The notes below the pieces were generated by a model. The model saw only the letters and a list, made by a program, of their open reading frames with translations, made no database searches and was not told the origin of the DNA. Positions 1-64,000 of a stretch of 64,000 bases of DNA are shown here, piece by piece. This stretch comes from an uncultured Bacilli bacterium. Lineage in GTDB: Bacteria > Bacillota_I > Bacilli_A > RF39 > UBA660. Numbering within the stretch: position 1 is the first letter of the stretch; the number at the start of each line of letters is the position of its first letter. The position numbers and the translations under genes are program-made. The stretch is from NCBI GenBank assembly GCA_934119965.1, contig CAKOTA010000006.1, positions 3,933 through 67,932 of the forward strand. Reading direction: 5' to 3'.

Positions 1-584
1 AACTAACTTATGGTAGATTTATTATAAATAAAAAAGAGAACAAACTATCATTATTAACTAATGTAGATGTTATAAATAATTTGAATACAATAAAAAAAGA
101 TATAGTAAAAATGAGTTATTCAATTTATTTAATTGATTTAGCTGAGCAAGTAATAAAACAAAATAAAAATGAAAATATTTATAATTTATTAATTGAAACC
201 TTGGAAAAAATAAATGACAATTTTGATCCTCTATCATTAACAAATATATTAGAACTTAAATATTTAGAATATTTAGGTGTTTTACCTATTTTAGATGGAT
301 GTGCTATATGTGGTTCTAAAACAAACATAGTTACACTGTCAGGTAATAGTGGAGGATATATTTGTAAAAATTGTAGAACAAATGAAAAGCAAGTAAATGA
401 AAAAACAATTAAACTAGTTAGAATGTTTTATTATGTTGATATAAAAAAAATCGATAAACTTGAAATAAGTGAAGAAATAAAAAGAGAAATTAATACTTTT
501 TTGGAAAACTATTATGATAGATATACAGGATTGTATTTGAAAAGTAAACATTTTTTAAAGGATGTGATTTATGGAAAGTTATAA
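1..584 (+). CDS. recO: DNA repair protein RecO, C-terminal part (5' end is upstream of the window)
   Basis: The frame is open from base 3 with no stop, so the track start at 81 is internal. It has a CxxC...CxxC zinc finger (CAICGSK...CKNC) in a RecO-like context. Confidence 0.7.
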   Translation, partial: LTYGRFIINKKENKLSLLTNVDVINNLNTIKKDIVKMSYSIYLIDLAEQVIKQNKNENIYNLLIETLEKINDNFDPLSLTNILELKYLEYLGVLPILDGCAICGSKTNIVTLSGNSGGYICKNCRTNEKQVNEKTIKLVRMFYYVDIKKIDKLEISEEIKREINTFLENYYDRYTGLYLKSKHFLKDVIYGKL

Positions 585-1008
585 ATATATTATTTGTCCT
601 TTTACAGCACTTATAATATGTCAAATTATTAAATTTTTAGTTGAAACAATTACGACAAAAAAAGTTAATGTTTTAAGATTGTTTAATGGTTCAGGTGGGA
701 TGCCTAGTTCACATACAACTTTTTCTGTTTCATTAACAATGATTATAGGATATGAATTAGGATTTGATACGCCAATATTTGCTATTGCTTTAATATTTAC
801 TTGTATTACTTCATATGATGCTTTAGGGGTAAGATATGAAAGTGGAAAACAAGCAGAAGCTATTAATAAAATAAGAGAGGAACTATCTAAAGGAAATAGT
901 AAAAAGGCTTTTAAAAAATTGAAAGAACAACTCGGACATCAACCATTAGAGGTTTTAGTAGGTGGTTTATTAGGTGTGATAGTGGCTTCAATCTTCACTC
1001 TAGTATAA
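571..1008 (+). CDS. Divergent PAP2 / DUF212 (YuiD-like) membrane protein
   Basis: GGMPSSHT and YDALGVRYESGKQAE motifs in a 145-aa multi-TM protein. It overlaps the recO stop, suggesting translational coupling. Confidence 0.65.
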   Translation: MESYKYIICPFTALIICQIIKFLVETITTKKVNVLRLFNGSGGMPSSHTTFSVSLTMIIGYELGFDTPIFAIALIFTCITSYDALGVRYESGKQAEAINKIREELSKGNSKKAFKKLKEQLGHQPLEVLVGGLLGVIVASIFTLV

Positions 1009-1077
1009 ATTTGTAAAAAATATAAAAAACTATTTTATATTTTTTTTAATTGTGTTAAAATGAATGTAGGTGATAAT

Positions 1078-1623
1078 ATGATTACACTTGAGAATATAAA
1101 AGGGACTTTAGATAGAAATAGTAAATTAACTGATGAATTGAGAGATAATTTATATGGATTAATAGATATTTTTATTAAAAGATTTCCAGATGTAAGTTTA
1201 GAAAATTTAAATAGAAATCTTGAAACATTACAAATAATTAAATCAAATAAATTTATAAATAAAAGGGTATCTAAATATAATCCAGTAACTAATATTCTTG
1301 AATTTAATGTAGATAGAATAAATGAAGATTATGATATGAAACATGTTATGATGCATGAATTATTAAATATCATAACTAATAATGGTGAATATTGTGGGTT
1401 TAATAAAAATAATAAATTTGTTGCTCTTAATGAAGGTTATGCTGAAATAATAACAAATTATTTAGTAGGTAATGAAAGTGATAATGAATACTTAAAAGAT
1501 GAAATTATAACTACTAATATGATAGCACTTATGATTGGTAATGATGTCTTATATGATGCATTCTTTAATAATAATGTAGAGATATTAGTAAAAAACTTAA
1601 TTAATGAGGGAGTTGAGGTATAA
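1078..1623 (+). CDS. Hypothetical protein
   Basis: Long ORF. The ATG at 1078 follows GTAGGTGA; the track start at 1060 is also possible. No recognisable motif (HELLN is not HExxH). Confidence 0.45.
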   Translation: MITLENIKGTLDRNSKLTDELRDNLYGLIDIFIKRFPDVSLENLNRNLETLQIIKSNKFINKRVSKYNPVTNILEFNVDRINEDYDMKHVMMHELLNIITNNGEYCGFNKNNKFVALNEGYAEIITNYLVGNESDNEYLKDEIITTNMIALMIGNDVLYDAFFNNNVEILVKNLINEGVEV

Positions 1624-1844
1624 TGTCACCAATACAAAATGCTAATTACAATCACGAAAATTCAGGTGTTAAATTACCTGTTGATGAATTACTAGTTAGT
1701 TCTTGTAATTATGGAAAAATGACTGTTGAACAACAAGAACAATATAAATTATGGGCTAGTATGAGTAGAGAAAATGCAAACAATAAATTAGTTCAATTAA
1801 TAGAACAAGAAATAATGAATAAAAAAATGAATAATATAAAATAG
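1623..1844 (+). CDS. Hypothetical small protein (73 aa)
   Basis: The ORF overlaps the upstream stop (TAATG). No motif recognised. Confidence 0.35.
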   Translation: MSPIQNANYNHENSGVKLPVDELLVSSCNYGKMTVEQQEQYKLWASMSRENANNKLVQLIEQEIMNKKMNNIK

Positions 1845-1911
1845 CTATATAGCTTTTTTTTAATGTTTAATTTATCTTGAATGATTGATTAAAATATGAT
1901 ACTATGTATAT

Positions 1912-2028
1912 AGATGAGTGATACTCATATAATAAAAAAGGATATATCTAATTGCTCAAAGAGTTAGATACATTCCAAGTTTTTTTGAAAAGCACTATCC
2001 CCCTGTGATAGTGCATATTTTATTATTT
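1912..2028 (+). ncRNA. Candidate antitoxin sRNA (copy 1), ~115 nt, convergent with and overlapping the 3' end of the toxin mRNA
   Basis: Promoter is TTGAAT (1877-1882), a 17-nt spacer, then TGaTACTAT (1897-1905). Two internal hairpins are ATGAGT/ACTCAT and TATCTAA/TTAGATA. The intrinsic terminator GCACTATC-CCCCTGT-GATAGTGC (1992-2014) is followed by a T-rich tract. Ends are approximate. Confidence 0.55.
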
Positions 2029-2100
2029 ATACAATAATGTAATTATTATAAAAAATAATAGGAGTATTATTAAAAATAAAGATTTTTCTCTTTCTTTCAC
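2023..2100 (-). CDS. Candidate type I toxin, 25-aa hydrophobic peptide (copy 1): MKEREKSLFLIILLLFFIIITLLYK
   Basis: GTG start lies 4 nt after AGAAGGAGGTGG. There is a charged N-terminus, then an uninterrupted hydrophobic helix and a C-terminal YK. The ORF is conserved in all three repeat units. Confidence 0.6.
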   Translation of the reverse strand: MKEREKSLFLIILLLFFIIITLLYK

Positions 2101-2259
2101 AATACCACCTCCTTCTTTGAAGAAGGAATGCACTAACACCAATTAAATATATCGATTAATATTTTACTATAAATTTAATTATTTTTATCTAGTTTTTAAC
2201 ATACAAATTCCGACAAAAATCATCTTGAATGATTAATTAAAATGTGATATCATGTATAT

Positions 2260-2373
2260 AGATGAGTGATACTCATATAATAAAAAAGGATATATCTAAT
2301 TGCTCAAAGAGTTAGATACATTCCAAAGTGTTTTGGTTTGCACTATCCCCCCTGTGATAGTGCTTATTTTATT
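2260..2373 (+). ncRNA. Candidate antitoxin sRNA (copy 2)
   Basis: Promoter is TTGAAT (2225-2230), a 17-nt spacer, then TGaTATCAT (2245-2253). The same hairpins and terminator are present (2340-2363 plus T tract). Confidence 0.55.
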
Positions 2374-2449
2374 ATCTATACAATAATGTAATTATTATAA
2401 AAAATAATAGAAGTATTATTAAAAATAAAGATTTTTCTCTTTCTTTCAC
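2372..2449 (-). CDS. Candidate type I toxin peptide (copy 2), ends ...LLYR
   Basis: Same ORF as copy 1. The only differences are one synonymous change (CTC to CTT) and a conservative K to R at the last residue, consistent with selection on the peptide. Confidence 0.6.
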   Translation of the reverse strand: MKEREKSLFLIILLLFFIIITLLYR

Positions 2450-2608
2450 AATACCACCTCCTTCTTTTAAGAAGGAATGCACTAACACCAATTAAATATA
2501 TCGATTAATATTTTACTATAAATTTAATTATTTTTATCTAGTTTTTAACATACAAATTCCGACAAAAATCATCTTGAATGATTAATTAAAGTGTGATATT
2601 ATGTATAT

Positions 2609-2724
2609 AGATGAGTGATACTCATATAATAAAAAAGGATATATCTAATTGTTCAAAGAGTTAGATACATTCCTAGGTTTGTTTAGGAAAGCACTATCCC
2701 CCCTGTGATAGTGCTTATTTTATT
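2609..2724 (+). ncRNA. Candidate antitoxin sRNA (copy 3)
   Basis: Promoter is TTGAAT (2574-2579), a 17-nt spacer, then TGaTATTAT (2594-2602). The terminator is at 2691-2714 plus T tract. Confidence 0.55.
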
Positions 2725-2800
2725 ATCTATACAATAATGTAATTATTATAAAAAATAATAGGAGTATTATTAAAAATAAAGATTTTTCTCTTTCTTTCAC
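2723..2800 (-). CDS. Candidate type I toxin peptide (copy 3), ends ...LLYR
   Basis: Same ORF, RBS and start as copies 1 and 2. Confidence 0.6.
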   Translation of the reverse strand: MKEREKSLFLIILLLFFIIITLLYR

Positions 2801-2995
2801 AATACCACCTCCTTCTTTGAAGAAGGAATGCACTAACACCAATTAAATATATCGGTTAATATTCTACTATAAATTTAATTATTTTTATCTAGTTTTTAAC
2901 ATACAAATTCCGACAAAAACCAATGAATAGGTTTAACTATAAATAAATATAGTTATTTTTTTTAAAATATGGTATAATTTTGGAAGGTGATTAAA

Positions 2996-4642
2996 ATGGA
3001 TGAAAGAAAACAATTAGCAAACCTAATATTTCCAAATATTGATAAAACAATAGAAGATTATAAAAAAATGTATCCTGAAAGAAATATAGAAGGTAGTGTT
3101 ACAAGATTTGCACCTTCTCCTACAGGTTATATGCATTTAGGTGGATTTTATCAAGCAATAATAGACTATGTAATTGCTAAAAACACAAATGGAATATTTT
3201 ACTTAAGAAATGAAGATACTGATCAAAAAAGAGAAGTAGAATCTGCGGTAGAATTAATTATGTCTACACTAAAACACTATGATGTAATACCTAGTGAATA
3301 CGAATATGAAGGAAAAATAATAGGAGAATATGGGCCTTATATTCAAAGTGAAAGAAAAGAAATTTATCATACTTTTATTAAATATTTAATTGAAATTGAT
3401 AGAGCCTATCCTTGCTTCTGTTCAAAAGAAGAATTAGATGAAATAAGAGAAACTCAAGAGGGCGGTAAAAAAAGAACCGGTTATTATGGAAGATATGCTA
3501 AATGTAGAAGATTATCAACTAATGAAATGATTGAGAGAGTAAAAAAAGGAGAACCTTATGTTATTAGATTTAAATCATTAGGTAACTTTGAAGAAAAATT
3601 TAACTTTGATGATTTAGTAAGAGGAACAATCCAACTTCCACAAAATGATCAAGATATAGTTATTATGAAATCAGATAATAAACTTCCAACATATCATTTT
3701 GCTCATATAGTTGATGACTATTTAATGCATACAACTCATGTTGTAAGAGGAGAAGAATGGTTACCTTCAGTACCAATTCATATTGAATTATTTGAAGCTT
3801 TTGGATTTACTCCTCCAAAATATGTTCATACACCTTTAATTGTAAAAAAAGAAGGAAATAGTGTAAGAAAAATAAGTAAAAGAAAAGATCCTGAAGCAAG
3901 TATGAGTTATTATGATGAGTTAGGCTATCCAAAAGAAGCAGTAATTGAATCATTGATGACAATTATCAATTCAAACTATGAAGAATGGCATAGTGCTAAC
4001 CCAGACAAAAAATTTACAGAATTTGAATTTAATCCTAAAAAAATGAGTGCTACAGGTGGTGCTTTATATGATATCGAAAAATTAAATAATATTTCTAAAA
4101 ATATCATTAGTAGATTTAGCGCTGAAAAAGTTTTCGATGAATTAAATGAATGGACTAAAAAATATGATTTAGAATTCAATAAATTAATAAATAAAAATAA
4201 AGAATATACAATAAATATTTTAAACATTGAAAGAGTTCAAAATAAACCAAGAAAAGATTATGAAAATTATTCGTGTATCAAAGATAAAATATGGTATATG
4301 TATGATGAATTATATACACCAAATGAATATGAATTTCAAAAAATAACTGATAAAAATGAATTAAAAAATATATTTGATAATTACTTGGAAATATATAGTG
4401 AATCAGATGATAAAGAAACTTGGTTTAATAAAATAAAAGAATTATGTGATAAATTAGGTTATGCTTCTGATATGAAAGCTTACAAACAAAATCCCGATAA
4501 TTTTAAAGGAAATGTAGCTGATATATCAACTGCTATCAGAGTAGGGGTTACATCTAAATCACAAACACCTGATTTATATGAAATATTAAAACTATTAAGT
4601 TATGACAAAATAAAAGTTAGATTTGAAAAAGCTATACAATAA
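2996..4642 (+). CDS. gltX: Glutamate--tRNA ligase
   Basis: Class I motifs: PSPTGYMHLGG (HIGH-like) and KISKRK (KMSKS-like). The ATG at 2996 follows GGAAGGTGA, and a TGgTATAAT promoter lies at about 2969. Confidence 0.85.
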   Translation: MDERKQLANLIFPNIDKTIEDYKKMYPERNIEGSVTRFAPSPTGYMHLGGFYQAIIDYVIAKNTNGIFYLRNEDTDQKREVESAVELIMSTLKHYDVIPSEYEYEGKIIGEYGPYIQSERKEIYHTFIKYLIEIDRAYPCFCSKEELDEIRETQEGGKKRTGYYGRYAKCRRLSTNEMIERVKKGEPYVIRFKSLGNFEEKFNFDDLVRGTIQLPQNDQDIVIMKSDNKLPTYHFAHIVDDYLMHTTHVVRGEEWLPSVPIHIELFEAFGFTPPKYVHTPLIVKKEGNSVRKISKRKDPEASMSYYDELGYPKEAVIESLMTIINSNYEEWHSANPDKKFTEFEFNPKKMSATGGALYDIEKLNNISKNIISRFSAEKVFDELNEWTKKYDLEFNKLINKNKEYTINILNIERVQNKPRKDYENYSCIKDKIWYMYDELYTPNEYEFQKITDKNELKNIFDNYLEIYSESDDKETWFNKIKELCDKLGYASDMKAYKQNPDNFKGNVADISTAIRVGVTSKSQTPDLYEILKLLSYDKIKVRFEKAIQ

Positions 4643-4760
4643 AGTATAGTTTTTTTGAATAAATGATTAACTTTATTAACAATATATAATGTAAAGTAAA
4701 ATTACTTTCCTTGATTATATTGGCAATATATAGTAAAATTATTATGAGGATGTGTATAAA

Positions 4761-6140
4761 ATGATTGATATACAAAGTGATTCAAGAAAAATTAAACAAG
4801 GTGATACTTTTATTGCTCTAAGAGGAATTAGTAGCGATGGACACGATTACATTTATAAAGCAATTGAAAATGGTGCTACTAAAATAATTGCTGAAGAGGG
4901 TAATTATCCTGTTGAAACAATAATAGTACCAGACACAAGAATATATTTAAATGAATATTTAGCAGGACATTATAATTCTAAAATAAGTGAAATGAATATT
5001 ATAGCTATAACGGGAACAAATGGTAAAACAACAACTGCTAAGTTAATTCACGATAGTTTAAATATGTTAGGATCTAAAACTGCTTATATCGGAACAATTG
5101 GTTTTTATATGGGTGAAAAAGTTTGTAGTCTTCCTAATACAACTGTTGACATTTGTGATACATATGATTTATTAATGAAAGCTTATGATGCTGGATGTAA
5201 TAATGTTGTAATGGAAATAAGTAGTCATGCTGCAAGTATGGGAAGAATTGAAACTTTAGAATTTGATTATGCGATATTTACTAATCTAACTCAAGATCAT
5301 TTAGATTATCATAAAACAATGGGAAATTATGCGTTAGCAAAACAAAAAGTATTCGAAAAACTAAAATATGGTGGGACTGCTATCATTAATAATGATGATA
5401 AATATAAAGAATATTTCTTATTAGATAAAAATAAAAATATTACTTATGGATTTAATGAAGCCGATTATCAAGTTTTAGATTATGCTATGACATATGATAG
5501 TTCTTTATTTACTTATAAACATAATGAAGAAAACTATCAAATTCATTCATTATTACTTGGAAAATACAATATATATAATGTTTTAGCTGTTATATCTTTA
5601 TTATCTGAAATGGGTGTAAAATATGAACAAATTCATGAAGTAATTTGTAAATTAAAAGCCCCAGTCGGAAGAATGGAAATTATAAGACATAATAATAACA
5701 TTATAGTAATTGATTACGCTCATACACCTGATGCTATTGAAAAAGTTATAAATGCTGTAAAGGAAATAACTGATGGTGATATTTATGTTGTATTTGGTTG
5801 TACTGGAGATAGAGATAGAATTAAAAGACCTATTATGACTGATATAGTAGCTAAAGCAAGTAAATATTTTATCATTACTAATGATGATCCTCATTATGAA
5901 GAACCAGCTGAAATAGTTGATGATATGGTTAAAGATTTAGAATTGAACAATTATGAGGTATTGTTAGATAGGGAAGAAGCTATAGTTAAAGGTATATCTT
6001 TATTAAAAGAAAAAGATGCTTTGTTAATATTAGGAAAAGGTCATGAAGAATTTATGATTATTAAAGACAAAAAAGTTCCATTTAATGACCGAAAAGTAGT
6101 AGAAAATACTTTATCTGCTTTGAAAGTAGGTGAAGAATAA
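4761..6140 (+). CDS. murE: UDP-MurNAc-L-Ala-D-Glu:diamino acid ligase MurE
   Basis: Mur ligase P-loop GTNGKTTT and MurE-like layout. The position of the DNPR motif reads DDPH. Confidence 0.85.
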   Translation: MIDIQSDSRKIKQGDTFIALRGISSDGHDYIYKAIENGATKIIAEEGNYPVETIIVPDTRIYLNEYLAGHYNSKISEMNIIAITGTNGKTTTAKLIHDSLNMLGSKTAYIGTIGFYMGEKVCSLPNTTVDICDTYDLLMKAYDAGCNNVVMEISSHAASMGRIETLEFDYAIFTNLTQDHLDYHKTMGNYALAKQKVFEKLKYGGTAIINNDDKYKEYFLLDKNKNITYGFNEADYQVLDYAMTYDSSLFTYKHNEENYQIHSLLLGKYNIYNVLAVISLLSEMGVKYEQIHEVICKLKAPVGRMEIIRHNNNIIVIDYAHTPDAIEKVINAVKEITDGDIYVVFGCTGDRDRIKRPIMTDIVAKASKYFIITNDDPHYEEPAEIVDDMVKDLELNNYEVLLDREEAIVKGISLLKEKDALLILGKGHEEFMIIKDKKVPFNDRKVVENTLSALKVGEE

Positions 6141-7132
6141 TGTTAGTTTTAGCTAAGGCTATGTTATCATTGATGATTGGATTTGTTTTATCAATCATTT
6201 TGGGATTAGTTTTAATACCTTTTTTGAAAAGAATAAAGGCTAAGCAAAGTATAAGCATATTTTTAAGAAATAAGCATAAAGAAAAAGAAGGAACTCCTAC
6301 TATGGGAGGTATAATCTTTATTCTTTCTACAATTTTAACGATGATTTTATTAATTGTAACGAAAAAAATAGAATATTCTAGTAATTTATTTTTGATTATG
6401 TTTGTTTTCGTGGCATATGGAATACTAGGATTTATTGATGATTATTTAATTATTAAGAGAAGAAATAATATAGGACTTACAGAAATTCAAAAACTATTTG
6501 GTCAATTAGTTATTGCTCTTGTATTTTTCTTTATTTATATGAAAGCAGGGCACAGTTCTGTATTTGAAATTCATACTTTAAATATTAGTATTGATTTAAA
6601 ATGGTTTTTTGGAATATTTATTTTATTTATGCTAGTAGCAAGCACAAATGCTGTAAATATTACTGATGGCTTAGATGGTTTAGCGGGAGGATTGTCCTTG
6701 ATTGCTTTTCTAGCTATGGGGTTAATTACTTGGAACACAACATGGATTACTGGTAATACTGATATAGCTATATTTTGTTTTATTTTAGTTGGTTCATTGT
6801 TAGGATTTTTATTTTTTAATACATATCCAGCTAAGATATTTATGGGTGATACTGGTAGTTTAGCTTTAGGTGGTACTTTAGCAGCTATTGCTATTCTAAC
6901 AAAACATGAAATAACTTTTATAATAATAATGGGAGTATTTATCATAGAAACATTAACTTCTATAATTCAAATGTGTTCCATTATGTTATTAGGAAAAAAA
7001 GTATTCTTGATGACACCTTTACATCATCATTTCGAAAAATTAGGAATTGATGAAAGAGATATTGTTAAATCATTTTGGGTAGTAGGATTAATTCTTGCTA
7101 TGGCAGGAATTTTATTTGCTGTATGGATTTAG
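6140..7132 (+). CDS. mraY: Phospho-N-acetylmuramoyl-pentapeptide transferase
   Basis: Polytopic membrane protein with NAVNITDGLDGLA and MGDTGSLALGG motifs. The start overlaps the murE stop. Confidence 0.9.
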   Translation: MLVLAKAMLSLMIGFVLSIILGLVLIPFLKRIKAKQSISIFLRNKHKEKEGTPTMGGIIFILSTILTMILLIVTKKIEYSSNLFLIMFVFVAYGILGFIDDYLIIKRRNNIGLTEIQKLFGQLVIALVFFFIYMKAGHSSVFEIHTLNISIDLKWFFGIFILFMLVASTNAVNITDGLDGLAGGLSLIAFLAMGLITWNTTWITGNTDIAIFCFILVGSLLGFLFFNTYPAKIFMGDTGSLALGGTLAAIAILTKHEITFIIIMGVFIIETLTSIIQMCSIMLLGKKVFLMTPLHHHFEKLGIDERDIVKSFWVVGLILAMAGILFAVWI

Positions 7133-7193
7133 AAGAGTTTTAAAAACTCTTTTTTTGTTAACTTTTCTACTTAATAGTGATATAATTAAATAG

Positions 7194-8165
7194 GTGATAA
7201 AATTGAATAAAAAAATAGTTGTTTTAGGTGGTGGGACAGGAATGTCAACATTGCTTAAAGGTTTAAAACTATTTCCAGTTGATATTACAGCAGTTGTATC
7301 AGTCTGTGACGATGGAAAAAGTACAGGAAGACTTAGAGATGAATTCAATATAATTGCAGTTGGCGATATAAGAAGAGTTTTAATTTCTTTATCAGAAACA
7401 GAACCATTAGTTGAAGAACTCCTAAATTATAGATTTGATACATCTAGTGATTTAGATGGGCATACAGTTGGTAATTTATTATTAACTGCTTTAGCAAACA
7501 TAACTGGAGATTTATCAGTTGGAATATCTTCTTTATCTAAAGTTTTTAACTTAAAAGGTAAAGTATTACCACTCACTCAAGATAATGTTGTATTAATGGG
7601 TCAAATGGAAGATGATACAATAGTAGAAGGAGAACACAATATAACAAAAAGTTATAAAAAAATTAAAAAAGTTTTCTATAAAGAAAAAGCAACAACAAAT
7701 CCGTTGGTTTTAAAAGAAATCGAAAATTCTGATATGATTATTTTGAGTATGGGAAGTCTATATACAAGTATTATTCCGAATTTACTATGTGATGATATAA
7801 GAAAAACTATCAGTAATAGTAAAGCTAAAATAATGTATATTTGTAATATGATGACACAACCCGGTGAAACAGATGATTTTAAGGCTAGTGACCATTTAAA
7901 AGTTTTAAATAGTTATTTAGATAGAAATGTTGATGCTATTATTGTTAATAGTGGTACAATATCAGAAAAAACAACAAAGGAATATGAAACACTAGAACAA
8001 AAAAATAAGGTTATTTTTGATGTAGATAATCTAAAAAATATGAATGTTGATATCATTGATAATGATTATGTCTCAACTGATAATAATATCTTAAGACATA
8101 AAGTTGATAAATTATCATTAGATATATATACTTATTTATTAAATAGAGGTGAAAGAAATGTTTGA
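7194..8165 (+). CDS. yvcK: YvcK / CofD-like gluconeogenesis-morphogenesis factor
   Basis: N-terminal VVLGGGTGMSTLLKGLK motif. A TGaTATAAT promoter lies at about 7177. The TTG at 7203 is an alternative start. Confidence 0.75.
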   Translation: MIKLNKKIVVLGGGTGMSTLLKGLKLFPVDITAVVSVCDDGKSTGRLRDEFNIIAVGDIRRVLISLSETEPLVEELLNYRFDTSSDLDGHTVGNLLLTALANITGDLSVGISSLSKVFNLKGKVLPLTQDNVVLMGQMEDDTIVEGEHNITKSYKKIKKVFYKEKATTNPLVLKEIENSDMIILSMGSLYTSIIPNLLCDDIRKTISNSKAKIMYICNMMTQPGETDDFKASDHLKVLNSYLDRNVDAIIVNSGTISEKTTKEYETLEQKNKVIFDVDNLKNMNVDIIDNDYVSTDNNILRHKVDKLSLDIYTYLLNRGERNV

Positions 8166-9477
8166 AAATAAAAAAATATTTATATTTGGTATGGCTAGAA
8201 GTGGTTATGAAGCTGCTAAATTATTGGCTAATTACAATAATGAAATAATAGTAGTAGATGGAAAAGAACAAGATAGTGAACATATAAAAGAATTGGAAAA
8301 ATTAGGAGTAAAAGTTGTAATTACAGATAATCAAATTGATTTATTAGATGATTCTTTTGATTATATGATTAAAAATCCAGGAATTAAATATAATAATCCT
8401 GTGGTTTTAAAAGCTAGAGAATTAAATATAAAGGTAATTAATGAATTAGAAATGGCTTATAGTTTTTTACCAAGAAATGTTAAAATAATTGGAGTTACTG
8501 GTTCAAATGGTAAAACAACAACTGTAACACTTATTTATGAAGTGTTAAAAGAAGCTGGAAAAAATGTTCATTTATGTGGTAATATTGGAACTCCATTATC
8601 AAGTATGATTAAAGATGTAAAAGAAAATGATATATTAGTTATAGAAATATCTGATCATCAATTATGTGATATGTATGATTTTAAAACAAATATCAGTATT
8701 TTAACTAATATTAGTGAAACACATATTGATTTTCATGACTCATATGATAGATATAAGATGATTAAAAAAAGAATATTCAACAATCATACAGAAAATGATA
8801 TTGCAATTATTAACATAAATAATAAAGAATCATTAGATTTAACAACTGATATAAAATCTAAAAAAATGTATTTTGGTAAAGATGATTTTATTAAAGATAA
8901 TAGTATCTATTATAATGATGAATTAGTAATAAATACAAATGATGTTAAATTAAAAGGCAGTCATAACTATGAAAATATTATGGCAATGATTTTGGCTGTT
9001 AAACAATTTGATGTTTCTAATGAGGCAATATATAATGTTTTAAGTACATTTAAAGGGGTAGAACATAGAATTGAATATGTTGATACTATTAATGGAAGAA
9101 TATTCTATAACGACTCAAAATCAACTAATAATAAAGCTCTAATAACTGCTTTGAACTCATTTACAACACCAACCATATTAATAATGGGAGGTTTAGATAG
9201 GGGTCAATCATTTGATGAGTTAGATGAATATATGAAAAATGTTAAATATATTATATGTTATGGTGAAACAAAAGAAAAAATTAGAGATTTTGCTGCTAAA
9301 TACAAATATAATTGTGAAGTTGTTAATAATTTAATTGAAGCCACTCATAAAGCGTATGAATTATCTAGTGAAGGGGATATAATTCTTTTATCACCTGGAT
9401 GTGCTAGTTGGGATCAATATAAGTGCTTTGAAGACAGGGGCGACGAATTTAAAGAAGAAATAAAAAAATTTAGATAA
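8158..9477 (+). CDS. murD: UDP-N-acetylmuramoylalanine--D-glutamate ligase
   Basis: N-terminal Rossmann segment (IFGMARSG) and GVTGSNGKTTT P-loop. The ATG at 8158 follows AGAGGTGA. Confidence 0.85.
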   Translation: MFENKKIFIFGMARSGYEAAKLLANYNNEIIVVDGKEQDSEHIKELEKLGVKVVITDNQIDLLDDSFDYMIKNPGIKYNNPVVLKARELNIKVINELEMAYSFLPRNVKIIGVTGSNGKTTTVTLIYEVLKEAGKNVHLCGNIGTPLSSMIKDVKENDILVIEISDHQLCDMYDFKTNISILTNISETHIDFHDSYDRYKMIKKRIFNNHTENDIAIININNKESLDLTTDIKSKKMYFGKDDFIKDNSIYYNDELVINTNDVKLKGSHNYENIMAMILAVKQFDVSNEAIYNVLSTFKGVEHRIEYVDTINGRIFYNDSKSTNNKALITALNSFTTPTILIMGGLDRGQSFDELDEYMKNVKYIICYGETKEKIRDFAAKYKYNCEVVNNLIEATHKAYELSSEGDIILLSPGCASWDQYKCFEDRGDEFKEEIKKFR

Positions 9478-10045
9478 CTCTAAATTTTTTTTGTTCTATA
9501 TCATCTTCATTTTTATTTGGAAATAGTGTTATTTTATTTCTTCCTTTATTTTTACTTCTGTATAAGGCTTCATCTGCTAAATTAAATAGTTCTCTTCTTT
9601 TTTCAATTATTTCATTAAAACTACTAAATTCAAAATTGGAAATTTTTTCACTTACATAAATTCCAAAGCTCATTGTAATTGAAATTTTATTATGATTGAA
9701 TTCTAATTCAATGTCATCTATCTCTTTTTTTATTTCTTCAACTAATTTTTTTGTTTCATTTGCTGGAGTGTTTTTTATAACAAATACGAATTCATCTCCG
9801 CCAAACCTTCCGGCAACGAAATTTTCATATTTATTCATAAATCTTCTAAATACATCAGCAACCATTTTTAATACTTCATCACCAGCCAGATGACTATAAG
9901 TATCGTTGATTTTTTTAAAAAAATCAATATCACAAACTGTGATTGCTAATGTATTTAAGTCGTTGCTTTTGTTTAAGATATAATTGTCAATTATACTCAT
10001 TATTGAGTCTTTATTTAATACTTTAGTGGCTTCATCATATTTCAT
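9470..10045 (-). CDS. GGDEF-domain diguanylate cyclase (minimum extent; the frame stays open a further 101 codons upstream to 10348)
   Basis: RFGGDEFVF active-site motif and a GGDEF-domain layout. See the finding on the missing canonical start. Confidence 0.75.
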   Translation of the reverse strand: MKYDEATKVLNKDSIMSIIDNYILNKSNDLNTLAITVCDIDFFKKINDTYSHLAGDEVLKMVADVFRRFMNKYENFVAGRFGGDEFVFVIKNTPANETKKLVEEIKKEIDDIELEFNHNKISITMSFGIYVSEKISNFEFSSFNEIIEKRRELFNLADEALYRSKNKGRNKITLFPNKNEDDIEQKKFRVI

Positions 10046-10353
10046 TTTTTCTTCTATTCTTTTAAGTTTATTATTGTTTTCTATGATACTAAATGTATAT
10101 TGTTTACCACCATAATAACAGTTATTAGATTTAATTAAATAATTGTTTCCTGTTTTTTTGTCTTTAAATTCTTTTCCATCTTCTATTGATTTAGTTAATC
10201 TTTCAATGTCTTTTATTGTTTCAATATCTTTTGGAAAAATAATATTATTATTTTGATCTCTAATTATAATATATTTATCACAATTTTTTAAATTTGTGGT
10301 AATAAGTTCTAATATCTCATTTGCTGTCGTAAATATCCCCTCCTTATTTTATA

Positions 10354-11055
10354 TTATTTATAATTATTATTTATGAAACTAATATAAGCCTTATTCTCAA
10401 AATTTTCATTACTTTTCTTAATTTTAAAATTTTTATTTTTTTCTTTGATTAGATTGTTACATATGTATTCTAATAGTTTTGGATTTCTAACTAGTAGAGG
10501 ACCGATTAAATGTGTTCCATAGAAATTTTTGTATTTATATCCTTCATAATTACTTTTTGGATAGTCTCCAGTTCCTTTAATGACTTTAAATAAATGATTA
10601 TCATTTATTTTTAATATTTTTTCTTGGTTTTGAAATCCAATTATTTTATCTTTTAATAGAACACTTTCTAATAATACTTCATCAACTACTCTAAAATTGT
10701 CGTTAATTGTCGTATAATTAAAAATATTTAGGGCATCAATTTTATCTATTTTTGAACCAAACATTTCAATTGAATTTCCAGTACTTATTAATATTTTATT
10801 ATTTTCAATGTATTCTTTTATTTCTTTTTTATATTTTTTTAAGTGAGAAAGTGCTAACAACTGATTATTTTCCGTTCCATTGCCAATATATATTATATCG
10901 ATGTTTTTTAGATTTATGTCATCTCCAATTGTAACAAAGTGGATATTTACTTTTATATTTTGTTCTTCAAAATATTTTTTTAATATTTTAATATTACCCG
11001 ATTCTCCATATAAATTTAGTAAATCATAATATAAATGCATAATATTAATTGTCAT
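10354..11055 (-). CDS. gatD: Lipid II isoglutaminyl synthase, glutaminase subunit GatD
   Basis: CobQ-type glutamine amidotransferase-like protein of ~230 aa, immediately downstream of and overlapping murT. The ATG at 11055 follows GAGGTG. Confidence 0.7.
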   Translation of the reverse strand: MTINIMHLYYDLLNLYGESGNIKILKKYFEEQNIKVNIHFVTIGDDINLKNIDIIYIGNGTENNQLLALSHLKKYKKEIKEYIENNKILISTGNSIEMFGSKIDKIDALNIFNYTTINDNFRVVDEVLLESVLLKDKIIGFQNQEKILKINDNHLFKVIKGTGDYPKSNYEGYKYKNFYGTHLIGPLLVRNPKLLEYICNNLIKEKNKNFKIKKSNENFENKAYISFINNNYK

Positions 11056-12373
11056 TTCGCACCTCATTCATTAATTCGTTAAATGGTTTTACATAGTCAA
11101 AGTTTAATATTCCATAGATATTTCCTTTTGTCTTCTTTTTTATGTATTTTGTTGCTTCTTCTAAATTTTGAAAGGTAATTATTTTTGATTTATTTATGTT
11201 TGCTAATTCAATTCTGGTAGCAATGTCATAACAGTTTTCTCCAACACATATTATTTTGTCAATTTCATGTTTATTTAATATTTCAAAATCAATATCATAT
11301 AGCCAAGATATATCATTATATTTATATCTTCTACTTATTTCTTTCCAACCAATTACAATTGTTTTTAATTCTTTAAATCTATCTATGTATAATAGTGATT
11401 GATTAAATGTTGTATTATTTTCATTTTTATTATTTAAGACAGTTATTAATCGATTTTTATAATTATATGTATTATATATTTTTTTATTTTGTGGAATATT
11501 ATTTATTGTTTCAATTGTTTTCGTAGTTTCTAATTTATATATTTCACTTACTGTAAAGGCAGCTAAAGTGTTATATATTCCAAATAGTATATTATATGGA
11601 ATGTTAATTTTATATTTATCATTTATTGTTATTTCATTTTTTTCATAATTTAATTTTGTTACTTTGTATTTTAAGTCTGGTCTTTTGAAATTACATTTTG
11701 AGCAATAATAATCTCCGTTATTTTCAAATGTATAGTAATTATATTCTAATTTGTTATTACAAATAGGGCAGTAATTAATATTTAGGTTGTTGAATTTATT
11801 TTTTACATATGAGTATTTATTTTTATCAATACCATAATATATAATATTTTTTGCTTCAAATCTTCTTAATATTGGGTCATCACCATTTAATACTAGTGTC
11901 ATATTTTTAGAAATGGCTTTTATTATTTCATTAGATACTAAATCATAATTTCCTTGTCTTGGAGGTTGATCACGACATATGTTTGTAATTACTAATACAT
12001 TTGGTTTTATTGATTTAAATATGTATTTTGCGTATCTTTCGTCAACTTCCATAACTAATACATCTGTTTTGATTTTTCCTTTTAAATTTGAATCATTTAA
12101 TAATGCAGTTGTTATTCCCTCTATTAAGTTTGAATCTTTATTATTGTAAGTTACTTTATATCCTTGATTTTTGAATATTGAGGCAATCATATTAGAGGTT
12201 GAGCCTTTGCCATTACTTCCTGTTACAGCTATTATTTTTTTTGGTAATTCAAATTGACTTAATAGGTTTTTATTTAGTTTTAGTGCTATATAACCTGGTA
12301 GAACACTTCCTCTTTTTAAAATATTACCAGCTATTATTACTAATTTTCCAACAAAAATACTTATTATTTTCAT
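11045..12373 (-). CDS. murT: Lipid II isoglutaminyl synthase, Mur-ligase-like subunit MurT
   Basis: TGSNGKGST P-loop and a Cys4 ribbon (CPICNNK...CSKCNF) typical of MurT. It is paired with gatD. Confidence 0.75.
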   Translation of the reverse strand: MKIISIFVGKLVIIAGNILKRGSVLPGYIALKLNKNLLSQFELPKKIIAVTGSNGKGSTSNMIASIFKNQGYKVTYNNKDSNLIEGITTALLNDSNLKGKIKTDVLVMEVDERYAKYIFKSIKPNVLVITNICRDQPPRQGNYDLVSNEIIKAISKNMTLVLNGDDPILRRFEAKNIIYYGIDKNKYSYVKNKFNNLNINYCPICNNKLEYNYYTFENNGDYYCSKCNFKRPDLKYKVTKLNYEKNEITINDKYKINIPYNILFGIYNTLAAFTVSEIYKLETTKTIETINNIPQNKKIYNTYNYKNRLITVLNNKNENNTTFNQSLLYIDRFKELKTIVIGWKEISRRYKYNDISWLYDIDFEILNKHEIDKIICVGENCYDIATRIELANINKSKIITFQNLEEATKYIKKKTKGNIYGILNFDYVKPFNELMNEVRNDN

Positions 12374-12491
12374 AACATCACCCTATGTGTTGATTATACC
12401 ATAGTTTGTCTTATTTTAAAAGATTATTTCTAGTTTTGTCGAAGTGATTTTTTTTATGTTTTTAATGTGTTATAGTAGGATAGGTGATATT

Positions 12492-12716
12492 ATGAAAAGT
12501 AATCTAATTTACAATAGTGATAAGTTATATGTTAATTTAGATGGAAAGGCAAATAAGAAAGATTTTAAAAATCTTTGTAATAAGATTGATTATTTGGTTA
12601 ATGAATATCAGATTAATGATGTAGTTTTTAGTGTTGCTAAATTAGATAAAAGTATAGATAAATTAATAAATGATTATAAATATGAATTTAGTGGTGAGAT
12701 AACTATTGAAAAATAG
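12492..12716 (+). CDS. Hypothetical small protein (74 aa)
   Basis: The ATG at 12492 follows TAGGTGA. The N-terminal extension in the track is probably not translated. Confidence 0.4.
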   Translation: MKSNLIYNSDKLYVNLDGKANKKDFKNLCNKIDYLVNEYQINDVVFSVAKLDKSIDKLINDYKYEFSGEITIEK

Positions 12717-12744
12717 TTTTTTTATGTGTTATAATTAAATTGCT

Positions 12745-12821
12745 GGTCCGTTGGTGAAGTGGTTTAACACGTTGCCCTCTCAAGGCAATATTCATGAGTT
12801 CGAACCTCATACGGATCACCA
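12745..12821 (+). tRNA. tRNA-Glu (anticodon CUC)
   Basis: Hand-folded cloverleaf: acceptor GGTCCGT/ACGGATC, anticodon stem TTGCC/GGCAA with loop CT-CTC-AA, T arm ATGAG-TTCGAAC-CTCAT, encoded CCA. A TGtTATAAT promoter is at 12727-12735. A hairpin terminator AAATCAATA/TATTGATTT plus T run follows. Confidence 0.85.
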
Positions 12822-12863
12822 TATTAAATATTAAATCAATATTAATTATTGATTTTTTTAAAA

Positions 12864-12937
12864 GCCAATTTAGTTTAGTGGTAAAACAAATCCCTCGTAA
12901 TGATTAGAGATAAGTTCGATTCTTATAATTGGCACCA
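12864..12937 (+). tRNA. tRNA-Thr (anticodon CGU)
   Basis: Hand-folded: acceptor GCCAATT/AATTGGC, anticodon loop CT-CGT-AA (one C-U mismatch at the base of the anticodon stem), T arm ATAAG-TTCGATT-CTTAT, encoded CCA. Confidence 0.8.
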
Positions 12938-13055
12938 TATTGATACTAAACTCGAACTATAAAAGTTCGAGTTTTAAAATGATTAAATTTATGCTAAAAT
13001 ATTTGTGTAGATTAAATTCATTTTTTCAATTTAGAAACATACTTGCAAATTGACA
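12931..13055 (+). repeat. Junction element R0 (tRNA-Thr 3' end + right arm, type alpha)
   Basis: Reads GGCACCATATTGATACTAAACTCGAAC...GTTCGAGTTT hairpin, then a TGcTAAAAT box, then CAATTTAGAAACATACTTGCAAATTGACA. Confidence 0.8.
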
Positions 13056-13139
13056 TAATCAATTAGCATGCGGAATTACAGTTAGTGGTTCAATTTTAAA
13101 TAAGTTGTGATATAATAGTGAGTCAAAAGGAGGAAAAAT

Positions 13140-13799
13140 ATGATTAGTACAAGTAGTTATAATAATTGGCAATCAGATAAGTATATTACATACTCTATTT
13201 CTGGCAATCGTGGAAAAGATGCAAATTACCAAGGAAGATGCTATCCCGGGTTAGCACCAAAACTTTCTTTTTGGAAAACATGGCATGATAATATTGGAAA
13301 AGTTTCTGATGAAGAAAATAATAGATATTATGTTCAAGAATATTGGAATCAGGTATTATCAAAGTTAGATCCAGAACAAGTTTATAGGGAATTAGATTAT
13401 TCAGTATTATTATGTTATGAATCAAATGCTGAATTTTGTCATAGACATATAGTAGCTGCATGGTTTGAAATATTATTAGGTGTAAATGTCCCTGAAACAA
13501 AGGCAAATGACTATGCAATAGAAGAAGTAGAAAGACCAGCATATATTAAACAATATTTAGAAGAGGCAATGAGACATAATAGAAATATGAGAGGATTTAA
13601 TTCTTTAAGAGCATTATATTTATTTGAAAAAGGTGAGAAATTAGAGAGTTTGGCAAATGAATTAGAAGAAAAAAGCGGCAAATGTTATGGTGATTATAGA
13701 CAGGCTGCCTGCTACCTTAGATGTGATGCAGACGAAGTTGAATCAGAATATAATAAAAATCATAGTAAAAATTCATTAGTAAAAACTAAAAAAATATGA
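13140..13799 (+). CDS. DUF488-family protein with C-terminal extension (cassette A)
   Basis: LLCYESNAEFCHRHIVAAW matches the DUF488 C...CHR signature as I recall it. It has its own TGaTATAAT promoter at about 13107 and an AAAGGAGG RBS. Confidence 0.55.
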   Translation: MISTSSYNNWQSDKYITYSISGNRGKDANYQGRCYPGLAPKLSFWKTWHDNIGKVSDEENNRYYVQEYWNQVLSKLDPEQVYRELDYSVLLCYESNAEFCHRHIVAAWFEILLGVNVPETKANDYAIEEVERPAYIKQYLEEAMRHNRNMRGFNSLRALYLFEKGEKLESLANELEEKSGKCYGDYRQAACYLRCDADEVESEYNKNHSKNSLVKTKKI

Positions 13800-13822
13800 A
13801 TACTATAGTTAGTTAATAATTA

Positions 13823-13998
13823 TTACTAACTCTTTCTTTTGTTCTAGAAGTTGTTTTACTTCTTTCTTTAGGGCACCAGATTGATAGTAAACTCGAACAC
13901 TTTTATTGTTCGGGTTTTAAAATGATTAAATTTATGCTAGAATATTTGTGTAGATTAAATTCATTTTTTCAATTTAGAAACATACTTGCAAATTGACA
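13823..13998 (+). repeat. Junction element R1 (left arm + core + right arm, type alpha)
   Basis: Left arm and core read TTACTAACTCTTTCTTTTGTTCTAGAAGTTGTTTTACTTCTTTCTTTAGGGCACCAGATTGATAGTAAACTCGAAC. The right arm is nearly identical to R0. Confidence 0.85.
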
Positions 13999-14052
13999 CC
14001 AATATTAATTGATGCCAATAGTATTAATTACAATTAGAAGTTTGGTGGTAAT

Positions 14053-14757
14053 ATGACAAATAATATTAATATAAAAGATATTTCTCAAATTAATATAAAT
14101 AAAACTTTTTTTCACTATACTAATAAAAACAATTTAAATACTATTATAAAAAACGGTTTAGAGCCAAGAATAGGGAAAAATTCTTTATATGTAGAGAAAA
14201 GTAAAAAGGTATTTTTTTCTCAAGGAGGAACTGGAATATTAACTCTTATGGATGTTTGGCTAAGGTGGTTAACATCAAAATTTGGAATAAGTAATCAAAT
14301 TTATTGTTTGGGAACTTTTTATATGAGAATGCCATTATGTATTAAATGTATTCCTAATTATGTTGTTAGTAAATTTTTAAAAAGTAAAAATAAACGCATA
14401 AAAGTATTTAATCAACTTAAAAATATCTTAGATAATAGTGTTTTTTTGATTTTAGATTTAGAGGAAAATGTAGATTTTGACTACAATGATTTAGATGAAG
14501 TAAAGGAGACTTATTATGAGAGCTTTTTAAAGTTGTTATATCCTAGCGTAAGTGATTTAAAGGATAAAAAAATGGAGTATTGGAATATGCATACATACTC
14601 TAATAAGGTGATTGATAGTTCAAAAATTTCGTTATTAAAAGATAAAGATGAATATTCTGCTAGTAAGATATTAAAACAATTAATAGATGATAATATTTTA
14701 TATGTAAAACAGAATCTTGATTTTTTATATGAATATTATAACTATTTTTATAATTAA
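14053..14757 (+). CDS. Hypothetical protein (cassette B)
   Basis: 234-aa ORF. N-terminal FFHYTNKNNLNTIIKNGLEPRIG is reminiscent of the first motif of ART-fold / Tpt1 / DarT-like enzymes, but this is weak. Confidence 0.45.
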   Translation: MTNNINIKDISQININKTFFHYTNKNNLNTIIKNGLEPRIGKNSLYVEKSKKVFFSQGGTGILTLMDVWLRWLTSKFGISNQIYCLGTFYMRMPLCIKCIPNYVVSKFLKSKNKRIKVFNQLKNILDNSVFLILDLEENVDFDYNDLDEVKETYYESFLKLLYPSVSDLKDKKMEYWNMHTYSNKVIDSSKISLLKDKDEYSASKILKQLIDDNILYVKQNLDFLYEYYNYFYN

Positions 14758-14773
14758 CTATAATTTTTTGTTG

Positions 14774-14909
14774 GTTGTTCTACTTCTTTCCTTAGGGCAC
14801 CAGATTGATAGTTACTCGAATTTTTTCGAGATAACATAAAAACTACTCTCAAAATTAAATTGAAAGTAGTTTTATTTTGATAATTTAGAAACACACTTAC
14901 AAATTGACA
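14774..14909 (+). repeat. Junction element R2 (partial left arm + core + right arm, type beta)
   Basis: Reads GTTGTTCTACTTCTTTCCTTAGGGCACCAGATTGATAGTTACTCGAA, then hairpin AAAACTACT/AGTAGTTTT, then TAATTTAGAAACACACTTACAAATTGACA. Confidence 0.8.
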
Positions 14910-14945
14910 TAATCATTATGCATGTATAATAAATATTATATATTT

Positions 14946-16253
14946 TTAATCAGTTACCTTATTAAATAAACTATTCTTTATATATAATATGTCTTCTATG
15001 GATTTTCCTATATTAAATCTTCCATTTCCTACTGGATAAAAAACTGAATAACATTTATATTTTTTATTATTAATAATTTTTTCAAATTGTTTTTTTCTAC
15101 ATTGAGAAACAGATATTTTTTCATTTAGTACAATCGAACTAACTTGATTACCAAATAATACTATTACTTTTGGATTAATAATCTCAATTTCTTTTTCTAA
15201 TAAATGTAGGTATTCTTTGTAAACACTATCTGGTAATGGTCTTGCATCTATTTGTGTGCACTTTCCTAAATTAGTTATAAAATATTTGTGTTTTTTTACA
15301 TTTTCATATACAATGCTTGCAAACTCTTCAGTCCAATCAGTACCTTTAATATTTTTAATTTTATTATATATATCTTCATCAAGCATTCCGAGTGAATAAA
15401 ACAAATTCCAAATGTTTTTAGTTCCTATCCAAGGAGATTTTAATCCTTTCCAATTCTTGGAAGATGCAATATTTTTTTTTGTTGGATTCATAAATACAAA
15501 GCAAATATCAGGGTTTTTATCACATCCACCATTATAGATAGAATCTAATTCTTTAGCTCCATACTTTTGTTGCAATTTATCATACTCTTTAGTTAAATCA
15601 CCTAAAGTCATACACAACTCCTTTGTTAGCTTTTTATCTTTATTTTGTTCCATTGAAGTTATTGTATTTAATATAAAATCAAAAATATCTTTTTGTTCTA
15701 CATCCATAGTGTTTTTCTCTTCTTCTTCAGTTAATTCAGATTTAAACTTACCAACTGACTCTATTATTTGAATGGAAGCTAAAGGGTAACCTTCATCTAT
15801 TATTTCACTTTTCCTATTAGTAAATTCACGATTTGCTTTATATTCAAAAGTAAATGTATCATCACCATTAACAATAGCTACACCTTTTAGAAAATAACCA
15901 CGTAGTTTTCCATTGGCACCATATTGATTTACTAAAGAAGTATAATAATCTATCATTTCATCATCATTTAATCTTTTTCCATTTACTCTTCTTACATGAG
16001 TACCAGGTTGTATTTCATCTGGCACATCATCTAAAAATAATCCTTCATCTAAAGCAATTGTTGTCATATTACTTAAATTATTATATTCAGTAGCTTTTAT
16101 AATAGCATTTTCAATAGGATTTTTACCTGTTTCATCAACATCTGCTTCAATATTTAAATCGTTTAAGGTTACGATATCTAATCCTTTTTCTTTTAATTTT
16201 GTTCCATAATATCTAATCTTGGCTTTGTTTGTGGTTGCTAATAAATACTTCAT
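14946..16253 (-). CDS. Fusion protein: Ham1/RdgB-like non-canonical NTP pyrophosphatase (N-terminal) + uracil-DNA-glycosylase-superfamily domain (C-terminal) (cassette C)
   Basis: The N-terminus (LLATTNKAKI...DETG...ALDEGLF) has an ITPase-like pattern. The C-terminus (CFVFMNPT, YFITNLGKCTQ, PKVIVLFGNQV) has a UDG-fold pattern with divergent motifs. A TGgTATAAT promoter on the minus strand is at about 16290. Confidence 0.6.
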   Translation of the reverse strand: MKYLLATTNKAKIRYYGTKLKEKGLDIVTLNDLNIEADVDETGKNPIENAIIKATEYNNLSNMTTIALDEGLFLDDVPDEIQPGTHVRRVNGKRLNDDEMIDYYTSLVNQYGANGKLRGYFLKGVAIVNGDDTFTFEYKANREFTNRKSEIIDEGYPLASIQIIESVGKFKSELTEEEEKNTMDVEQKDIFDFILNTITSMEQNKDKKLTKELCMTLGDLTKEYDKLQQKYGAKELDSIYNGGCDKNPDICFVFMNPTKKNIASSKNWKGLKSPWIGTKNIWNLFYSLGMLDEDIYNKIKNIKGTDWTEEFASIVYENVKKHKYFITNLGKCTQIDARPLPDSVYKEYLHLLEKEIEIINPKVIVLFGNQVSSIVLNEKISVSQCRKKQFEKIINNKKYKCYSVFYPVGNGRFNIGKSIEDILYIKNSLFNKVTD

Positions 16254-16360
16254 TTTTGTACCTCCATTTTCTGTTTGATTATACCATATTTTGAGTATAT
16301 TTACTAGTTAAGTATTTTATAATTTATATTTTTATGCTATACTCGTATCAGTTAATTTTA

Positions 16361-16451
16361 TTACTAACTTTTTCTTTTGTTCGAAGAGTTGTTCTGCTTC
16401 TTTCCTTAGAGGGCATCAGATTGATTGATACTTGGACATGTCCTGAGTTTT
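16361..16451 (+). repeat. Junction element R3 (left arm + degenerate core + hairpin)
   Basis: Reads TTACTAACTTTTTCTTTTGTTCGAAGAGTTGTTCTGCTTCTTTCCTTAGAGGGCATCAGATTGATTGATACTTGGACATGTCC. The right arm is replaced. Confidence 0.7.
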
Positions 16452-16515
16452 AGTAATAGATTGCTAACAGAAATGTTAGTTTTTTTTACTTAAATCGAAA
16501 GGATGAGTAACGATT

Positions 16516-16790
16516 ATGTTTGAGATAGAAACTAAAAACTTAAAAATAAGTGATGAACTTAATAGAAAGTCGGTTTGCTTGTGTTAAATATGAATTTATA
16601 CTAGGTAATATTAAGTCAATTAAAAATACCAATGTTGCCTATGTAAAACCTCATATTTTAAAAGTTAAAGGAAATGATTACTTAATCTAGAAGAATGCAA
16701 AGAAGTCTTTATGAATGGCTATAATGACAAAATAAAACAAAAAGATTTAGAAATCTATCTAAAAAGGAAAGATAATTAACTGAATTTTAT
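16516..16790 (+). pseudogene. Decayed coding remnant (several short in-phase pieces broken by stops or frameshifts) (cassette D)
   Basis: Consecutive short protein-like reading segments in different frames (MFEIETKNLKISDELNRK..., ...YEFILGNIKSIKNTNVAYVKPHILKVKGNDY..., ...EECKEVFMNGYNDKIKQKDLEIYLKRKDN). Identity unknown. Confidence 0.3.
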
Positions 16791-16854
16791 GGTAAAATTG
16801 ATATAGGAAAACGGTTAGTCAGACTTGCCTGACTATTTAGAAAGGAGCAAAAAT

Positions 16855-17748
16855 ATGGCAAAAGACTTAGTAAAAACTGAAATAAATGTTATAGATAATA
16901 AAATAGGAATAATGAGAATTGGAGATGTTGATTATATATCACTTACTGATTTAGCAAAATATCAAAATCCAGAAGATCCATCAGGCGTAATTAGAAATTG
17001 GATGTCTAATAAAAATTCATTTGATTATTATGGTTTGTGGGAACAAATAAATAATGAAAATTTTAATTCCGTGGAATTTCACGTAATTAAAACTGAAGAA
17101 GCACCATACAATAGATTCACTATGACTCCAAAGAGATGGAAAGAGAAATTTAATGCAATAGGTATTGTTCCAAGCGCAGGAAAATATAGTGTTGGAACAT
17201 TTGCTCATCCTGATATAGCATTTGAATTTGCTAGTTGGTTAAGTCCAGAATTTAAACTTTATTTAATAAAAGAATTTGAAAGATTAAAGAAAAATGAAGC
17301 ATACCAACAAAAATTAGAATGGCATGCTAACAGGGTTTTATCAAAAGTAAATTATGTAGTTCATACAGATGCAGTTAAAAATTATATAGTTCCTATACTA
17401 ACAGAAGAACAAAAAAGATTTGTATATGCTGAAGAAGCTGATGTATTAAATGTAGCATTATTTGGAATGACTGCTAAAGAATGGAGACAAGAAAATCCAG
17501 AACTTGCTAAAAAAGGAAATATTAGAGACTATACAGATTTATTACATTTAGTAATATTAAATAATTTAGAAAATACAAATGCAGAGTTTATAAAATTAGG
17601 TATATCACAGAGTGAAAGATTAATTAGTTTAAATAATTCTGCTAGAAATCAAATGGAAATATTAAAAAATAATAATGGTATTAAAGAATTAGAATTATTA
17701 CAAGAAAGAATAAATGATAATAATAAAGTTTTGATAGAAAATAAATAG
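16855..17748 (+). CDS. KilA-N domain-containing protein (cassette D)
   Basis: The N-terminus has a KilA-N-like pattern (...VDYISLTDLAKYQ...VIRNWM...). The ATG at 16855 follows AAAGGAG; the track start at 16825 is probably too early. Confidence 0.55.
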   Translation: MAKDLVKTEINVIDNKIGIMRIGDVDYISLTDLAKYQNPEDPSGVIRNWMSNKNSFDYYGLWEQINNENFNSVEFHVIKTEEAPYNRFTMTPKRWKEKFNAIGIVPSAGKYSVGTFAHPDIAFEFASWLSPEFKLYLIKEFERLKKNEAYQQKLEWHANRVLSKVNYVVHTDAVKNYIVPILTEEQKRFVYAEEADVLNVALFGMTAKEWRQENPELAKKGNIRDYTDLLHLVILNNLENTNAEFIKLGISQSERLISLNNSARNQMEILKNNNGIKELELLQERINDNNKVLIENK

Positions 17749-17776
17749 TATTATTAATTTTATGGTGTATAATTAG

Positions 17777-18388
17777 TTTAGTGGTGCTGGGAAAACAAGT
17801 TTAGTAAATTTAATTCCGCGATTTTATGAACTGACTAGTGGAAATATTTTAATTAATGGTATTGATTACAATGAGTATTCTTTGAGTGATTTAAGAAGTA
17901 GAATAGGTTATGTTTTTCAAGATCCAATAATATTTAATATGAGTATATATGATAATCTAAAATTTGGAAATGATGATGTAACAAATGAACAAATAGAAAA
18001 AGTTTGTACTGAAATAGGACTAGATGAAAAAATTAAATCATTACCTAATGGTTATAATACATTAATTGATATATATTCAGATTTATTGTCATATGGTGAA
18101 AAACAATTGTTAAATTTTTCAAGAGAAATTTTAAGAAAAACTGATGTTATAATTCTTGATGAAGTGACATCAAATTTAGATTTGGAATTTGAAAAAAAAG
18201 TAATGATAGCTAATAAAAGAGTTTTAGAAAATAAGATTTCATTTGTTATTGCACATAGATTAAACACAATAAAGGATGCAGACTTAATTTTTTATTTACA
18301 AGATGGAATTATTAAAGAATGTGGAACTCATAAAGATTTAGTAAAATTAAAAGGCGAGTATTTTAAATTATATTTTAACAAAAAATAA
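17777..18388 (+). pseudogene. 5'-truncated ABC exporter ATPase domain (starts inside the Walker A motif)
   Basis: The frame opens at 17777 with FSGAGKTSLVNLIPRFY. It continues through the Q-loop, signature-like LSYGEKQ, Walker B ILDE and the H-loop AHR. There is no TMD, no N-terminal half and no start codon. Confidence 0.8.
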
Positions 18389-18465
18389 GTATATTTAATA
18401 AGTTTTGTGTTTAATTCTTATAGAAATTAATTTTTTAAAAAAATTTCTAAATGTCTATAACTGAC

Positions 18466-18576
18466 GCACTAGATTGATTGATACTCGAATTTTTCGAAAT
18501 AATATAAAAACTACTATCAAATTAAATTGGAAGTAGTTTTATTTTGCTAATTTATAAACATATTTGTAAATCAACA
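18466..18576 (+). repeat. Junction element R4 (core + right arm, type beta; no left arm)
   Basis: Reads GCACTAGATTGATTGATACTCGAA, then hairpin AAAACTACT/AGTAGTTTT, then TAATTTATAAACATATTTGTAAATCAACA. Confidence 0.7.
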
Positions 18577-18809
18577 TATTAATTAGTGTATGTAAATATT
18601 TTGAAGAATTTTAAATAGTAATTGTTATAAATCTATAATTCTTATGTTATAATTGGGATATGAGTAATAAAATAAAAGAGTATAAAAGAAAAAAAATAAA
18701 TTTAGTAAAGTTTTAAGTAGGTTTTTGAAAGGATTAGATTTCCTATTTTAGAATATATAAAGATTAATAATTATATAGAATTATTAAAAGAAGATAGGAG
18801 GAAATAAAT

Positions 18810-19529
18810 ATGAGCAAGGAATTAAATAATAAAATTAAATTATTAATAAGTGATTATGATCAAACTTTTTATTTAAATGATGAAGATATTGAAATTAATA
18901 AAAAAGCAGTTGATAAATTTAGAAAAGATGGTAATATTTTTATAATTGCTACTGGTAGAAGTTATATGGATTTTCATAATAAAGTAGATATGTATAATTT
19001 TAAATATGATTATGTAATTATTAATCATGGCGCAACAATATTAGATAAAAACGATAATGTATTTGCAAACTTTTCTATAGACAATAAAATAATAAATAAT
19101 ATAAAGGAAGATTTGCAATTAGAAAAATCAATAAAGGGTTTTTGTTGTAGTAAATTAGAAAGTAGGGTTGACTTTGAACATGATGATCTAACAAAGATAA
19201 ATGTTAGATATAATTCAAAAGAAGAAGCAATAGTTATTAACGAAATAATAAATAATAAATATCAAGATTATATTAATTCTTATTATGTTACTGAAAATTC
19301 ATTAGAAATAATTTCAAATAAAACAAATAAGTCAAATGCTATAAAGTTATTACTTGGTAAATTAAATATATTACAAGAAAATGTTTATACAATTGGCGAT
19401 GGTTATAGTGATATAGAAATGGTTAAAGATTTTAATGGATATGCTATGGTTAATTCAGTAGATGAATTAAAAAGGGTCGCCATAAAGGAACATAAAAGTG
19501 TTTCTGACTTAATAGAAGAAATAATATAG
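18810..19529 (+). CDS. Cof-type HAD-IIB phosphatase
   Basis: Carries DYDQTF (DxD-like), ATGRS and GDGYSDIEM motifs. Confidence 0.7.
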   Translation: MSKELNNKIKLLISDYDQTFYLNDEDIEINKKAVDKFRKDGNIFIIATGRSYMDFHNKVDMYNFKYDYVIINHGATILDKNDNVFANFSIDNKIINNIKEDLQLEKSIKGFCCSKLESRVDFEHDDLTKINVRYNSKEEAIVINEIINNKYQDYINSYYVTENSLEIISNKTNKSNAIKLLLGKLNILQENVYTIGDGYSDIEMVKDFNGYAMVNSVDELKRVAIKEHKSVSDLIEEII

Positions 19530-19678
19530 GTGGTAGTTACGTAATTAATTGGAGATTTATTCAACATCTTGGAGATATAAGAAACCTTTGTGATCATAAA
19601 AAACAAAGGGAACCATCAAAAGAAGAAATAGAAGAATTAATAACTGGGACGAATAAAGTAATAAAAACAATTTTTTAA
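19530..19678 (+). pseudogene. Possible C-terminal remnant of a HEPN-domain protein
   Basis: An open frame with no start codon reads ...WRFIQHLGDIRNLCDHKKQREPSKEEIEELI...; RNLCDH fits the HEPN Rx4H motif. Confidence 0.3.
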
Positions 19679-19758
19679 ACCTTGCATATATTCTGATTTA
19701 TTAAAACTTTATTTTTTTTAAAATTTATAATATAATTTAAATAGAAGGGAATGATAAA

Positions 19759-20469
19759 ATGTCTATAGCAGATGTAATTATAATTTTAGCAATTTTAATG
19801 GGGGCAGTTGTTGGATTTAAAAGAGGATTAACAACTCAATTAGTGAGTACAATTGGAATAATATTAGTAATAGTATTAGCTTTTATTCTAAAAAATCCAG
19901 TTTCAAAATTTATGTATGAAAATTTACCTTTCTTTGATTTTGGAGGATTATTAAAAGGTTTACCAGTATTAAATATATTCGTTTATGAATTAATAGCGTT
20001 TATATTAGTTCTTTCTATTCTAGCAATCCTTTTAAAATTATTATTGAAAGTAACAAAAATATTTGAATTCTTATTGAAATTAACAGTAGTACTTAGTATT
20101 CCGTCAAAAATAGGTGGCGCACTAGTAGGAATGATTGAAAATTTTATCTTTGTATTTATTGTTTTATACATTTTAAACTTACCAATATTTGATTTTAGTA
20201 TAAATTCAAAATATCAAGATAAAATATTAAATAATACACCAATATTGTCACAAATGGTTGATAAAAGTGTAAAAGTTATAGATGAATTTTCAGATTTAAA
20301 AGAAAAATATGAAAAAGAAGATAATTCAAATGAATTCAATAGAGAAACATTAGAACTATTCTTAAAGTATGATGTAATTGATGTAGATGCAGTTGAAACA
20401 TTAGTAAAAAAAGATAAATTAAAAATTAAAAATGCAGATGAAATAATTAAAAAATATAAGGAGGCATAA
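19759..20469 (+). CDS. cvpA: CvpA-family membrane protein
   Basis: N-terminal IIILAILMGAVVGFKRGL followed by four TM segments, typical of CvpA. Confidence 0.65.
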   Translation: MSIADVIIILAILMGAVVGFKRGLTTQLVSTIGIILVIVLAFILKNPVSKFMYENLPFFDFGGLLKGLPVLNIFVYELIAFILVLSILAILLKLLLKVTKIFEFLLKLTVVLSIPSKIGGALVGMIENFIFVFIVLYILNLPIFDFSINSKYQDKILNNTPILSQMVDKSVKVIDEFSDLKEKYEKEDNSNEFNRETLELFLKYDVIDVDAVETLVKKDKLKIKNADEIIKKYKEA

Positions 20470-20471
20470 TT

Positions 20472-20768
20472 ATGGCATTAATACATTGTAATAATGATAA
20501 CTTTAAAGAATTAATTAATGATGAATTAGTAATAGTAGATTTTTTTGCTACATGGTGTGGGCCATGTAGAATGTTAGGAACAGTGTTAGAAGAAATAAAA
20601 AATAATTATAAAATAGTAAAAGTGGACGTTGATGAATGTAGCGAAATTGCTAAAGAATTTGGTGTTATGTCAGTTCCTACATTAATAAAATTTAAAAACG
20701 GAAAAGAAATAGAAAAAAATGTAGGATTTTTACCTAAAGAACAATTAATAGAATGGATAGAAAGATAA
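20472..20768 (+). CDS. trxA: Thioredoxin
   Basis: WCGPC active site in a 98-aa protein. Confidence 0.9.
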   Translation: MALIHCNNDNFKELINDELVIVDFFATWCGPCRMLGTVLEEIKNNYKIVKVDVDECSEIAKEFGVMSVPTLIKFKNGKEIEKNVGFLPKEQLIEWIER

Positions 20769-20846
20769 TACGAAAAAATATTCGTATTTTTTTTAAAATA
20801 ATATTTTATTTTTGATAAACTATGGTATAATTGAATAGGTGATATA

Positions 20847-23054
20847 ATGAAAAATTATATAAAAGGAAACTACATTAGAAGTGTATTTGAATCTTCTAAT
20901 GGCTATAAAATAGGAATAATGAAAATTACAGAAACAAATGATCCAGACATAACTGATTTTGTAAATGATACATTAACATTTACAGGTTACTTTGCTGAAT
21001 TAAATGAAAAAGATACATATATACTATATGGCGAATTAATAGATCACCCTAAATATGGAATTCAATATGTTGTAAATGAATACGAAAAAATATTACCAAA
21101 TGATAAAGACGGAATAATTGAATTTTTAAGTAGTGATTTATTTAAAGGAGTTGGAGTTAAATTAGCAGAATCTATAGTCAAAACATTAGGAGAAAATACC
21201 CTTAATTTAATTTTGGAAGACAAAGAAAATTTAAAAAAAGTCCCTAAAATAAACAATAAAAAAATAGATGTAATTTATAATACATTAACAAAATATGAAG
21301 AAAGCCACGAAACAATAGTTTATTTAACAGAACTAGGATTTAATATGCGTGATTCTTTAGCAATCTATAATAAATATAAAAGCGATACTGTATTAACATT
21401 AGAAAATAATATTTATACATTAATTGATGACATAATGGAAATTAATTTCACTAAAGTAGATGAAATTGGCAAAAAATTAAACTATGATTTACTAGATTCA
21501 AGAAGAATTAAAGCTTGTATAATTTATATATTTAAAAATTTAACATTTAAAAACGGTGATACTTATTTATACTATGATGAAATAAAAGATAGTACTATAA
21601 AATATGTAAATCAAGAAATAGAAAATTTTGGCTTATATTTAGATGAACTAAGATTTGAAGGAAAAATAGTATTAGAAGATGAAAAATATTATTTAAAAGA
21701 TATCTATAATGATGAAAAGACAATAGTAAATAAAATAAAATATCTATTAAAAAAACAAAAAGATAGTTATAAAAATATTGATAAAATATTAAAAAAATTA
21801 GAAGAATTTAATAAAATAGAATATGATGAAAAACAAAAAGAATCAATAATAAAATCATTAGAAAATAATATACTAATAATAACAGGTGGACCAGGAACTG
21901 GAAAGACAACTATAATTAAAGCAATAGTAGATACCTTTATAACATTAAATGAATATACAGGTGATGAAGCATTAAAAAAAATAGCATTACTCGCACCAAC
22001 AGGTAGAGCAAGCAAAAGAATGAGTGAATCATGTGTTTTTCCGGCAACAACGATTCATAGATATTTAAAATGGAATAAAGAAACAAATAGTTTTGGTGTA
22101 GATATAACTAATCCTAATACTGAAAAGTTAATAATTGTTGATGAAGTAAGTATGATTGATACAAATCTTTTAGCAAGTCTTTTTAGAGGATTAACTGATA
22201 ATATTAAATTAGTCTTAGTAGGAGATTATAATCAATTACCAAGTGTTGGTCCCGGTCAAATATTAAAAGATTTAATAGAAAGTAAAACAATAGAAACAAT
22301 AGAATTAGAATTATTATATCGTCAAAATGAAAAATCATACATTTCTAAATTAGCCCAAGACATAAAAAATAATGAAGTAACAAATGAATTTTTGGAAGAA
22401 AAAAGCGATTTTAAATTTTTGGAATGTAACAATATTCTAATGAATGTTAAAAACTTAACTAAACAAATATTAGAAAAGGGATATAACTATAAGAATTTTC
22501 AAATATTGGTTCCAATGTATGCAGGAATAAATGGAATTGATAATCTAAATAAAGAATTACAAGATATATTTAATCCTAAAAATGATAATTTGAAAGAAAT
22601 AAAAAGTGGAACAACAATATTTAGAGAAAATGATAAAATATTACAATTAGTTAATATGGCAGATTGTAATGTATTTAATGGAGACATTGGAATAATAAAA
22701 AAAATCATTCCAGCTTCTGAATCTGATTCTAAAAAAAATGAAATATATATTGATTATGATGGTAATGAAGTAAAATATTTACCAAAAGACTTTTCAAATA
22801 TAAAACACGGATATGCTATTAGTATTCATAAATCACAAGGAAGTGAATTCGAATTCGTTTTAATGCCAATATGTAATGAATACTACCGTATGTTATATAA
22901 AAAATTAATATATACAGGAATTACGAGAGCTAAAAATAAATTAATAATTTTAGGCAATGTTAATGCTTTTTTAACAGGAATTCATAACAATAGTGAAATT
23001 GTTAGAAAAACAAATTTGAAAGAAAAATTAGAAAATATGTATAAAACTTTATAA
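20847..23054 (+). CDS. recD2: SF1B helicase RecD2
   Basis: GGPGTGKTT Walker A, VDEVSM Walker B and C-terminal SIHKSQGSEF motifs, with a long N-terminal extension typical of RecD2. Confidence 0.85.
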   Translation: MKNYIKGNYIRSVFESSNGYKIGIMKITETNDPDITDFVNDTLTFTGYFAELNEKDTYILYGELIDHPKYGIQYVVNEYEKILPNDKDGIIEFLSSDLFKGVGVKLAESIVKTLGENTLNLILEDKENLKKVPKINNKKIDVIYNTLTKYEESHETIVYLTELGFNMRDSLAIYNKYKSDTVLTLENNIYTLIDDIMEINFTKVDEIGKKLNYDLLDSRRIKACIIYIFKNLTFKNGDTYLYYDEIKDSTIKYVNQEIENFGLYLDELRFEGKIVLEDEKYYLKDIYNDEKTIVNKIKYLLKKQKDSYKNIDKILKKLEEFNKIEYDEKQKESIIKSLENNILIITGGPGTGKTTIIKAIVDTFITLNEYTGDEALKKIALLAPTGRASKRMSESCVFPATTIHRYLKWNKETNSFGVDITNPNTEKLIIVDEVSMIDTNLLASLFRGLTDNIKLVLVGDYNQLPSVGPGQILKDLIESKTIETIELELLYRQNEKSYISKLAQDIKNNEVTNEFLEEKSDFKFLECNNILMNVKNLTKQILEKGYNYKNFQILVPMYAGINGIDNLNKELQDIFNPKNDNLKEIKSGTTIFRENDKILQLVNMADCNVFNGDIGIIKKIIPASESDSKKNEIYIDYDGNEVKYLPKDFSNIKHGYAISIHKSQGSEFEFVLMPICNEYYRMLYKKLIYTGITRAKNKLIILGNVNAFLTGIHNNSEIVRKTNLKEKLENMYKTL

Positions 23055-23126
23055 AATCTATAAAATATTAATGTATATAGATTTTTTTATATACGGTATC
23101 ATATTTTTTAGCAAGAAGGTGATTTT

Positions 23127-23282
23127 ATGAAGTTAGGTAAAAATATAGCACTTATGGGTTTAGGTGCTGGGGCTGTTTTAGCATATCAAAAGTATAAGAA
23201 ACCTCTTATGAAAGAAATGAACAAGGTAATGAAAAGTACTAAGAGAAAAGCAAAAGATACGCTAGAAGATATGATGGAATAA
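23127..23282 (+). CDS. Small membrane-anchored protein (51 aa, YtxH-like pattern)
   Basis: Not in the track. It has an AGAAGGTGA RBS and the sequence MKLGKNIALMGLGAGAVLAYQKYKK..., and is followed by hairpin AAAATCCTCC/GGAGGATTTT. Confidence 0.45.
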   Translation: MKLGKNIALMGLGAGAVLAYQKYKKPLMKEMNKVMKSTKRKAKDTLEDMME

Positions 23283-23487
23283 CAAAATCCTCCTTTTAAA
23301 GGAGGATTTTAAAAAAATAAAGCACAAAGTGCTTTATAGAAAAGAAGTAATCTTAAAAAAGATTTGTCAAATTAAATTGACAAATAAATAATAGCATAAT
23401 AAAAAAATAATAACAATTATTTTCACAATAATTTCATTTTTTATTGATATAAATTTTTAAATATTCTATAATGGGTGTGGTGATAAA

Positions 23488-25002
23488 ATGAAAAAAAAGA
23501 TAATTCCAATTTTAGTTGTTTTATTAATTATTATTCTTTTAGCAGGTACATATTTAGTATGCGATAAAGTAAGAGTTGATAATATAATTAAAACAAAGAA
23601 AAATAATTATAGTGAGGTTATAAAAACAACTAAAAAAATCAAGCTTTATAAAAAAACTAAAGATGAATATATTGAAATAGGAGAAATAGGTGAAAATTCT
23701 AAACTATATTTGGAAAAAACTAATTATAAAAATGATTATTATAAATTATTAGATGAGGAATATTATATATACTATGAAAATATAAAACAAGTAAATGAAA
23801 AAATCAAAAATATTGATTATTTACCTTTTAATAGTAATATTGTAACAACTGATAAATTTGAATTAGATAATATTAAAATAAACGAGCAAAAAGAATTTAA
23901 TATTTATCTTAAAAAAGATGGAAATTATATTAAATTCAATAATCAATTATTTAAAATTGATCAAAAATATGTAAAAGAAGAAAAAGAAGTAAAAAATGGT
24001 GAATATGCAGATTCTATAGTAATATTAAATTTAATTAATTATGATGAAGAACAACTTAAATATATTAGTAGTTATAAAATGATAAATAACGAAACTTATA
24101 GAATGTGGAAAAATAATGAAATTGAATTATCCAATAATACTATTTTATTAGTTAGTGATAAAGATGATGAATTATTCAAAAAATATAACTTGATTGTTAA
24201 CAAAATAGAGTTTGAAATAAATAAGAATGATGAGGTAAGCACTAAAGAAAATCTTAATTCTTATGAAGTTGACAATATAACAATTGATACCTTAAAGAAA
24301 ATGCTTAACAAAGAAAAAATTATTAAATATGTTTACTCTAGTGAAGTTGCAGTACCAGTTCTGAATTACCATTTCTTCTATGATAAAAATGGAGAAGTAT
24401 GTAATGAAACAATATGTTTAGATACTGCTAAATTTGAAGAACATCTTAAGTATTTGAAGGATAATAATTTCAAAACATTAACAATGCAAGAATTTGTAGA
24501 TTGGTATAATGGAAAAATAGAAATCCCAACTAAAAGTGTTTTAATAACAGTAGATGATGGAGCAATGGGAACTAGTACCATAAATGGTAATAAACTAATT
24601 CCTTTACTAGAAAAATATGATTTAAATGCCACATTATTCTTAATAACTGCTTGGTGGGATCCTAAAAACTATCAATCAAAGAATTTAGATATTGAATCAC
24701 ATGGGTATGACATTCATAAAGTTGGTGCTTGTGGAAGTCAAAATATTAATTGTTTAAGTTATAATGAATTATATGATGACTTAAAAAAATCATTTGATAT
24801 AGTGGGAAGTTATAATTCATTTTGTTATCCATTTTATGTTCATAATGCTAATTCAACAGAAGTCCTTAAAAATTTAGGAGTACAAGTAGCATTTGGTGGA
24901 GGAAATGTTAATGCTACTAGAAATAGTAATAGATATTATATTCCTCGTTATCCAATTTATAGTAGTATTACAATGGAACAATTTATTAATATGGTTAATT
25001 AA
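23488..25002 (+). CDS. Membrane-anchored polysaccharide deacetylase (NodB homology domain)
   Basis: N-terminal TM segment. The C-terminal domain carries LITVDDGAMG and the histidine-containing segments expected of a CE4 fold. Confidence 0.65.
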   Translation: MKKKIIPILVVLLIIILLAGTYLVCDKVRVDNIIKTKKNNYSEVIKTTKKIKLYKKTKDEYIEIGEIGENSKLYLEKTNYKNDYYKLLDEEYYIYYENIKQVNEKIKNIDYLPFNSNIVTTDKFELDNIKINEQKEFNIYLKKDGNYIKFNNQLFKIDQKYVKEEKEVKNGEYADSIVILNLINYDEEQLKYISSYKMINNETYRMWKNNEIELSNNTILLVSDKDDELFKKYNLIVNKIEFEINKNDEVSTKENLNSYEVDNITIDTLKKMLNKEKIIKYVYSSEVAVPVLNYHFFYDKNGEVCNETICLDTAKFEEHLKYLKDNNFKTLTMQEFVDWYNGKIEIPTKSVLITVDDGAMGTSTINGNKLIPLLEKYDLNATLFLITAWWDPKNYQSKNLDIESHGYDIHKVGACGSQNINCLSYNELYDDLKKSFDIVGSYNSFCYPFYVHNANSTEVLKNLGVQVAFGGGNVNATRNSNRYYIPRYPIYSSITMEQFINMVN

Positions 25003-25021
25003 ACTTGGAGGTGAGTACAAC

Positions 25022-25438
25022 TTGAATATTAAATTAGAAACATTTACAGGCATCAGAGATGTTTGGGATGAATTTTCTGAAAAAATATTTGGAACTAAAA
25101 TATTAACTGATGGTGATGTTCAAAAACAATCAGAAGAATTTTTTGACAAAAAAGCAATTAATATGGATGAGTATACAATTAGTAGAACTAATAGAATAGT
25201 TAAAAATACATATGATATTAAAAATGCATCATATGTTGTTACTGTTAATTATATAGTTCCGATTTATTCTAATGATGATATTAATTATAAAATAGAAAAA
25301 GTATATTTGAATAAACAAGATAAAATGACATTAAAAAAAATTAAAACTCATTTACTAGGATTATCAGATAGATTAAAATATAGTGATTTTAAAATTAAAA
25401 GATTATCAAAACAAACTAATAGAGAACCAAAAAAATAG
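25022..25438 (+). CDS. Hypothetical protein
   Basis: The TTG at 25022 follows GGAGGTGAG. The longer track ORF (from 24893) overlaps the preceding gene. Confidence 0.4.
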   Translation: MNIKLETFTGIRDVWDEFSEKIFGTKILTDGDVQKQSEEFFDKKAINMDEYTISRTNRIVKNTYDIKNASYVVTVNYIVPIYSNDDINYKIEKVYLNKQDKMTLKKIKTHLLGLSDRLKYSDFKIKRLSKQTNREPKK

Positions 25439-25452
25439 ATTCAATTTTGAAT

Positions 25453-26091
25453 CTATTTTTGAATATTATTTTCATTATATCTTTCTATCAAATCAGTTAA
25501 GTTATTAATTTCAATTGTTTTTTCAATTTCTTCATTCATAATTTTTTGATGTGTTAAATTATCTTCAACTGTAATTGGTGTTTTATTATCTAAAAAATTA
25601 ATAAAATAATGAATTAAACATAATAACTGTAAATTTATAGTGGCATATATGAATCCATTTGTTAAATTAGTTGCTATCTTAAAATATAAACTTAACATAC
25701 AAGCAATTATTCCACAAAATAAAAATGTAGTTTTGATTTTTCCAATCATTAATGATTCCACTTTATTAGTTGAATAATAGTAATATAGATTAGTTATAGC
25801 AATAATAATTTCTAACACTAATATGTATATTAGTAAGTGTTTTTTTCTTATTAAACTAATAACTATACCAATTCCGAATACTTTATCAGCAATTGTATCT
25901 AATTTAGCGCCTTTTTTTGAAACAACATTCCATTTACGGGCTAATTTACCATCAAGCATATCAGTTAATGCACATATGATGGCAAATATAATTACTAAAT
26001 TAGTTTTATTTAATAAACCTAGTATAATTATGACTGGAGTTAATATAATTCTCGTCATAGTTAAGATATTAGGAATAGATTCTTTTTTCAT
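25453..26091 (-). CDS. pgsA: CDP-alcohol phosphatidyltransferase (PgsA-like)
   Basis: DMLDGKLARKWNVVSKKGAKLDTIADK matches DGx2ARx8Gx3Dx3D. Confidence 0.8.
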   Translation of the reverse strand: MKKESIPNILTMTRIILTPVIIILGLLNKTNLVIIFAIICALTDMLDGKLARKWNVVSKKGAKLDTIADKVFGIGIVISLIRKKHLLIYILVLEIIIAITNLYYYYSTNKVESLMIGKIKTTFLFCGIIACMLSLYFKIATNLTNGFIYATINLQLLCLIHYFINFLDNKTPITVEDNLTHQKIMNEEIEKTIEINNLTDLIERYNENNIQK

Positions 26092-26341
26092 ATAATCACC
26101 TAACTAATTGTAACATTTATTGACAAAATAATCAATTATATAATAATTATATTTATTAATTACATATAATATACTGTATTATTAAATTAATACACTTGAA
26201 CCAGGGTAGTGCTACTTTGGTTCTTTTTTATATTATAAATTACTTGTATTGACTTTTTAAATACAATATGATAATATTTATTTAGACACGAAAAGGTGTT
26301 TTTATTTTGAAAAAAATCATATATTTTAAAGAAGGTGTGAA

Positions 26342-26521
26342 ATGAAAAAAATAGCTAGATTTTTAGTAAGTGTAAAAAAAGAAATGACTAAAGTAAAATG
26401 GCCTGACAAAAAAACAATTATTGCATATTCAGTAGCAACACTATCATGTGTACTTATATTTGCATTATTTTTTGCAAGCTTAGACTTAATACTAACAGGT
26501 ATTAAGATGATTATAAAATAG
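26342..26521 (+). CDS. secE: Preprotein translocase subunit SecE
   Basis: Not in the track (59 aa). It has the KEMTKVKWPDKK motif plus one TM segment, lies directly upstream of nusG, and has a TTGACT-17-TGaTAATAT promoter. Confidence 0.85.
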   Translation: MKKIARFLVSVKKEMTKVKWPDKKTIIAYSVATLSCVLIFALFFASLDLILTGIKMIIK

Positions 26522-26530
26522 GAGGAAAAT

Positions 26531-27067
26531 ATGGAAAAAGAGTGGTATGTAGTTAATACCTATTCAGGTCATGAAAACAAAGTAAAAGAAAAACTAGAAA
26601 TGCGTGCTAGTACAATGGGAATGGAAGATTACATTTATAGAGTAGTAGTTCCGGAACAAGAAGAAGTTGAAATAAAAGACGGAAAAGAAAAGAAAAAAGT
26701 AAAAAAAATGTTCCCAGGTTATATATTGGTAGAAATGGTAATGAATGATGAAGCTTGGTTCATTGTAAGAAATACTCCAGGTGTAACAGGATTTATTGGA
26801 TCAAGTGGTAAAGGAGCAAAACCATTTCCATTATCTCCTCAAGAAGTAGATAAAATTTTAGGATCTATGGGTATGAGTAGATTAGAAATAGGAAATGACT
26901 TAAAAGTAGATGATCAAGTTAAAGTTATTTCTGGACCATTTGCTAATATGTTTGGAAAAGTTAAGAAAATTAATATAGAAACACAAGAATTAGAAATAGC
27001 AATTGATTTATTCGGTCAAGAAACAATAGTTGAAATTAATTTATCACAAATTGAAAAAGTAAATTAA
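26531..27067 (+). CDS. nusG: Transcription termination/antitermination factor NusG
   Basis: WYVVNTYSGHENKV N-terminus and a C-terminal KOW domain. Conserved secE-nusG-rplK context. Confidence 0.9.
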   Translation: MEKEWYVVNTYSGHENKVKEKLEMRASTMGMEDYIYRVVVPEQEEVEIKDGKEKKKVKKMFPGYILVEMVMNDEAWFIVRNTPGVTGFIGSSGKGAKPFPLSPQEVDKILGSMGMSRLEIGNDLKVDDQVKVISGPFANMFGKVKKINIETQELEIAIDLFGQETIVEINLSQIEKVN

Positions 27068-27071
27068 GGAA

Positions 27072-27566
27072 GTGTTCATAGTGGGGGAAAAAGAAATACA
27101 ATTAAAATTAAATGAATTATCAAAATTATTAAATAAAAAATATTTAAATGATAATACAAGTGAAAAATTAGAATATTTTATAAAAGATATGGATAATATT
27201 ATTAAACCAAAAGAAGAAAAGATAACATATCAAGATATTACTGATATGAGAGATATTTTTTATGAAATTAAAGAAGATAAGAAACTATATTCTTTAGCAA
27301 TTAAAAAGTATAAAAGTAGAATAATTGCTCTTGAATGTTTATTTTCAGAAGAATTAAACATAATTAAGTTATGTGAATTAATAAATGAAGAAAAAATTTG
27401 GGATAATCAAATTACCATTGAAATCAAATATAATTTGAATGTCGATGAACTAATTTATTTGAATTATTTATATAATGTTACAGTTAATTCATTTTTAGAA
27501 AATAAAGATGTTCAAATAACATTGGTAAAAAAAGAAAAAAATAACTCAAAGAAATTAATTAAATAG
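27072..27566 (+). CDS. Hypothetical protein inserted between nusG and rplK
   Basis: 164-aa ORF, Lys/Glu/Asn-rich, with no recognisable motif. Confidence 0.4.
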   Translation: MFIVGEKEIQLKLNELSKLLNKKYLNDNTSEKLEYFIKDMDNIIKPKEEKITYQDITDMRDIFYEIKEDKKLYSLAIKKYKSRIIALECLFSEELNIIKLCELINEEKIWDNQITIEIKYNLNVDELIYLNYLYNVTVNSFLENKDVQITLVKKEKNNSKKLIK

Positions 27567-27701
27567 TTTACAAAATAGATAAAATGTGTTATATTAAATT
27601 AGCTATATTTTAAATTAATATAGATGAAAGCGGGAGATATGAGTTAAAGCGGATATCATTTGGACCGCTCGCGAAAAAAAGTATAATAGGAGGTGTTTTT
27701 C

Positions 27702-28127
27702 GTGGCAAAAAATATTACAAGAGTTGTTAAGTTAGCAATCGCTGCAGGAAAAGCTACACCAGCTCCACCAGTTGGAACAGTTGTAGGACCATTAGGAATT
27801 AATATTCAAGAATTCTGTACAAAATACAACGATGCTACAAAAGATAAAATGGGAGATATATTACCAGTTGAATTAACTGTTTATGAAGACAGAACATTCG
27901 ATTTCGTAATTAAAACTCCACCAACATCTTTCTTAATTAAGAAAGTTACTGGAATTAAAAAAGGTGCAGTTAAAGGATCTAATGAAACAGTAGCAACTTT
28001 AACTAAAGACCAATTAAGAGAAATTGCAGAAATTAAATTACCAGACTTAAATGCTTATGATATTGAATCAGCTATGAAACAAGTAGCTGGAACAGCTCAA
28101 AATATGGGCGTTAAAGTAGAAGACTAA
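27702..28127 (+). CDS. rplK: 50S ribosomal protein L11
   Basis: The GTG at 27702 lies 8 nt after AGGAGG. VKLAIAAGKATPAPPVG is an L11 hallmark. Confidence 0.9.
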   Translation: MAKNITRVVKLAIAAGKATPAPPVGTVVGPLGINIQEFCTKYNDATKDKMGDILPVELTVYEDRTFDFVIKTPPTSFLIKKVTGIKKGAVKGSNETVATLTKDQLREIAEIKLPDLNAYDIESAMKQVAGTAQNMGVKVED

Positions 28128-28191
28128 TTCATATAGGTAAAACTATGTGGGAGGAATAAAATCCGCTATTAAACCACAAGGAGGTATAAAA

Positions 28192-28887
28192 ATGAAAAAA
28201 GGTAAAAAATATGTAGAAGCTTTATCAAAAATTGAAAAAGGTAAAGCATATACTAAAGAAGAAGCTATTGCTTTAGTAAAAGAAACATCAATATCTAGTT
28301 TTGATGCATCAGTTGAATTAGCTTTAAGATTAAATCTTGATACTAAAAAAGCTGATCAACAATTAAGAGGAGCTATTGTTCTTCCTAATGGAACTGGAAA
28401 AACTAAAAAAGTATTAGTTATAGCAAAAGGAGAAGCTGCTAAAGCTGCTAAAGAAGCTGGAGCTGATTATGTTGGAGATGTAGATATGATTGAAAAAATC
28501 GAAAAAGAAAATTGGTTCGATTTTGATACAATGATTGCTACTCCAGATATGATGCCTGCTTTAGGTAAAATAGGTAGAGTATTAGGACCAAAAGGATTAA
28601 TGCCAAATCCAAAAACTGGAACTGTAACAATGGATACTAAAACAGCAGTAGAAGATGTTAAAAAAGGTCGTGTTGAATATCGTACAGATAGTTATGGTAA
28701 TTTACACGTTATTATTGGTAAAGTATCATTTGATGCTGAAAAATTACTAGAAAACTTAAATGCCTTTGTATCATTAATAATTAAAACTAAACCATCAGTT
28801 GTTAAAGGTAAATACATTTTAAATGTAGCTGTATCTTCAACAATGGGCCCAGGAATTAAAATTGATACAAATAGCTTTGACATCTAA
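28192..28887 (+). CDS. rplA: 50S ribosomal protein L1
   Basis: The ATG at 28192 follows AAGGAGG. The L1 sequence begins [10 protein letters not shown]... Confidence 0.9.
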
Positions 28888-28904
28888 TTAAAGATGTGTT
28901 ATAA

Positions 28905-29040
28905 TTAGATTGTTCGTGAAAAAATATGTACCGTAGACAGTAGGAGCAAACAAGGCTTAATTACCTACCGAGGACTTTATAATAAAGATCTTTGGTCCCT
29001 TACTGTAATTAAGTAAGGGATTTTTTACGGAATAAAACTT
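28905..29040 (+). promoter_or_regulatory. Probable L10 (rplJ) leader with attenuator hairpin
   Basis: Structured leader ending in CCCTTACT/AGTAAGGG (28997-19) plus a T6 run, immediately before the rplJ RBS. The position matches the Firmicute L10 leader. Confidence 0.45.
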
Positions 29041-29055
29041 AAGGAGGTGCAACTA

Positions 29056-29547
29056 GTGGCAAATCAAAAAATAATTGAAATGAAAGAATCAGTTGTTAAT
29101 GAAATCGTTGACAAGATGCAAAACTCTTCTTCATATATTTTATTTGAATATCGTGGACTTACAGTTACTGAAACAAATGAATTAAGAAGAAAATTGAGAG
29201 AGTCTGGTTCAGAATTCAAAGTTTACAAAAACACTCTTACAAAAAGAGCATTAGAAAAAATGAACATCAATATCGATGAACATTTAAATGGACCTAAAGC
29301 TATTGCTTTTGGTACTGACGCAGTTGCTCCTGTTAAAGCACTAGCTGATTTCGCAAAAACACATAAAGCATTAGAAATCAAAGTTGGTGTAGTTGACGGG
29401 GCTGTCGCTGACGAAAAAATGTTAAACGAACTTGCTTCAATTCCATCAAGAGAAGGATTACTTACAATGCTTGCAGGTGGACTTATGGGAGTTGTTCGCG
29501 ACTTATCAATTTGCTTAGACTTATATAGTCAAGATTTAGAAAAATAA
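29056..29547 (+). CDS. rplJ: 50S ribosomal protein L10
   Basis: The GTG at 29056 lies 8 nt after AAGGAGG. L10 sequence and operon context. Confidence 0.9.
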   Translation: MANQKIIEMKESVVNEIVDKMQNSSSYILFEYRGLTVTETNELRRKLRESGSEFKVYKNTLTKRALEKMNINIDEHLNGPKAIAFGTDAVAPVKALADFAKTHKALEIKVGVVDGAVADEKMLNELASIPSREGLLTMLAGGLMGVVRDLSICLDLYSQDLEK

Positions 29548-29566
29548 TTAAAAGGAGGAATATAAA

Positions 29567-29935
29567 ATGGCAAAATTTACAAAAGATGAATTTATTAGTG
29601 GATTAAAAGAAATGACTATTCTTGAAGTTAAAGAATTAGTAGATGCAATGAAAGAAGAATTTGGTGTAGATCCAAGTGCAGTAGCTGTAGCTGCTCCAGT
29701 AGCAGGTGCTGCTGTTGAAGAAGGACCAAGCTCAGTTAATGTAGTATTAGCTAGTGCTGGTGCTAACAAACTTGCTGTTATCAAATTAATCAAAGAAATC
29801 ACTGGATTAGGATTAGGTGAATCTAAAGCAATCGCTGATAACGGTGGAGTTATTAAAGAAAACGTATCTACTGATGAAGCTAATGAAATGAAAGCTAAAT
29901 TCGAAGAAGCTGGAGCTACTATCGAATTAAAATAA
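29567..29935 (+). CDS. rplL: 50S ribosomal protein L7/L12
   Basis: Ala-rich hinge and a C-terminal domain ending ...EAGATIELK. Confidence 0.95.
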   Translation: MAKFTKDEFISGLKEMTILEVKELVDAMKEEFGVDPSAVAVAAPVAGAAVEEGPSSVNVVLASAGANKLAVIKLIKEITGLGLGESKAIADNGGVIKENVSTDEANEMKAKFEEAGATIELK

Positions 29936-30254
29936 TTTAATAGTTATGATGTTAGCCTGTACTTAAAAAACTAGTATGGGCTTTCGTCGTATTATAAATA
30001 AGACTTATTTTTATTGGATGCATCCCAATTTGTATCATACACAAAAATATAAGTTGATATTAATATAATTCATACAGACAGAAGAATCTTGAAATTGGCA
30101 AGAAAGAATGTTGTATAAATTATATTGATATTAAATTGTAAAAATGGTTTTAATACATTGACTTATTGATATAAATTTGTTAAAATCATATATTGACGTA
30201 TGCGCGATTTTTTGCGTATTGTTTTCCTAAAATTTAGTACATAGGGGTGAAATA

Positions 30255-33200
30255 GTGGCTTATAAAGTAAAAAAATTTGGAGACTATCGTGAAAGAAGAA
30301 GTTATGCAAAAACTAAAAATGCAATTGAATTAGAAAATTTATTGGAAATTCAAAAAAAATCATATGATGAATTTATGAAAAATGGTATCAAAGAAGTATT
30401 TGATGATATTTTTCCTGTAGAAAGTTTTACAGGTAATTTAACACTTGAATTTGGTAATTATTTCTTTGAAAAACCAAGATATTCAATTAAAGAATGTAAG
30501 GAAAGATATGCAACTTATGCAGCACCTTTAAAAGTAGAAGCTAGATTATTCAATCAAGAAACAGGCGAAGTAAAAGAACAAGAAATTTACTTAGGAGATA
30601 TGCCTGTTATGACTGAAAGTGGTACATTTATAATTAATGGGGCTGAAAGAGTTATCGTATCACAATTAGTAAGATCACCATCTGCTTATTATGGAAAAGA
30701 AATAGACAAAAATGGTAGATTGGTTATAACTAGTCAAATTATTCCAAACAGAGGTACTTGGCTAGAATATGAATTAGATGCTAGAGATGTAATCTACGTA
30801 AGAATTGATAGAACAAGAAAAGTTCCAGTTACTACATTACTTAGAGCAGTAGGACTATCAAATGATCAAGATATAGTTGATTTATTTGGGGAAAATGAAT
30901 ATTTAGAAAAAACAATTATAAAAGATACAAACAAAAATACAGATGAATCATTAATTGATATTCATTCTAAATTAAGACCAGGTGAACCATCTACATTAGA
31001 TAGTGCTAAAAACCAATTAATCACTAGATTCTTTGATGCATTTAGATATGATTTATCAAAAGTTGGTAGATATAAATTTAATAGAAAACTAAATGTTACA
31101 GATAGATTATTAGGTTTAACTTTAGCTGAAACAATTAAAGATGGCGATAAAGTATTCGAAAAAGGAACTAATGTTACAAAAGAAGTATTAGAAGAATTAA
31201 AACCAATTTTAGCTAATGGATATGGTATTAAAGAAGTTTTAATTAACAATGAATTAGACTCTTACAATAAAGTTCAAATAATCAAAGTTTATTCACCAAG
31301 AGATTCTAAAAAAATTATAAGTATTATTGGTAATGATCCTACAATTGAAGAAAAAAGATTAACAATATCTGATATTTATGCATCAGTATCTTATTATTTA
31401 AATTTATTGGAAGGTATTGGTTCATTTGATGAAATAGATCACTTATCAAATAGACGTGTTCGTCAAGTAGGTGAATTATTACAAAATCAATTTAGAATTG
31501 GTATTTCAAGAATTGAAAGAGTAATTAGAGATAGAATGAGTACTCAAGAAATAACTGAAGTTACTCCTAAAACTTTAATTAATATTAGACCACTTACTGC
31601 TTCAATTAAAGAATTCTTTGGTAGCAGTCAATTGTCTCAATTCATGGATCAAACAAACCCAATTGCTGAACTTTCAAATAAAAGAAGATTATCTTCTCTA
31701 GGACCTGGTGGTTTATCAAGAGATCGTGCTGGTATGGAAGTACGTGACGTTAATCCATCACACTATGGTAGATTATGTCCAGTTGAATCTCCAGAAGGAC
31801 CTAACATTGGGCTTATAACTTCTTTAGCAAGTTATGCAAGAATTAATGATTATGGATTTATAATGACTCCATATCGTAAAATAAAAGATAGAAAATTAAC
31901 AGATGAAGTTGTTTATATGACAGCTGATGAAGAATTAGAATATTATATTTCTCAAGCTGCTGTAGAAATTGATAAAGATGGTAGAATAGTATCTGATACA
32001 GTTCCAGTTAGATATCGTGGTGAGAATATGATGTTAGATGCTAACAAAGTTGATTATATGGATGTTTCTCCACAACAAGCAGTATCAATATCAACACAAG
32101 GTATTCCATTCTTGGAACACGATGATGGTAAGCGTGCTCTAATGGGTGCCAACATGCAACGTCAAGCAATCCCATTATTACAAGCAGAAGCTCCACTTGT
32201 AGGAACAGGTGTTGAAGGAGTAGCTGCTAAAGACTCTGGTGCAGTTGTAATTGCAAACGGAAATGGTGTAGTTGACTATGTAGATGCTAGAAAAATAATA
32301 GTTAAAACTTTAGGTGGTATGGATACATATTACTTAAATGGATATGAAAGAAGTAACGCTGGTACTTGTTATCATCAAGTTCCAATCGTAAGACTTGGTG
32401 ATGAAGTAAAAGCAGGACAAATAATAGCTGATGGACCATCAACTGAAAAAGGTGAAATGGCCTTAGGTAAAAATGTTACAGTAGCATTTATGAACTTTAA
32501 TGGTTATAACTACGAAGATGCTGTAATATTAAATGAAAGATTAGTAAAAGATGATGTATTTACATCAATTCATATAGAAGATTACCAAATCGAATGTCGT
32601 GATACTAAATTAGGGCCTGAAGAATTTACAAGAGATATTCCTAATATAAGTGAAGAAGCTCGTAAAAACTTGGACGAAAATGGTATTATTCGTATTGGTA
32701 CAGAAGTTAAAAATGATGATATTTTAGTAGGTAAAGTAACTCCTAAAGGAATGGCTGAACTTACTAGTGAAGAAAAATTATTACACGCTATATTTGGAGA
32801 AAAAACAAGAGAAGTTAGAGATACTTCACTTAGAGTTCCAAATGGTGGTGCTGGAATTGTTCACGATGTTAAAGTATTTACTAAAGAAGATTGTGATGAA
32901 TTACCAGCTGGTGTTTCTAAAATAGTTAGAGTTTATATTGCTCAAAAGAGAAAAATTACAGTTGGAGATAAGATGGCCGGACGTCACGGTAATAAAGGTG
33001 TTATCTCATTAGTATTACCTGAAGAAGATATGCCTTACTTACCAAACGGTGAACCAATTGACATCTTATTAAACCCACTTGGAGTTCCATCTCGTATGAA
33101 TTTGGGTCAAATCCTAGAAATGCATTTAGGTATGGCTGCTAAACAATTAGGAATTTATATGGCTACTCCAGTATTTGATGGTGCTACAAGAGGAGAAATT

Positions 33201-33842
33201 CTTGATGCATTAAAAGAAGCTGGATTAGAAGAAGATGGTAAGAGTTGGTTATATGATGGACGCACTGGTGAAAAATTTGATAACAGAATTTCTGTTGGTG
33301 TAATGTATATGATTAAACTTCACCATATGGTTGATGATAAATTACATGCTAGATCAACTGGTCCATACTCATTAGTAACACAACAACCACTTGGTGGTAA
33401 AGCACAATTTGGTGGACAAAGATTCGGAGAAATGGAAGTTTGGGCATTATATGCATATGGTGCTGCTCACGTACTACAAGAAATGATTACAATTAAATCT
33501 GATGATGTTGTAGGTCGTGTTAGAGTTTATGAAGCTTTAGTTAAAGGTACTCCAATTCCAGCATCTGGTATTCCAGAAAGCTTTAGAGTATTGACTAAAG
33601 AATTCCAAGCTTTAGGACTTGATATAACAGTTTTAAATAAAGAAGGAAACTTTGTTGACTTAAAAGAATTAGAAGCATCAGAAGAAGATTCTTACTTATC
33701 AACAGATGAATTTGAAACTACAGAAGATTTACCTGTAGATGATGAAATTGTTGAGGAAGAAGAAGACGAATTTGAAGATTTAGATGATATAGAAGATGCT
33801 CCAATTGAAGAATTGGAAGCTATGGAAGGGGCTGAAGATTAA
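30255..33842 (+). CDS. rpoB: RNA polymerase beta subunit (with an acidic C-terminal tail)
   Basis: Full-length RpoB motifs (e.g. [12 protein letters not shown]). GTG start. Confidence 0.97.
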
Positions 33843-36800
33843 TGGATGTTAATAATTTTGAAGGATTAAAAATATCAATTGCCTCTCCTGAAAGAATTAG
33901 ATCTTGGTCTTATGGAGAAGTAAAAAAAGCAGAAACAATAAACTATCGTACTTTAAAACCTGAAAGAGATGGTTTATTCTGTGAAAAAATATTTGGGCCA
34001 ACTAAAGATTTTGAATGTAGTTGTGGTAAATATAAAAGATTAAGATATAAAAATATTGTTTGTGATAGATGTGGTGTTGAAGTAACAAGAAGCAAAGTTC
34101 GTCGTGAACGTATGGGTCACATCGAACTTGCTACACCAGTTTCACATATTTGGTTCTTTAAAGGTGTACCTTCGAGAATGGGATTAGTTCTTGATATGTC
34201 ACCAAGAGAACTAGAAGAAGTTTTATACTTTGTTTCTTATGTTGTTTTAGATCCAGGTAGTGCACCATTAGAGAAAAAACAAACAATAAGTGATAAAGAA
34301 TATAGAGCATATTATGAAAAATATGGAAATAGTTTCAGAGTAGGAATGGGTGCTGAAGCTATTAAAGAATTACTTACTCAAGTTAATTTAGAAGAAGAAG
34401 TTGCTAAAATAAATAAAGAAATAGCAGAAATTAAAGATCCTGCTAGTCAAAAAAGAGTAAGATTAGTTAAGAGATTAGATGTATTAGATGCATTATTAGA
34501 ATCAGGAAATAGACCTGAGTGGATGATACTAGATGCTCTTCCAGTTATTCCACCAGAACTTAGACCAATGATTCAATTAGATGGTGGTAGATTTGCAACA
34601 TCTGATTTAAATGATTTATATAGACGTGTTATCAACAGAAATAATCGTTTAAAAAAATTAATGGAATTAGGTGCACCATCAATAATTATTCAAAATGAAA
34701 AACGTATGCTTCAAGAAGCCGTAGATGCTTTATTTGATAATGGTAGACGTGGAAGAAATATCACAGGAGCAGGAAATAGACCTTTAAAATCTTTATCTAG
34801 TATGTTAAAAGGTAAACAAGGTAGATTCCGTCAAAACTTACTTGGTAAACGTGTTGACTATAGTGGTCGTTCAGTTATCGTTGTAGGTCCAACTCTAAAA
34901 ATGTATGAATGTGGTATTCCAAAAGAAATGGCTCTTGAATTATTTAAACCTTATGTTATTAATGGGCTAGTTTCTAAAGAAATAGCAACTAATATTAAAG
35001 CTGCTAAAAGAATGATTGAAAATCAAGATCCTAGAGTATGGGATATTGTTGAAGAAAAAATAAAAGAACATCCAGTTATGTTAAACCGTGCTCCAACATT
35101 ACATAGATTAGGTATTCAAGCATTTGAACCTAAATTAATTGATGGTAGAGCAATAAGACTTCATCCACTTGTTTGTGCAGCATTTAATGCCGACTTCGAT
35201 GGAGATCAAATGGCTGTTCACGTACCTATTAGTAAAGAAGCTCAAGCAGAAGCAAGAATTCTTATGTTAGGTGCTAACAACATCTTAAAACCATCAGATG
35301 GTAATCCAATTGTTACTCCAGGTCAAGATATGATTTTAGGTAACTATTATATTACTATTGAAAAAGCAGGAGAAGTAGGAGAAGGTAGAGTATTTAAAGA
35401 TCCTAATGAAGCATTAATGGCTTATGAAAGAAGAGAAATTACTCAACATACAAGAATTGCTATACCTGCAAAATCATTTAAACATAAGTTATTTACTGAA
35501 GAACAATGTAAAAAATATTTAGTTACTACAGTAGGTAAATTAAAATTTAATGAAATATTCCCAGACAGTTTCCAATATATTAATGAAGGTACTGATGAAA
35601 ATATTACTGGTATTACTCCAAGTAAGTATTTCTTACCAATGGGAACAAATATAAAAGAAGCAATTAGTGAAATGGAATTAGTTAAACCTTTTGGTAAAAA
35701 AGTATTAACTAAATTAATTGCTCAAATTTATAAAAGATATCATACAACTGAAACTTCAATTATGCTTGATAAGATGAAAGATTTAGGATTTAAAGAATCT
35801 ACATTATCAGGTATATCAATTGGTATTGGAGATATTATTCCATCACAAGATAAAGAACAAATTTTAAATAGTGCTTCTGATAAAGTTGCACAAATTAATA
35901 AACAATTTAAACGTGGTCTTATTACTGATAGAGAAAGATATGAAAAAGTTGTTAGTACATGGAATGATGCTAAAAATCAAATTGCTGATGAACTTTCAAA
36001 TATTGTTAAAGAAAATAAAGATAATCCGATTTCAATTATGATTGATTCAGGTGCTCGTGGTAATATGAGTAACTACAACCAAATGGCAGGTATGCGTGGA
36101 TTAATGTCTAAACCAACTGGTGAGCCAGACGAAATCCCAATCAAATCTTCATTTATGGATGGTGCTAGTGTATCTGAATTCTTTACAGGTACCCATGCCA
36201 TCAGAAAAGGTTTCGTTGATACAGCCTTAAAAACTGCCGATGCTGGATATTTAACTCGTCGTTTAGTTGATGTATCACAAGATATTATTGTTAAATATGA
36301 AGATTGTGGTACTGATGAAGGTGTTGTAGTTGAAACATTCTATAATACAGATGGTACAGTTATCGAATCATTAAGAGATAGAATTGTTGGTAGATATACT
36401 AATAAAAAAGTTATCAATCCAGAAACAAAAGAAACAATTATTGATAAAAATGAATATATTACAGAAGCTATTGCTGATAAGATAATAGATGCTGGAATAA
36501 CAAAAGTATCAATCAGAACACTACTTACTTGTAAGAGTGAAAATGGTGTTTGTAGACATTGTTACGGTCGTAATTTAGCAACTGGTTCAATTGTTGAATT
36601 AGGTGAAGCTGTAGGTATTATGGCTGCTCAATCAATTGGTGAACCAGGTACCCAACTTACAATGCGTACAATTAACTCAGGTGGTGTTGCTGGAGACGAT
36701 ATTACACAAGGTTTACCTCGTGTTCAAGAGTTATTTGAAGCAAGAAATCCAAAAGGAAAAGCTACTATATCTGAAATAAATGGTATTGTATCTGAAATAG

Positions 36801-37474
36801 TTGAAGAAAATGGTAAATTCATTATCAGTGTTAAAAATGATGTTGAAGTTAAACAACATACTTCAAATTATGGTGCTAAATTAGCTGTTAACAAAGGTGA
36901 TGAAGTTAAATCAGGACAAAGACTTACTCATGGTGCTATTAGTCCAAAAGAGTTATTAGTAGTGACAGATCCAATCACAGTTCAACAATATATTTTATCT
37001 GAAATTCAAAAAGTTTATCGTTCTCAAGGTGTTGATATTTCTGATAAACACGTTGAGGTTATTGCTAAACGTATGATTTCTAAGATTAAGATTGTAACTA
37101 GTGGTGATTCTGAGTTCTTAATAGGAACAATGGTTAATATAAATCATTTTAGAGAAGTTAATAAAGAATTGATTCTAAACGGAAAAGTACCTGCTACAGG
37201 TAAACCAGTACTTCTAGGTATAACTAAAGCTTCACTTGAAACTGATTCATTCTTATCTGCTGCATCATTCCAAGAAACTACAAGAATCTTAACTGATGCT
37301 GCAATTCATGGTAAAGTAGATCATTTAAATGGTCTAAAAGAAAACGTTATTATTGGTAAACTTATTCCAGCTGGAACAGGTGCTAGAGAATATCGTGATT
37401 GTACTTATGAATTAGAGAAAAGTATGATAGATAGTGAACCATTAGAAGTATTAGAAGAAGAATTGATGAACTAA
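33842..37474 (+). CDS. rpoC: RNA polymerase beta' subunit
   Basis: NADFDGD catalytic motif and a zinc-binding CxC...CxxC N-terminus. Confidence 0.97.
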
Positions 37475-37496
37475 GAGAGTTTTAAACTCTCTTTTT
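37474..37496 (+). terminator. Intrinsic terminator after rpoC
   Basis: AGAGAG/CTCTCT stem followed by a T run. Confidence 0.6.
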
Positions 37497-37498
37497 AA

Positions 37499-37527
37499 TT
37501 GACATTTTGTGTAAAAATTACTATAAT
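37499..37527 (+). promoter_or_regulatory. Sigma-A-type promoter
   Basis: TTGACA (37499-37504), a 17-nt spacer, then TATAAT (37522-37527). Confidence 0.6.
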
Positions 37528-37549
37528 TAAATGTGAAACGGGTGAAAAA

Positions 37550-38209
37550 ATGGACAATAGATATATTAATCAAATTGAAGTTTTAGTTAATTTATTTACA
37601 ATTTCTAAAGGAAAATTAAATGTTCTCTTATTTAGAAAAGAAGAAGAACCATTCAAGGGATATTGGATGCTTCCAAGTAATCTACTTATGACTACAGAGA
37701 CAATTGAAGAATGCGCTAAATACACAATTAATGAGATGGCAGGCATAGATAATATATATTTAAAACAATGCAATGTTTTTAGTAAAATAGATAGACTTCC
37801 TAATGATAGAATATTAGGTAATTCTTTAATTGGGTTAGTTGATAATCAAACACTGTTATTAAAAAAACACAAAAGAAATTTTGAATCAGCTTGGTTTCCA
37901 ATAAATGAGCTACCAAAGATGGTATATGATCATGGCGATATTCTAAAAGATACTATCCATTATTTAAGAAAAGAATTAACAAATGTCGAATTATTAAAAA
38001 AACTATTTCCAAGTGATTTTACAATGCCTGAATTACAAGCGATATTTGAAGAGATACTTGCTAAAAAATTAGACAGAAGAAATTTTAGAAAAAAATTGAT
38101 TAATTTAGATATTTTAGAAGATACTGGCGATAAAAATAATATTAAAAATGGTAGACCAGCAAAATTATATAGATTTAAAGAATTAGAAAGTAATATAGAT
38201 ATATTTTAG
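37550..38209 (+). CDS. NUDIX-domain protein with C-terminal winged-helix (NrtR-like)
   Basis: NUDIX-fold N-terminus (...GYWMLPSNLL...EECAKYTINEMAGI) and a basic C-terminal ~80 aa resembling the NrtR DNA-binding domain. The ATG at 37550 follows GGTGA. Confidence 0.5.
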   Translation: MDNRYINQIEVLVNLFTISKGKLNVLLFRKEEEPFKGYWMLPSNLLMTTETIEECAKYTINEMAGIDNIYLKQCNVFSKIDRLPNDRILGNSLIGLVDNQTLLLKKHKRNFESAWFPINELPKMVYDHGDILKDTIHYLRKELTNVELLKKLFPSDFTMPELQAIFEEILAKKLDRRNFRKKLINLDILEDTGDKNNIKNGRPAKLYRFKELESNIDIF

Positions 38210-38218
38210 AGGTGAAAT

Positions 38219-38641
38219 ATGAAAAGATTAGATAATAAAGGGTGGGGGTTAAATGAATTTTTAATGTTTATTTTAGCTTTTTTTATTTGCTTAGTTATTG
38301 TAATAGTTTTATGTAATCAATTGATGAATAAGGAAAATAAAACGCCAATTGTTGACCCTATAATTTCTGGAGATAAAACTGACATTGGAGACTATATTGA
38401 ATTGGAAGATAGAATAACTGAACAGGCAAAGTTATATAATAATAGTGAAACAGAAGATACTGTTATAATAAAATTAAATAATTTAGTAAAAAATGGATAT
38501 ATTAAAAAAGTAGTTGATCCTAAAAACAATAAAGAATGTAGTGGTTATGTTGTTTATAATGGACAAAATAAAGAATATAAAACTTATTTGAGTTGTCCTG
38601 GAAATTATCAAACTAGTGATTACAATAAAGATTTGGAATAA
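38219..38641 (+). CDS. Pseudopilin-like protein with a prepilin-type N-terminus
   Basis: MKRLDNKG-WGLNEFLMFILAFFICLVIV fits G|xxxxE followed by a hydrophobic helix. Confidence 0.4.
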   Translation: MKRLDNKGWGLNEFLMFILAFFICLVIVIVLCNQLMNKENKTPIVDPIISGDKTDIGDYIELEDRITEQAKLYNNSETEDTVIIKLNNLVKNGYIKKVVDPKNNKECSGYVVYNGQNKEYKTYLSCPGNYQTSDYNKDLE

Positions 38642-38703
38642 TTGTTTAATAAAACACCTTGACATTATTATGATTATAATGTAAAATTATAATCGTAGTG
38701 TTT

Positions 38704-38794
38704 GGAGTAGTACTCAAGAGGCTGAAGAGGCGCCCCTGCTAAGGGTGTAGGTCGGGCAACTGGCGCGGAGGTTCAAATCCTCTCTACTCCGCCA
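38704..38794 (+). tRNA. tRNA-Ser (anticodon GCU)
   Basis: Acceptor GGAGTAG/CTACTCC, anticodon loop CT-GCT-AA, long variable arm, T loop TTCAAAT, encoded CCA. Confidence 0.85.
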
Positions 38795-38859
38795 TTTAGA
38801 ATTTAAACCTTGTAAAAGGTTTTTTCTTTTGTTATAATAGCAGTCAAGTAGGTGATTCT

Positions 38860-39456
38860 ATGTCAAAATTAAGTAATGCTATTACAATGATTGAATTATT
38901 GAATAGTGGGAAAAAGTATAGTATTGATGAGTTATCTAATATTTTAGAAGTAACTCCTCGTATGGTAAGAATATATAAAGAAGAAATAGAAAAATCAGGA
39001 ATATATATTGATACAATAAGAGGCCCATATGGTGGTTATGTTTTAAATAAAAGTATAAGAATTCCTACTAGAAAATTTAATTCAAATGATGTAAAATTAC
39101 TATCCAATTTAATAGAAAAAACAAAAGATATAGATGAGCAAAAAAAATTAGAAATATTAAAAGATAAAATTAGAGGAATTTACCAAGGAAGTAAAGTAGA
39201 ACAAAAAGAATCAAACGTTTTAAATAATGAAAAATATAATGTATTAAGTAGAGCTATAAAACAAAGAAAAAAAGTTGAGATATTGTATTATTCATATAAT
39301 AAAGGTGAAAATACAAGAATTATCCATCCATATGATATGTTTTTAACTGAAAGAGGATGGGGATGTGCTGCATATTGTGAAAAAAGAAAAGATATGCGTC
39401 ATTTCGAATTAGATCGAATAAGAAAAATTAAATTGTTAGATAAATTTTATGAATGA
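38860..39456 (+). CDS. HTH (HTH_11-like) + WYL domain transcriptional regulator
   Basis: N-terminal YSIDELSNILEVTPRMVRIYKEEIEKSGIYIDTIRGPYGGYVL. The C-terminal WYL-like segment reads EILYYSYNKGENTRIIHPYDMFLTERGWGCAAYC. No WCX-like tail. Confidence 0.6.
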   Translation: MSKLSNAITMIELLNSGKKYSIDELSNILEVTPRMVRIYKEEIEKSGIYIDTIRGPYGGYVLNKSIRIPTRKFNSNDVKLLSNLIEKTKDIDEQKKLEILKDKIRGIYQGSKVEQKESNVLNNEKYNVLSRAIKQRKKVEILYYSYNKGENTRIIHPYDMFLTERGWGCAAYCEKRKDMRHFELDRIRKIKLLDKFYE

Positions 39457-39507
39457 GACCGTATATTACCTCTTTAAGTATTATTATGTATTTAAGGAGG
39501 TTTTATT

Positions 39508-40434
39508 ATGAGAAGAAATATGCAAGAAAATTTTGAATTATTATTACCGAGAGTAATTGATTCGTTAGAAAAATCTGATTTGATTAAAATGAAAGACCAA
39601 ATAGAAGATATAAAAGGAAATACAATTATTACTAGTGTTGGTGGATCTAGTGTTGTAGCTGAATTTTTAAATCATATATTAAATGGAAAAAATATTGCTG
39701 TATGTAAAAGTCCAAGAGATTTAAAATATGAAAATATTGATAGATTTGACAATATATTTGGAGTTAGTTATAGTGGTAAAGGATATGTTGTTGATAGTAT
39801 GTTAAATAATAAGAAGAAAAAATATTTATTGACAAATAATTTAAAGGAATATGATACAATAGAAAAAATAGAATATAAAAGCAGTATTGAGAAAGAACAT
39901 AGTTTTATTTCTCTTGCCAGTACGTTAATGCCAATAAGTATTTTATTATCAACAAAATATAATATTGAAACAAAAGATATAATAATTGATATATTTGATA
40001 AGATAAAAAAAGAATTAATAGAAATTAGAAATAACAATGTTTATGAAATAATTTATGGTAATGAAGTAAAAGCAGCAGCTAATTACTTAGAAACAACAAT
40101 GATAGAATCAGCTATCGCACTATCAATACTACATGAAAAATACAATTTTTGCCATGGAAGAACTACAACATCATATGATAATGAAAATGGTTTGATATTA
40201 TTTAATTCAGATAAGGAATACGATAAAATAATATTAGAAGAATGGAATAAATATTATACTGAATTAATTAAAATTGATAAATATAGTGATGAAGTTTTAT
40301 TGAATGAATATTATATGATTTTAAAATGTATGTATTTAACTAAGAAATTAGCTGAAAACAAAAATAAAGATTTATCAAGTGTTGAATATTCACCATTTGT
40401 GAAGAAATTATATTTTTTTAAAGGAGATATGTAA
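39508..40434 (+). CDS. Double-SIS-domain protein (PGI/PMI-like)
   Basis: TSVGGSSVVAEFL and VSYSGKG match SIS sugar-phosphate-binding motifs. Confidence 0.45.
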   Translation: MRRNMQENFELLLPRVIDSLEKSDLIKMKDQIEDIKGNTIITSVGGSSVVAEFLNHILNGKNIAVCKSPRDLKYENIDRFDNIFGVSYSGKGYVVDSMLNNKKKKYLLTNNLKEYDTIEKIEYKSSIEKEHSFISLASTLMPISILLSTKYNIETKDIIIDIFDKIKKELIEIRNNNVYEIIYGNEVKAAANYLETTMIESAIALSILHEKYNFCHGRTTTSYDNENGLILFNSDKEYDKIILEEWNKYYTELIKIDKYSDEVLLNEYYMILKCMYLTKKLAENKNKDLSSVEYSPFVKKLYFFKGDM

Positions 40435-41036
40435 TGAAAGAAATAGTATTTGTAACTGGAAATAAAGGAAAAGTAGCAACAGCTCAAAAATATTTTGATG
40501 ATAATAATATAAAATTATTAACTTATGACTATGATTATGAGGAACCAAACATAAATGATATTGAGGTAATAGCAATTTCAAAAGTAAAGCAAGCCTATAG
40601 AGTTGTTGGTAAACCCTGTATTGCTTTAGACTCAGGTTTTTATATTCCAAATTATCCTAATAAACCTAACTTTCCTGGAGCTTTTCCTAAAAGAGAATTA
40701 TTAGAGAAAATAGGAATAGATGGGTTATTAGAAATAATGAAAAATGTAGAAAATAGATATTGTTATTTTAAAGAAGTAGTTGCTTACTTTGATGGAGAAA
40801 ATATTAAATTATTTTATGGAATTTCTGAAGGATATTTGAGTAGAGAAAAAAGAGGAATAGATATAAATAAAAAATGGTCTGATTTGTGGTCAGTATTTAT
40901 ACCATTTAATTGTACAAAGACTTTAGCAGAAATGACAGAAGAAGAAAGAAATAATAGAAATGATAATCATACATCAGCATTAAAAGAGTTTGCGCAATTT
41001 AATAATAAACAATATATTAAAACACGTGTAAATTAA
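40434..41036 (+). CDS. Ham1/RdgB-family non-canonical purine NTP pyrophosphatase-like protein
   Basis: [16 protein letters not shown]-terminal motif and DSGFYI. The start overlaps the upstream stop. Confidence 0.6.
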
Positions 41037-41082
41037 ATTACACGCGTTTTTTTTATTCAAATATAATATGGTAGGTGATATT

Positions 41083-41589
41083 ATGTTTATTAAAGAACAA
41101 ATAGAAAATATTAAAAAAAATGATCCTGCTATTCATAGTAATTTAGAAGCTATTTTATATCCTTCATTTAAAGCTATAATAGGCTATAAAATATCACATT
41201 ATTTTTATACAAGAAAACATTATTTTATAGCTAGACTAATTTCAGAAAAAGTGAAAAGAAAAACCGGTATAGAAATTCATCCAGGTGCTACCATAGGTAA
41301 AAATTTATTTATTGATCACGGTAATGGAGTTGTAATAGGAGAAACAACTATAATTGGTGATAATGTTACGATGTATCAAGGTGTTACCTTAGGTGGAACA
41401 GGAAAAGAAAAAGGAAAAAGACATCCAACAATAGAGAATAATGTTTATATTGGAAGTGGTGCTAAAATATTAGGTAACATTGTAATTGGTGAAAATTCTA
41501 AAGTAGGCGCTAACGCTGTAGTACTAAAAAATGTCCCTAAAAACTCAACAGTAGTAGGAATACCAGCGGAAATAAAAAAACAAACATAA
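41083..41589 (+). CDS. cysE: Serine O-acetyltransferase
   Basis: Left-handed beta-helix hexapeptide repeats and [11 protein letters not shown]...[12 protein letters not shown]. Confidence 0.8.
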
Positions 41590-41595
41590 AGTTTG

Positions 41596-42393
41596 TTATC
41601 CTAAAGCTACATCTAAAATCATCATAATTGAAAAACCAATTAGAGTAAATAAAGCCATTAAATCCTTTCTTTTATTAGTTTGACTTTCAGGAACTATTTC
41701 TTCAACAACAACATATATCATTGCTCCAGCCGCAAAAGCAAGTAAAAAAGGTAAAATTGTTCTTATTTTTGTAACTAATATTGCCCCTATAACTCCTGAA
41801 ATAGGTTCAACAATACCACTCAAACTACCAATTATAAAAGATTTGGTTCTGGACATTCCCTCTCTTCTAAGTGGAACCGAAACTGCTGTTCCTTCTGGAA
41901 AATTTTGAAGTCCAATTCCTAAAGCTAATAAACAAGCCGATAATATTGTACTGCCTTCTAATCCATAAGCAATTGATCCAAATGCAACTCCTACAACTAA
42001 TCCTTCTGGAATATTATGTAAAGTAATAGAAGAAATAAGCATAGTAATTCTTTTATATTTATTATTACTTTGTTTACTACAAACATCAAATATTTTATCT
42101 CCAATAAATAATAAAACTCCACCTGCAAAGAATCCCACAAAAGCAACTAACCAAGGAATCATATTTAAATTTTCTGCCATATCGATAGAAGGAGATAATA
42201 ATGACCAAAATGAAGCAGCTATCATAACTCCACCAGCAAATCCTAACATAGCATCCATAATATTTTTATTTATTTTTTTAAAAAATAAAACAATACTTGC
42301 TCCTAACATTGTTACACTCCAAGTAAATAGAGTTGCAATTAAAGCTTGAATTGAAGGATTCAAATTAATAAACCAATTTATCGTAATAATCAC
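41596..42393 (-). CDS. zupT: ZIP-family metal (zinc) transporter
   Basis: Eight-TM protein with HNIPEGL and QNFPEG motifs. Confidence 0.8.
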   Translation of the reverse strand: MIITINWFINLNPSIQALIATLFTWSVTMLGASIVLFFKKINKNIMDAMLGFAGGVMIAASFWSLLSPSIDMAENLNMIPWLVAFVGFFAGGVLLFIGDKIFDVCSKQSNNKYKRITMLISSITLHNIPEGLVVGVAFGSIAYGLEGSTILSACLLALGIGLQNFPEGTAVSVPLRREGMSRTKSFIIGSLSGIVEPISGVIGAILVTKIRTILPFLLAFAAGAMIYVVVEEIVPESQTNKRKDLMALFTLIGFSIMMILDVALG

Positions 42394-42470
42394 CTCGTTA
42401 TGTTAGTATATTCGTGTAATTAATATTTGAATGGGCTAATATATGATATAATAATTAAGAGGTTATTTTT

Positions 42471-43178
42471 ATGGAAATAGATAAATTAAAAAAAATTATT
42501 GATGAAAATGATAATATAGTTTTCTTTGGTGGTGCTGGAGTATCAACTGAAAGTGGTATTCCTGATTTTAGAAGTGTTGATGGTTTATATAATGAAAAAT
42601 ATGATTATCCCCCTGAACAAATACTTAGTCATACATTTTTTTACGATAATCCTAAATATTTTTATAAGTTTTATAGAGAAAAAATGAATTCTCTTAATAT
42701 AAAGCCTAATATTACGCATAAAAAATTAGTAGAGTTAGAAAAGAAAAATAAACTAAAATGCATTATTACACAAAATATTGATGGATTACATACTAAAGCT
42801 GGTAGTAAAAATGTTTTAGAAATACACGGTTCTATTTATCGTAATTATTGTGATAAATGCCATAAATTTTATAGTGCTGAAAGTGTATTTAATGAGGATG
42901 ATATTCCGTTATGTGAGTGTGGTGGTTTTATTAAGCCAGACGTTGTTTTATATGAAGAACCATTAAATGAAACATATAATGAAGCAATAGAATATATTAG
43001 TAAATGTGATGTTTTAATTGTTGGTGGTACCTCCCTAATGGTTTATCCGGCAGCTAACTTAATAAATTATTTTAGAGGTAAATATTTAATTTTAATTAAT
43101 AAAGATAAAACTAATTATGATAATATAGCAGATATAGTTATTCACGATAAACTTGGAAATGTATTTAAGGAGTTGTAA
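42471..43178 (+). CDS. cobB: NAD-dependent protein deacylase (sirtuin, CobB-like)
   Basis: GAGVSTESGIPDFRS, QNIDGLH and a Cys4 zinc site (CDKC...CECGG). Confidence 0.85.
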   Translation: MEIDKLKKIIDENDNIVFFGGAGVSTESGIPDFRSVDGLYNEKYDYPPEQILSHTFFYDNPKYFYKFYREKMNSLNIKPNITHKKLVELEKKNKLKCIITQNIDGLHTKAGSKNVLEIHGSIYRNYCDKCHKFYSAESVFNEDDIPLCECGGFIKPDVVLYEEPLNETYNEAIEYISKCDVLIVGGTSLMVYPAANLINYFRGKYLILINKDKTNYDNIADIVIHDKLGNVFKEL

Positions 43179-43179
43179 T

Positions 43180-44001
43180 ATGAAATATAATGTTGAATGT
43201 CAAAAAGAATTACTTTTATATTTAATAGAAAATTTAAAAATAGAAAGAAAAAAAGCTAAAGCAATGCTTACTAATAAATCGATTTATGTAAATAACAAAG
43301 TAATAACCAAATATAATTATTTACTAAAAAATACTGATGAAATATTTATAAATAAAAATAGTGATTTAAAAATAATTTATGAAGATAATGATATATTAGT
43401 TGTAGAAAAACCAAGCGGATTACTTACAATAAGTACTAAAAATGAAAAAGAAAAAACTTTATATCATTTAGTTAGTGATTATGTTAAAAAAAATAATAAA
43501 AAAAATCGTATTTTTGTTATTCATAGATTAGATAAAGATACGTCTGGAATTGTAATGTTTGCTAAAAATGAAAAAATTAAAAATATGTATCAAGATAATT
43601 GGAATGAAATTGTTAAAAAAAGAAAGTATTATGCTATTGTTGAAGGAGTTGTAAAAAAATCTGGAGTAGTGGAATCTTATTTAAAGGAAGATAAAAATTA
43701 TAATGTTTATAGTACTAAAGATAAAAATGGTAAATTTGCTAAAACGGAATATAAAGTAATTAAAAGTAATGAAAAATATACTTTATTAGATATTAATATA
43801 TTAACTGGTCGAAAAAATCAAATAAGAGTTCATATGAAAGATATAAATCATCCAATTATTGGCGATAAAAAATATGGTAATAACAATTTTAATCGTTTAG
43901 GACTTCACGCTTATGAATTAGAATTAATAAATCCCAAAAATAAAAAAATAATGAATTTTAAGTTAGATTTACCTATTGAGTTAAAAAAAGTTTTTAAATA
44001 A
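43180..44001 (+). CDS. RluA-family pseudouridine synthase
   Basis: HRLDKDTSG catalytic motif. The ATG at 43180 follows AAGGAG. Confidence 0.8.
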   Translation: MKYNVECQKELLLYLIENLKIERKKAKAMLTNKSIYVNNKVITKYNYLLKNTDEIFINKNSDLKIIYEDNDILVVEKPSGLLTISTKNEKEKTLYHLVSDYVKKNNKKNRIFVIHRLDKDTSGIVMFAKNEKIKNMYQDNWNEIVKKRKYYAIVEGVVKKSGVVESYLKEDKNYNVYSTKDKNGKFAKTEYKVIKSNEKYTLLDINILTGRKNQIRVHMKDINHPIIGDKKYGNNNFNRLGLHAYELELINPKNKKIMNFKLDLPIELKKVFK

Positions 44002-44145
44002 ACTTTTTTTATTGCAATAAAGGCTATTTTTTTATGAAAATATTGTTTAAAAACAAAAAAATTCAAAAAAATTTGAATTTTTTTTTAAAATTTTAAGGAA
44101 ATCAAAAAGTTTTGTCTAATAATTTTAATGAGGAGGTGAAAAGGT

Positions 44146-46137
44146 TTGAAAAAATATCCCTTTGTAAAACAGGATAACATTAAGGATTGTGGAGTAGCAT
44201 CATTACTTTCAATAATTAAATACTATGGTGGTTTAACTTCTATTCAAAAACTAAGAGAAATGACAAAAACTAATAAGAATGGAACTACTGCTTACAATTT
44301 AATTGAGACAGCTAAAAATCTTGGATTTGAAAGTTATGGAATAAAGTGTAAAATGGAAGAATTTGATAAAATAAATTTTCCAGCAATAGCTCATACAATT
44401 ATTGATAAAACATATAAACATTTTATTGTAATTTATGAAGTTGATTTTAAAAAACAAAAAATAATAATTTCTGATCCAATGATAGGTATTAAAAAGATGG
44501 AATTTAATGAATTTAAAGAAATATATAATGATATTTTAATAATTATGTATCCAATAAAAAAAATTAATTACGAAAAAAATCAAAATATATTTTTAAAAAC
44601 ATTAAAAAAACAAATTCTTAATAAAAAAATGATTTTAATTTTATTAATATCACTTTTATATGTAATACTAAATTTAATTACAATTTTATTTCTCAAAAAT
44701 TTAAAACTATTATATTTTTGTTTTTCTTTTATCCTTCTGAAAATAGTTTTAGATTATATAAAAAATAAAGTTATTATTAATTTTAATTACAAAATGGGTC
44801 TTAACATTACAAAAGAGGTATTTAGTAAAATCATTAAACTTCCTTATAATTTCTATCGTAACATAACAACTGGTGATGTCATATCAAGAATTAATGATTT
44901 ACAAAATATAGAAAATATGTTGCTTGTTACTATAATTAGTTATTTTCTTAATATTAACTTAGTAATAGCTTCAAGTATTTTGATTTGTTTTATTAGTTTT
45001 AAAATTTTTGTCATTTTGCTTATAACAGGATTATTATATTTTTTATTAAATAAAATATTTAATAAAAAAATAGAAATAAATGTTGAAGAAGAAAAAATAT
45101 TTAAAGAAAAATTATTTTCTAATTTAACTGAATATGTATCCGGATTTGAAACTATAAAAGGATTGAATATTGAAGATGTAATAATTGACAAAATAAATGG
45201 TGTTAATAAAGAATATGAAACTAAAATTAAAAATACAAGCAATAAATATAACTTGTTTCTATGTTTAAAAAATTTTATCTATAATTCTAGTAATATTTTA
45301 ATACTGCTAATTTCACTTATATTAATTAACTATAAAATAATTACGATAAGTGAATTACTAATAATTAATTTCCTTGTTCCTTATTTTTTAGAACCATTAA
45401 ATGAAATGATTGATAACATTAAAAATTTAAAAGAAATTATTATTTCAATAAGAAGAATTAATGAGTTATATTATGACCAAAAAGAATTAACAAACTATGA
45501 ATTTGTAAATAAAATCGAATTTAAAAATGTTAATTATAATAATGAAGAGAGCATATTAGAAAATATCAATTTCAAAATTAATAATGGTGAAAAAATAATG
45601 ATTATGGGTAATAGTGGAAGTGGTAAATCAACTTTATTAAAATTAATAAAAAATTATTATAAAGTAGATGGAGTATATATAAATAATCAAGAAAATATAA
45701 GTAACAAAAATATTCTATATGTTTCTCAAAATGAAATATTATTTACTGACACTCTTTATAATAACATAACATTAGGAAAAAATATTGATACAAAAGAACT
45801 AGAAAAAGTAATTAGAATTTGTCATATAGATGAAATGATTAAAGACAAAAAAATAGGTTACAATATGTTGATAGAAGAAAATGGCTTTAATATATCAGGT
45901 GGTGAAAAACAAAGAATTATATTAGCGCGTACCTTATTAACACACTCAAATGTTTTATTATTAGATGAATCATTAAGTGAAGTAGACATTGACCTAGAAA
46001 GAAAAATCTTAAAAGAATTATTAAAATTAAACAAAACTATTTTATTAGTCTCACATCGAAATAATAATTTAGATTTATTCGATAAATTATTTATTTTGAA
46101 AGACAAAAAATTAGAAATATGCGAAAGGAGTGATTAG
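44146..46137 (+). CDS. Bacteriocin-type ABC exporter with N-terminal C39 double-glycine peptidase domain
   Basis: N-terminal QDNIKDCGVASLL (C39 catalytic Cys), six TM segments, and GNSGSGKST / LSGGEKQR / LLLDE ATPase motifs. Confidence 0.8.
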   Translation: MKKYPFVKQDNIKDCGVASLLSIIKYYGGLTSIQKLREMTKTNKNGTTAYNLIETAKNLGFESYGIKCKMEEFDKINFPAIAHTIIDKTYKHFIVIYEVDFKKQKIIISDPMIGIKKMEFNEFKEIYNDILIIMYPIKKINYEKNQNIFLKTLKKQILNKKMILILLISLLYVILNLITILFLKNLKLLYFCFSFILLKIVLDYIKNKVIINFNYKMGLNITKEVFSKIIKLPYNFYRNITTGDVISRINDLQNIENMLLVTIISYFLNINLVIASSILICFISFKIFVILLITGLLYFLLNKIFNKKIEINVEEEKIFKEKLFSNLTEYVSGFETIKGLNIEDVIIDKINGVNKEYETKIKNTSNKYNLFLCLKNFIYNSSNILILLISLILINYKIITISELLIINFLVPYFLEPLNEMIDNIKNLKEIIISIRRINELYYDQKELTNYEFVNKIEFKNVNYNNEESILENINFKINNGEKIMIMGNSGSGKSTLLKLIKNYYKVDGVYINNQENISNKNILYVSQNEILFTDTLYNNITLGKNIDTKELEKVIRICHIDEMIKDKKIGYNMLIEENGFNISGGEKQRIILARTLLTHSNVLLLDESLSEVDIDLERKILKELLKLNKTILLVSHRNNNLDLFDKLFILKDKKLEICERSD

Positions 46138-46166
46138 ATGTTATTCAGAAGATTTATGAAATTAAC

Positions 46167-46343
46167 ATGTATGATATTATGGATGCTATTCAATTAGAAG
46201 AAGAAAACAATGTTGTGATAGAAATAGATATAGATGAGATGGTTAAAGTATATGATAACATTATATTAAGAATTACTTGTCAAGATGAAATATTAAAAGA
46301 ATTAAAGTTGGAGGAATTAATGAGTTATGAAGAAGATAGATGA
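46167..46343 (+). CDS. Small acidic ORF (58 aa) between the exporter and the bacteriocin peptides
   Basis: Not in the track: MYDIMDAIQLEEENNVVIEIDIDEMVKVYDNIILRITCQDEILKELKLEELMSYEEDR. Function unknown, and coding status uncertain. Confidence 0.3.
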   Translation: MYDIMDAIQLEEENNVVIEIDIDEMVKVYDNIILRITCQDEILKELKLEELMSYEEDR

Positions 46344-46461
46344 TAGTGAATTAAAACAAATTGAAGCAGGTGGTATTGGTTGGGGATTAATACTAGGTGG
46401 AGTAGTAACATTTCTAATTGGAATATTTGATGGTATAACGAGGCCTTTAGCGTGTCATTAG
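46327..46461 (+). CDS. Double-glycine-leader bacteriocin precursor, peptide A (44 aa)
   Basis: Not in the track. GGAGG RBS. Leader MKKIDDSELKQIEAGG, then core IGWGLILGGVVTFLIGIFDGITRPLACH with GxxxG-type motifs. Confidence 0.7.
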   Translation: MKKIDDSELKQIEAGGIGWGLILGGVVTFLIGIFDGITRPLACH

Positions 46462-46607
46462 AAAAAGAAGAATTATTGAGAATTAATGGTGGTTCTATAA
46501 CTGCAGCTTATATAACATCTTTAGTAAGAGGAATTAACTCTATATTAGAATTAGGTCGTAGTTTTGGAACTGCTTTAAGAAGAGTATTTACTGGCCAAAT
46601 GTGCTAA
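46452..46607 (+). CDS. Double-glycine-leader bacteriocin precursor, peptide B (51 aa)
   Basis: Not in the track. The GTG start overlaps the end of peptide A. The leader MSLEKEELLRINGG fits ELxxIxGG. The cationic core is SITAAYITSLVRGINSILELGRSFGTALRRVFTGQMC. Confidence 0.6.
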   Translation: MSLEKEELLRINGGSITAAYITSLVRGINSILELGRSFGTALRRVFTGQMC

Positions 46608-46696
46608 AAAAATCTTAGTATTAATTTTAACATTTCTAATCGGAGAATTATTAGGAAGTTATTTAAACCAATTTATAAATGGTATCTGCTGTATAT

Positions 46697-46721
46697 AAAA
46701 AGTCTAAAAATAGACTTTTTT
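46697..46721 (+). terminator. Intrinsic terminator closing the bacteriocin locus
   Basis: AAAAGTCTA/TAGACTTTT stem plus a T run. Confidence 0.65.
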
Positions 46722-46798
46722 CTTTATAAATAAAGAAAAATGTTGAAAAATAAAAATAAAAGTGTTATACTATCAGTAGTCGAGAAGGGAGGGATATC

Positions 46799-46993
46799 GT
46801 GACAAAAGTAATCGTTAAAAATGGAAATGTTGAAGGTGCATTAAGAGTTGTAAAACAAAAAAGTGCAAAAGATGGTTCCTCTAAAAAACTTCGTGAAAGA
46901 CAAGAAGGTTATATGAAACCTGGTGTAAAAAGAAGATTAGCAAAAAAAGAAGCTATAAAAAATAGTAGAAGAAGACAAAGAGAAAATTATTAA
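46799..46993 (+). CDS. rpsU: 30S ribosomal protein S21
   Basis: 64-aa basic protein ...ERQEGYMKPGVKRRLAKKEAIKNSRRR. GTG start after GGGAGGG. Confidence 0.9.
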   Translation: MTKVIVKNGNVEGALRVVKQKSAKDGSSKKLRERQEGYMKPGVKRRLAKKEAIKNSRRRQRENY

Positions 46994-47028
46994 GAGCTTT
47001 ATAGCTCTTTTATTGAAAGGAAATATAT

Positions 47029-47472
47029 ATGAGAGAAAGAATATTTGAAGATTTAAAAAATGCAATGAAAAATCAAGATAAAGATTTATTAGCTGTTATT
47101 CGTATGGTAAAAGGTGCTATATCATTAGAAGAAATTAATAAAAAAAGAGAATTAACTGATGATGAAATAATCGATGTAATCAGTAAACAAATAAAAACTA
47201 GAAAAGAATCAATTCTTGAATTTGAAAAAGGCAATCGTAATGATTTAGTAGAAAAAACACAATCTGAAATTGAAATACTAAATAAATATATGCCTGAACA
47301 ACTTAGTATGGATGAAGTAAATAAAAAAATAGAAGAAGCATTTGAAGAAATAAAACCAACTGGTATGTCTGATATGGGAAAAATAATGGGTAAAGTTACA
47401 CCAATATTTAGAGGAAAAGCAGATATGTCATTAGTTAGCAAGATAATAAAAGATAAACTTTCAAATATTTAA
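47029..47472 (+). CDS. yqeY: GatB/YqeY-domain protein
   Basis: Conserved rpsU-yqeY pairing and a YqeY-like sequence (LKNAMKNQDK...IKTRKES...). Confidence 0.75.
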   Translation: MRERIFEDLKNAMKNQDKDLLAVIRMVKGAISLEEINKKRELTDDEIIDVISKQIKTRKESILEFEKGNRNDLVEKTQSEIEILNKYMPEQLSMDEVNKKIEEAFEEIKPTGMSDMGKIMGKVTPIFRGKADMSLVSKIIKDKLSNI

Positions 47473-47548
47473 TGGCTTTTTTCAAATTTTTCTTTTTTTT
47501 TTACTTAATTTATAGTATAATTGTATTTAGATTATAGGGGATGATATT

Positions 47549-48793
47549 GTGAAATATGTCTATACAAGCATTGATATTGGCTCTGATTCTGTTAAGGTAG
47601 TTGTCTCAGAACTATTTCAAGGTAAATTAAACTTATTAGCAGCATCTTCTGTTAAATCTAAAGGAATAAAAAAGGGATTAATCGTTGATGGAAAAGAAGC
47701 AAGTTCATCATTAAAAAAAGCATTGAATGATGTTGAACAAATGCTAGGGTTCAAAATTAACAGAGTAATAGCAACTGTACCAAACTATTTTTCCGAATTT
47801 GTTATTATAAAGGGAAGTATTGACTTAAATCCAGATATGGAAATAAATGGACAAGATATTGTTAAAGTATTTGGAGAAGCAATGAAATCTAAAGATAAAG
47901 GTAACAAAGAAATGGTAACAATTATTCCTATTGATTTTACAGTTGATAATGAAACAGGAATTAAAGATCCAAAAGGAAAACACGGTAGTAAACTATCAAC
48001 TCGTTCTGTAATGGTGCTTACACCTAAGAAAAATATTTTGTCGGTAGTAAGTTTACTAGAAAATATGGGACTTGAAGTAATTGATGTTACATTAAATAGT
48101 ATTGGTGATGTTAATTCAATTAAAGATAAAGTTGTTAAAGAAAAAGTAGGAGCTGTAATTAATATTGGACATGAAACTACTTCAATATCTTTATATAATA
48201 AAGGAATTATTGTTAATAACTCAATGATTAGTGTTGGTGGAAAAAATGTAGATAGCGATATTGCCTATATATATAAACTAAAACCAGAAGATGCTAGAAT
48301 GGTAAAAGAAAATTTTGCGCTTGCTCATAAAAAATATGCAAGTAAAACTGATTACTATGAAGTAACTAATAAATTAGGTGAAGATATAAAAATCAACCAA
48401 TTTGAAGTTTCTGAAGTAGTACAAGCAAGATTAGAAGAAATATTAGTTTTAGCAAGAAAAGAAATAAATGTTTTGACAAATCGTGAAGTTGATTATATAC
48501 TAATAACTGGTGGAACTAGTAGTATGAATAATTTTTCCATAATTGCAGAAGATGTTTTAAGTGAAAAAGCAAGAGTAACAGACATTCATCTTATAGGACT
48601 TAGAAATAATAAATTCTCAGCTGCAGTTGGAAATATTGCTTATTTTATAAGTAAACAAAAATTAAAGGGAAAATATTTTTCACTAATTAGTAGAGATGAT
48701 ATGGAAGCTTTATCATCTACTAAAAAAAATTTAATAAATATTTCAAATGAATCAATGTTAGGAAAAGTATTTGGTTACTTTTTCAACGAATAG
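47549..48793 (+). CDS. ftsA: Cell division protein FtsA
   Basis: Actin-fold motifs ([17 protein letters not shown]) directly upstream of ftsZ. Confidence 0.9.
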
Positions 48794-48804
48794 GGAGGAT
48801 TATT

Positions 48805-49869
48805 ATGTTTGGATTGGAAATGGATCAATTAGCTAAGATTAAAGTTATTGGTGTTGGTGGCGGTGGAAATAATGCCGTTAATAGAATGATTGAATCAGGA
48901 GTTAAAGGAGTAGAATTTATAGTAGCAAATACAGATTTACAAGTATTAAATAATTCTAAAGCTCCAGTCAAAATACAAATAGGTGCTGAATTAACAAGTG
49001 GATTAGGTGCTGGAGGAAAACCTGAAATTGGTAAAGAATCTGCATTAGAATCAAGAAATGAAATTGAATCTGCTTTACAAGGTGCTGATATGGTATTCAT
49101 AACTTGTGGTATGGGTGGAGGAACTGGTACAGGTGCTGCTCCAGTTGTTGCTGATATAGCTCAAGGAATGGGTGCTTTAACAGTAGGTATTGTTACTAAA
49201 CCATTCTCATTCGAAGGTAAAAAAAGAATGGATCAAGCTTTAGCTGGATTAGATGAATTGAAAAAACATGTCGATACTTTAATTGTTATTCCAAATGATA
49301 AATTAAGAGAAATTATTGATAAATCAACACCATTATTAGAATCATTCAAAGAAGTAGATAATGTTTTAAGAAGAGGTGTTCAATCAATATCTGACTTAAT
49401 AGCTGTATCAGGATTAATTAACTTGGATTTTGCTGATGTTAAAGCTGTAATGGAAAAAAGAGGAAATGCCCTTATTGGAATTGGTATGGGTGTTGGTGAA
49501 AATAGAGCTACTGAAGCTGCAAGAGAAGCTGTTTCTAGTCCATTATTAGAAACAAGTATTAGTGGAGCTACTGATGCAATTATTAATGTAACGGGTGGTG
49601 CTAATTTAACTTTATTCGAAGTTGAAGAAGCCGCTGAAGTAATTAGAGCAAGTGCTAATACTGATATTAATACAATATTTGGAGCTGTAATTAATGAAAA
49701 TTTAAATGATGAAATTATTGTTACTGTTATAGCAACTGGATTTGAAGAGAAAAAAGATGAAATGCAACATGCTTATGTAGCTGAAGAAAAGAAAGAAGTA
49801 TTCAGTTCAGATGATGACGATGATGATGATTCAGATTTACCTCCAATTTTAAGAAAAAGAGTATTCTAA
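48805..49869 (+). CDS. ftsZ: Cell division protein FtsZ
   Basis: [13 protein letters not shown] and [10 protein letters not shown] tubulin signature. Poly-Asp linker and a conserved C-terminal peptide DLPPILRKR. Confidence 0.97.
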
Positions 49870-49947
49870 GAGATTTTATAAAAATCTCTTTTAATTTGAC
49901 AAAATTTTATTTTTTTATATAATATATTTCATTGAAAGGGGAATTAT

Positions 49948-50646
49948 ATGAAAGGTTTTCAAAAAATATATCCATTTACTACTGAATCAATAAGTGGTTA
50001 TATTACAAAAATGGATATAAAAGATAAAATGGTTTTAACACTTGGTTCTTCATGTGATCAAGCATTAAATAGTTTATTATTAGGAGCAAAGGATGTTACT
50101 ATTTTTGATATTAATGAACAGGTTAAGAATTTTTACGAATTGAAAAGGAAATTAATATTGTCCACATCTAGAGAAGATTTGAGAGAAAAACTGATTAATG
50201 AATTAAATAGCAAAGATTTTTTGTATTTTAATGAAATATTTTTAAATGATAGTTTAATAAAAATGAATTTATATTTACAAAATGATGAAAATTATAATAA
50301 ATTAAGAAATATCTTAAAAGAAAAGAAAATCAATTTTATAGTTGGTGATATATTTAATGTGACTGAGTATTCTAAGTTGAATCAAAAATACGACCGAGTT
50401 ATTTTATCCAATGTTTTAGATTATCTTCCTACTGATTTAGACAAAAGTAAAAAAGTTTTTGATATATATAAAGGACTTTCACAACACTTAAATGAAGAAT
50501 CATTAATTCAATTATATTATTTATATGGCACACTTTTTTCTAATGATTTTATTAAAGTTGTGAATAGATTTTTAGATTATAATATTTTATTTGAAAAAAT
50601 CCCTTGTGACGAAGAAGATTCGGCAATATTTGTAAAAAAGAAATAA
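49948..50646 (+). CDS. Rossmann-fold SAM-dependent methyltransferase-like protein (DUF3419-like?)
   Basis: VLTLGSSCDQALNSLLLGAKDVTIFDIN resembles SAM-binding motif I plus an acidic loop. Weak. Confidence 0.35.
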   Translation: MKGFQKIYPFTTESISGYITKMDIKDKMVLTLGSSCDQALNSLLLGAKDVTIFDINEQVKNFYELKRKLILSTSREDLREKLINELNSKDFLYFNEIFLNDSLIKMNLYLQNDENYNKLRNILKEKKINFIVGDIFNVTEYSKLNQKYDRVILSNVLDYLPTDLDKSKKVFDIYKGLSQHLNEESLIQLYYLYGTLFSNDFIKVVNRFLDYNILFEKIPCDEEDSAIFVKKK

Positions 50647-50718
50647 ATATGTTAAAGTATATTGACATTTTTAAATTCTAGGAGTATTATCAATTTAATA
50701 TTTTATTTGGAGGTACTT

Positions 50719-50814
50719 ATGGTAAATGAAATTATAAAAAAATGTTTATTAGAATCATTTACAAATGAAATCACTTGTATTGATTTTCTATGTGCTTCTT
50801 TAATAAAACGATAG
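50719..50814 (+). CDS. Small Cys-containing ORF (31 aa) upstream of rel
   Basis: Not in the track. GGAGGT RBS 5 nt upstream. Sequence MVNEIIKKCLLESFTNEITCIDFLCASLIKR. Its stop codon is embedded in a terminator-like hairpin. Confidence 0.35.
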   Translation: MVNEIIKKCLLESFTNEITCIDFLCASLIKR

Positions 50815-50847
50815 GCTGTAAATATTTTGCGCGCTTATCGTTTTTTT
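50806..50847 (+). terminator. Terminator/attenuator-like hairpin in the rel leader
   Basis: AAACGATA (50806-13) pairs with TATCGTTT (50836-43), followed by a T run to 50847. Confidence 0.45.
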
Positions 50848-50867
50848 GTTATATACGGAGGTGTTTT

Positions 50868-52313
50868 ATGAATCAAGTTGAAGAACTAAAAGTTAAATTA
50901 TTTGAAAATATTAAAGAATATAATGAGGAAGAGACTAATAATGTTTTAAAAGCATTTGAATTTGCTAATGAATTACATAAAGGCGTTTACCGTCAAAGTG
51001 GTGACCCTTATATAACACATCCTTTAGAAGTAGCAATTATTTTATCAGAAATGCATGCTGATAGAGATACTATTTGTGCGGGATTACTTCATGATACAAT
51101 TGAAGATACAAATATTACTAAAGAAGATATAGCTGAAGCTTTTAATAAAGATGTTGCGAAATTAGTTGACGGAGTTACCAAAATAAGTAAACTTAATTTT
51201 TCAAATAAACAAGAACAAAATGTTGCAAACACAAGAAAAATAATTACTAGTATCACTGATGATGTAAGAATTGTTATAATTAAATTGGCAGATAGGTTAC
51301 ATAATATGCGAACATTACAATTTAAAAGTGAATTTAAACAAAAAGAAAATTCAATGGAAACAATGGATATATTTGTGCCACTTGCTTATTATATTGGAGC
51401 TTATAGAATTAAAAGTGAATTAGAGGATTTATCACTACAATATTTATATCCTGATAAATACAAAAAATTAGAAGAAGTAAAAATAAAAATTGAAAATGAA
51501 AGTTCTAATTGTTTAAAAGAAATGTATGAAAATATAAATTGTATTTTAAATAATAGAGATATACCACATGAAATTAAAATAAGAACTAAAAATATTTATG
51601 GTATTTATAAAAGATTAGAACAAGGACATAAAATATCTGATATTCATGATCTTTTAGCGCTTAAAGTAATGGTTGATGATATAGCAAATTGTTATCAAAC
51701 ATTAGGTTTAATTCATTCTCAATATCATCCTATTAATGACAAATTTAAAGATTACATTTATAATCCAAAAACTAATATGTATAGATCACTTCATACTACA
51801 GTGTTTGGTGAAGATAATAGACTTGTTCAAACACAAATTAGAACATTTAATATGGATAAAGTTGCTTCATTTGGACTTACTGCATATTGGGATATTGAAA
51901 AAGGAAATGCTAGAAATGTAATGCAAGATGATTTAAAAAATAAATATCAATTCTTTAAATCATTAATTGAAATAAATCGTGTTTTTGGAGATAATCAAGA
52001 ATTTGTAAGGCAAGTAAAAAATGAACTTTTTACTGATAGAATATATGTATATACAACTAAGGGAGAAATAGTTGAACTACCAATTGGTTCTACAGCAATT
52101 GATTTTGCTTATAAAATTCATTCTGATTTAGGTAATACAATGGTTTCAGCAATTGTAAATGATAAGGTTGTTGAACCAGACTATGTATTGCATAATAAGG
52201 ATAGGGTAAGAATTATAACTGATATTATGTCATATGGACCAAGAGAAGAGTGGATAAATAAAGTTCAAACTACTAAAGCAAAAAGAAAGATAAAGGAGTT
52301 TAATAGAAAATAA
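50868..52313 (+). CDS. rel: Bifunctional (p)ppGpp synthetase/hydrolase Rel, short form ending just after the TGS domain
   Basis: HD domain (HDTIEDT), synthetase domain (YRSLHTTV) and TGS domain. The ATG at 50868 follows GGAGGTG; the track start at 50790 lies inside the leader terminator. Confidence 0.85.
   Translation: MNQVEELKVKLFENIKEYNEEETNNVLKAFEFANELHKGVYRQSGDPYITHPLEVAIILSEMHADRDTICAGLLHDTIEDTNITKEDIAEAFNKDVAKLVDGVTKISKLNFSNKQEQNVANTRKIITSITDDVRIVIIKLADRLHNMRTLQFKSEFKQKENSMETMDIFVPLAYYIGAYRIKSELEDLSLQYLYPDKYKKLEEVKIKIENESSNCLKEMYENINCILNNRDIPHEIKIRTKNIYGIYKRLEQGHKISDIHDLLALKVMVDDIANCYQTLGLIHSQYHPINDKFKDYIYNPKTNMYRSLHTTVFGEDNRLVQTQIRTFNMDKVASFGLTAYWDIEKGNARNVMQDDLKNKYQFFKSLIEINRVFGDNQEFVRQVKNELFTDRIYVYTTKGEIVELPIGSTAIDFAYKIHSDLGNTMVSAIVNDKVVEPDYVLHNKDRVRIITDIMSYGPREEWINKVQTTKAKRKIKEFNRK
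51927..52310 (+). repeat. Direct repeat copy 1 (3' end of intact rel)
   Basis: 384 bp recurring at 60099-60482 (constant offset 8172), with only a handful of substitutions by eye. Confidence 0.9.
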
Positions 52314-52765
52314 TGAATAAAGTGATTTATATAGATTTCGATGGCGTACTTGTTGATACTCCAAAATTTATAAATGAAGAGCTAAAAATAAATGGAAATT
52401 CAGAAGAAACTTGCAAAAATTTTCATTGGGATTATTTTTTAAAAAATTGTAATGAAATAGAAAATAATTTAACAGTTTTAAAAAAAATATCGCAAAAAAA
52501 TAAAGTCGTAATTTTAACACATGTTTATTCAGACAATGAAAAATTAGCTAAAGAGAAGTTTATTTTTGAAAAACTAAATAATATAAAGATTATTGCAGTT
52601 CCTTATTATATAGATAAAAATATAATTGTTAATCCAAAAGATAATATTTTAATTGATGATTATAGTAATAATATTGATAAATGGATAAATTCAGGTGGTA
52701 TAGGAATACAATTTAAAAACGAAAAAAGAATAGATAAATTATTAATTGATTACATAAGAATTTAA
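52313..52765 (+). CDS. HAD-superfamily phosphatase (5'(3')-deoxyribonucleotidase-like)
   Basis: YIDFDGVLVD (DxDG motif I) and IDD late motif. The ATG overlaps the rel stop (TAATG). Confidence 0.55.
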   Translation: MNKVIYIDFDGVLVDTPKFINEELKINGNSEETCKNFHWDYFLKNCNEIENNLTVLKKISQKNKVVILTHVYSDNEKLAKEKFIFEKLNNIKIIAVPYYIDKNIIVNPKDNILIDDYSNNIDKWINSGGIGIQFKNEKRIDKLLIDYIRI

Positions 52766-52778
52766 GGTGGTGAAAATA

Positions 52779-53657
52779 ATGATATCTTATTATAGTTGTT
52801 TTAATAAAAAAATTTTAATTAATTTATATAAAAAGTCGGATGATATGTTGGATTTTTGGCTAAAAAGATTTTGCCCTAGTATAATTAAAATTCAAGATTC
52901 AGCACAATTAAAAATTGATTTAGAAATTATTGTCGTAAAATCCGAAAAAACAAATTATAGTATAAAAAATAATAAAATATTTTTATTTGGAAATATAAGA
53001 GATAATATAAGCTATATTGCAAAATTTGTAACACAATGTTTTCAAAAATTATTAATAGAAGAAAATATTTTAATAATTCCAGCATCATGTGTCTCAAAAA
53101 AAAATAAAGCGTTACTTGTAATAGGTGATTTTTGGCAAGGAAAAACTTCTTCAGCATTAAATATCTCATCTAAATATAAGTGTAATTTAATATCAGACAA
53201 TTATGTTGCTATTAAAGATGGTTATATTATAGGAGCCACAAGTTTTATATCAGTAAGGAAAGAAGATATTAAAGATAAAACCAATCCCATATTTTTTAGC
53301 ATTAATGATAGATATTTTTATAATAATAAATATTTCTATGATAGTAATTTAAAGATAATTGGATTTATGTTACCATATATTAATAAAGGAGATAATAATA
53401 TTCATTACATATCAAAGGAAGAATCTTATTGGTATTTATATCAAAAATTTTCAAGATTATTATGTGGCGAAACGATTTTATTTGATGGAAAATTGCCATC
53501 ACCAATGTTTTTAAATAAGAGTAATTCAAAAACAATTTTAAAAATTGTAGATGAATTACTAATTAGCAATAGCATAAAATATGTTTCTGCTCCAATGGAT
53601 ATTATAACAAACGAAGGAAACAAAATATTATGTGATGGAGATGATAATAATGAATAA
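52779..53657 (+). CDS. HprK C-terminal-domain-like protein with degenerate P-loop
   Basis: IPASCVSKKNKALLVIGDFWQGKTSSALNISSKYKCNLISDNYVAI parallels the HprK pattern H(A/G)S.V...G.G.L..G.SG.GKS..AL.L......L.(A/S)DD. Confidence 0.45.
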   Translation: MISYYSCFNKKILINLYKKSDDMLDFWLKRFCPSIIKIQDSAQLKIDLEIIVVKSEKTNYSIKNNKIFLFGNIRDNISYIAKFVTQCFQKLLIEENILIIPASCVSKKNKALLVIGDFWQGKTSSALNISSKYKCNLISDNYVAIKDGYIIGATSFISVRKEDIKDKTNPIFFSINDRYFYNNKYFYDSNLKIIGFMLPYINKGDNNIHYISKEESYWYLYQKFSRLLCGETILFDGKLPSPMFLNKSNSKTILKIVDELLISNSIKYVSAPMDIITNEGNKILCDGDDNNE

Positions 53658-54672
53658 GGATTTTAATTTTATTGTAAAATTAACAACCGGTTGTCCTGGA
53701 AATTGTAAGTGTTGCCGCGATAGACAAGAAAACTTTAAATTAAAAAATGAAAAAAATAGTATTTTTGATATAAATATTTTTGAAAAAATATGTAAGAATA
53801 TAAAAAAATTAAACGGATCGTATGTATGCATTTCTGGCGGAGAGCCAACTATGGTAAGAAATATTGATGATTATATAAAAATAGCAAAAAAATACGAATT
53901 AGCGACAAGAATAAATACAAATGGATGGAATGTCACAAAAGACAATTTAGAATGTTGGTTAAAAAATGGATTAGATCAAATTGTTTTATCAATATATGGG
54001 TTAGATGAAAAGAGTATTATTGAGACCAGAGGTAATAGATTTATTTTTGATAAAAGTATGAGGGCTATTGAAGTTATAAAAGAACTAAGAAAAAAATATA
54101 AATTTATATTTATTATTCAAACTATAATAATGAAAGAAAATTATAAGCAAATGCCAGAATTACTTAATTACTCAATTGATAGTAATGTAAATTTATTTTG
54201 GCCTTCATATTTGGAAGATGCAATTAATTTACCAGAAATAAGGTTGAGTACTGAAGAAATAAGTGATTTCAAAAATAATATAATTCCAAATATGAAAAAA
54301 ATAATTGATGAAAAAGTTATGGATAATAAGATAAAAGAGAATATTATGAAATCATTAGATAGTTATTATAATGATGGTACAAAGTTATATCAATACCATA
54401 AAGAAAATGAGAATTGTCATTGGAGCGGTAAACATTTCACATTTTATCCTAATGGGACAATAGATCCATGTCCTGGTCATGAATATTTTAAGAGTAAATA
54501 TCAATTTAAAATAAATTATAATGAGATTGATGAGTTTATGAAATTAGAAAATTTAACTAAATGTAAAAATGTATGTTTTGATTATTGTAAGTATTGTCCA
54601 CAAGGTGTTCATCACGAAATATCATTTATGCCTGTTTCATTTAATGAACATGATAGTAAAGAGGAAATTTAA
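53650..54672 (+). CDS. Radical SAM enzyme with C-terminal SPASM/twitch-like Cys cluster
   Basis: CPGNCKCC contains CxxxCxxC near the N-terminus. GGEP motif. C-terminal CHWSG...DPCPGHE...CKNVCFDYCKYCPQG. It overlaps the upstream gene by 8 nt. Confidence 0.7.
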   Translation: MNKDFNFIVKLTTGCPGNCKCCRDRQENFKLKNEKNSIFDINIFEKICKNIKKLNGSYVCISGGEPTMVRNIDDYIKIAKKYELATRINTNGWNVTKDNLECWLKNGLDQIVLSIYGLDEKSIIETRGNRFIFDKSMRAIEVIKELRKKYKFIFIIQTIIMKENYKQMPELLNYSIDSNVNLFWPSYLEDAINLPEIRLSTEEISDFKNNIIPNMKKIIDEKVMDNKIKENIMKSLDSYYNDGTKLYQYHKENENCHWSGKHFTFYPNGTIDPCPGHEYFKSKYQFKINYNEIDEFMKLENLTKCKNVCFDYCKYCPQGVHHEISFMPVSFNEHDSKEEI

Positions 54673-56007
54673 ATGATATATACTACCGAAGAAAATAGGT
54701 ATTTATCATACAATACACCTTTAATAGAATATATTAGGTCAAAACATTTATATACAAACGAAAATCTGATGTATACAAAAAAATATTCTGATGGTACATT
54801 TTCAATAACAAAGCCTACAGAAATATTTACAAATTGTGAGTTTATCAATGGATATCCACATTTTCAAATACCACTTTCAAAATGTATAGAAGAAATTGAG
54901 TTTTTTATAACAGGTGAAAAAATGTATGATAATAATTTTTATATTAGATATGGTGATACTCATCCACATAAATGTATCCCTAAATTGGCACAAGTAAGAA
55001 ATTTAGTTATAGAAAATTCTTTATCAAATATGATAGGCAAAAATGTAAAAAGTTTTTACGGCTTTGGAGACATAAGTTTGAAATCATTAAAGGATTTTAT
55101 TGAAAAATATCATATAAATATGACACCCAATGAAATGTTTATAATGCTTGTTAATAATAATATATCTAATGATATTTTGAAAAAATTAGAGGAATATGAT
55201 TTATCAGCCTTAAAACAAATTTTTATTTTTTTAAGACAGTTAAGATTAGTTCCGAAAGAATTTTTAGTTGAATCGAAACTATACTCAAATCAAAATTTAT
55301 ATAGATCATTAAAGAGTAATCCAAATTTTACAGAAGAATTAAAAAAAAATGGAGAATTGAAATATTCACTACAAGAGTTAATATTTATTAATTCAATTTT
55401 AGATAATAATGATGATGTATTATTTAATATTATAGGTGCAAATCAAAATTCACATGTATTAAAAGTAGAAGAATTGTTAAAAGGAAATTATGATTTGAGA
55501 GGTAGATTTTTAACATATGAAATATGTAGAAATGCAGATGAACGTGATATTAATTTATGGTCTGAAAAGTTAAATAAGTTTATTGAAAAAAATAATTTAG
55601 AAATAAGTGGTGATAATCTTGATTACCAAGATTTATTAAAAATATTAATGATAATTAATAGTAATGATGTAATTATTGATTATGACAAATTAGATAAGTA
55701 TAAAAACAATATTAGAAAATTTACTAATATTGTTACAAGTATAGATGGTATAAATAATAAAAAAAATATTAATTCTGGTAATGATTTAATTTATAAAATG
55801 GCATTAGTTTGTTATAATTTAAATAGATCTATTGAAATGGGAAATCAAAGTAATTTTTACAGATACTTAATTGTTGTAGTTGATGAATATGAAAATAATA
55901 AAGATAAATATATTAATATTCAAGGACTGTATAAAGAATTTTTGATTAAGTGTTTAGATAGACTGGGGTATAAAAAGAAAGATAAAATAAAGGAGTTGAA
56001 AAAATGA
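54673..56007 (+). CDS. Hypothetical 444-aa protein
   Basis: Long ORF abutting the rSAM stop. No motif recognised. Confidence 0.5.
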   Translation: MIYTTEENRYLSYNTPLIEYIRSKHLYTNENLMYTKKYSDGTFSITKPTEIFTNCEFINGYPHFQIPLSKCIEEIEFFITGEKMYDNNFYIRYGDTHPHKCIPKLAQVRNLVIENSLSNMIGKNVKSFYGFGDISLKSLKDFIEKYHINMTPNEMFIMLVNNNISNDILKKLEEYDLSALKQIFIFLRQLRLVPKEFLVESKLYSNQNLYRSLKSNPNFTEELKKNGELKYSLQELIFINSILDNNDDVLFNIIGANQNSHVLKVEELLKGNYDLRGRFLTYEICRNADERDINLWSEKLNKFIEKNNLEISGDNLDYQDLLKILMIINSNDVIIDYDKLDKYKNNIRKFTNIVTSIDGINNKKNINSGNDLIYKMALVCYNLNRSIEMGNQSNFYRYLIVVVDEYENNKDKYINIQGLYKEFLIKCLDRLGYKKKDKIKELKK

Positions 56008-56978
56008 TTTATCCTAAAAAAGTAAATAAAAATGATATAATAGAAATAATTTCACCATCAAATGGTGTGAAAAGTAAAAAAATACAAAAAATCGAAAAAG
56101 CAGTAGAAAAATTAAATAATTATGGATATAAGGTAGTTGAAGATAGATATGTAAGAAATACTGAAAATGGCGTTAGTTCATCTGCATTTAATCGATCAGT
56201 TGAACTAAACAACGCAATTAAGAATAAAGAAGTAAGAGCCTTAATTGCATGTTCAGGTGGAGATTATTTAGTTCAAATTATGGGTTTAATAAGTTTTGAT
56301 CAATTTAAAAAAAATATAAAATGGATACAAGGTCAATCCGATATTACACCTTTGTTATTTTATATAACAACTAAATTAGATGTTGCAACAATTTATAGTT
56401 TTAATGCCAAATCTTTTGGTGATGATAATTTACCAGAATCAATGATAAAAAATAACATGGAATTTTTAAGTGGAAAAATGCCGAAACAAATTGAATATGG
56501 ATATAAAATAGATGATGATAAAATAGAACAACCATGGGAGTGTATAACAGAGGATAGAGAATTTAAAGGAAGAATTATAGGAGGATGCTTAGATTCATTA
56601 AAAGATATAATAGGGACAAAATATGATTGTGTAAAAAATTTTATAAATAAATATAATGAAGATGGAATAATTTGGTATTTTGATGTGGCGGAAATGACAA
56701 ATGAAGATATATTAAGAACAATGTGGCAATTTAAAAATGCCGGGTGGTTTATAGGGTGTAAAGGTATTTTATTTGGAAGAATAGAAAATGAAATTAATTA
56801 TACAGGCATAACACTAAAAGATGCAGTTAATTATAATCTTTTTGATTTAAATATTCCAATTTTTATAAATACAGATATAGGACACACGAATCCAGTATAT
56901 ACATTAATTAATGGTTCAATTGTAAGAGTTACTAAAAATAAAGATAATAAGCATATTATGGAGACAATTTTTGAATGA
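56004..56978 (+). CDS. S66-family serine peptidase (LD-carboxypeptidase LdcA / MccF-like)
   Basis: GQSDITPL (nucleophile elbow GxSD), C-terminal DIGHTNP (catalytic His) and SGGDY. Overlaps both neighbouring genes by 4 nt. Confidence 0.7.
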   Translation: MIYPKKVNKNDIIEIISPSNGVKSKKIQKIEKAVEKLNNYGYKVVEDRYVRNTENGVSSSAFNRSVELNNAIKNKEVRALIACSGGDYLVQIMGLISFDQFKKNIKWIQGQSDITPLLFYITTKLDVATIYSFNAKSFGDDNLPESMIKNNMEFLSGKMPKQIEYGYKIDDDKIEQPWECITEDREFKGRIIGGCLDSLKDIIGTKYDCVKNFINKYNEDGIIWYFDVAEMTNEDILRTMWQFKNAGWFIGCKGILFGRIENEINYTGITLKDAVNYNLFDLNIPIFINTDIGHTNPVYTLINGSIVRVTKNKDNKHIMETIFE

Positions 56979-58033
56979 AAATATTAATTGGAATTTGTGG
57001 AATTGGAAATGGACATTTAAGCAGACAGACAAATGTAATAAATTTATTAATGAATAAAAATCATAAAATAGTTATAGTAACTACGAAGAATAATATTAAT
57101 TATTTTAAAAATAAATTTCCAGAGTTTAAAGTATTAGAAATTAGTATTCCATGGATAGCATGCAATTCAACAGGAATTGATTTTGAAACATCTTTAAAAA
57201 AATATCAAGAGGGGAAAATAGATCAATTTTTTGAATTTTTAAAATTTTCTATGAATGTAGAAAATGCATTTTCTGGAGTTCCGGATTTGGTAATTACAGA
57301 TTATGAACCGAATGTTGCTCAATATTCTTATGCAGTTGATATACCTTTAATTTGTATGGAACAGCAATCAAAATTTTTATATTTAAATGAAGTAAAAATA
57401 AGTAATTTCTCAATTTTAGAAGAAAAAAAAAGAATTAATTATTTTTTTCCAAAATACTCGTATAAAGTAATTTCATCTTTTTTTCCAATAACTATAAAAG
57501 AAAAAAATGTTAAAGTGGTTACACCGATTATATCTCCATTAAATGAGATAAAACATAAAAAAAATCATATATTAGTATACTTTTCTCCATATGAAAATTC
57601 AGATAAGTATAAAAAAATAGTAAGAGCATTAGAAGATATACCAAATCGTAATGTAATTGTTTATACAAAGGAAGACTTCGATATTGATTCGAATAACATT
57701 ACATTTAAATCTTATTCTAATGAATTTAAAAACGATCTTGAAAATGCTTACTGTATAATATCTACTGCCGGGCATCAGTTGCTAAGCGAATCTATCTCAA
57801 TTGAAGTGCCAGCATACTTAATACCATTAAGTACATATGAACAAAATTATAATGCTAAAATGATTGAAAAATATGATTTGGGAAAAATATCACATAATAT
57901 AAATGCCGAAGAAATAAATCAATTTATTAAAGAAATACCTTACTATAAGAAAAGAATTATAAAGTTCAAAAATAAATATTATAAAAATAATTGGGAAAAG
58001 AGTTTGTTAGAAATTATTGATACTTTTATGTAA
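56975..58033 (+). CDS. GT-B glycosyltransferase (MurG/GT28-like; MJ1255-type N-terminus)
   Basis: MKILIGICGIGNGHLSRQ N-terminus and a C-terminal nucleotide-sugar-binding-like TAGHQLLSES. Confidence 0.55.
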   Translation: MKILIGICGIGNGHLSRQTNVINLLMNKNHKIVIVTTKNNINYFKNKFPEFKVLEISIPWIACNSTGIDFETSLKKYQEGKIDQFFEFLKFSMNVENAFSGVPDLVITDYEPNVAQYSYAVDIPLICMEQQSKFLYLNEVKISNFSILEEKKRINYFFPKYSYKVISSFFPITIKEKNVKVVTPIISPLNEIKHKKNHILVYFSPYENSDKYKKIVRALEDIPNRNVIVYTKEDFDIDSNNITFKSYSNEFKNDLENAYCIISTAGHQLLSESISIEVPAYLIPLSTYEQNYNAKMIEKYDLGKISHNINAEEINQFIKEIPYYKKRIIKFKNKYYKNNWEKSLLEIIDTFM

Positions 58034-58041
58034 AAAAATGC

Positions 58042-58069
58042 TTGACTTTTAGTAAGGGCTCATTATAAT
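58042..58069 (+). promoter_or_regulatory. Strong sigma-A-type promoter for argS
   Basis: TTGACT (58042-47), a 16-nt spacer, then TATAAT (58064-69). No T-box-sized leader. Confidence 0.6.
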
Positions 58070-58109
58070 ATATGTAAATTAAATTTTGTTAGTGAAAGAG
58101 GGAATTTTT

Positions 58110-59795
58110 ATGTTGAATTTAAAAAAATATATCAAAGAAGAAATAGAAAAGGTAGGTATTCAATTAGATAGCGTTGATGTTGTAAGACCACCTAAAGAGG
58201 AAATGGGTGATTTTACTATACCATGTTTTACTATAAATATGGATGGTATAAATAATCCACATGAAAAAGCAAAAGCTATTTTAGAAAAATTAAATATGAA
58301 TGAAGATATTATTTTAGATACAAAAGTTATAGGACCATACTTAAATTTTACTATTAATAGAGATTTTTTGGCAAAAGAAACATTAGAGACTATTAGTTCA
58401 GAAGGAAATAATTATGGTTCAAGCAGAATTGGAAATGGAAAGGAACTTTTAATTGAGCATACATCAATAAATCCAAATGCTTCACCTCATATTGGTAGAT
58501 CAAGAAACAGTATTATAGGAGATTTTTTAGTTCGACTATATAAATTTGAAGGTTATAATGTTGAAGCAAATTATTTTATAAATGATATTGGAAAACAAAT
58601 TTCAATGTTATTGGTGGGGGTAGAAAAATTAGGTAATATTGACACTATAGCATTTAGTGATATGCTAAAGTTATATATAGAAATAAATGATATAAGTAAA
58701 ACAGATAAAGAAGTAGAAAAAAAGATCTTCTATTATTTACACGAATTAGAAAATGGAAATGAAGAAGTTAGAGATAAATTTAAGAAAATTACAGATATAT
58801 GTGTTGAAGGACAACAAGAAATATTTAAGAAAATGGATATTAGATGGGATAGATTTACTCATGAATCTGATTTTGTTTTTGAAAATAAAACCACAAAAAT
58901 ATTAGAACGATTAAAAGAAAGAAAAAAATTACATGAAGATGAGAATGGCAGATTATATGTTGACTTGAGTGAATATGATATACCAACAAAATCACCAGTA
59001 TTAGTTCTTACTAGAGAAGACAAAACTTCATTATATCCATTGAGAGATATTGCTTATACTATTTCAAAACTAGAAAGAAATAAAGAAAATAATGTTATTG
59101 TCTTGGGAGAAGATCAAGAAGTCTATATGCAACAAATTGCTGCAACACTAGATATTCTAGGATATACTGCTCCAAAACTTGTCTCATATGATTTTGTTCT
59201 ATTAAATGGTGATAAAATGGCTACTAGAGAAGGAAAAGTTGTCCTACTTGATGAATTTATTGAAAAAGCAAAAGAAAAATTAGCTATGACATTTAAAGAA
59301 AAAGGAACAAATTTATCAAATGATGAAATTGTAGATTTAGCTGCGTCTTGTATTAAATATAACATGTTAAATGTTAATAGAAAAAGAACAGTTAATTTTA
59401 ATTTAGAATCAGCAACAGATTTTCAAGGTAATTCGGCTATTTATCTATTATATAATTATGCAAGAATAAATTCTATTTTAGAAAAGGTAAATTATTGTGG
59501 ATCTGATGAAGATATTTATAAATTTAAAGAAGAATTAGAATATTCATTAATAAATAGTCTATATAAATTTCCAGAAGTTGTAGATAATTCATATAATACT
59601 CAAGAATCAGTAATTATTACCAATTATTTATATGATGTAGCTCAAAAATTTTCAAGATATTATAAAAATATACCTGTATTAAATGAAGAAGACAAATTAG
59701 TAAGACAATCAAGACTCGCATTATTAAATTCAACTAAAACAGTTTTATCAAACGGAATGAAAATTCTTGGAATAAATCCAGTTAAGAAATTATAA
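58110..59795 (+). CDS. argS: Arginine--tRNA ligase
   Basis: N-terminal Arg-tRNA-synthetase add-on domain, SINPNASPHIGRSRN (HIGH region), MATREG (KMSK-like) and a DALR-type C-terminus. The ATG at 58110 follows AGAGGGA. Confidence 0.85.
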   Translation: MLNLKKYIKEEIEKVGIQLDSVDVVRPPKEEMGDFTIPCFTINMDGINNPHEKAKAILEKLNMNEDIILDTKVIGPYLNFTINRDFLAKETLETISSEGNNYGSSRIGNGKELLIEHTSINPNASPHIGRSRNSIIGDFLVRLYKFEGYNVEANYFINDIGKQISMLLVGVEKLGNIDTIAFSDMLKLYIEINDISKTDKEVEKKIFYYLHELENGNEEVRDKFKKITDICVEGQQEIFKKMDIRWDRFTHESDFVFENKTTKILERLKERKKLHEDENGRLYVDLSEYDIPTKSPVLVLTREDKTSLYPLRDIAYTISKLERNKENNVIVLGEDQEVYMQQIAATLDILGYTAPKLVSYDFVLLNGDKMATREGKVVLLDEFIEKAKEKLAMTFKEKGTNLSNDEIVDLAASCIKYNMLNVNRKRTVNFNLESATDFQGNSAIYLLYNYARINSILEKVNYCGSDEDIYKFKEELEYSLINSLYKFPEVVDNSYNTQESVIITNYLYDVAQKFSRYYKNIPVLNEEDKLVRQSRLALLNSTKTVLSNGMKILGINPVKKL

Positions 59796-59799
59796 TAAA

Positions 59800-60098
59800 A
59801 TGAAAATATGTGTTGTTGGCACGGGATATGTTGGCTTTTCTCTACCTGTTCGTCTTAGTGAAAAAAATGATATTGTCGTTTATGATATAGATAAAGAAAA
59901 ATTAATATGATAAATAATAATATAAGTCCATTGAAAATGATGGTATTTATTAATATTTAAATAATAAGAAGCTGAAACTAAAATCCACCCGTAATTATCA
60001 GGTGGATTTTGAAAATTCAAAGTACATTATAATATGTACTCCAATTGATTTTGGCTATAAAACTAATTTGTTTGATACTTCTTCTATTGAAAATATAG
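59800..60098 (+). pseudogene. ugd: Decayed N-terminal part of UDP-glucose 6-dehydrogenase
   Basis: MKICVVGTGYVGFSLPVRLSEKNDIVVYDIDKEKLI then a stop. Further Ugd-like pieces follow in other frames (...IIICTPIDFGYKTNLFDTSSIENI), cut off by repeat copy 2. Confidence 0.7.
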
Positions 60099-60494
60099 GA
60101 TGATTTAAAAAATAAATATCAATTCTTTAAATCATTAATTGAAATAAATCGTGTTTTTGGAGATAATCAAGAATTTGTAAGGCAAGTAAAAAATGAACTT
60201 TTTGCTGATAGAATATATGTATATACAACTAAGGGAGAAATAGTTGAGTTACCAATTGGTTCTACAGCAATTGATTTTGCTTATAAAATTCATTCCGATT
60301 TAGGTAATACAATGGTTTCAGCAATTGTAAATAACAAGACTGTTGAACCAGACTATGTATTGCATAATAAGGATAGGGTAAGAATTATAACAGATATTAT
60401 GTCATATGGACCAAGAGAAGAATGGATAAATAAAGTTCAAACTACTAAAGCAAAAAGAAAGATAAAGGAGTTTAATAGAAAAATCATTGAATAG
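60099..60494 (+). pseudogene. Orphan 3' fragment of rel (direct repeat copy 2: 60099-60482)
   Basis: Encodes DDLKNKYQFF...TGS domain...EFNRKIIE with no 5' part. It differs from copy 1 by a few substitutions and has a 3-residue longer tail. Confidence 0.85.
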
Positions 60495-60526
60495 TGTAAA
60501 ATCAATAAAAAGGAGGTTTTCTAATT

Positions 60527-62149
60527 ATGGAAAAAAGAGATATTTTTATAGGTGGTGCATGGCCTTATGCCAATTATTATTTACATGTTGGTCATTTAGC
60601 TGCCTTATTACCTGGAGATATACTTGCAAAATATTTTAGGGGTAAAGGTGATAATGTAATTTATGTGTCTGGTTCTGATTGCCACGGGACACCAATAACT
60701 GAAAGAGCAAAAAAAGAGAATGTTTCTCCAAAAGAAATTGCAACACATTATCACAATGAATTTGTAAAGACATTTAATAATCTTGGTTTTGAATATGATG
60801 AGTATTCAAGCACTATGTCTGAACATCATAAGGAATATGTAGAAGAACAATTTAAAAGGATGTTGGATAATGGTTATATTTATGAAAAGGAAGAACTTCA
60901 AGATTATTGTGAAGAATGCAATTCGTTTTTATCGGATAGAGAAATTGTAGGAGTATGCCCACACTGTGGTGGTAAAAGTACTGGAGACCAATGTGATATA
61001 TGTGGAGATTCTTTAGATAGCAGTGAGGTACTAGATAAACATTGCAAAACTTGTGGGTCTAGTACTATTATGAAAGAAAACAAACATCTTTATTTTAAAT
61101 TAACTGCTTTTGAAAAAACATTACAAGATTTAATTAATCGAAATAAAGAAAAATGGAGAAAAAATGCATTGGGCGAAGCACAAAAATATATTGATATGGG
61201 TTTAGTTGATAGGGCAGCTACTCGTCAATTAGACTGGGGAGTAACTGTACCTGTTGAAGGATATGATGATAAAAGAATTTATGTATGGATAGAGGCGGTA
61301 TTAGGATATTTATCTGTGGGTAAAGAAGTAGCAGAAAAAAGGGGAATAGATTTTGATAAATTTATGTCAAAAGATAATCAAAATTTGAAAACATACTATG
61401 TTCATGGAAAAGATAATATACCATTTCATACAACTATATATCCGGCATTAATTTCTGCTATTAAAAATAATTATAATTTACCAGATTATATTGTTTCATC
61501 AGCATATGTTAATTTGAATAATGAAAAAATGAGTAAATCAAAAGGAAATTTGATTACTGCAAATGAATTACTTGAAATGTTTGACAGAGATACATTGAGA
61601 TTTTATTTTTCATTTAAAGGACCAGAAACTAATGATATGAATTGTTCTTTATCTGATATTATTCAAACACATAATAAGTTTTTAGTTGGAATGTTAGGAA
61701 ATTTTGTAAATAGAAATCTTTCATTTATTAATAAAAAATTTGATGGTAGTATTCAGGAAGCACATATAGATGAGAAGATAAAGGAAGCAACTGAAAAAAG
61801 TTTTAAATTAATTGGTGATTTTTTTGAACGAGGCGAATTAAGAAATGCAGTAACACAAATTTTTGAATATGTAGCAATTGCCAATAAATATTATGATACT
61901 TGTCAACCATGGGTCCAAGTAAAGGAAGATATTAATGCTTTTAATGATACAACATATACTTGTACTTATATGATTGCAAATATGGCAAATATGATAGCTC
62001 CTATATTACCTCATGCTTCACAAAAAATTAAACAAATGTTGGATTTACCTGATTATAAATGGGAGGAAACCAAAATAATAGGTAATTATCAAATTAGAAA
62101 TTTACAAGTTTTATATGATAGAATAGACGAGACAAATTTTAAAATATAA
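60527..62149 (+). CDS. metG: Methionine--tRNA ligase
   Basis: YLHVGH (HIGH), KMSKSKGN and two zinc knuckles (CEECN...CPHCGG, CDICG...CKTCG). Confidence 0.9.
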   Translation: MEKRDIFIGGAWPYANYYLHVGHLAALLPGDILAKYFRGKGDNVIYVSGSDCHGTPITERAKKENVSPKEIATHYHNEFVKTFNNLGFEYDEYSSTMSEHHKEYVEEQFKRMLDNGYIYEKEELQDYCEECNSFLSDREIVGVCPHCGGKSTGDQCDICGDSLDSSEVLDKHCKTCGSSTIMKENKHLYFKLTAFEKTLQDLINRNKEKWRKNALGEAQKYIDMGLVDRAATRQLDWGVTVPVEGYDDKRIYVWIEAVLGYLSVGKEVAEKRGIDFDKFMSKDNQNLKTYYVHGKDNIPFHTTIYPALISAIKNNYNLPDYIVSSAYVNLNNEKMSKSKGNLITANELLEMFDRDTLRFYFSFKGPETNDMNCSLSDIIQTHNKFLVGMLGNFVNRNLSFINKKFDGSIQEAHIDEKIKEATEKSFKLIGDFFERGELRNAVTQIFEYVAIANKYYDTCQPWVQVKEDINAFNDTTYTCTYMIANMANMIAPILPHASQKIKQMLDLPDYKWEETKIIGNYQIRNLQVLYDRIDETNFKI

Positions 62150-62361
62150 TGAATTTTATCGTTTCACGAAATAAAAAAACAAAGAAAAATAATGTTTCAT
62201 CAAAAGCTGAAGGAAGAAGAATGATTGAACAAAATAGGGTAAGTATAAATGGATCAAAAGAAAGTGATGTTAATAAATTAATTACCACAACTCATTTTAA
62301 TAATGGCAAATTAATTATCCAAAAAGGTAAAAAACAATTTAAAAAAATAGTTATAAAATAA
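62149..62361 (+). CDS. Stand-alone S4-like RNA-binding domain resembling the C-terminus of TyrRS (probable gene remnant)
   Basis: SKAEGRRMIEQNRVSINGSKESDVNKLI...GKLIIQKGKKQFKKI parallels the TyrRS S4 tail. No catalytic domain. Confidence 0.45.
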   Translation: MNFIVSRNKKTKKNNVSSKAEGRRMIEQNRVSINGSKESDVNKLITTTHFNNGKLIIQKGKKQFKKIVIK

Positions 62362-62379
62362 TATGAAAAGAGGGATGTT

Positions 62380-63510
62380 ATGAGCAACATAATTTTAACT
62401 GGGGATAGACCAACAGGAAGATTACATTTAGGACATTTAGTTGGTTCATTATCTCAAAGAGTTCAATTGCAAAATTCAGGTTCATATGATGAAATGTATA
62501 TAGAAATTGCTGATGCACAAGCAACAACTGATAATTCTGGCAATATTCAAAAAGTAAAAGATAATGTTATAGAGGTTGCACTTGATTATTTATCTTGTGG
62601 ACTCGATCCAAATAAATGTACGATTTTTTTACAATCTGAAGTACCTGAATTAAGTGATTTAACTTTTTATTATATGAATTTAGTAACACTTTCTAGATTA
62701 CAAAGAAATCCAACAATTAAACAAGAAATAATTTATAGAAATTTTGAAAATAGTATTCCGGTTGGTTTTATGACTTATCCAATAAGTCAAGCAGCAGACA
62801 TTACAGCTTTTGATGCTAATATAATTCCTGTTGGAGATGATCAATTACCAATGATTGAACAAACAAGAGAAATAGTTAGAACATTTAATAGATTATATGG
62901 TGAAACTTTGGTTGAACCTAATGCTGTTTTACCTAAGAATACTGTATGTCATAGATTGCCAGGTACTGATGGTCAAGCAAAAATGAGCAAATCAATTGGT
63001 AATTGTATTTACTTGGCCGATAGTAAAGAAGATGTAAAAAGAAAAGTAATGGGGATGTTTACAGATCCAAATCATTTAAGAATAGAAGATCCAGGGGTTA
63101 CTGATGGAAATCCGGTATTTATATATTTAACTGCATTTTCTAAAGAAAAGCATTTTCAGGAATATTTTAAAAATTCTGAAACAGGTAAACTTGAATATAA
63201 TAATTTAGAAGAATTAAAGGCACACTATGAGCATGGCGGTTTAGGGGATATGAAAGTGAAAAAATTTCTAAATTATGTTCTTGAAGATACATTAGCTCCT
63301 ATTAGGGCTAGAAGACATGAATTAGAAAAGCATATTCCTGAGGTGTATCAAATTTTATTTAGTGGTAGTGAAAAAGCTAGAAAAAAAGCTGCTAAAACTT
63401 TAGAAAGAGTAAAAACAGCAATTGGTTTAAATTATAAAAATGATTTTGAATTAATAAATGGACAAGTAGAAAAATATTCAAAATTGCATTCTGAAGAAGA
63501 AAATCAATAA
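62380..63510 (+). CDS. trpS: Tryptophan--tRNA ligase
   Basis: TGDRPTGRLHLGHLVG (HIGH), KMSKS and GxDQ. Confidence 0.9.
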   Translation: MSNIILTGDRPTGRLHLGHLVGSLSQRVQLQNSGSYDEMYIEIADAQATTDNSGNIQKVKDNVIEVALDYLSCGLDPNKCTIFLQSEVPELSDLTFYYMNLVTLSRLQRNPTIKQEIIYRNFENSIPVGFMTYPISQAADITAFDANIIPVGDDQLPMIEQTREIVRTFNRLYGETLVEPNAVLPKNTVCHRLPGTDGQAKMSKSIGNCIYLADSKEDVKRKVMGMFTDPNHLRIEDPGVTDGNPVFIYLTAFSKEKHFQEYFKNSETGKLEYNNLEELKAHYEHGGLGDMKVKKFLNYVLEDTLAPIRARRHELEKHIPEVYQILFSGSEKARKKAAKTLERVKTAIGLNYKNDFELINGQVEKYSKLHSEEENQ

Positions 63511-63712
63511 TGTTTAAATAATTAAAAAAGTTGTATTTAATTCTTTAAAGAACAGTGCTACAAAAACATATTGACATAATTGGAAAAAAAGGTAGAATAA
63601 ACCTTAATTAAATTTAATTGGTGTTTTATTGTTAATATTTTTGAGGAGGCGGACCTTGTTTTGTGTCTTTTTTTATCAAAATAATGAAATACTAAAAAAT
63701 GAGGAGGGAAAA

Positions 63713-64000
63713 ATGAATATTAGTGTAGAAAAAGTTGCATCTAGTGAAAGGACAAATTTGGAAAAATTATTACAATTGTATTTACATGACTTAAGCTTAT
63801 ATTTTCCTATTACTTTTGATTCAAAAGTATGTGAATATGGATATGATTTGAATAAGTATTTTGATGATAATTATGCATACTTTATTAAGTCAGATAATGA
63901 TATTTTAGGTTTTGTATTAGTAGATGATAATTCAGAAAATAATTACGAAATAAGTGAGATGTTTGTTTTAAATAATTATAAAGGAAAAAATGTTGGTGAA
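63713..64000 (+). CDS. GNAT-family acetyltransferase (3' end beyond the window)
   Basis: The ATG follows GAGGAGGG. GNAT-like segment ...ISEMFVLNNYKGKNVGE; the ORF is open to the window end. Confidence 0.5.
   Translation, partial: MNISVEKVASSERTNLEKLLQLYLHDLSLYFPITFDSKVCEYGYDLNKYFDDNYAYFIKSDNDILGFVLVDDNSENNYEISEMFVLNNYKGKNVGE

Follow-up and report, generated by a model that had tools for sequence, protein, structure and literature searches.

Tandem copies of a putative type I toxin-antitoxin-like module upstream of gltX in the genome of an uncultured member of the gut Bacilli

The question raised by this locus is what is encoded by three nearly identical units that lie in tandem upstream of gltX in the genome of an uncultured gut Bacilli. 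The units were found in a stretch of 64,000 nucleotides (the window), and a preliminary description had proposed that each one encodes a small hydrophobic peptide and a convergent small RNA, together forming a type I toxin-antitoxin pair. We analyzed the units and their relatives computationally. The comparative data are wholly in silico and come from metagenome assemblies; a full examination covered twelve lineages, of which five are of the window type and seven are distant. We conclude that each 349-bp unit probably forms a self-contained module that resembles type I toxin-antitoxin systems and belongs to an undescribed family, and we infer the type I assignment from anatomy and conservation.

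Organization of the repeated unit

The array extends from position 1874 to 2922 of the window, in DNA with a GC content of 25%, and consists of three tandem units of 349-351 bp (unit 1, 1874-2222; unit 2, 2223-2571; unit 3, 2572-2922). It is flanked by a 73-aa ORF (1623-1844, plus strand) on one side and by gltX (2987-4642, plus strand) on the other. The three repeats of ~350 bp noted in the preliminary description were recovered by Tandem Repeats Finder, with a period of 349 bp, 3.0 copies and 95% matches (1874-2919), and an alignment of the three units had a mean column identity of 97%. Variation between units clusters in the spacer of the antisense promoter, in hairpin loops, and in a linker of ~15 nt before the terminator. 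No further copy was detected within the 64-kb window by BLAST or with a covariance model.

The number of units at the gltX site varies among strains that are ~97% identical, with one unit in L019, two in L001, L002 and L016, and three in the window. Unequal crossing-over between units would produce both the tandem copies and this strain variation. Unit b of L001 is a hybrid, with the left part of unit 2 and the right part of unit 3, which fits the prediction of unequal crossing-over. The preliminary description regarded tandem triplication as unusual, a view that does not stand: tandem duplication is a recognized hallmark of type I loci, typical of ibs/sib, ldr/rdl, zor/orz and fst, and was used as a search criterion by Fozo et al. 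2010 (PMC2887945).

On the minus strand, every unit contains the Shine-Dalgarno (SD) sequence AGAAGGAGGTGG, followed by TATT, a GTG start codon, and an ORF of 25 codons whose product is (V/M)KEREKSLFLIILLLFFIIITLLY(K/R). The ORFs are at 2023-2100 in unit 1 (GTG start, VKEREKSLFLIILLLFFIIITLLYK and stop), 2372-2449 in unit 2 (VKEREKSLFLIILLLFFIIITLLYR and stop) and 2723-2800 in unit 3 (VKEREKSLFLIILLLFFIIITLLYR and stop). As had been described, they differ only by one synonymous change (CTC/CTT, Leu) and one conservative change (AAA/AGA, Lys/Arg). The peptide has a polar N-terminus (MKEREKS), a hydrophobic helix of 17 residues with flanking charges, predicted to be the one membrane helix, and a C-terminal Lys or Arg. 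By these predictions it resembles a type I toxin: it has fewer than 60 amino acids, is hydrophobic with a single membrane helix, and is encoded by a conserved ORF.

The preliminary description had pointed to the homologous repeats of relatives as the place where a genuine peptide gene should be intact, and we found the ORF to be exactly 25 codons long in 11 of the 12 lineages, with a median dN/dS of 0.35. This value, calculated over 24 codons, indicates only moderate constraint. Pairwise differences summed by codon position (1/2/3) were 363/186/408, and in simulations of random mutation the open frame and hydrophobic core survived in only 9-11% of trials. The near-constant length of the ORF compares with 53 to 70 nt for the 5' UTR and 87 to 96 nt for the 3' UTR across lineages. 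The start codon alternates between GTG and ATG. Two copies are inactivated, one by a nonsense codon (L002) and one by loss of the stop codon and decay of the SD (L025).

On the plus strand, each unit carries TTGAAT, 17 nt, and TG-n-TA(C/T)(T/C)AT, followed by a hairpin-rich stretch of ~115 nt that includes a terminator. The predicted promoters are at 1877-1905 (unit 1, TTGAAT, 17 nt, TG-A-TACTAT), 2225-2253 (unit 2, TTGAAT, 17 nt, TG-A-TATCAT) and 2574-2602 (unit 3, TTGAAT, 17 nt, TG-A-TATTAT). The corresponding predicted antisense sRNAs, the candidate antitoxins, would be ~115 nt long and occupy 1906-2030 (unit 1, terminator 1992-2014 and U-run), 2254-2379 (unit 2, terminator 2340-2363; fold z-score -3.4) and 2603-2730 (unit 3, terminator 2689-2716). 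In unit 1, the order of elements in the predicted RNA is a P1 hairpin, an A-run, a P2 hairpin, a variable linker, the terminator, and a U-run. The terminator is a GCACTATC / GATAGTGC hairpin and a T-run that overlaps the stop codon of the ORF, and a scan of the plus strand found three terminator-like sites where 0.3 were expected. The promoter and the GC-rich stem with its U tract on the stop codon were thus present in all three units, as claimed previously. The same description had the two transcripts sharing a bidirectional hairpin, and this part is contradicted by the U-run, which is on the strand of the antisense RNA only; the peptide strand has no U-run in most copies and relatives.

Promoter-like hexamers alone were not enriched in this DNA of 25% GC (15 found, 18 expected), and support for the antisense promoter comes from its conservation in relatives and not from any single sequence. 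The -35 element TTGAA, the TG and TAnnAT are kept at a spacing of 17 nt in 11 of 12 lineages, and the spacer has diverged. With its extended -10 element, this promoter is predicted to be stronger than that of the peptide mRNA. The P1, P2 and terminator hairpins were found in all 11 lineages folded, with sequences that differ yet still pair. In the clade of the window, variable columns are in loops and not in stems (Fisher p = 8e-4), and all three changes in the P1 stem yield G.U pairs on the plus strand only. The stems of this clade are nearly invariant and consequently display no two-sided covariation within it. The strand opposite the ORF therefore appears to hold a gene for a small RNA, with a conserved promoter, three hairpins and an intrinsic terminator.

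Two other structures were considered and rejected. A co-varying "P3" hairpin before the terminator was not sustained by folding of seven variants (0 to -6 kcal/mol, z-scores of +0.7 to -2.0); because of this weak folding, we refer to the stretch as an unconstrained or hypervariable linker. RNAalifold also paired the A-run with the U-run of the terminator in a long helix, which was discarded as a poly-A / poly-U artefact.

Predicted folding of the peptide mRNA

The predicted peptide mRNAs, all on the minus strand, extend over 1934-2153 in unit 1 (-10 element TAAAAT at 2161-2166, both ends being predicted), 2282-2502 in unit 2 (-10 element at 2510-2515; fold z-score -5.5) and 2631-2853 in unit 3 (-10 element TAGAAT at 2861-2866). 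In the clade of the window, the promoter for this mRNA is weak, with TAAAAT as the -10 element and a poor -35 element, and we infer the transcript start from homologous relatives whose promoters match the consensus. The predicted 3' end is a U6 run, 4-5 nt past a weak AT-rich stem, giving a 3' UTR of ~90 nt. Since this is not a canonical terminator, and since the U6 is missing in L026, the length of the overlap between the two RNAs is an estimate. The antisense terminator ends at the stop codon of the ORF, so the predicted antisense RNA would be wholly complementary to the 3' UTR of the peptide mRNA. It has no complementarity to the SD or the start codon.

Two layers of structure are predicted in the peptide mRNA. 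The leader of 53 nt contains a strong SD that is predicted to be masked by an upstream anti-SD, CCUUCUU. In unit 1, the SD AGAAGGAGGTGG is at 2105-2116 and the anti-SD hairpin, CCTTCTT-CAA-AGAAGG, at 2111-2126; the SD and hairpin are at 2454-2465 and 2460-2475 in unit 2, and at 2805-2816 and 2811-2826 in unit 3 (all on the minus strand). In unit 1, folding gave a probability of 0.2-0.3 that the SD is unpaired, and the local anti-SD masked the SD in all lineages. The local SD hairpins alone folded no better than shuffled sequence.

The second layer is a closure of the mRNA, in which its first ~30 nt are complementary to the distal 3' UTR. The 5' and 3' arms are at 2125-2153 and 1941-1976 in unit 1, 2474-2502 and 2289-2324 in unit 2, and 2825-2853 and 2638-2673 in unit 3 (minus strand). 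This pairing was part of the minimum-free-energy fold in all 12 lineages, with pair probabilities of 0.75-1.0. Cognate duplexes had energies of -21 to -39 kcal/mol, compared to -8 to -12 for shuffled sequences (z-scores of -5 to -12), and when 5' and 3' arms were combined across clades the mean was -19 kcal/mol, compared to -29 to -31 within clades. In helix A, two pairs have changed on both sides, one from U-A to C-G and the other from A-U to G-C. The folding models thus indicate a 5'-3' long-distance interaction supported by covariation, as in hok/Sok and aapA/IsoA. The 3' arm reaches just the first 2-4 nt of the anti-SD (in L022 it covers the anti-SD). The antisense RNA is complementary to the same segment of the 3' UTR that pairs with the mRNA 5' end. 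When the 3' UTR was blocked in silico, the accessibility of the SD was barely altered, and any tightening of the SD stem of the kind attributed to SR4 was negligible; folding therefore does not support a translational effect of the antisense RNA.

Distribution in relatives and alternative explanations

Copies of the module that are 82-90% identical are present at four other sites; there is one solitary paralogue in the same MAG (90% identical), and copies at three further sites are 82-86% identical. Across the twelve lineages, conservation extends to the ORF, the promoters of both RNAs, the three hairpins of the antisense RNA and the position of the terminator, and the sequence between these elements diverges. 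The convergent geometry with overlapping 3' ends is identical in all twelve, with the extent of overlap predicted. This conserved architecture of membrane-peptide ORF, convergent 3'-overlapping RNA and masked SD partly supports the type I proposal of the preliminary description, without the shared hairpin. In protein databases the 25-codon ORF is absent or mis-called, as gene callers join it to the translated leader and produce spurious "proteins" of 43-102 aa. In ~30 metagenomic ORFs, the last 25 residues follow the pattern MTKRExSxFIIILLLFFIVITLLF(K/R), and the part before them is translated leader. Two scans of viral contigs with the conserved blocks gave no match. Matches in contigs of Caulobacteraceae, Chryseobacterium, Falkowbacteria and Regnicoccus were rejected as chance occurrences of the SD-hairpin pattern, none with a similar ORF.

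The earlier statement that the peptide belongs to no named family was borne out by searches of Pfam, NCBIfam, PADLOC, PHROGs and PDB, which gave no match at E-values up to 10; in these databases the peptide fits no profile for TxpA/BsrG, Fst/Ldr, Hok, TisB, Ibs or any other named toxin. Searches of the literature for peptide strings yielded false matches only. Rfam, which has 13 families of type I antitoxin RNAs (PMC8594479), gave no match at the gathering score in the whole window and nothing relevant in region 1700-3100 at E-values up to 10 or in nine related loci at E-values up to 1. The peptide and RNA are best read as a previously undescribed and fairly widespread family.

We considered three other explanations for the repeats. 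The most serious is that the unit is a gene for a conserved small membrane protein, for example one that modulates a transporter or sensor, with a cis-antisense regulator. The comparative evidence demonstrates conservation of the ORF and antisense RNA and not toxicity of the peptide, the peptide matches no toxin family, and the modules are in intergenic regions between core genes, not in phages or plasmids. Small hydrophobic peptides in general tend toward toxicity when overproduced, so toxicity alone would be weak evidence for a toxin-antitoxin role. Nevertheless, we think this explanation unlikely. Multiple copies, a strain-variable tandem number and scattered paralogues typify type I toxins and not housekeeping small proteins (PMC2887945), the copies in L002 and L025 are inactivated, and the layers of predicted repression (masked SD and start codon, 5'-3' closure, strong antisense promoter) suggest that expression has to be kept off. 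We give still less weight to a non-coding repeat, whether a pair of structured RNAs or a MITE-like element carrying inverted repeats internally, in which the frame is open by chance or through AT-rich composition. From base composition, the chance of an open frame of 25 codons at 25% GC is estimated as ~10%, the unit contains a co-evolving inverted repeat, and it occurs at many unrelated sites, one of which adjoins an IS110 transposase. However, the length of 25 codons is invariant up to an ORF divergence of ~35% among lineages, with indels common elsewhere in the module; the start codon is always 6-8 nt past the SD in the lineages compared; and second codon positions show a deficit of substitutions, which are conservative and hydrophobic. 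In addition, the inverted repeats lie inside the unit, where the two transcripts start, and homology runs past them to take in both promoters, a placement that is not that of terminal repeats. We saw no target-site duplications.

The location directly upstream of the gene for glutamyl-tRNA synthetase raises the third explanation, a triplicated cis-regulatory leader of gltX such as a T-box or attenuator. Aminoacyl-tRNA synthetase genes of Firmicutes often carry T-box leaders, and we found one upstream of pheS in L022. This explanation is hardly credible here and is refuted by the distribution of the module, which occupies at least ten sites with no relation to gltX and is present in 1, 2 or 3 copies at the gltX site of different strains. 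Moreover, the units have no match to a T-box or other Rfam family, the plus-strand RNA is predicted to stop at a strong terminator ~600-900 nt before gltX, and gltX has its own extended -10 promoter (~2957-2975).

Relationship to known type I systems and a possible mechanism

The type I reading invites comparison with systems of known mechanism. Gram-positive type I pairs all overlap at their 3' ends (PMC4147584), and in this layout (TxpA/RatA, BsrG/SR4, BsrE, YonT, SprG/SprF) the antisense RNA is encoded 3' of the toxin gene (T1TAdb, PMC8594479; PMC4147584). The predicted module has this layout. Like txpA/RatA and bsrG/SR4 of B. subtilis (and also bsrE/SR5 and yonT/SR6), it is convergent with a predicted 3'-end overlap of ~75-120 nt, its RNA lacks complementarity to the SD and the start codon, its SD is partly in a local stem, and its host is a low-GC Firmicute. 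By analogy, RNase III-dependent decay would be expected, with or without remodelling near the ribosome-binding site: RatA causes decay by RNase III and leaves the ribosome-binding site untouched, whereas SR4 also remodels the stem at that site (PMC4147584). There are also differences. Neither the peptide nor the RNA is similar in sequence, the overlap reaches the stop codon without extending into the ORF, the modules are between core genes and not in prophage or skin elements, and the toxin mRNA has a conserved predicted 5'-3' closure. Toxins of the txpA/bsrG type have 38-59 aa, and the peptide here has 25 and ends in a single Lys or Arg in place of a long charged tail.

The closure with covariation is shared with hok/Sok (plasmid R1, enterobacteria) and aapA/IsoA (Helicobacter pylori), whose mRNAs form 5'-3' long-distance interactions and which also have several chromosomal copies, some inactivated (PMC6733600). 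The hok and aapA mRNAs hide the SD with their own 3' end, and their antisense RNAs bind the 5' region or the ORF once the mRNA has been processed at its 3' end. In the module, a local anti-SD is predicted to mask the SD and the antisense RNA to target the closure itself, at its 3' arm; the module has no mok-like leader ORF and no sequence similarity to these systems. Our best reading of the layout is that it is RatA/SR4-like, combined with a hok/aapA-like 5'-3' lock.

Other families share parts of this anatomy. As in par of Enterococcus faecalis pAD1 (fst RNA I / RNA II), convergent transcripts meet at a terminator hairpin, and the Fst/Ldr superfamily likewise has small single-helix peptides and tandem chromosomal copies in streptococci (PMC2887945). 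The par terminator works in both directions, and direct repeats provide complementary 5' regions where the RNAs interact and block translation. The hairpin described here is predicted to terminate only the antisense RNA, and the repeats are inverted, which makes the two RNAs alike and the toxin mRNA complementary to itself; neither the Pfam models for Fst/Ldr-type toxins nor Rfam gave a match. Ibs and Zor toxins have roughly 18-29 aa. Ibs/Sib and Zor/Orz of E. coli have, like the module, very short hydrophobic peptides encoded in tandem in one intergenic region in strain-variable number (PMC2887945). They have Gram-negative layouts, with Sib spanning the whole ORF and Orz 5' of the ORF, and no sequence similarity to the module.

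We propose the following mechanism. In the full-length peptide mRNA, the 5'-3' pairing would close with the SD and start codon masked, and little peptide would be made. The antisense RNA would pair along the 3' UTR, in competition with the 5' end of the same mRNA for this stretch, and the long duplex would be cleaved by RNase III, leading to mRNA decay like that in txpA/RatA and bsrG/SR4. Loss of the unstable RNA would allow the peptide to enter the membrane and arrest growth. A more specific proposal, which we put forward tentatively and as doubtful, is that the antitoxin RNA acts away from the translation start, by competing with the 5' end of the toxin mRNA for the 3'-UTR segment and opening the closure. 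Under such competition, the closure would shield the ends of the mRNA, keeping it stable but silent, until the antisense RNA opened it and made the 3' UTR a substrate for RNase III. This would be a hybrid of the "locked mRNA" of hok/aapA and the "3'-end decay" of RatA, a form of control for which we found no description among Gram-positive type I systems in the literature searched. In that case, the hypervariable linker that adjoins the terminator could determine which antisense RNA recognizes which tandem copy.

The finding is incremental for the field and not surprising. [quoted passage not shown] The twelve lineages, with their promoters, three hairpins, terminator and co-varying closure, provide a comparative set for mechanism at the level of RNA, and the proposed mechanism is directly testable in B. 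subtilis.

Array anatomy and copies within the species

The array occupies positions 1874-2922 of the window (25% GC) and consists of three head-to-tail units of 349-351 bp each. Tandem Repeats Finder gave a period of 349 with 3.0 copies and 95% matches, and pairwise alignment of the three units gave a column identity of 97%. A 73-aa ORF lies on one side of the array and gltX on the other, in surroundings that include the core genes era, recO, murE and mraY. On the minus strand, every unit has a leader hairpin, CCTTCTT-(C/A)AA-AGAAGG, and a very strong Shine-Dalgarno (SD) sequence, AGAAGGAGGTGG, that begins with the 3' arm of this hairpin. A GTG start codon lies four bases 3' of the SD and opens a 25-codon peptide ORF, VKEREKSLFLIILLLFFIIITLLY(K/R), in which the three units differ only by CTC/CTT and AAA/AGA. 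On the plus strand, every unit has a predicted antisense promoter (TTGAAT, 17 nt, TG-n-TAnnAT), a predicted antisense RNA region of ~115 nt with three hairpins (fold z-score -3.4), and a terminator hairpin, GCACTATC / GATAGTGC, followed by a T-run that overlaps the stop codon of the peptide ORF. Three terminator-like sites were found on the plus strand, compared to 0.3 expected. On re-reading the three units, the minus-strand SD and ORF, and the plus-strand promoter and terminator, we found that all the sequence observations of the preliminary description hold.

Variation within the unit is greatest, by a wide margin, in a linker of ~15 nt before the sRNA terminator (1974-1991, 2323-2339 and 2672-2688). 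It differs, with indels, in every copy and strain, and gave no convincing hairpin on folding; either it is free of constraint or it serves to distinguish the copies. Upstream of the array are two plus-strand ORFs with overlapping stop and start codons (1060-1623, 187 aa; 1623-1844, 73 aa), which have no Pfam match on record and are kept in all same-species contigs. Just past the array is an extended -10 promoter-like site belonging to gltX itself, TTTTAAAATATGGTATAAT (2957-2975, plus strand). This gene has no T-box leader; a related organism has a T-box upstream of pheS (contig L022, 5750-5950). Also on the plus strand of the window are a ribosomal protein L10 leader (28913-29035; Rfam RF00557, 74.8 bits) and genes for tRNA-Glu(CTC) (12745-12821), tRNA-Thr(CGT) (12864-12937) and tRNA-Ser(GCT) (38704-38794).

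Exact look-up of a neighbouring protein found the locus in human-gut metagenome assemblies only, Hadza included. When GTDB was scanned by pattern, with one genome representing each species, the locus was found only in MAG CAKPKR01 ('uncultured Bacilli bacterium', Hadza samples); the other five matches were discarded as chance matches. The number of units at the gltX site varies among contigs ~97% identical to the window: one in L019, two in L001, L002 and L016, and three in the window. In L001, the second unit combines a left part corresponding to window unit 2 with a right part corresponding to unit 3, a hybrid of the kind that unequal crossing-over between tandem copies predicts. ATG replaces GTG as the start in both copies of L002, which supports the proposed start codon, and one of these two units (unit a, ~3880-3888, minus strand) has GAA changed to TAA at codon 3. 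Another locus of the same MAG (L014) carries a solitary copy, 90% identical, whose differences nearly all fall within the short linker, the loops of the hairpins or either promoter region; its ORF is identical save ATG for GTG. Genes for SpoIID-like and SpoIIID-like proteins, recognised by eye in ORF translations, adjoin this solitary module (L014 4377-6245), and this 25% GC Bacilli lineage may be able to form spores.

Conservation of the peptide ORF and the predicted antisense RNA

Using a degenerate peptide-based DNA pattern against metagenome contigs, we recovered three more copies (L017, L018 and L020), 82-86% identical and in three other contexts. A HMMER search with the 39-aa frame as query returned three predicted proteins, and a profile search then returned ~30, whose C-terminal 25 residues are all of the form MTKRExSxFIIILLLFFIVITLLF(K/R). 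Their N-terminal parts, e.g. DTFENISDAFPF, are translated mRNA leader, indicating that gene callers over-extended the ORF; the true product is the C-terminal 25 residues. The gene-caller products (P0001-P0030; e.g. L022 3001-3207) are 43-102 aa long with spurious upstream starts, and the motifs DTFENISDAFPF, DTFENIRCFPF and KYQMLSLS are one leader read in different frames. The collection scans used exact patterns and word-indexed profiles, and the relatives all come from metagenome assemblies. The DNA of seven distant relatives places each in a different intergenic region of an AT-rich genome. In one lineage (L029 738-2587 and L030 688-2537), the module adjoins a 77-aa ORF, an IS110-family transposase and a SymE_toxin (PF08845) gene, a neighbourhood that may be a small island of toxin-like genes.

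Twelve lineages were examined in full, five of the window type (the window clade) and the seven distant ones. The ORF is exactly 25 codons long in 11 of the 12, whereas the flanking regions vary in length (leader, 53-70 nt; 3' UTR, 87-96 nt). ATG or GTG is always preceded, at 6-8 nt, by an SD. Replacements in the peptide are conservative (L/I/V/F/M, S/T, K/R), and pairwise differences summed by codon position were 363/186/408. The dN/dS ratio had a median of 0.35 across lineages and was 0.2-0.27 within the window clade. When the observed number of substitutions was placed randomly in simulations, the open frame and hydrophobic core survived in just 9-11% of trials per lineage. These comparisons indicate that purifying selection maintains the ORF as coding, with moderate constraint. 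Inactivated copies occur as well: besides the L002 unit with its nonsense codon, a decayed copy (L025, 2076-2168) has lost the stop codon, gained five residues and has a degenerate SD, and some database entries of the family are frameshifted.

Promoter-like hexamers were not enriched in the AT-rich window DNA (15 found compared to 18 expected), so a single sequence alone is no proof of an antisense promoter. Across the 12 lineages, information peaked at a -35 TTGAA, a TG at -15/-14 and a -10 TAnnAT; the spacer varies freely in sequence and is exactly 17 nt long in 11 of them. All 11 lineages folded have the same antisense RNA plan: a first hairpin (P1), an A-run, a second hairpin (P2), a variable linker, and a terminator hairpin with a U-run abutting the stop codon. 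The helices differ in sequence between lineages yet still pair, P1 occurring as AUGAGU/ACUCAU, GUGAAG/CUUCAU, AUG-CAAG/CUUG-CAU or UCAAA/UUUGA, P2 as UAUCUAAUU/AGUUAGAUA or CAUUUGAUU/AAUCAGAUG, and the terminator as GCACUAUC..., CAUCUGAAAUCAAC... or GGCAUCUG...CACC. Two-sided covariation was absent within the window clade, where the stems are almost invariant. Variable columns there concentrate in loops (Fisher p = 8e-4), and each of the three P1 stem changes yields G.U in plus-strand RNA, where minus-strand RNA would have an A.C mismatch. The U-run follows the terminator hairpin on the antisense-RNA strand only, contrary to the earlier proposal of a bidirectional hairpin shared by both transcripts. 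Searches of the window and of nine related loci against Rfam gave no family match for the antisense RNA.

Predicted pairing between the ends of the peptide mRNA

The distant relatives share a conserved G(G)AUACAUUUGA that begins 6-8 nt past a consensus promoter, such as TTGATA-17-TATAAT in L022; at the homologous -10, the window has TAAAAT or TAGAAT and then GAUAUAUUUAAUUG. This site is the predicted 5' end of the peptide mRNA. The putative 3' end is based on a non-canonical terminator, the distal 3' UTR ending as ...CAAUUAGAUAUAUC-C-UUUUUU (window clade) or ...UCAAAUGUAUCC-UUUUUU (other lineages). The first ~30 nt of the predicted mRNA are complementary to the distal 3' UTR, and a repeat finder reported this 5'-3' closure as an inverted repeat of 27 nt, 78% complementary, with arms 186 nt apart. 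The closure was present in the minimum-free-energy fold of all 12 lineages (pair probability 0.75-1.0). Cognate 5' and 3' ends gave duplexes of -21 to -39 kcal/mol, compared to -8 to -12 for shuffles, and cross-clade combinations of a 5' and a 3' end carried a penalty of ~10 kcal/mol. Two pairs of helix A (12 bp) change on both sides between the clades, with wobble intermediates in L029. By inspection, helix B behaves likewise (UUCC/GGAA to UCCC/GGGA and UUAG/CUAA to UCAG/CUGA).

[quoted passage not shown] The closure might contribute to mRNA stability, to silencing, or to control of antisense RNA access. In the folds of all lineages, the SD and start codon were predicted to be largely base-paired: the unpaired probability of the SD was 0.12-0.30 without constraint and 0.04-0.31 when the 3' UTR was blocked. 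SR4 tightens the SD stem of its target (PMC4147584); a similar tightening here through sequestration of the 3' UTR was dropped because the effect in silico was negligible. The 3' UTR of L022 (3206-3300) has CCAGAAAGGGAG, which mimics the SD region and is able to pair with the whole anti-SD (UUCCCUUUCU). In L022, in contrast to the window clade, closure would release the SD from its local mask.

Comparison with known type I systems

By analogy with txpA/RatA and bsrG/SR4 (PMC4147584), the antisense RNA would pair along ~90 nt of the peptide-mRNA 3' UTR, RNase III would cut the duplex, and the peptide mRNA would then decay. The module has the layout common to all Gram-positive type I systems (PMC8594479; PMC4147584), in which the RNA is encoded 3' of the ORF and the two transcripts overlap at their 3' ends. 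The long-distance interaction in hok and aapA mRNAs resembles the 5'-3' closure (PMC6733600), but the SD of the module is masked locally and its antisense RNA is aimed at the 3' arm of the closure. In contrast to par/Fst, its repeats are inverted and its terminator is unidirectional. Tandem triplication had been considered unusual, but tandem copies are not: duplication in tandem served Fozo et al. as a criterion for discovering type I loci (PMC2887945). The peptide had been assigned to no named family, and this was borne out by the lack of matches in Pfam, NCBIfam, PADLOC, PHROGs or PDB; the peptide strings were also absent from the literature searched. Because the layout is shared and the sequence matches no named family, the module is probably a new family of the known type I kind, a candidate toxin-antitoxin. 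The feature that deserves experimental attention is the co-varying 5'-3' closure targeted by the candidate antitoxin.

Follow-up and report, generated by a model that had tools for sequence, protein, structure and literature searches.

A tRNA-Thr locus in an uncultured Bacilli bacterium: a probable accretion island at the attachment site of a large serine recombinase element family

The window analyzed here is a 64-kb stretch of the genome of an uncultured Bacilli bacterium. A tRNA-Thr(CGT) gene was located at 12864–12937 (+ strand; ARAGORN and Rfam), and five junction repeats (R0–R4) occupied positions 12931–18576, with the GGCACCA of R0 forming the 3′ end of the tRNA. Both features had been recognized in a first-pass annotation and were confirmed. 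The cores were placed at 12931, 13872, 14797, 16413, and 18466 by a repeat search, and a profile HMM trained on 120 junctions found cores in the window solely at 12930, 13871, 14794, 16411, and 18465. The expected number of chance matches was 0 for the 28-nt arm end and 0 for the 27-nt core. The tRNA, from its T-arm to the CCA end, supplied the left (B) half of an attachment site and marked the array's fixed boundary on the left.

All five junctions were read on the + strand. R0 (12931–13055) comprised GGCACCA, the core TATTGATACTAAACTCGAAC, a hairpin, and an alpha (family-0) arm with the terminal palindrome TCAATTTAGAAACATACTTGCAAATTGA. R1 (13820–13998) contained a P arm with a T-arm-like hairpin (AGAAG/CTTCT), GGGCACCA, the core, a hairpin, and an alpha arm, and R2 (14770–14909) a short P arm, GGGCACCA, the core, and a beta (family-0) arm with a AAAACTACT/AGTAGTTTT hairpin. 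R3 (16358–16495) consisted of a P arm, GGGCATCA, the core, and a family 1 arm (AGTAATAGATTGCTAACAGAAATGTTAGTTTTTTT) that is typical of the left end of IMEs carrying a large serine recombinase (LSR). R4 (18396–18576) had a left arm of the IME right-end type, CGCACTA, the core, and a degenerate beta arm, and it was the final junction ahead of a HAD hydrolase gene (18810–19529). Contigs L006 and L007 end at R4.

The repeat search gave 94% identity over 100 nt between the alpha arms of R0 and R1 and 84–93% between the beta arms of R2 and R4, which upheld the two arm types proposed earlier, but the right arm of R3, which had been left unclassified, is a third type. The left arm said to be common to R1–R3 was recovered between R1 and R3 (87% over 52 nt), whereas R2 shared only its proximal ~25 nt (63%); the left arm of R4 is a separate family. 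The palindromic end ascribed to both arm types was also recovered, but it is degenerate in R4. The cores of R0–R2 matched the consensus, and the CCA motifs of R3 and R4 were mutated to GCATCA and GCACTA, respectively. Two other proposals found no support. Among 111 junctions, the variant left halves of the right hairpin paired equally well with their own and with others' partners (5.81 vs. 5.78 of 7), so compensating changes were not supported, and promoter-like matches in the arms were no commoner than in shuffled sequences (46 vs. 53).

The cargo identities given by the first-pass annotation agreed with Pfam. The first cassette encoded a DUF488-N3a protein of 219 aa (13140–13799, +), and the exact protein was found in other samples downstream of a cassette with AAA_18 and an ABC exporter. 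The second carried an ORF for a 234-aa protein (14053–14757, +) with no Pfam family, which in other species has homologs close to cores at tRNA-Leu. The third, on the opposite strand, encoded a Ham1 (ITPase)–UDG fusion of 435 aa (14946–16253, −), and its context was identical in every recovered case.

The unit between R3 and R4 was composed differently. It began with a frameshifted pseudogene (16516–16764, +) of the ~89-aa small ORF that stands before the LSR gene in intact IMEs (tblastn, up to 87% identity over 39 aa, E = 2e-20). A KilA-N protein of 297 aa followed (16855–17748, +); it matched the PADLOC candidate defense system PDC-S22 over its full length (E = 2e-113), and a homolog in L103 was located immediately after tRNA-Leu(caa). 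The last gene (17780–18388, +) was a truncated ABC exporter ATPase, a C-terminal fragment covering only positions 20–137 of the ABC_tran profile; its full-length homologs in other arrays were 529–586 aa. In an alignment, the left arm of R4 matched the right end of intact LSR–MobV IMEs (L082 and relatives) with a mean column identity of 83%. The pseudogene and this arm showed that the R3–R4 unit is a decayed IME and not a miniature cassette.

The window encoded no recombinase. The first-pass annotation had placed the cognate enzyme elsewhere, and an LSR was indeed found on IMEs with the same attachment-site arms. These IMEs consist of a small ORF, an LSR gene, and a MobV relaxase gene with little cargo. 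In dozens of gut “Bacilli/Tenericutes” MAG species, they occupied the CCA end of tRNA-Thr, Leu, Arg, Lys, or Gly genes. Among 98 low-GC MAG loci, the core was preceded by tRNA-Thr(ggt/cgt/tgt), tRNA-Leu(caa/tag/gag), tRNA-Arg(acg/cct), or tRNA-Lys(ttt), and by at least 46 non-tRNA arms. At 11 loci, LSR and Mob_Pre genes lay 0.4–1 kb to the right of cores. The LSR (~600–650 aa) has Resolvase, Recombinase, and Zn-ribbon domains, and its nearest solved structure is the TP901-1 integrase. One complete element of 4.7 kb (L083) was bounded by junctions that had only GCACCA in common. Arrays of 2–5 cores, with a spacing of 257–4670 nt, occurred in 14 other loci, and comparable arrays of 0.25–4.7 kb cassettes were found in many species of the lineage. 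R0–R4 appear to be attachment sites for small IMEs of a family spread across the lineage, and the earlier view of the internal junctions as attP-like was borne out.

The geometry of the junctions suggested an imperfect palindrome centered on the CA of GCACCA, as the dyad symmetry of 51 P junctions was maximal between C and A of this motif (0.39 vs. ~0.26). The left half is either the T-arm and acceptor of the tRNA (B arm) or a T-arm-like mimic of the element lying 4–5 bp further out (P arm): an RGTT motif occurred 24 nt from the CCA in 54 of 61 tRNA arms and at 28–29 nt in 30 of 53 P arms. The right half is TCGAAC at +13 to +19. The conservation at GCACCA.ATTGAT is partly circular, because the junctions were collected with a pattern requiring these letters.

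Cassette content varied between strains, as the earlier reading implied. Across samples, the identical tRNA was followed by at least seven different sequences, with divergence in every case starting exactly after GGCACCA. In the conspecific L139, an LSR element (small ORF plus a sequence with LYPRVSTEDQ) occupied the same tRNA-Thr; a small ORF, LSR, and MobV were present there in the sister lineage L171, and a decayed LSR element with MobV fragments in L137. In L133 and L135, the tRNA-proximal units were recombinase-less cassettes. In L002/L161 the R0 arm was intact from +1, yet a P arm preceded it. Two cassette losses were found among strains, and their breakpoints lay within arms, which indicated homologous recombination and not site-specific excision. 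The proposal of miniature mobilizable cassettes had to be narrowed, both for these losses and for the decayed R3–R4 unit.

Taken together, we consider it probable that the locus is an island formed by accretion where an LSR mobile-element family has its attachment site. In uncultured low-GC gut Bacilli, small IMEs would insert precisely at the CCA terminus of particular tRNA genes, and each insertion would keep the tRNA intact with a P′-type right arm again downstream, so that the tRNA-proximal site should stay usable. New elements would enter beside the tRNA, and those inserted earlier would be displaced farther from it. The array in the window would then hold three one-gene cassettes that lack a recombinase and have generic right arms of family 0, plus a fourth unit, an IME without its former LSR and relaxase, which would be a CIME. 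Such units would be immobile alone and would be excised or co-mobilized only with an LSR from an incoming or neighboring IME, and cassettes would be lost among strains by homologous recombination between similar arms. Crossover position, mobilization in trans, and regeneration of the target site are what we infer here, and independent mobility of single cassettes is a candidate property. Neither an excised circle nor an empty attB was seen. Canonical LSRs recombine only attP with attB. Repeated insertion beside an attL-like site would thus call for B′ equal to P′ or, as is the case for Ccr, for a relaxed enzyme.

A possible, though rather doubtful, alternative is a dedicated LSR-run cassette system, integron-like in logic, in which the family-0 units are purpose-built mobile cassettes. 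Each would comprise a terminator, a promoter-like box, a palindrome, one gene, and a P arm mimicking the T-arm, and the LSRs of the IMEs would excise circles, which would then be captured, in trans, at the ends of tRNAs. Family-0 arms preceded 31 distinct gene clusters in 33 cases and were never followed by an LSR or a small-ORF remnant, which argues against the units being just known IMEs in a decayed state. The units are small (median spacing ~1.1 kb), and arrays are present at several tRNAs in many species. The P arms of the units and the right ends of IMEs fall into the same families, part of the cargo matches defense candidates, and recombinase-less units can be tRNA-proximal, as in L133 and L135. 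However, two independent contexts never yielded an identical cassette, homologs of the cargo at other sites had just 32–80% identity, no circular forms were seen, and the observed losses were homologous. The family-0 arms could also come from native downstream flanks of tRNAs.

It is rather unlikely that the island is only a fossil, recording past insertions with nothing left to mobilize and varying by homologous recombination, deletion, and lineage sorting. The lack of a recombinase in the window, the decayed fourth unit, the mutated CCA motifs of R3 and R4, and the homologous nature of both analyzed deletions fit such a reading, and many of the lineage's LSR genes have been truncated to stubs, so that the system may be fossil in large part. 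However, the seven alternative first elements imply recent insertions, since the tRNA before them and the flanking protein are both identical, seemingly intact LSRs of 600–646 aa are present in several species, and consensus cores are kept in R0–R2.

Movement of the cassettes by a tyrosine integrase, with the LSR elements as mere co-tenants of the hotspot, is very improbable. Tyrosine integrases classically target tRNA 3′ ends, and serine-recombinase IMEs usually lie within genes (PMC5704250). An iterated profile search near cores nevertheless recovered a single tyrosine integrase, a Phage_integrase gene ending 100 nt before a junction in L022, against serine recombinases at 11 loci, and none of 10 integrase-sized ORFs near cores was an integrase. 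The direct repeat around the complete element is GCACCA only, the P arms are spaced mimics of the tRNA end and not copies, and the remnants in the window are of the LSR–IME type. Finally, a tRNA-trailer, terminator, or regulatory REP-like repeat with degenerate tRNA remnants as its intergenic copies, suggested by the motif directly after many tRNAs, the hairpin and T-run of many copies, and promoter-like boxes in the arms, is largely refuted and scarcely credible, since the five copies in the window all lie within the array, junctions bound complete LSR elements, left arms are conserved families offset by 4–5 bp from real tRNAs, and the content between copies varies among strains with sharp breaks at GCACCA.

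The idea of tandem accretion at a tRNA 3′ end holds, but the mechanism is not integron-like, and close analogues have already been described, although the first-pass annotation knew of none in this lineage. Like integrons and CALINs, the array has promoter-poor single-gene cassettes separated by structured recombination sites and no recombinase; it lacks IntI, attC (RYYYAAC...GTTRRRY, folded bottom strand), attI, and Pc, and its cassettes have their own promoter-like arm and include one gene on the opposite strand. CIMEs and site-specific accretion of ICE/IME-derived elements are known from the ICESt1/ICESt3 family of Streptococcus thermophilus (PMC5704250). They too are recombinase-less units with flanking att sites, arranged in tandem where related integrative elements insert; they arise by integration beside a resident element and by decay and are mobilizable only with the recombinase of a neighbor. 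The classical cases involve tyrosine integrases and elements of many kb, whereas here an LSR is linked, the CCA end of several tRNAs is used, and most units hold a single gene (0.25–2 kb), their generic arm being no decayed end of an IME. The composite SCC/psiSCC islands at rlmH (orfX) of staphylococci (10.1101/336396, PMC6243372) share large serine recombinases, a target at the 3′ end of a conserved gene that is left intact, and tandem elements with and without recombinase, with short repeats between them and strain-variable cargo. The present family differs in its tRNA target, its far smaller elements, the MobV relaxase of its autonomous members, and its uncultured gut hosts.

The ssrA islands of Dehalococcoides, in which a CcrB-like serine recombinase uses the T-loop region of the tmRNA 3′ end (PMC3146451), also form tandem arrays marked by target 3′-end repeats, some without the integration module. 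Their only target is ssrA, their direct repeat is 20 bp long, their integration module comprises six genes, and they extend over many kb, in contrast to the multiple tRNA targets, ~6-bp repeat with structured arms, and one-gene units found here. The tycheposon islands of Prochlorococcus, with a specific tyrosine recombinase clade (474/501) and replication modules (10.1101/2020.12.28.424599), resemble the locus in that insertion is tRNA-proximal, older material is pushed distally, degenerate elements and partial tRNA-like repeats pile up, and strain heterogeneity peaks beside the tRNA; however, tycheposon repeats are true partial tRNAs. If the family-0 units did prove to be dedicated cassettes, the lineage would possess a shuffling reservoir of accessory and defense genes.

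The G+C content of the window is ~25%. ARAGORN placed tRNA-Glu at 12745–12821 and tRNA-Thr(CGT) at 12864–12937, and repeat finding recovered the five junctions (R0–R4, of which R0 lies at the 3′ end of tRNA-Thr), with cores starting at 12931, 13872, 14797, 16413, and 18466. The alpha arm was common to R0 and R1 (94% over 100 nt), and the beta arm to R2 and R4 (84–93%). The left arm that the first-pass annotation had assigned to R1–R3 was indeed common to R1 and R3 (87% over 52 nt); R2 retained its proximal portion only. The chance expectation was nil for both the 27-nt core and the 28-nt arm end (0 in 100 shuffles). A profile HMM built from ~120 junctions matched the 64-kb window at five places, exactly those of R0–R4, and found no core at the tRNA-Ser gene at 38704. 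Since the cores within the 64 kb were confined to the array, a dispersed REP-like repeat was ruled out.

Core genes flank the array: murT/gatD precede it, and HAD hydrolase, cvpA, thioredoxin, and recD2 follow it. Pfam bore out the cargo calls, namely DUF488-N3a, a minus-strand fusion of Ham1 and UDG, KilA-N, and an ABC ATPase represented by its C-terminal portion; the 234-aa cargo protein belonged to no Pfam family. The KilA-N protein, which had no record in an exact-protein look-up, matched the PADLOC candidate system PDC-S22 over its full length (E = 2e-113). In the array of L147 (L numbers denote related loci compared with the window), a HipA_2/DUF3037 pair matched the candidate system PDC-M66 (PDC-M66A/B). 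HD, GNAT, NUDIX, metallophosphatase, MBL, and HTH were among the top families listed by Pfam for 148 ORFs as recurring across arrays. A phage-conflict flavour is plausible for some of the cargo and is not general.

Two proposed features of the junctions were not upheld. Promoter-like and terminator matches in this AT-rich window showed no enrichment over shuffles, and the hairpin right of the core was common, but its supposedly compensating partners displayed no significant compensatory variation among 111 distinct junctions. Rfam assigned the junctions to no known RNA family, as its matches in the window were tRNAs and an L10 leader only; the latter (28913–29035, 74.8 bits) precedes the rplJ region and is an ordinary feature with no bearing on the array. 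An imperfect palindrome, TCAATTTAGAAACATACTTGCAAATTGA, closes the arms of family 0, the generic right-arm family of units 1–3 (13026–13053, 13969–13996, and 14882–14909; degenerate at 18549–18576). It follows a TGnTAnAAT box at ~30 nt, is kept across species before unrelated genes, and might serve as an operator, as an RNA hairpin, or as a second site of protein binding.

The pattern GCACCANATTGATN{4,8}CTCGAA, scanned over one genome per species, matched at least 120 stretches, at least 98 of them in low-GC MAGs from the gut, which carry the labels uncultured Bacilli, Tenericutes, Mycoplasma, or Erysipelotrichaceae. Matches in high-GC sequence were sited within genes and due to chance; a scan of viral contigs yielded only chance matches of this kind, and a phage origin was rejected. 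Among the matches listed at low-GC loci, the core came directly after tRNA-Thr(ggt) in 19 junctions, tRNA-Thr(cgt) in seven, tRNA-Thr(tgt) in one, tRNA-Leu(caa) in 15, tRNA-Leu(tag) in eight, tRNA-Arg(acg) in three, and a non-tRNA left arm in 46. Looser criteria added tRNA-Arg(cct), Lys(ttt), and Leu(gag). At least 14 loci of other species contained two or three cores, spaced by 257–4670 nt with one or two genes in between; in L067, for example, tRNA-Arg(cct) was followed by genes of 303, 222, and 189 aa. Therefore, the array in the window is one case of a common architecture.

A third common type of right arm, family 2 (AAAACGACTTGTCAAAAAGTCGTTTTTATGTTATTATGAATATGTCAAGGAAACTTGCATAAAATAAAAAAGG), was found in L012, L013, L022, L024, L025, L041, L052, and other loci, and was absent from the window. 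Downstream of it, 150–950 nt contained no ORF of at least 70 aa, a stretch in which a small RNA or small ORFs may be encoded. In L038, five tandem copies of AAAGCAAATAT were inserted in such an arm to the right of the tRNA-Leu(caa) core. A reverse transcriptase ORF in L046 (956–2017; RVT_1, E = 2e-17), which might represent a group II intron or an insertion resembling a retron, lies beside an arm of the element type described below, with an interrupted terminator hairpin.

The left half of each site is either the T-arm and acceptor of a tRNA (B arm) or an element-borne, T-arm-like sequence (P arm), and the right halves are termed B′ and P′. The distance from the CCA end to the G of the T-loop GTTC was 24 nt in 54 of 61 tRNA-borne arms; among 53 non-tRNA arms, 30 had an RGTT motif at 28–29 nt. 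On the right arm, CTCGAAC (the reverse complement of GTTCGAG) occurs at a fixed +12/13, and types I, II, and III of this arm have TCG(A/C)AC at one and the same offset. A dyad-symmetry scan of 51 non-tRNA junctions gave a single maximum between the C and A of GCACCA (0.39 vs. ~0.26 complementary) with half-sites of ~24 bp, for junctions ascertained with a pattern that itself spanned −6 to +19. The attP of serine integrases such as A118/LI forms an imperfect palindrome of ~50 bp, and the zinc-ribbon-domain motif is ~5 bp nearer the centre in attB half-sites than in attP. The offset between tRNA and P arms is consistent, by analogy, with this rule.

All ORFs of the related loci were clustered to find recurrent neighbours of the cores. 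Just right of the cores, a recurrent cluster of 600–646 aa comprised Resolvase, Recombinase, and zinc-ribbon domains, the composition of a large serine recombinase (LSR). The 646-aa member matched PF00239 (1.4e-34), PF07508 (1.2e-17), and, weakly, PF13408, and its nearest solved structure was the catalytic domain of TP901-1 integrase. The gene lies between an ORF of ~89 aa, which has no Pfam family, and a Mob_Pre (MobV) relaxase, the layout of integrative mobilizable elements (IMEs), and the recombinase occurs in the relatives and not in the window. Apparently intact LSR genes span, for instance, 2683–4623 in L083 and 3384–5276 in L105. L083 contained a complete element of 4.7 kb, consisting of the small ORF, LSR, MobV, and one more gene; its two boundary junctions have GCACCA as the sole sequence in common, the very short direct repeat of LSR sites.

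An iterated HMM census found serine recombinases in 11 loci, nearly all 0.4–1 kb right of a core or within a core-bounded element, and, in the 103 related loci, three tyrosine recombinases, of which none had an IntI-like position and two were Xer-like and kilobases off. None of 10 integrase-sized ORFs near cores was an integrase; they were ordinary enzymes or unknowns and one reverse transcriptase. Because of these counts, the LSR is much the strongest candidate for the cognate recombinase. In L022, the gene of a phage-type tyrosine integrase (7411–7998, minus strand) ended ~100 nt before a junction whose left arm resembles part of a tRNA acceptor end; the hotspot is therefore used by at least one tyrosine-integrase element.

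A homologue search with the LSR N-terminus returned short fragments only. Resolvase-domain stubs of 102–145 aa were widespread on long contigs, and one of them (P0026, 132 aa) was indexed in 133 blocks. In L153–L157, P0026 (8001–8399) is one piece of an LSR gene broken into 132 + 172 + 63 aa; the MobV beside it is intact, and tRNA-Gly(gcc) lies upstream. In some species, decayed IMEs appear to be fixed. A long tandem array in L147 (114–1659 and 3872–12321) combined three junction types with two decayed LSR elements.

No LSR, MobV, or recombinase motif was present in the window, and none of its ORFs had the box II motif of tyrosine recombinases. The profile HMM placed a core at both ends of each of the four units between R0 and R4, and their P arms belonged to the same families as the right ends of IMEs. 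The units are thus att-flanked and contain no recombination or transfer genes, as in CIMEs, the recombinase-less derivatives found in accretions. In 10 of 26 cases, the right-arm type of R3 (family 1) precedes the small ORF and LSR; 16516–16764 is a frameshifted pseudogene of the small ORF (identity up to 87%, E = 2e-20); and the left arm of R4 can be aligned with the arm at the right end of the intact L082 element and its relatives. By these three features, unit 4 (R3 to R4), which is ~2 kb and keeps both ends, is a decayed IME and hence a CIME. Derivation from an IME by deletion is indicated for this unit alone. Across species, 33 family-0 right arms were followed by 31 different gene clusters and never by an LSR or a small-ORF remnant, so units 1–3 are not obviously decayed versions of known IMEs.

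Strain contigs were chosen by exact match to flanking proteins. At least seven sequences followed the identical tRNA-Thr 3′ end, each departing immediately past GGCACCA: the alpha arm and DUF488 in the window; a type-II arm with a 236-aa gene and an HD-domain gene in L133; the 234-aa gene directly in L134 and L140; another family-0 cassette in L135; a type-III arm, small ORF, and serine-recombinase N-terminus (MEEQKKVIAGLYPRVSTEDQ...) in L136 and L139; and a type-II arm with a decayed IME and MobV fragments in L137 and L141. The seven sequences represent six states, as L134 and L140 share one and differ in the first base past CCA. The species also occurs in gut metagenomes such as ERZ27287094 and SRR27430459, with an LSR element at the site. 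At the orthologous tRNA of a sister lineage (L171, flank 88% identical), a small ORF, LSR, and MobV were present. In L002 and L161, the DUF488 cassette and its R0 arm were intact from the first base past CCA, and a P arm with an AAA_18 and ABC-exporter unit took the place of the tRNA before it, as predicted by insertion at the tRNA-proximal boundary. Another unit lay upstream of the decayed IME in L003, units 3 and 4 were missing from L005, and several contigs ended exactly at junctions. A metagenome scan by the tRNA-Thr 3′ end returned one contig only. Among the loci examined, no unoccupied attB or B′ arm was found, and all tRNAs of the targeted kinds had a P′-like arm directly after them. 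L005 (1571 onward) also departs from the window (19535 onward) directly past the HAD hydrolase stop, where other genes precede cvpA; this is a second indel polymorphism, at the distal array edge and without a junction core.

The breakpoints of insertions and replacements were at GCACCA, and two losses broke elsewhere. L134 and L140 retained the R0 hairpin and changed to R1 sequence 35–60 nt right of CCA, and L005 followed R2 to about +38 and R4 by about +50. Site-specific deletion was rejected for both losses: a crossover at GCACCA would join a left arm to a complete distal right arm, which was not observed. The arm-end palindrome was likewise ruled out as the crossover site in L005, where the arm type changes before it. 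The two losses are therefore best explained, judging from these sequences, by homologous recombination between similar arms.

The integron analogy was not supported. No IntI was found in the window or the 103 related loci, whereas in integrons and CALINs an IntI-type recombinase is adjacent or in the genome. The R″/R′ boxes of attC (RYYYAAC...GTTRRRY) were not matched by the junctions, which instead conserve GCACCA, GATTGAT, and CTCGAAC/GTTCGAG. SCC-type islands, whose composites include ccr-less psiSCC elements (10.1101/336396, PMC6243372), are inserted at the rlmH 3′ end by LSRs of the Ccr clade, whereas the target here is tRNA-Thr. Tycheposon islands show the same proximal-insertion dynamics with tyrosine recombinases (10.1101/2020.12.28.424599); however, they have a replication module and true partial-tRNA repeats, whereas here the recombinase is a serine one and the left arms are offset mimics. 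Described cases also include CIMEs, decayed elements keeping both ends, whose tandem accretion is known in streptococcal ICEs and IMEs (PMC5704250), and the ssrA islands of Dehalococcoides, in which a CcrB-like serine recombinase is combined with a tRNA-like target and the tandem arrays include islands without the module (PMC3146451). Serine-recombinase IMEs usually lie within genes with very short repeats, and tRNA 3′ ends are targets of tyrosine integrases (PMC5704250). The claim of a system without precedent is therefore not supported, as accretion with recombinase-less units has been described (PMC5704250, PMC3146451, PMC6243372, 10.1101/2020.12.28.424599). The literature searched on this lineage and on LSRs at tRNA ends gave no account of the present system, so the array is an accretion of a kind already described, in a form for which no such account was found.

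The first-pass proposal of accretion by a recombinase encoded elsewhere was largely borne out, with LSR elements at the same tRNA-Thr in relatives and none in the window. In the model proposed here, LSR-bearing IMEs would insert at the CCA end of targeted tRNAs, leaving the tRNA whole and followed by a P′-type arm. Because this arm resembles the previous one, the tRNA-proximal site would still be competent, and elements would stack with the newest beside the tRNA. Recombinase genes would often decay, toward which the widespread Resolvase stubs were counted, leaving att-flanked units, and homologous recombination between arms would trim the array.

Several explanations may account for the family-0 one-gene units: they may be excised and captured singly in an integron-like manner, they may only ride along with their neighbours, or they may be fossils. 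We tentatively raise the rather doubtful possibility that they are dedicated cassettes, each made of one gene between a generic expression/att module and a T-arm-mimic P arm, captured and shuffled in trans at tRNA CCA ends by IME-borne LSRs. If so, they would amount to an integron equivalent based on serine recombinases and be widespread in an uncultured lineage of the human gut.

If the accretion model is true, LSRs act on the CCA end of several tRNA genes and leave those genes intact, a niche usually credited to tyrosine integrases, and the arm on the element imitates the T-arm of the tRNA with the offset foreseen by the attP/attB half-site rule. This compact LSR family, with natural, well-defined sites of ~45–50 bp, would offer candidates for genome-engineering tools and possible genetic handles in a lineage without cultured representatives. 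Accretion would here be miniaturised to one-gene cassettes, and the small-genome uncultured gut Bacilli would gain a strain-variable store of accessory and candidate defence genes.

Follow-up and report, generated by a model that had tools for sequence, protein, structure and literature searches.

The 3' end of the stringent-response gene rel is present twice in the 64,000-nucleotide stretch of DNA analysed here (the window), which comes from a lineage of RF39-type gut Bacilli, and the 384-base duplicate of this end is a true inherited scar at the place where two acquired cassettes were spliced downstream of rel. We regard the repeats as the probable outcome of an insertion-duplication at a recombination hot spot that follows rel. 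Events of this kind are in themselves ordinary, but they recur in this group, and the cargo includes unusual tRNA-synthetase genes.

Positions of all features are collected in the table. As stated in the original prediction, the two copies are direct repeats, and they align without gaps over 384 bp (51927-52310 and 60099-60482) at an offset of 8172. They differ by 10 substitutions (97.4% identity), and repeats of this length and similarity cannot have arisen by chance. All six substitution clusters listed earlier were found, at 52032, 52076/77, 52124, 52161/63/67/68, 52220 and 52250. The claimed abrupt end of homology at both borders was confirmed by the sequence on each side. At the left border the rel side reads ...ATGCAA/GATGATTT and the ugd' side ...AATATAG/GATGATTT. 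At the right border the left copy runs from ...AATAGAAAA into TAATGAAT, the start of the HAD gene, and the orphan copy from ...AATAGAAAA into ATCATTGAATAG, with metG beginning 32 nt further on. Among about 90 rel loci of relatives a second rel tail occurs in this lineage only.

Features of the rel region in window coordinates
Feature	Position	Strand	Remarks
rel	50868..52313	+	short RelA/SpoT homologue, 481 aa; intact
Left repeat copy	51927..52310	+	rel codons 380-507 (50790 ORF numbering)
HAD/NT5C-like phosphatase, 150 aa	52313..52765	+	weak Pfam NT5C, HAD_SAK_2; ATG overlaps rel stop
P-loop kinase-like protein, 292 aa	52779..53657	+	PEPCK/HprK-type fold; AF2 pLDDT 90.6
Radical SAM enzyme, 340 aa	53650..54672	+	Pfam Radical_SAM 5e-15
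ArgRS-like paralogue, 444 aa	54673..56007	+	class I synthetase fold; AF2 pLDDT 90.5, pTM 0.90
S66 peptidase, MccF-like, 324 aa	56004..56978	+	Pfam Peptidase_S66, S66C
MJ1255/VC2487-family glycosyltransferase, 352 aa	56975..58033	+	Pfam Glyco_trans_1_3 2e-34, full length; TIGR00661 7.5e-34
Promoter-like site before argS	58042..58069	+	TTGACT-16-TATAAT, 11/12; consensus match only
argS, canonical arginyl-tRNA synthetase, 561 aa	58110..59795	+	TIGR00456 443.8 bits, cut-off 262
ugd'	59801..60098	+	UDP-glucose 6-dehydrogenase 5' remnant; aligned to intact ugd of L012, L091
Illegitimate joint J	60098..60099	.	ugd codon ~96 fused to rel codon 380
Right repeat copy (orphan rel tail)	60099..60494	+	repeat to 60482; frame on to TAG 60492-60494 (...NRKIIE*)
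Difference patch in orphan copy	60204..60422	+	contains all 10 differences from left copy
metG	60527-62149	+	module 2 start; Pfam + NCBIfam
Stand-alone SYY_C domain protein	62149-62361	+	Pfam + NCBIfam
trpS	62380-63510	+	Pfam + NCBIfam

The rel product comprises HD, synthetase and TGS domains (Pfam HD_4, RelA_SpoT and TGS), lacks C-terminal regulatory domains and scores 524.8 bits against TIGR00691 (cut-off 499). Its start codon was chosen after gene calls on near-identical contigs; all close Rel homologues are 476–497 aa long, almost all of them 476–485. Upstream of rel a promoter-like site (50662-50690) matches the consensus at 11 of 12 positions. The left repeat copy spans the linker and the TGS domain through the last sense codon of rel, and is joined to the 5' part of rel in cassette-free conspecific strains as well (99.4% identity for L163). 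It had been proposed that Rel acquires a new stop at the left junction. This is refuted, since the ending ...EFNRK-TAA is the native, clade-typical one, present in the closest island-free strains and in the sister species. The unusual ending, NRKIIE*, belongs to the orphan copy and was seen in none of 120 homologues. The TAATG overlap between the rel stop and the HAD start does exist, but the proposal that the insertion brought the island under the rel promoter was not borne out, since an overlap of rel and HAD is normal for the cassette in at least five other species. TAATG is kept in L007 and L012, and the two genes overlap in the gene calls of L137 too; in L050 and L063 the TAATG sequence is present, yet rel runs on to a later stop. 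Because the overlap is the cassette's usual layout, the predicted co-transcription with rel was not caused by this event. A strong promoter-like site of its own moreover precedes argS.

At the other end of the cassette, the reported ugd pseudogene proved to be correct: about 96 codons are left, with two 1-nt deletions causing frameshifts, and the remnant is cut at the joint. In L012 and L091 an intact ugd of 386 aa lies immediately downstream of argS. Joint J has no usable microhomology and includes one base, G60098, that stems from neither parent. The orphan rel tail is untranslatable: an in-frame TAG immediately precedes it, and no start codon in frame occurs before 60312. It is 96.4–97.4% identical to the rel tails of the window and of the conspecific strains L163 and L164, and six of the 10 repeat differences are synonymous (76 synonymous versus 308 non-synonymous sites, binomial P ~0.006). 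Judged from these comparisons, the orphan tail is derived from a conspecific functional rel allele. As both rel tails are conspecific alleles, the recombination partners would belong to the same species or the same cell. Nine of the patch differences (60248-60422) are missing from strains L082 and L083, in which the two copies differ at only 1 of 384 sites. Seven of these nine states are those of the rel allele of the conspecific strains L164 and L165, and N432/T434 were found in full-length Rel variants (P0327, P0332). Such strain differences are accounted for by an orphan copy that swaps sequence with functional rel alleles. The copies of L082 and L083 also fit copying within a single genome. 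Since the 8,172-bp unit is bracketed by recombination-proficient direct repeats, it could in principle loop out.

The island was originally given a size of 7.8 kb, which is too small: the variable segment measures about 15.9 kb, from the rel stop into a histidine-kinase gene past the window end, and the orphan rel tail falls mid-segment, at the seam of two modules. Homology to L163 (99.38% identity over window positions 41036-52314) stops right after the rel stop, and homology to L163 and L164 is back at the window equivalent of 68220, in the histidine-kinase gene, with 98.7–99.0% identity. From rel to the histidine kinase these strains hold two genes, an abhydrolase and an acyltransferase, which are found there in sister-species loci (L001, L130) too. 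Module 1 (HAD, P-loop kinase, radical SAM enzyme, ArgRS-like paralogue, MccF-like peptidase, glycosyltransferase, ArgRS and ugd') lies between intact rel and the orphan rel tail, as had been noticed. Beyond the window (parent contig; gene order on L085) module 2 also encodes an acetyltransferase, an S51 peptidase and an AMP-binding enzyme, followed by the first ~630 nt of the hybrid histidine-kinase gene. Among about 15 billion proteins the MetRS of the window forms a cluster of its own at 90% identity, and no ArgRS variant more than 94% identical to that of the window was found outside this lineage, which argues for a foreign origin of the cargo.

Across species the identity of the cassette exceeds that of rel, in agreement with module 1 being a horizontally exchanged cassette. 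The cassettes of L007, L012 and L050 are 98.5–98.8% identical to each other and their rel genes 79–89%; between the window and these loci the values are 86–87% for the cassette and 77–81% for rel. Compared with L137 the window cassette shows about 90–96% identity per 200-nt window. The step in identity between rel and cassette is located at the rel stop. Flanks of 99.4% identity around wholly different content from rel to histidine kinase, together with a cassette exchanged between species at such high identity, are shared with replacement islands, e.g. capsule and O-antigen loci, which undergo homologous recombination in the flanks. Here, however, two alternative contents are concatenated, and the seam is marked by a duplicated piece of the left flank.

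The architecture of intact gene, cargo and orphan 3' tail recurs at three other genes in relatives, namely serS, a 281-aa gene and a histidine kinase. L091 contains the module 1 cassette with 249-bp repeats of 99.6% identity, joined at a microhomology of ~8 nt (GAAAAAAA). In L131/L132 the module 1 cassette is located downstream of serS with repeats of 394 bp and 308 bp, and additionally contains a 174-bp rel-tail relic. In L096 a metG cassette follows the histidine kinase, and the repeats measure 518 bp. L143 has, upstream of argS, a rel-tail relic in fusion with an unrelated ORF.

The explanation we favor starts from the alternative versions, in this species, of the segment from the rel stop to about codon 211 of the hybrid histidine-kinase gene: a common version with abhydrolase and acyltransferase, as in the sister species, and the ~15.9 kb of the window lineage with its two foreign modules. 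Module 1, which in other RF39 species normally stands right behind rel and moves from species to species, and module 2 (metG-SYY_C-trpS onward), which starts with the orphan rel tail, would have met when a DNA molecule carrying a rel end and module 1 combined with a chromosome carrying a rel end and module 2, or conversely. Two steps would suffice: one microhomology-free illegitimate joint from ugd codon ~96 to rel codon 380, which can be read directly from the sequence, and one presumed exchange at the rel stop codon or close to it. Neither presumed parent arrangement was found among the loci searched in this species, where no conspecific strain with rel-module 1-intact ugd-...-histidine kinase was detected. 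The boundary between rel' and metG looks like a second novel joint, which weighs against the favored explanation; the metG leader of the window consists of a -10-like box and an RBS only and that of relatives has at least 100 nt.

The original prediction of circular or linear DNA recombining into rel holds for the topology, as the ugd'/rel joint is what a single crossover of a circular molecule predicts, but not for the empty site: no adjacency of rel and metG turned up in 80 rel loci, in 35 metG loci or in the nearest strains, and conspecific strains instead show the order rel-abhydrolase-acyltransferase-histidine kinase. A linear fragment undergoing one-sided homology-facilitated illegitimate recombination, in either polarity, would give the same product, and we consider this route a serious candidate, although somewhat short of probable. 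In the summary given by PMC6382021 this process pairs a single homologous exchange with a single illegitimate joint at 0–10 nt of microhomology. Shared with it is that foreign DNA is brought beside a conserved anchor gene without a dedicated recombinase; microhomology amounts to about 8 nt in the L091 joint and is lacking in that of the window. In laboratory experiments recipient DNA is usually lost at the joint and not duplicated. The window event differs, since it duplicated the rel tail.

A circular donor, as a special case of the favored explanation, is a more doubtful possibility. A circle of ~8.2 kb with rel codons 380-507 and module 1, closed by the ugd'/rel joint, would have entered the rel tail of a rel-metG chromosome by one RecA-mediated crossover. 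The topology of the product is exactly as predicted, conspecific tails would allow an efficient crossover, and the bracketed layout, found at three other genes, points to a route that can be taken repeatedly. As in Campbell-type single-crossover integration ('insertion-duplication' by non-replicating plasmids with a chromosomal fragment), the insert is bracketed by two direct copies of a single contiguous piece of chromosome, the 5' part of the gene runs into the left copy and the right copy into downstream DNA, and the one novel joint corresponds to the closure of the circle. The rel cassette differs in that it has no known vector, replicon or circular form, and a rel-tail circle would itself need a prior illegitimate event. 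Besides the missing empty site, the source would have to be a conspecific strain already carrying rel-module 1, of which none is among the sampled strains. The cassette gave no matches in viral, plasmid and phage collections, thus no sign of it outside chromosomes, and short-read contigs cannot separate a circle junction from the integrated joint.

An origin within one genome appears unlikely. Here either an unequal illegitimate exchange between ugd codon 96 and rel codon 380 would have duplicated the 8,172 bp in tandem, after which the second cargo would have been lost as far as the metG promoter, or a single ugd-metG deletion would have been repaired with a rel tail copied from a template. 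The single difference between the copies of L082 and L083 speaks for this, as do the two abrupt joints that bound the orphan and a joint to metG that yields both a Rel ending absent from the homologues and a truncated metG leader. However, two independent illegitimate events would be required, one of them coinciding exactly with the rel stop codon, and an extra import would be needed, as the window orphan carries other functional rel allele states with a synonymous bias. The recurrence of intact gene, cargo and orphan tail with native downstream sequence at serS, the 281-aa gene and the histidine kinase would be left unexplained.

A strain-chimeric assembly, with rel-island and rel-metG strains threaded into one contig or the repeat expanded, had been named as an alternative and is highly improbable. 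Every dataset is a metagenome assembly, several contigs stop exactly k or k-1 bases short of the repeat end, and where copies are identical short reads cannot tell an integrated unit from a circle that coexists with an empty site. The ugd'/rel joint is nevertheless shared by four independent assemblies (L081, L082, L083, L084) from different samples and assemblers (MEGAHIT-style k141, SPAdes K77, Logan contigs), and its two sides have no k-mer in common by which they could have been joined falsely; the ugd remnant has frameshifts of its own. The exact Rel with the same neighbours is found on three contigs of 50–200 kb. Since the longest difference-free stretch in the repeat is 105 nt and thus below k=141, each copy is chained to both its flanks, in the window as well as in L081. 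Equally improbable is an integrase-type island (ICE/prophage-like) with the repeats as attL and attR: the precise position at the 3' end of a conserved and intact gene, the direct repeats and the interspecies movement are shared with ICEs, prophages and SCCmec-like elements, but no ORF of the unit or its flanks has an integrase, recombinase or transposase domain (Pfam, NCBIfam), the repeats are imperfect, measure hundreds of bp and are elsewhere tails of other genes varying in length and identity by site, a second rel tail is missing from other species in which the cassette follows rel, and the viral, plasmid and phage collections contained no match.

We also assessed the cargo of module 1. 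The P-loop kinase-like protein belongs to no Pfam family and none of the 85 clusters of its family is named; its top Foldseek matches are PEP carboxykinases (E 3e-10), with a weak HprK_rel_B match. The radical SAM enzyme shows sub-threshold NCBIfam matches only, to SPASM-type maturases, and among solved structures it comes nearest to SuiB and, weakly, to BlsE. For the ArgRS-like paralogue there was no sequence match in Pfam, NCBIfam or PDB, and none of the 125 clusters of its family has a functional name. All of its 15 best Foldseek PDB matches are ArgRS (TMq up to 0.69), and hhalign gave a weak colinear match over 274 columns to the ArgRS of the window. P-K-L-A-Q replaces the HIGH motif and the KMSKS region is lost. 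Paralogues of aminoacyl-tRNA synthetases have been recruited as ligases or tRNA modifiers, such as MshC (a CysRS paralogue) and GluQ-RS, and MccF is an immunity peptidase. An ArgRS-fold protein with non-canonical active-site motifs beside an MccF-like S66 peptidase, a glycosyltransferase, ugd and a canonical ArgRS may be reminiscent of such systems; it differs from them in that by sequence it belongs to no described family. The S66 peptidase has GQSDIT and DIGHT motifs, and the closest sequences with a solved structure are 5usd (an unnamed Peptidase S66) and the MccF-like BA_5613 (E 2.5e-19 each), followed by Lmo1638 and MccF. The canonical argS of the window is 92–93% identical to the copies in L007, L012 and L091, and in L050 argS is deleted beyond codon 25.

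The two rel-derived segments align without gaps at a constant offset of 8172 bp, forming 384-bp direct repeats with 10 differences (97.4% identity). All substitution clusters listed in the original prediction were present in this alignment, and homology ends abruptly at both repeat ends as it had stated. The left copy comprises the final 128 sense codons of rel and is continuous with the 5' part of the gene; the right copy is continuous with the downstream DNA, one contiguous host segment being repeated. Since an in-frame TAG directly precedes the right copy and its earliest in-frame start codon is found at 60312, the right copy is an orphan. Among about 90 rel loci the duplication of rel itself was restricted to the lineage of the window.

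Coordinates of the features in the window and in loci of related genomes (L-handles)
Feature	Locus	Coordinates	Description
rel	window	50868-52313	
Left copy	window	51927-52310	3' end of intact rel
Right copy	window	60099-60482	orphan rel tail
ugd'	window	59801-60098	between argS and right copy
ugd'-rel' joint	window	60098/60099	
Gene of the 444-aa protein	window	54673-56007	
S66 peptidase gene	window	56004-56978	
metG	window	60527-62149	
Gene of a 70-aa protein	window	62149-62361	overlaps metG stop, precedes trpS
Bacteriocin-like locus	window	44146-46607	C39-peptidase ABC exporter, then three small ORFs
Tandem unit	window	1874-2919	three copies of a 349-bp unit (95% matches)
Module 1 cassette between repeats	L091	4196-4443 / 13987-14235	249-bp repeats, 99.6% identical
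Cassette downstream of serS	L131	6293-7048 (repeat)	
Cassette downstream of serS	L132	6632-7318 (repeat)	
metG cassette after hybrid histidine kinase	L096	4181-4696 / 7641-8156	518-bp duplicated kinase tail, 95.8%
rel-tail relic	L143	8729-8878	150 bp, fused to unrelated ORF start, directly upstream of argS
Two trpS copies	L006	11497-12597 / 14228-15328	99.9% identical, directly after rel; circular long-read MAG
Histidine-kinase remnant	L012	11083-11520	145 aa
Transposase fragment, cassette right edge	L007	~9540-10036	degenerate, IS3-family/other
Transposase fragment, cassette right edge	L090	13537-14683	degenerate, IS3-family/other
Transposase fragment, cassette right edge	L132	6417-6631	degenerate, IS3-family/other

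The joint between ugd' and the orphan tail was recovered in contigs from four samples and different assemblers: a 116-kb contig with 2 bases different from the window in 19.3 kb (L081), a SPAdes K77 assembly (L082), a k141 assembly (L083) and a Logan contig (L084). On three contigs of 50–200 kb an identical Rel protein has the same gene neighbourhood. In several contigs the first base lies exactly 77, 141 or 30 bases ahead of a repeat end; the assemblies broke there at a true repeat. In the window the longest repeat stretch free of differences measures 105 nt, therefore overlapping 141-mers tie each copy to both flanks, which proves that the configuration of the window strain is integrated. 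In L082 and L083 the copies are nearly identical and the short-read contigs fit an integrated unit or a circle plus empty site alike, the circle joint and the ugd'-rel' joint being identical in such contigs. As a practical warning, short-read assemblies break, or fail to phase, at such repeats.

Rel has 481 aa, with HD hydrolase, synthetase and TGS domains found by Pfam and NCBIfam. The C-terminal regulatory domains (helical, ZFD/CC, ACT/RRM) are absent, the protein ends about 30 residues past TGS and its profile match covers positions 1–450 of 687. Close homologues have 476–497 aa, nearly all 476–485, and since all are equally short, the short Rel is a trait of the clade and did not result from truncation by the duplication event. 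A new stop for Rel, as in the original prediction, is not supported: island-free strains and sister species share the ...EFNRK-TAA end, which is native. We also considered whether the NRKIIE ending of the orphan is abnormal, but it is not diagnostic, Rel C-termini in the family varying by 0–6 residues. The last ~40 nt of rel were considered as an unusually conserved anchor for cross-species recombination and rejected, the majority-base fraction being 0.79–0.82 there versus 0.74–0.87 elsewhere in the tail. Such an anchor would have accounted for the step in cassette identity found each time at the rel stop.

The window has a G+C content of about 25%, and its relatives are RF39-type gut MAGs of uncultured 'Bacilli/Tenericutes'. 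Conspecific strains without modules at rel (L163, L164 and L165) were reached via proteins that cluster with the window's Rel. Over 11.3 kb (41036–52314), ending right after the rel stop, L163 and the window are 99.38% identical; homology of L163 and L164 resumes at 98.7–99.0% identity at window-equivalent position 68220, past the window end and about 630 nt into the gene for a hybrid histidine kinase. In the interval the conspecific strains have 2.6 kb with genes for an alpha/beta-hydrolase and an acyltransferase, the same as in the sister-species loci L001 and L130 (Rel 93–95%). In the window lineage about 15.9 kb separate the rel stop from the resumption point. The variable segment is thus composite and double the length of the island in the original prediction, with the orphan tail inside it: module 1 (the HAD to ugd' cassette) is followed by the tail and then by module 2, consisting of metG, SYY_C, trpS, an acetyltransferase, an S51 peptidase, an AMP-binding enzyme and the 5' part of the histidine-kinase gene. 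The expected adjacency of rel and metG in relatives was checked and not found, conspecific strains having alpha/beta-hydrolase, acyltransferase and histidine kinase after rel. This empty site was absent from 80 rel loci, 35 metG loci, exact-protein look-ups and cluster members, a finite sampling, and from the GTDB representatives searched. Two JGI metagenome scans with junction and rel-tail patterns also returned none, the lineage being absent from JGI contigs. In L012, a locus of another species, the hybrid histidine kinase forming the right flank of the hot spot is reduced to a remnant that joins the N-terminal membrane part to the C-terminus of the receiver.

Downstream of rel, module 1 consists of tightly packed or overlapping genes for HAD, a P-loop kinase-like protein, a radical SAM enzyme, the 444-aa protein, an S66 peptidase and a glycosyltransferase. 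The ATG of the HAD/NT5C-like phosphatase overlaps the rel stop (TAATG), and a 76-nt spacer with a near-consensus promoter-like site precedes canonical argS, which is followed by ugd'. The module is found after rel with the same rel-stop/HAD-start sequence in L007, L012, L050 and L063; in L137 rel and HAD overlap in the gene calls, and a variant, L003, has a short spacer. The genomes of L007, L012 and L050 belong to different species, and their cassettes are 98.5–98.8% identical while their rel genes share only 79–89%. Between the window and these three loci the values are 86–87% for the cassette and 76–79% for rel, and between the window and L137 about 90–96% per 200-nt window for the cassette and 77–81% for rel. 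In every comparison the step in identity coincides with the rel stop. These steps show that module 1 is a mobile cassette moving between species. In L091 the cassette, with argS and intact ugd, is located away from rel. An IS3 remnant removed argS after codon 25 in L050, therefore that argS copy is dispensable there. Rel and argS are adjacent without the cassette in two loci (L144, L161) and have other content between them in two more (L151, L152). A distant prevalent relative has the order ArgRS-like gene, X, glycosyltransferase and argS, followed by acetyltransferase, AMP-binding enzyme, histidine kinase and response regulator, and this right-hand neighbourhood is the same as that of the window. 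None of the other rel-adjacent cassette copies has a second rel tail. At the right edge of the cassette, one transposase fragment deleted argS-ugd in L050/L090; the window has no such fragment.

What lies between argS and the right copy is one quarter, the 5' one, of a gene for UDP-glucose dehydrogenase with two single-base deletions, and an intact 386-aa ugd occupies the equivalent place in L012 and L091. At the joint, ugd (...ATTGAAAATATA) is followed by a single G derived from neither side and then by rel (GATGATTT...). Microhomology amounts to at most 1 nt, none of it usable; overlaps of AAGATG or ATGTAAT were rejected, as each predicts a junction sequence unlike the one observed. Module 1 starts, on its left, within the TAAT of the rel stop. 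On the other side the orphan ends with ...NRKIIE-TAG and abuts a 32-nt metG leader containing a -10-like box and RBS, the metG leader in relatives being 100 nt or more. This boundary of rel' and metG may be a second novel joint, but it could also be a native variant, since up to six residues of variation are seen at Rel C-termini within the family. Homology of the orphan copy over ~15 nt past the stop (ATCATTGAATAGTG versus TAATGAATAAAGTG) was considered as a relic of the HAD start and rejected, because three indels would be needed in 15 nt of AT-rich DNA and the likeness is indistinguishable from chance. At the homologous end of the exchange both tails are conspecific, so its position cannot be located.

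The orphan tail is a rel allele of the same species. Its identity is 97.4% to the rel tail of the window and 96.4–96.6% to the tails of L163 and L164, whose own difference from the window's tail is 1.6–4.4%. Synonymous changes make up six of the 10 differences between the copies, with 76 synonymous and 308 non-synonymous sites available (binomial P ~0.006, our own arithmetic). The 10 differences therefore originated in functional rel genes, not through in-place decay. Nine of them lie within 52076–52250 (left-copy coordinates), and L083 equals the window over 8.3 kb except at those nine right-copy sites, where it has the left-copy states; L082 has the same pattern. Seven of the nine right-copy states correspond to the L164/L165 allele, interleaved with window-type states. 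Together, the strain differences at the nine sites and the matches to L164/L165 show that the orphan copy exchanges sequence, by gene conversion with the resident rel or with incoming rel alleles. The rel gene is recombination-rich in this species, most of the 49 differences between the window and L163 in 48844–52330 falling within or just upstream of rel. Among L163, L164 and L165 the gene is far more mosaic than its upstream flank (L163 is 99.4% identical overall), and full-length Rel variants within one 90% cluster show patchwork combinations of substitutions.

The architecture of an intact gene, cargo and then an orphan 3' tail of that gene running into native downstream DNA recurs independently among several relatives. 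In L091 the repeats consist of the tail of a gene for 281 aa and the following promoter. Its far joint leads from codon ~27 of the gene normally following ugd to codon ~227 of the 281-aa gene, at a microhomology of ~8 nt (GAAAAAAA). The cassette of L131/L132 is the closest known relative of the window's (91–95% aa identity), and its repeats comprise a 394-bp serS tail (92.9%) and 308 bp of intergenic DNA (88%). Ahead of HAD these two loci retain a 174-bp rel-tail relic, therefore they descend from a rel-adjacent copy. The repeats of L005 and L006 were rejected as further cases, being paralogous small genes or unclear. Its presence at four or more loci of relatives points to a preferred way in which RF39 gains genes.

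We infer that the structure is an insertion-duplication that combined two versions of the DNA downstream of rel by one illegitimate joint and one exchange. The illegitimate joint, of ugd codon ~96 to rel codon 380, is seen in the sequence; the other step would be a single exchange at or near the rel stop. The proposed Campbell insertion holds as far as the structure is real and has Campbell topology, with direct repeats of one host segment and a novel closure joint seen in four assemblies; the empty site was not found, however, and other routes give the same scar. In one of these routes, for which we judge the chances good but short of even, a linear fragment enters by homology-facilitated illegitimate recombination, and the donor may be the cassette-bearing version or the metG-bearing one. 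This route also yields the observed product, and the process is documented for transformable bacteria as far as one source describes it (PMC6382021). A microhomology of 0–10 nt at one end is expected for that system, compared with 1 nt or less at the ugd'-rel' joint and ~8 nt at its analogue in L091. A Campbell crossover of a circular molecule carrying the rel tail and module 1 gives exactly the observed product and is a tentative possibility. Origin within one genome, either by tandem duplication of the 8.17-kb unit and subsequent deletion or by a deletion patched with a templated copy, would agree with the near-identical copies in L082 and L083 and with the odd boundary of rel' and metG; it requires a coincidence at the rel stop, however, and the architecture recurs at other genes, so that we consider it unlikely. 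Neither hypothetical parent arrangement was found in the sampled genomes, which is the main weakness of any model. Highly improbable is a site-specific element of the integrase type (island, ICE or prophage at the 3' end of a gene): no integrase or recombinase was found in the cassette ORFs by Pfam and NCBIfam or in precomputed Pfam annotation of ~20 kb on each side, the cassette had no matches in viral, plasmid or phage collections, and the repeats at other cassette sites are tails of different genes (249–518 bp) with no common short att repeat. An assembly artefact is hardly credible with the joint present in four samples.

The duplication itself is an ordinary recombination scar. The insertion-duplication offers a dated, phased natural example of foreign DNA entering beside a conserved anchor gene with no dedicated recombinase in an uncultured gut lineage. 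A wider reading, which we think improbable, treats orphan tails as working parts: RF39 gut bacteria would move cassettes without an integrase at rel, serS, the histidine-kinase gene and the 281-aa gene, with argS, metG and trpS as preferential cargo together with the operon of ArgRS-like pseudo-synthetase and MccF-like peptidase. A cassette bracketed by a gene and its orphan 3' tail would loop out as a circle via homologous recombination and then enter related genomes again through one crossover within that gene. If this were true, the operon might make or resist a synthetase inhibitor of aminoacyl-nucleotide type.

Regarding the cargo, the 444-aa protein has no sequence match in Pfam, NCBIfam or PDB. 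Its structural model (pLDDT 90.5) has a class I Rossmann catalytic and a helical anticodon-binding domain in an ArgRS-like arrangement, and the 15 best structural matches in PDB are all ArgRS (probability 1.0, TMq 0.52–0.69). In a colinear but weak hhalign alignment with the window's ArgRS, an invariant P-K-L-A-Q faces P-H-I-G-R and the KMSKS region is unconserved. On the basis of the model we read the protein as a putative ArgRS-derived paralogue with altered chemistry, not an ordinary synthetase. The nearest analogies may be aminoacyl-tRNA synthetase paralogues such as MshC and GluQ-RS. The family, also present in L138–L141 and L146, comprises about 125 clusters without Pfam, NCBIfam or functional name. 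Its members are always located near a glycosyltransferase and canonical argS, including a prevalent gut species on 140 contigs.

Among the other cassette products, a 292-aa protein has a PEPCK/HprK-type kinase fold and the glycosyltransferase belongs to the MJ1255 family. The S66 peptidase contains both S66 domains and is probably MccF-like, its nearest characterised relatives being of MccF type and not LdcA. For the radical SAM enzyme the nearest relatives are SuiB and, weakly, the cytosylglucuronate decarboxylase BlsE. A defence system was rejected, as PADLOC gave only generic viperin-like radical SAM matches. The combination of ugd, glycosyltransferase, nucleotidase-like HAD, ArgRS and the other cassette proteins suggests sugar-, nucleotide- and arginine-linked chemistry; that the product is a modified aminoacyl-nucleoside, or resistance to one, is speculation. 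In distant relatives only the ArgRS-like gene, the glycosyltransferase and ArgRS are kept as a core. With an undescribed ArgRS-fold family of altered catalytic motifs at its centre, together with an MccF-like peptidase, the cassette is a lead to new chemistry or to synthetase-inhibitor resistance.

The window's MetRS is the sole member of its 90% cluster among ~15 billion proteins and occurs only on contigs of this arrangement. Its best match (88%) comes from a genome whose Rel is only 67% identical, and metG looks xenologous and is possibly a second copy. No ArgRS more than 93.6% identical was found outside the lineage. Since conspecific strains without the modules were sampled several times, yet have no such MetRS or ArgRS, their own synthetases are different genes. 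The cargo thus appears to be foreign to this species, and xenologous genes for aminoacyl-tRNA synthetases accumulate at a hot spot beside the stringent-response gene. The 64-kb window contains no second argS, and an Rfam search of 49–64 kb returned nothing, thus no T-box leaders.

Several minor features were observed in the window and its relatives. The stand-alone 70-aa protein after metG matches only the C-terminal (S4-like) domain of TyrRS, and several relatives likewise have it next to trpS-like genes. In L006 a third, distant trpS-like gene is located near the two trpS copies, another sign of duplication or movement of synthetase genes around rel in the clade. In the bacteriocin-like locus two of the three small ORFs have double-glycine leaders (...QIEAGG/IGWG... 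and ...RINGG/SITA...), and G+C drops to ~17% across the exporter gene. The unit found in three tandem copies near the start of the window corresponds to a single homologous stretch of ~335 bp in L001 and L130, with 87–88% identity.
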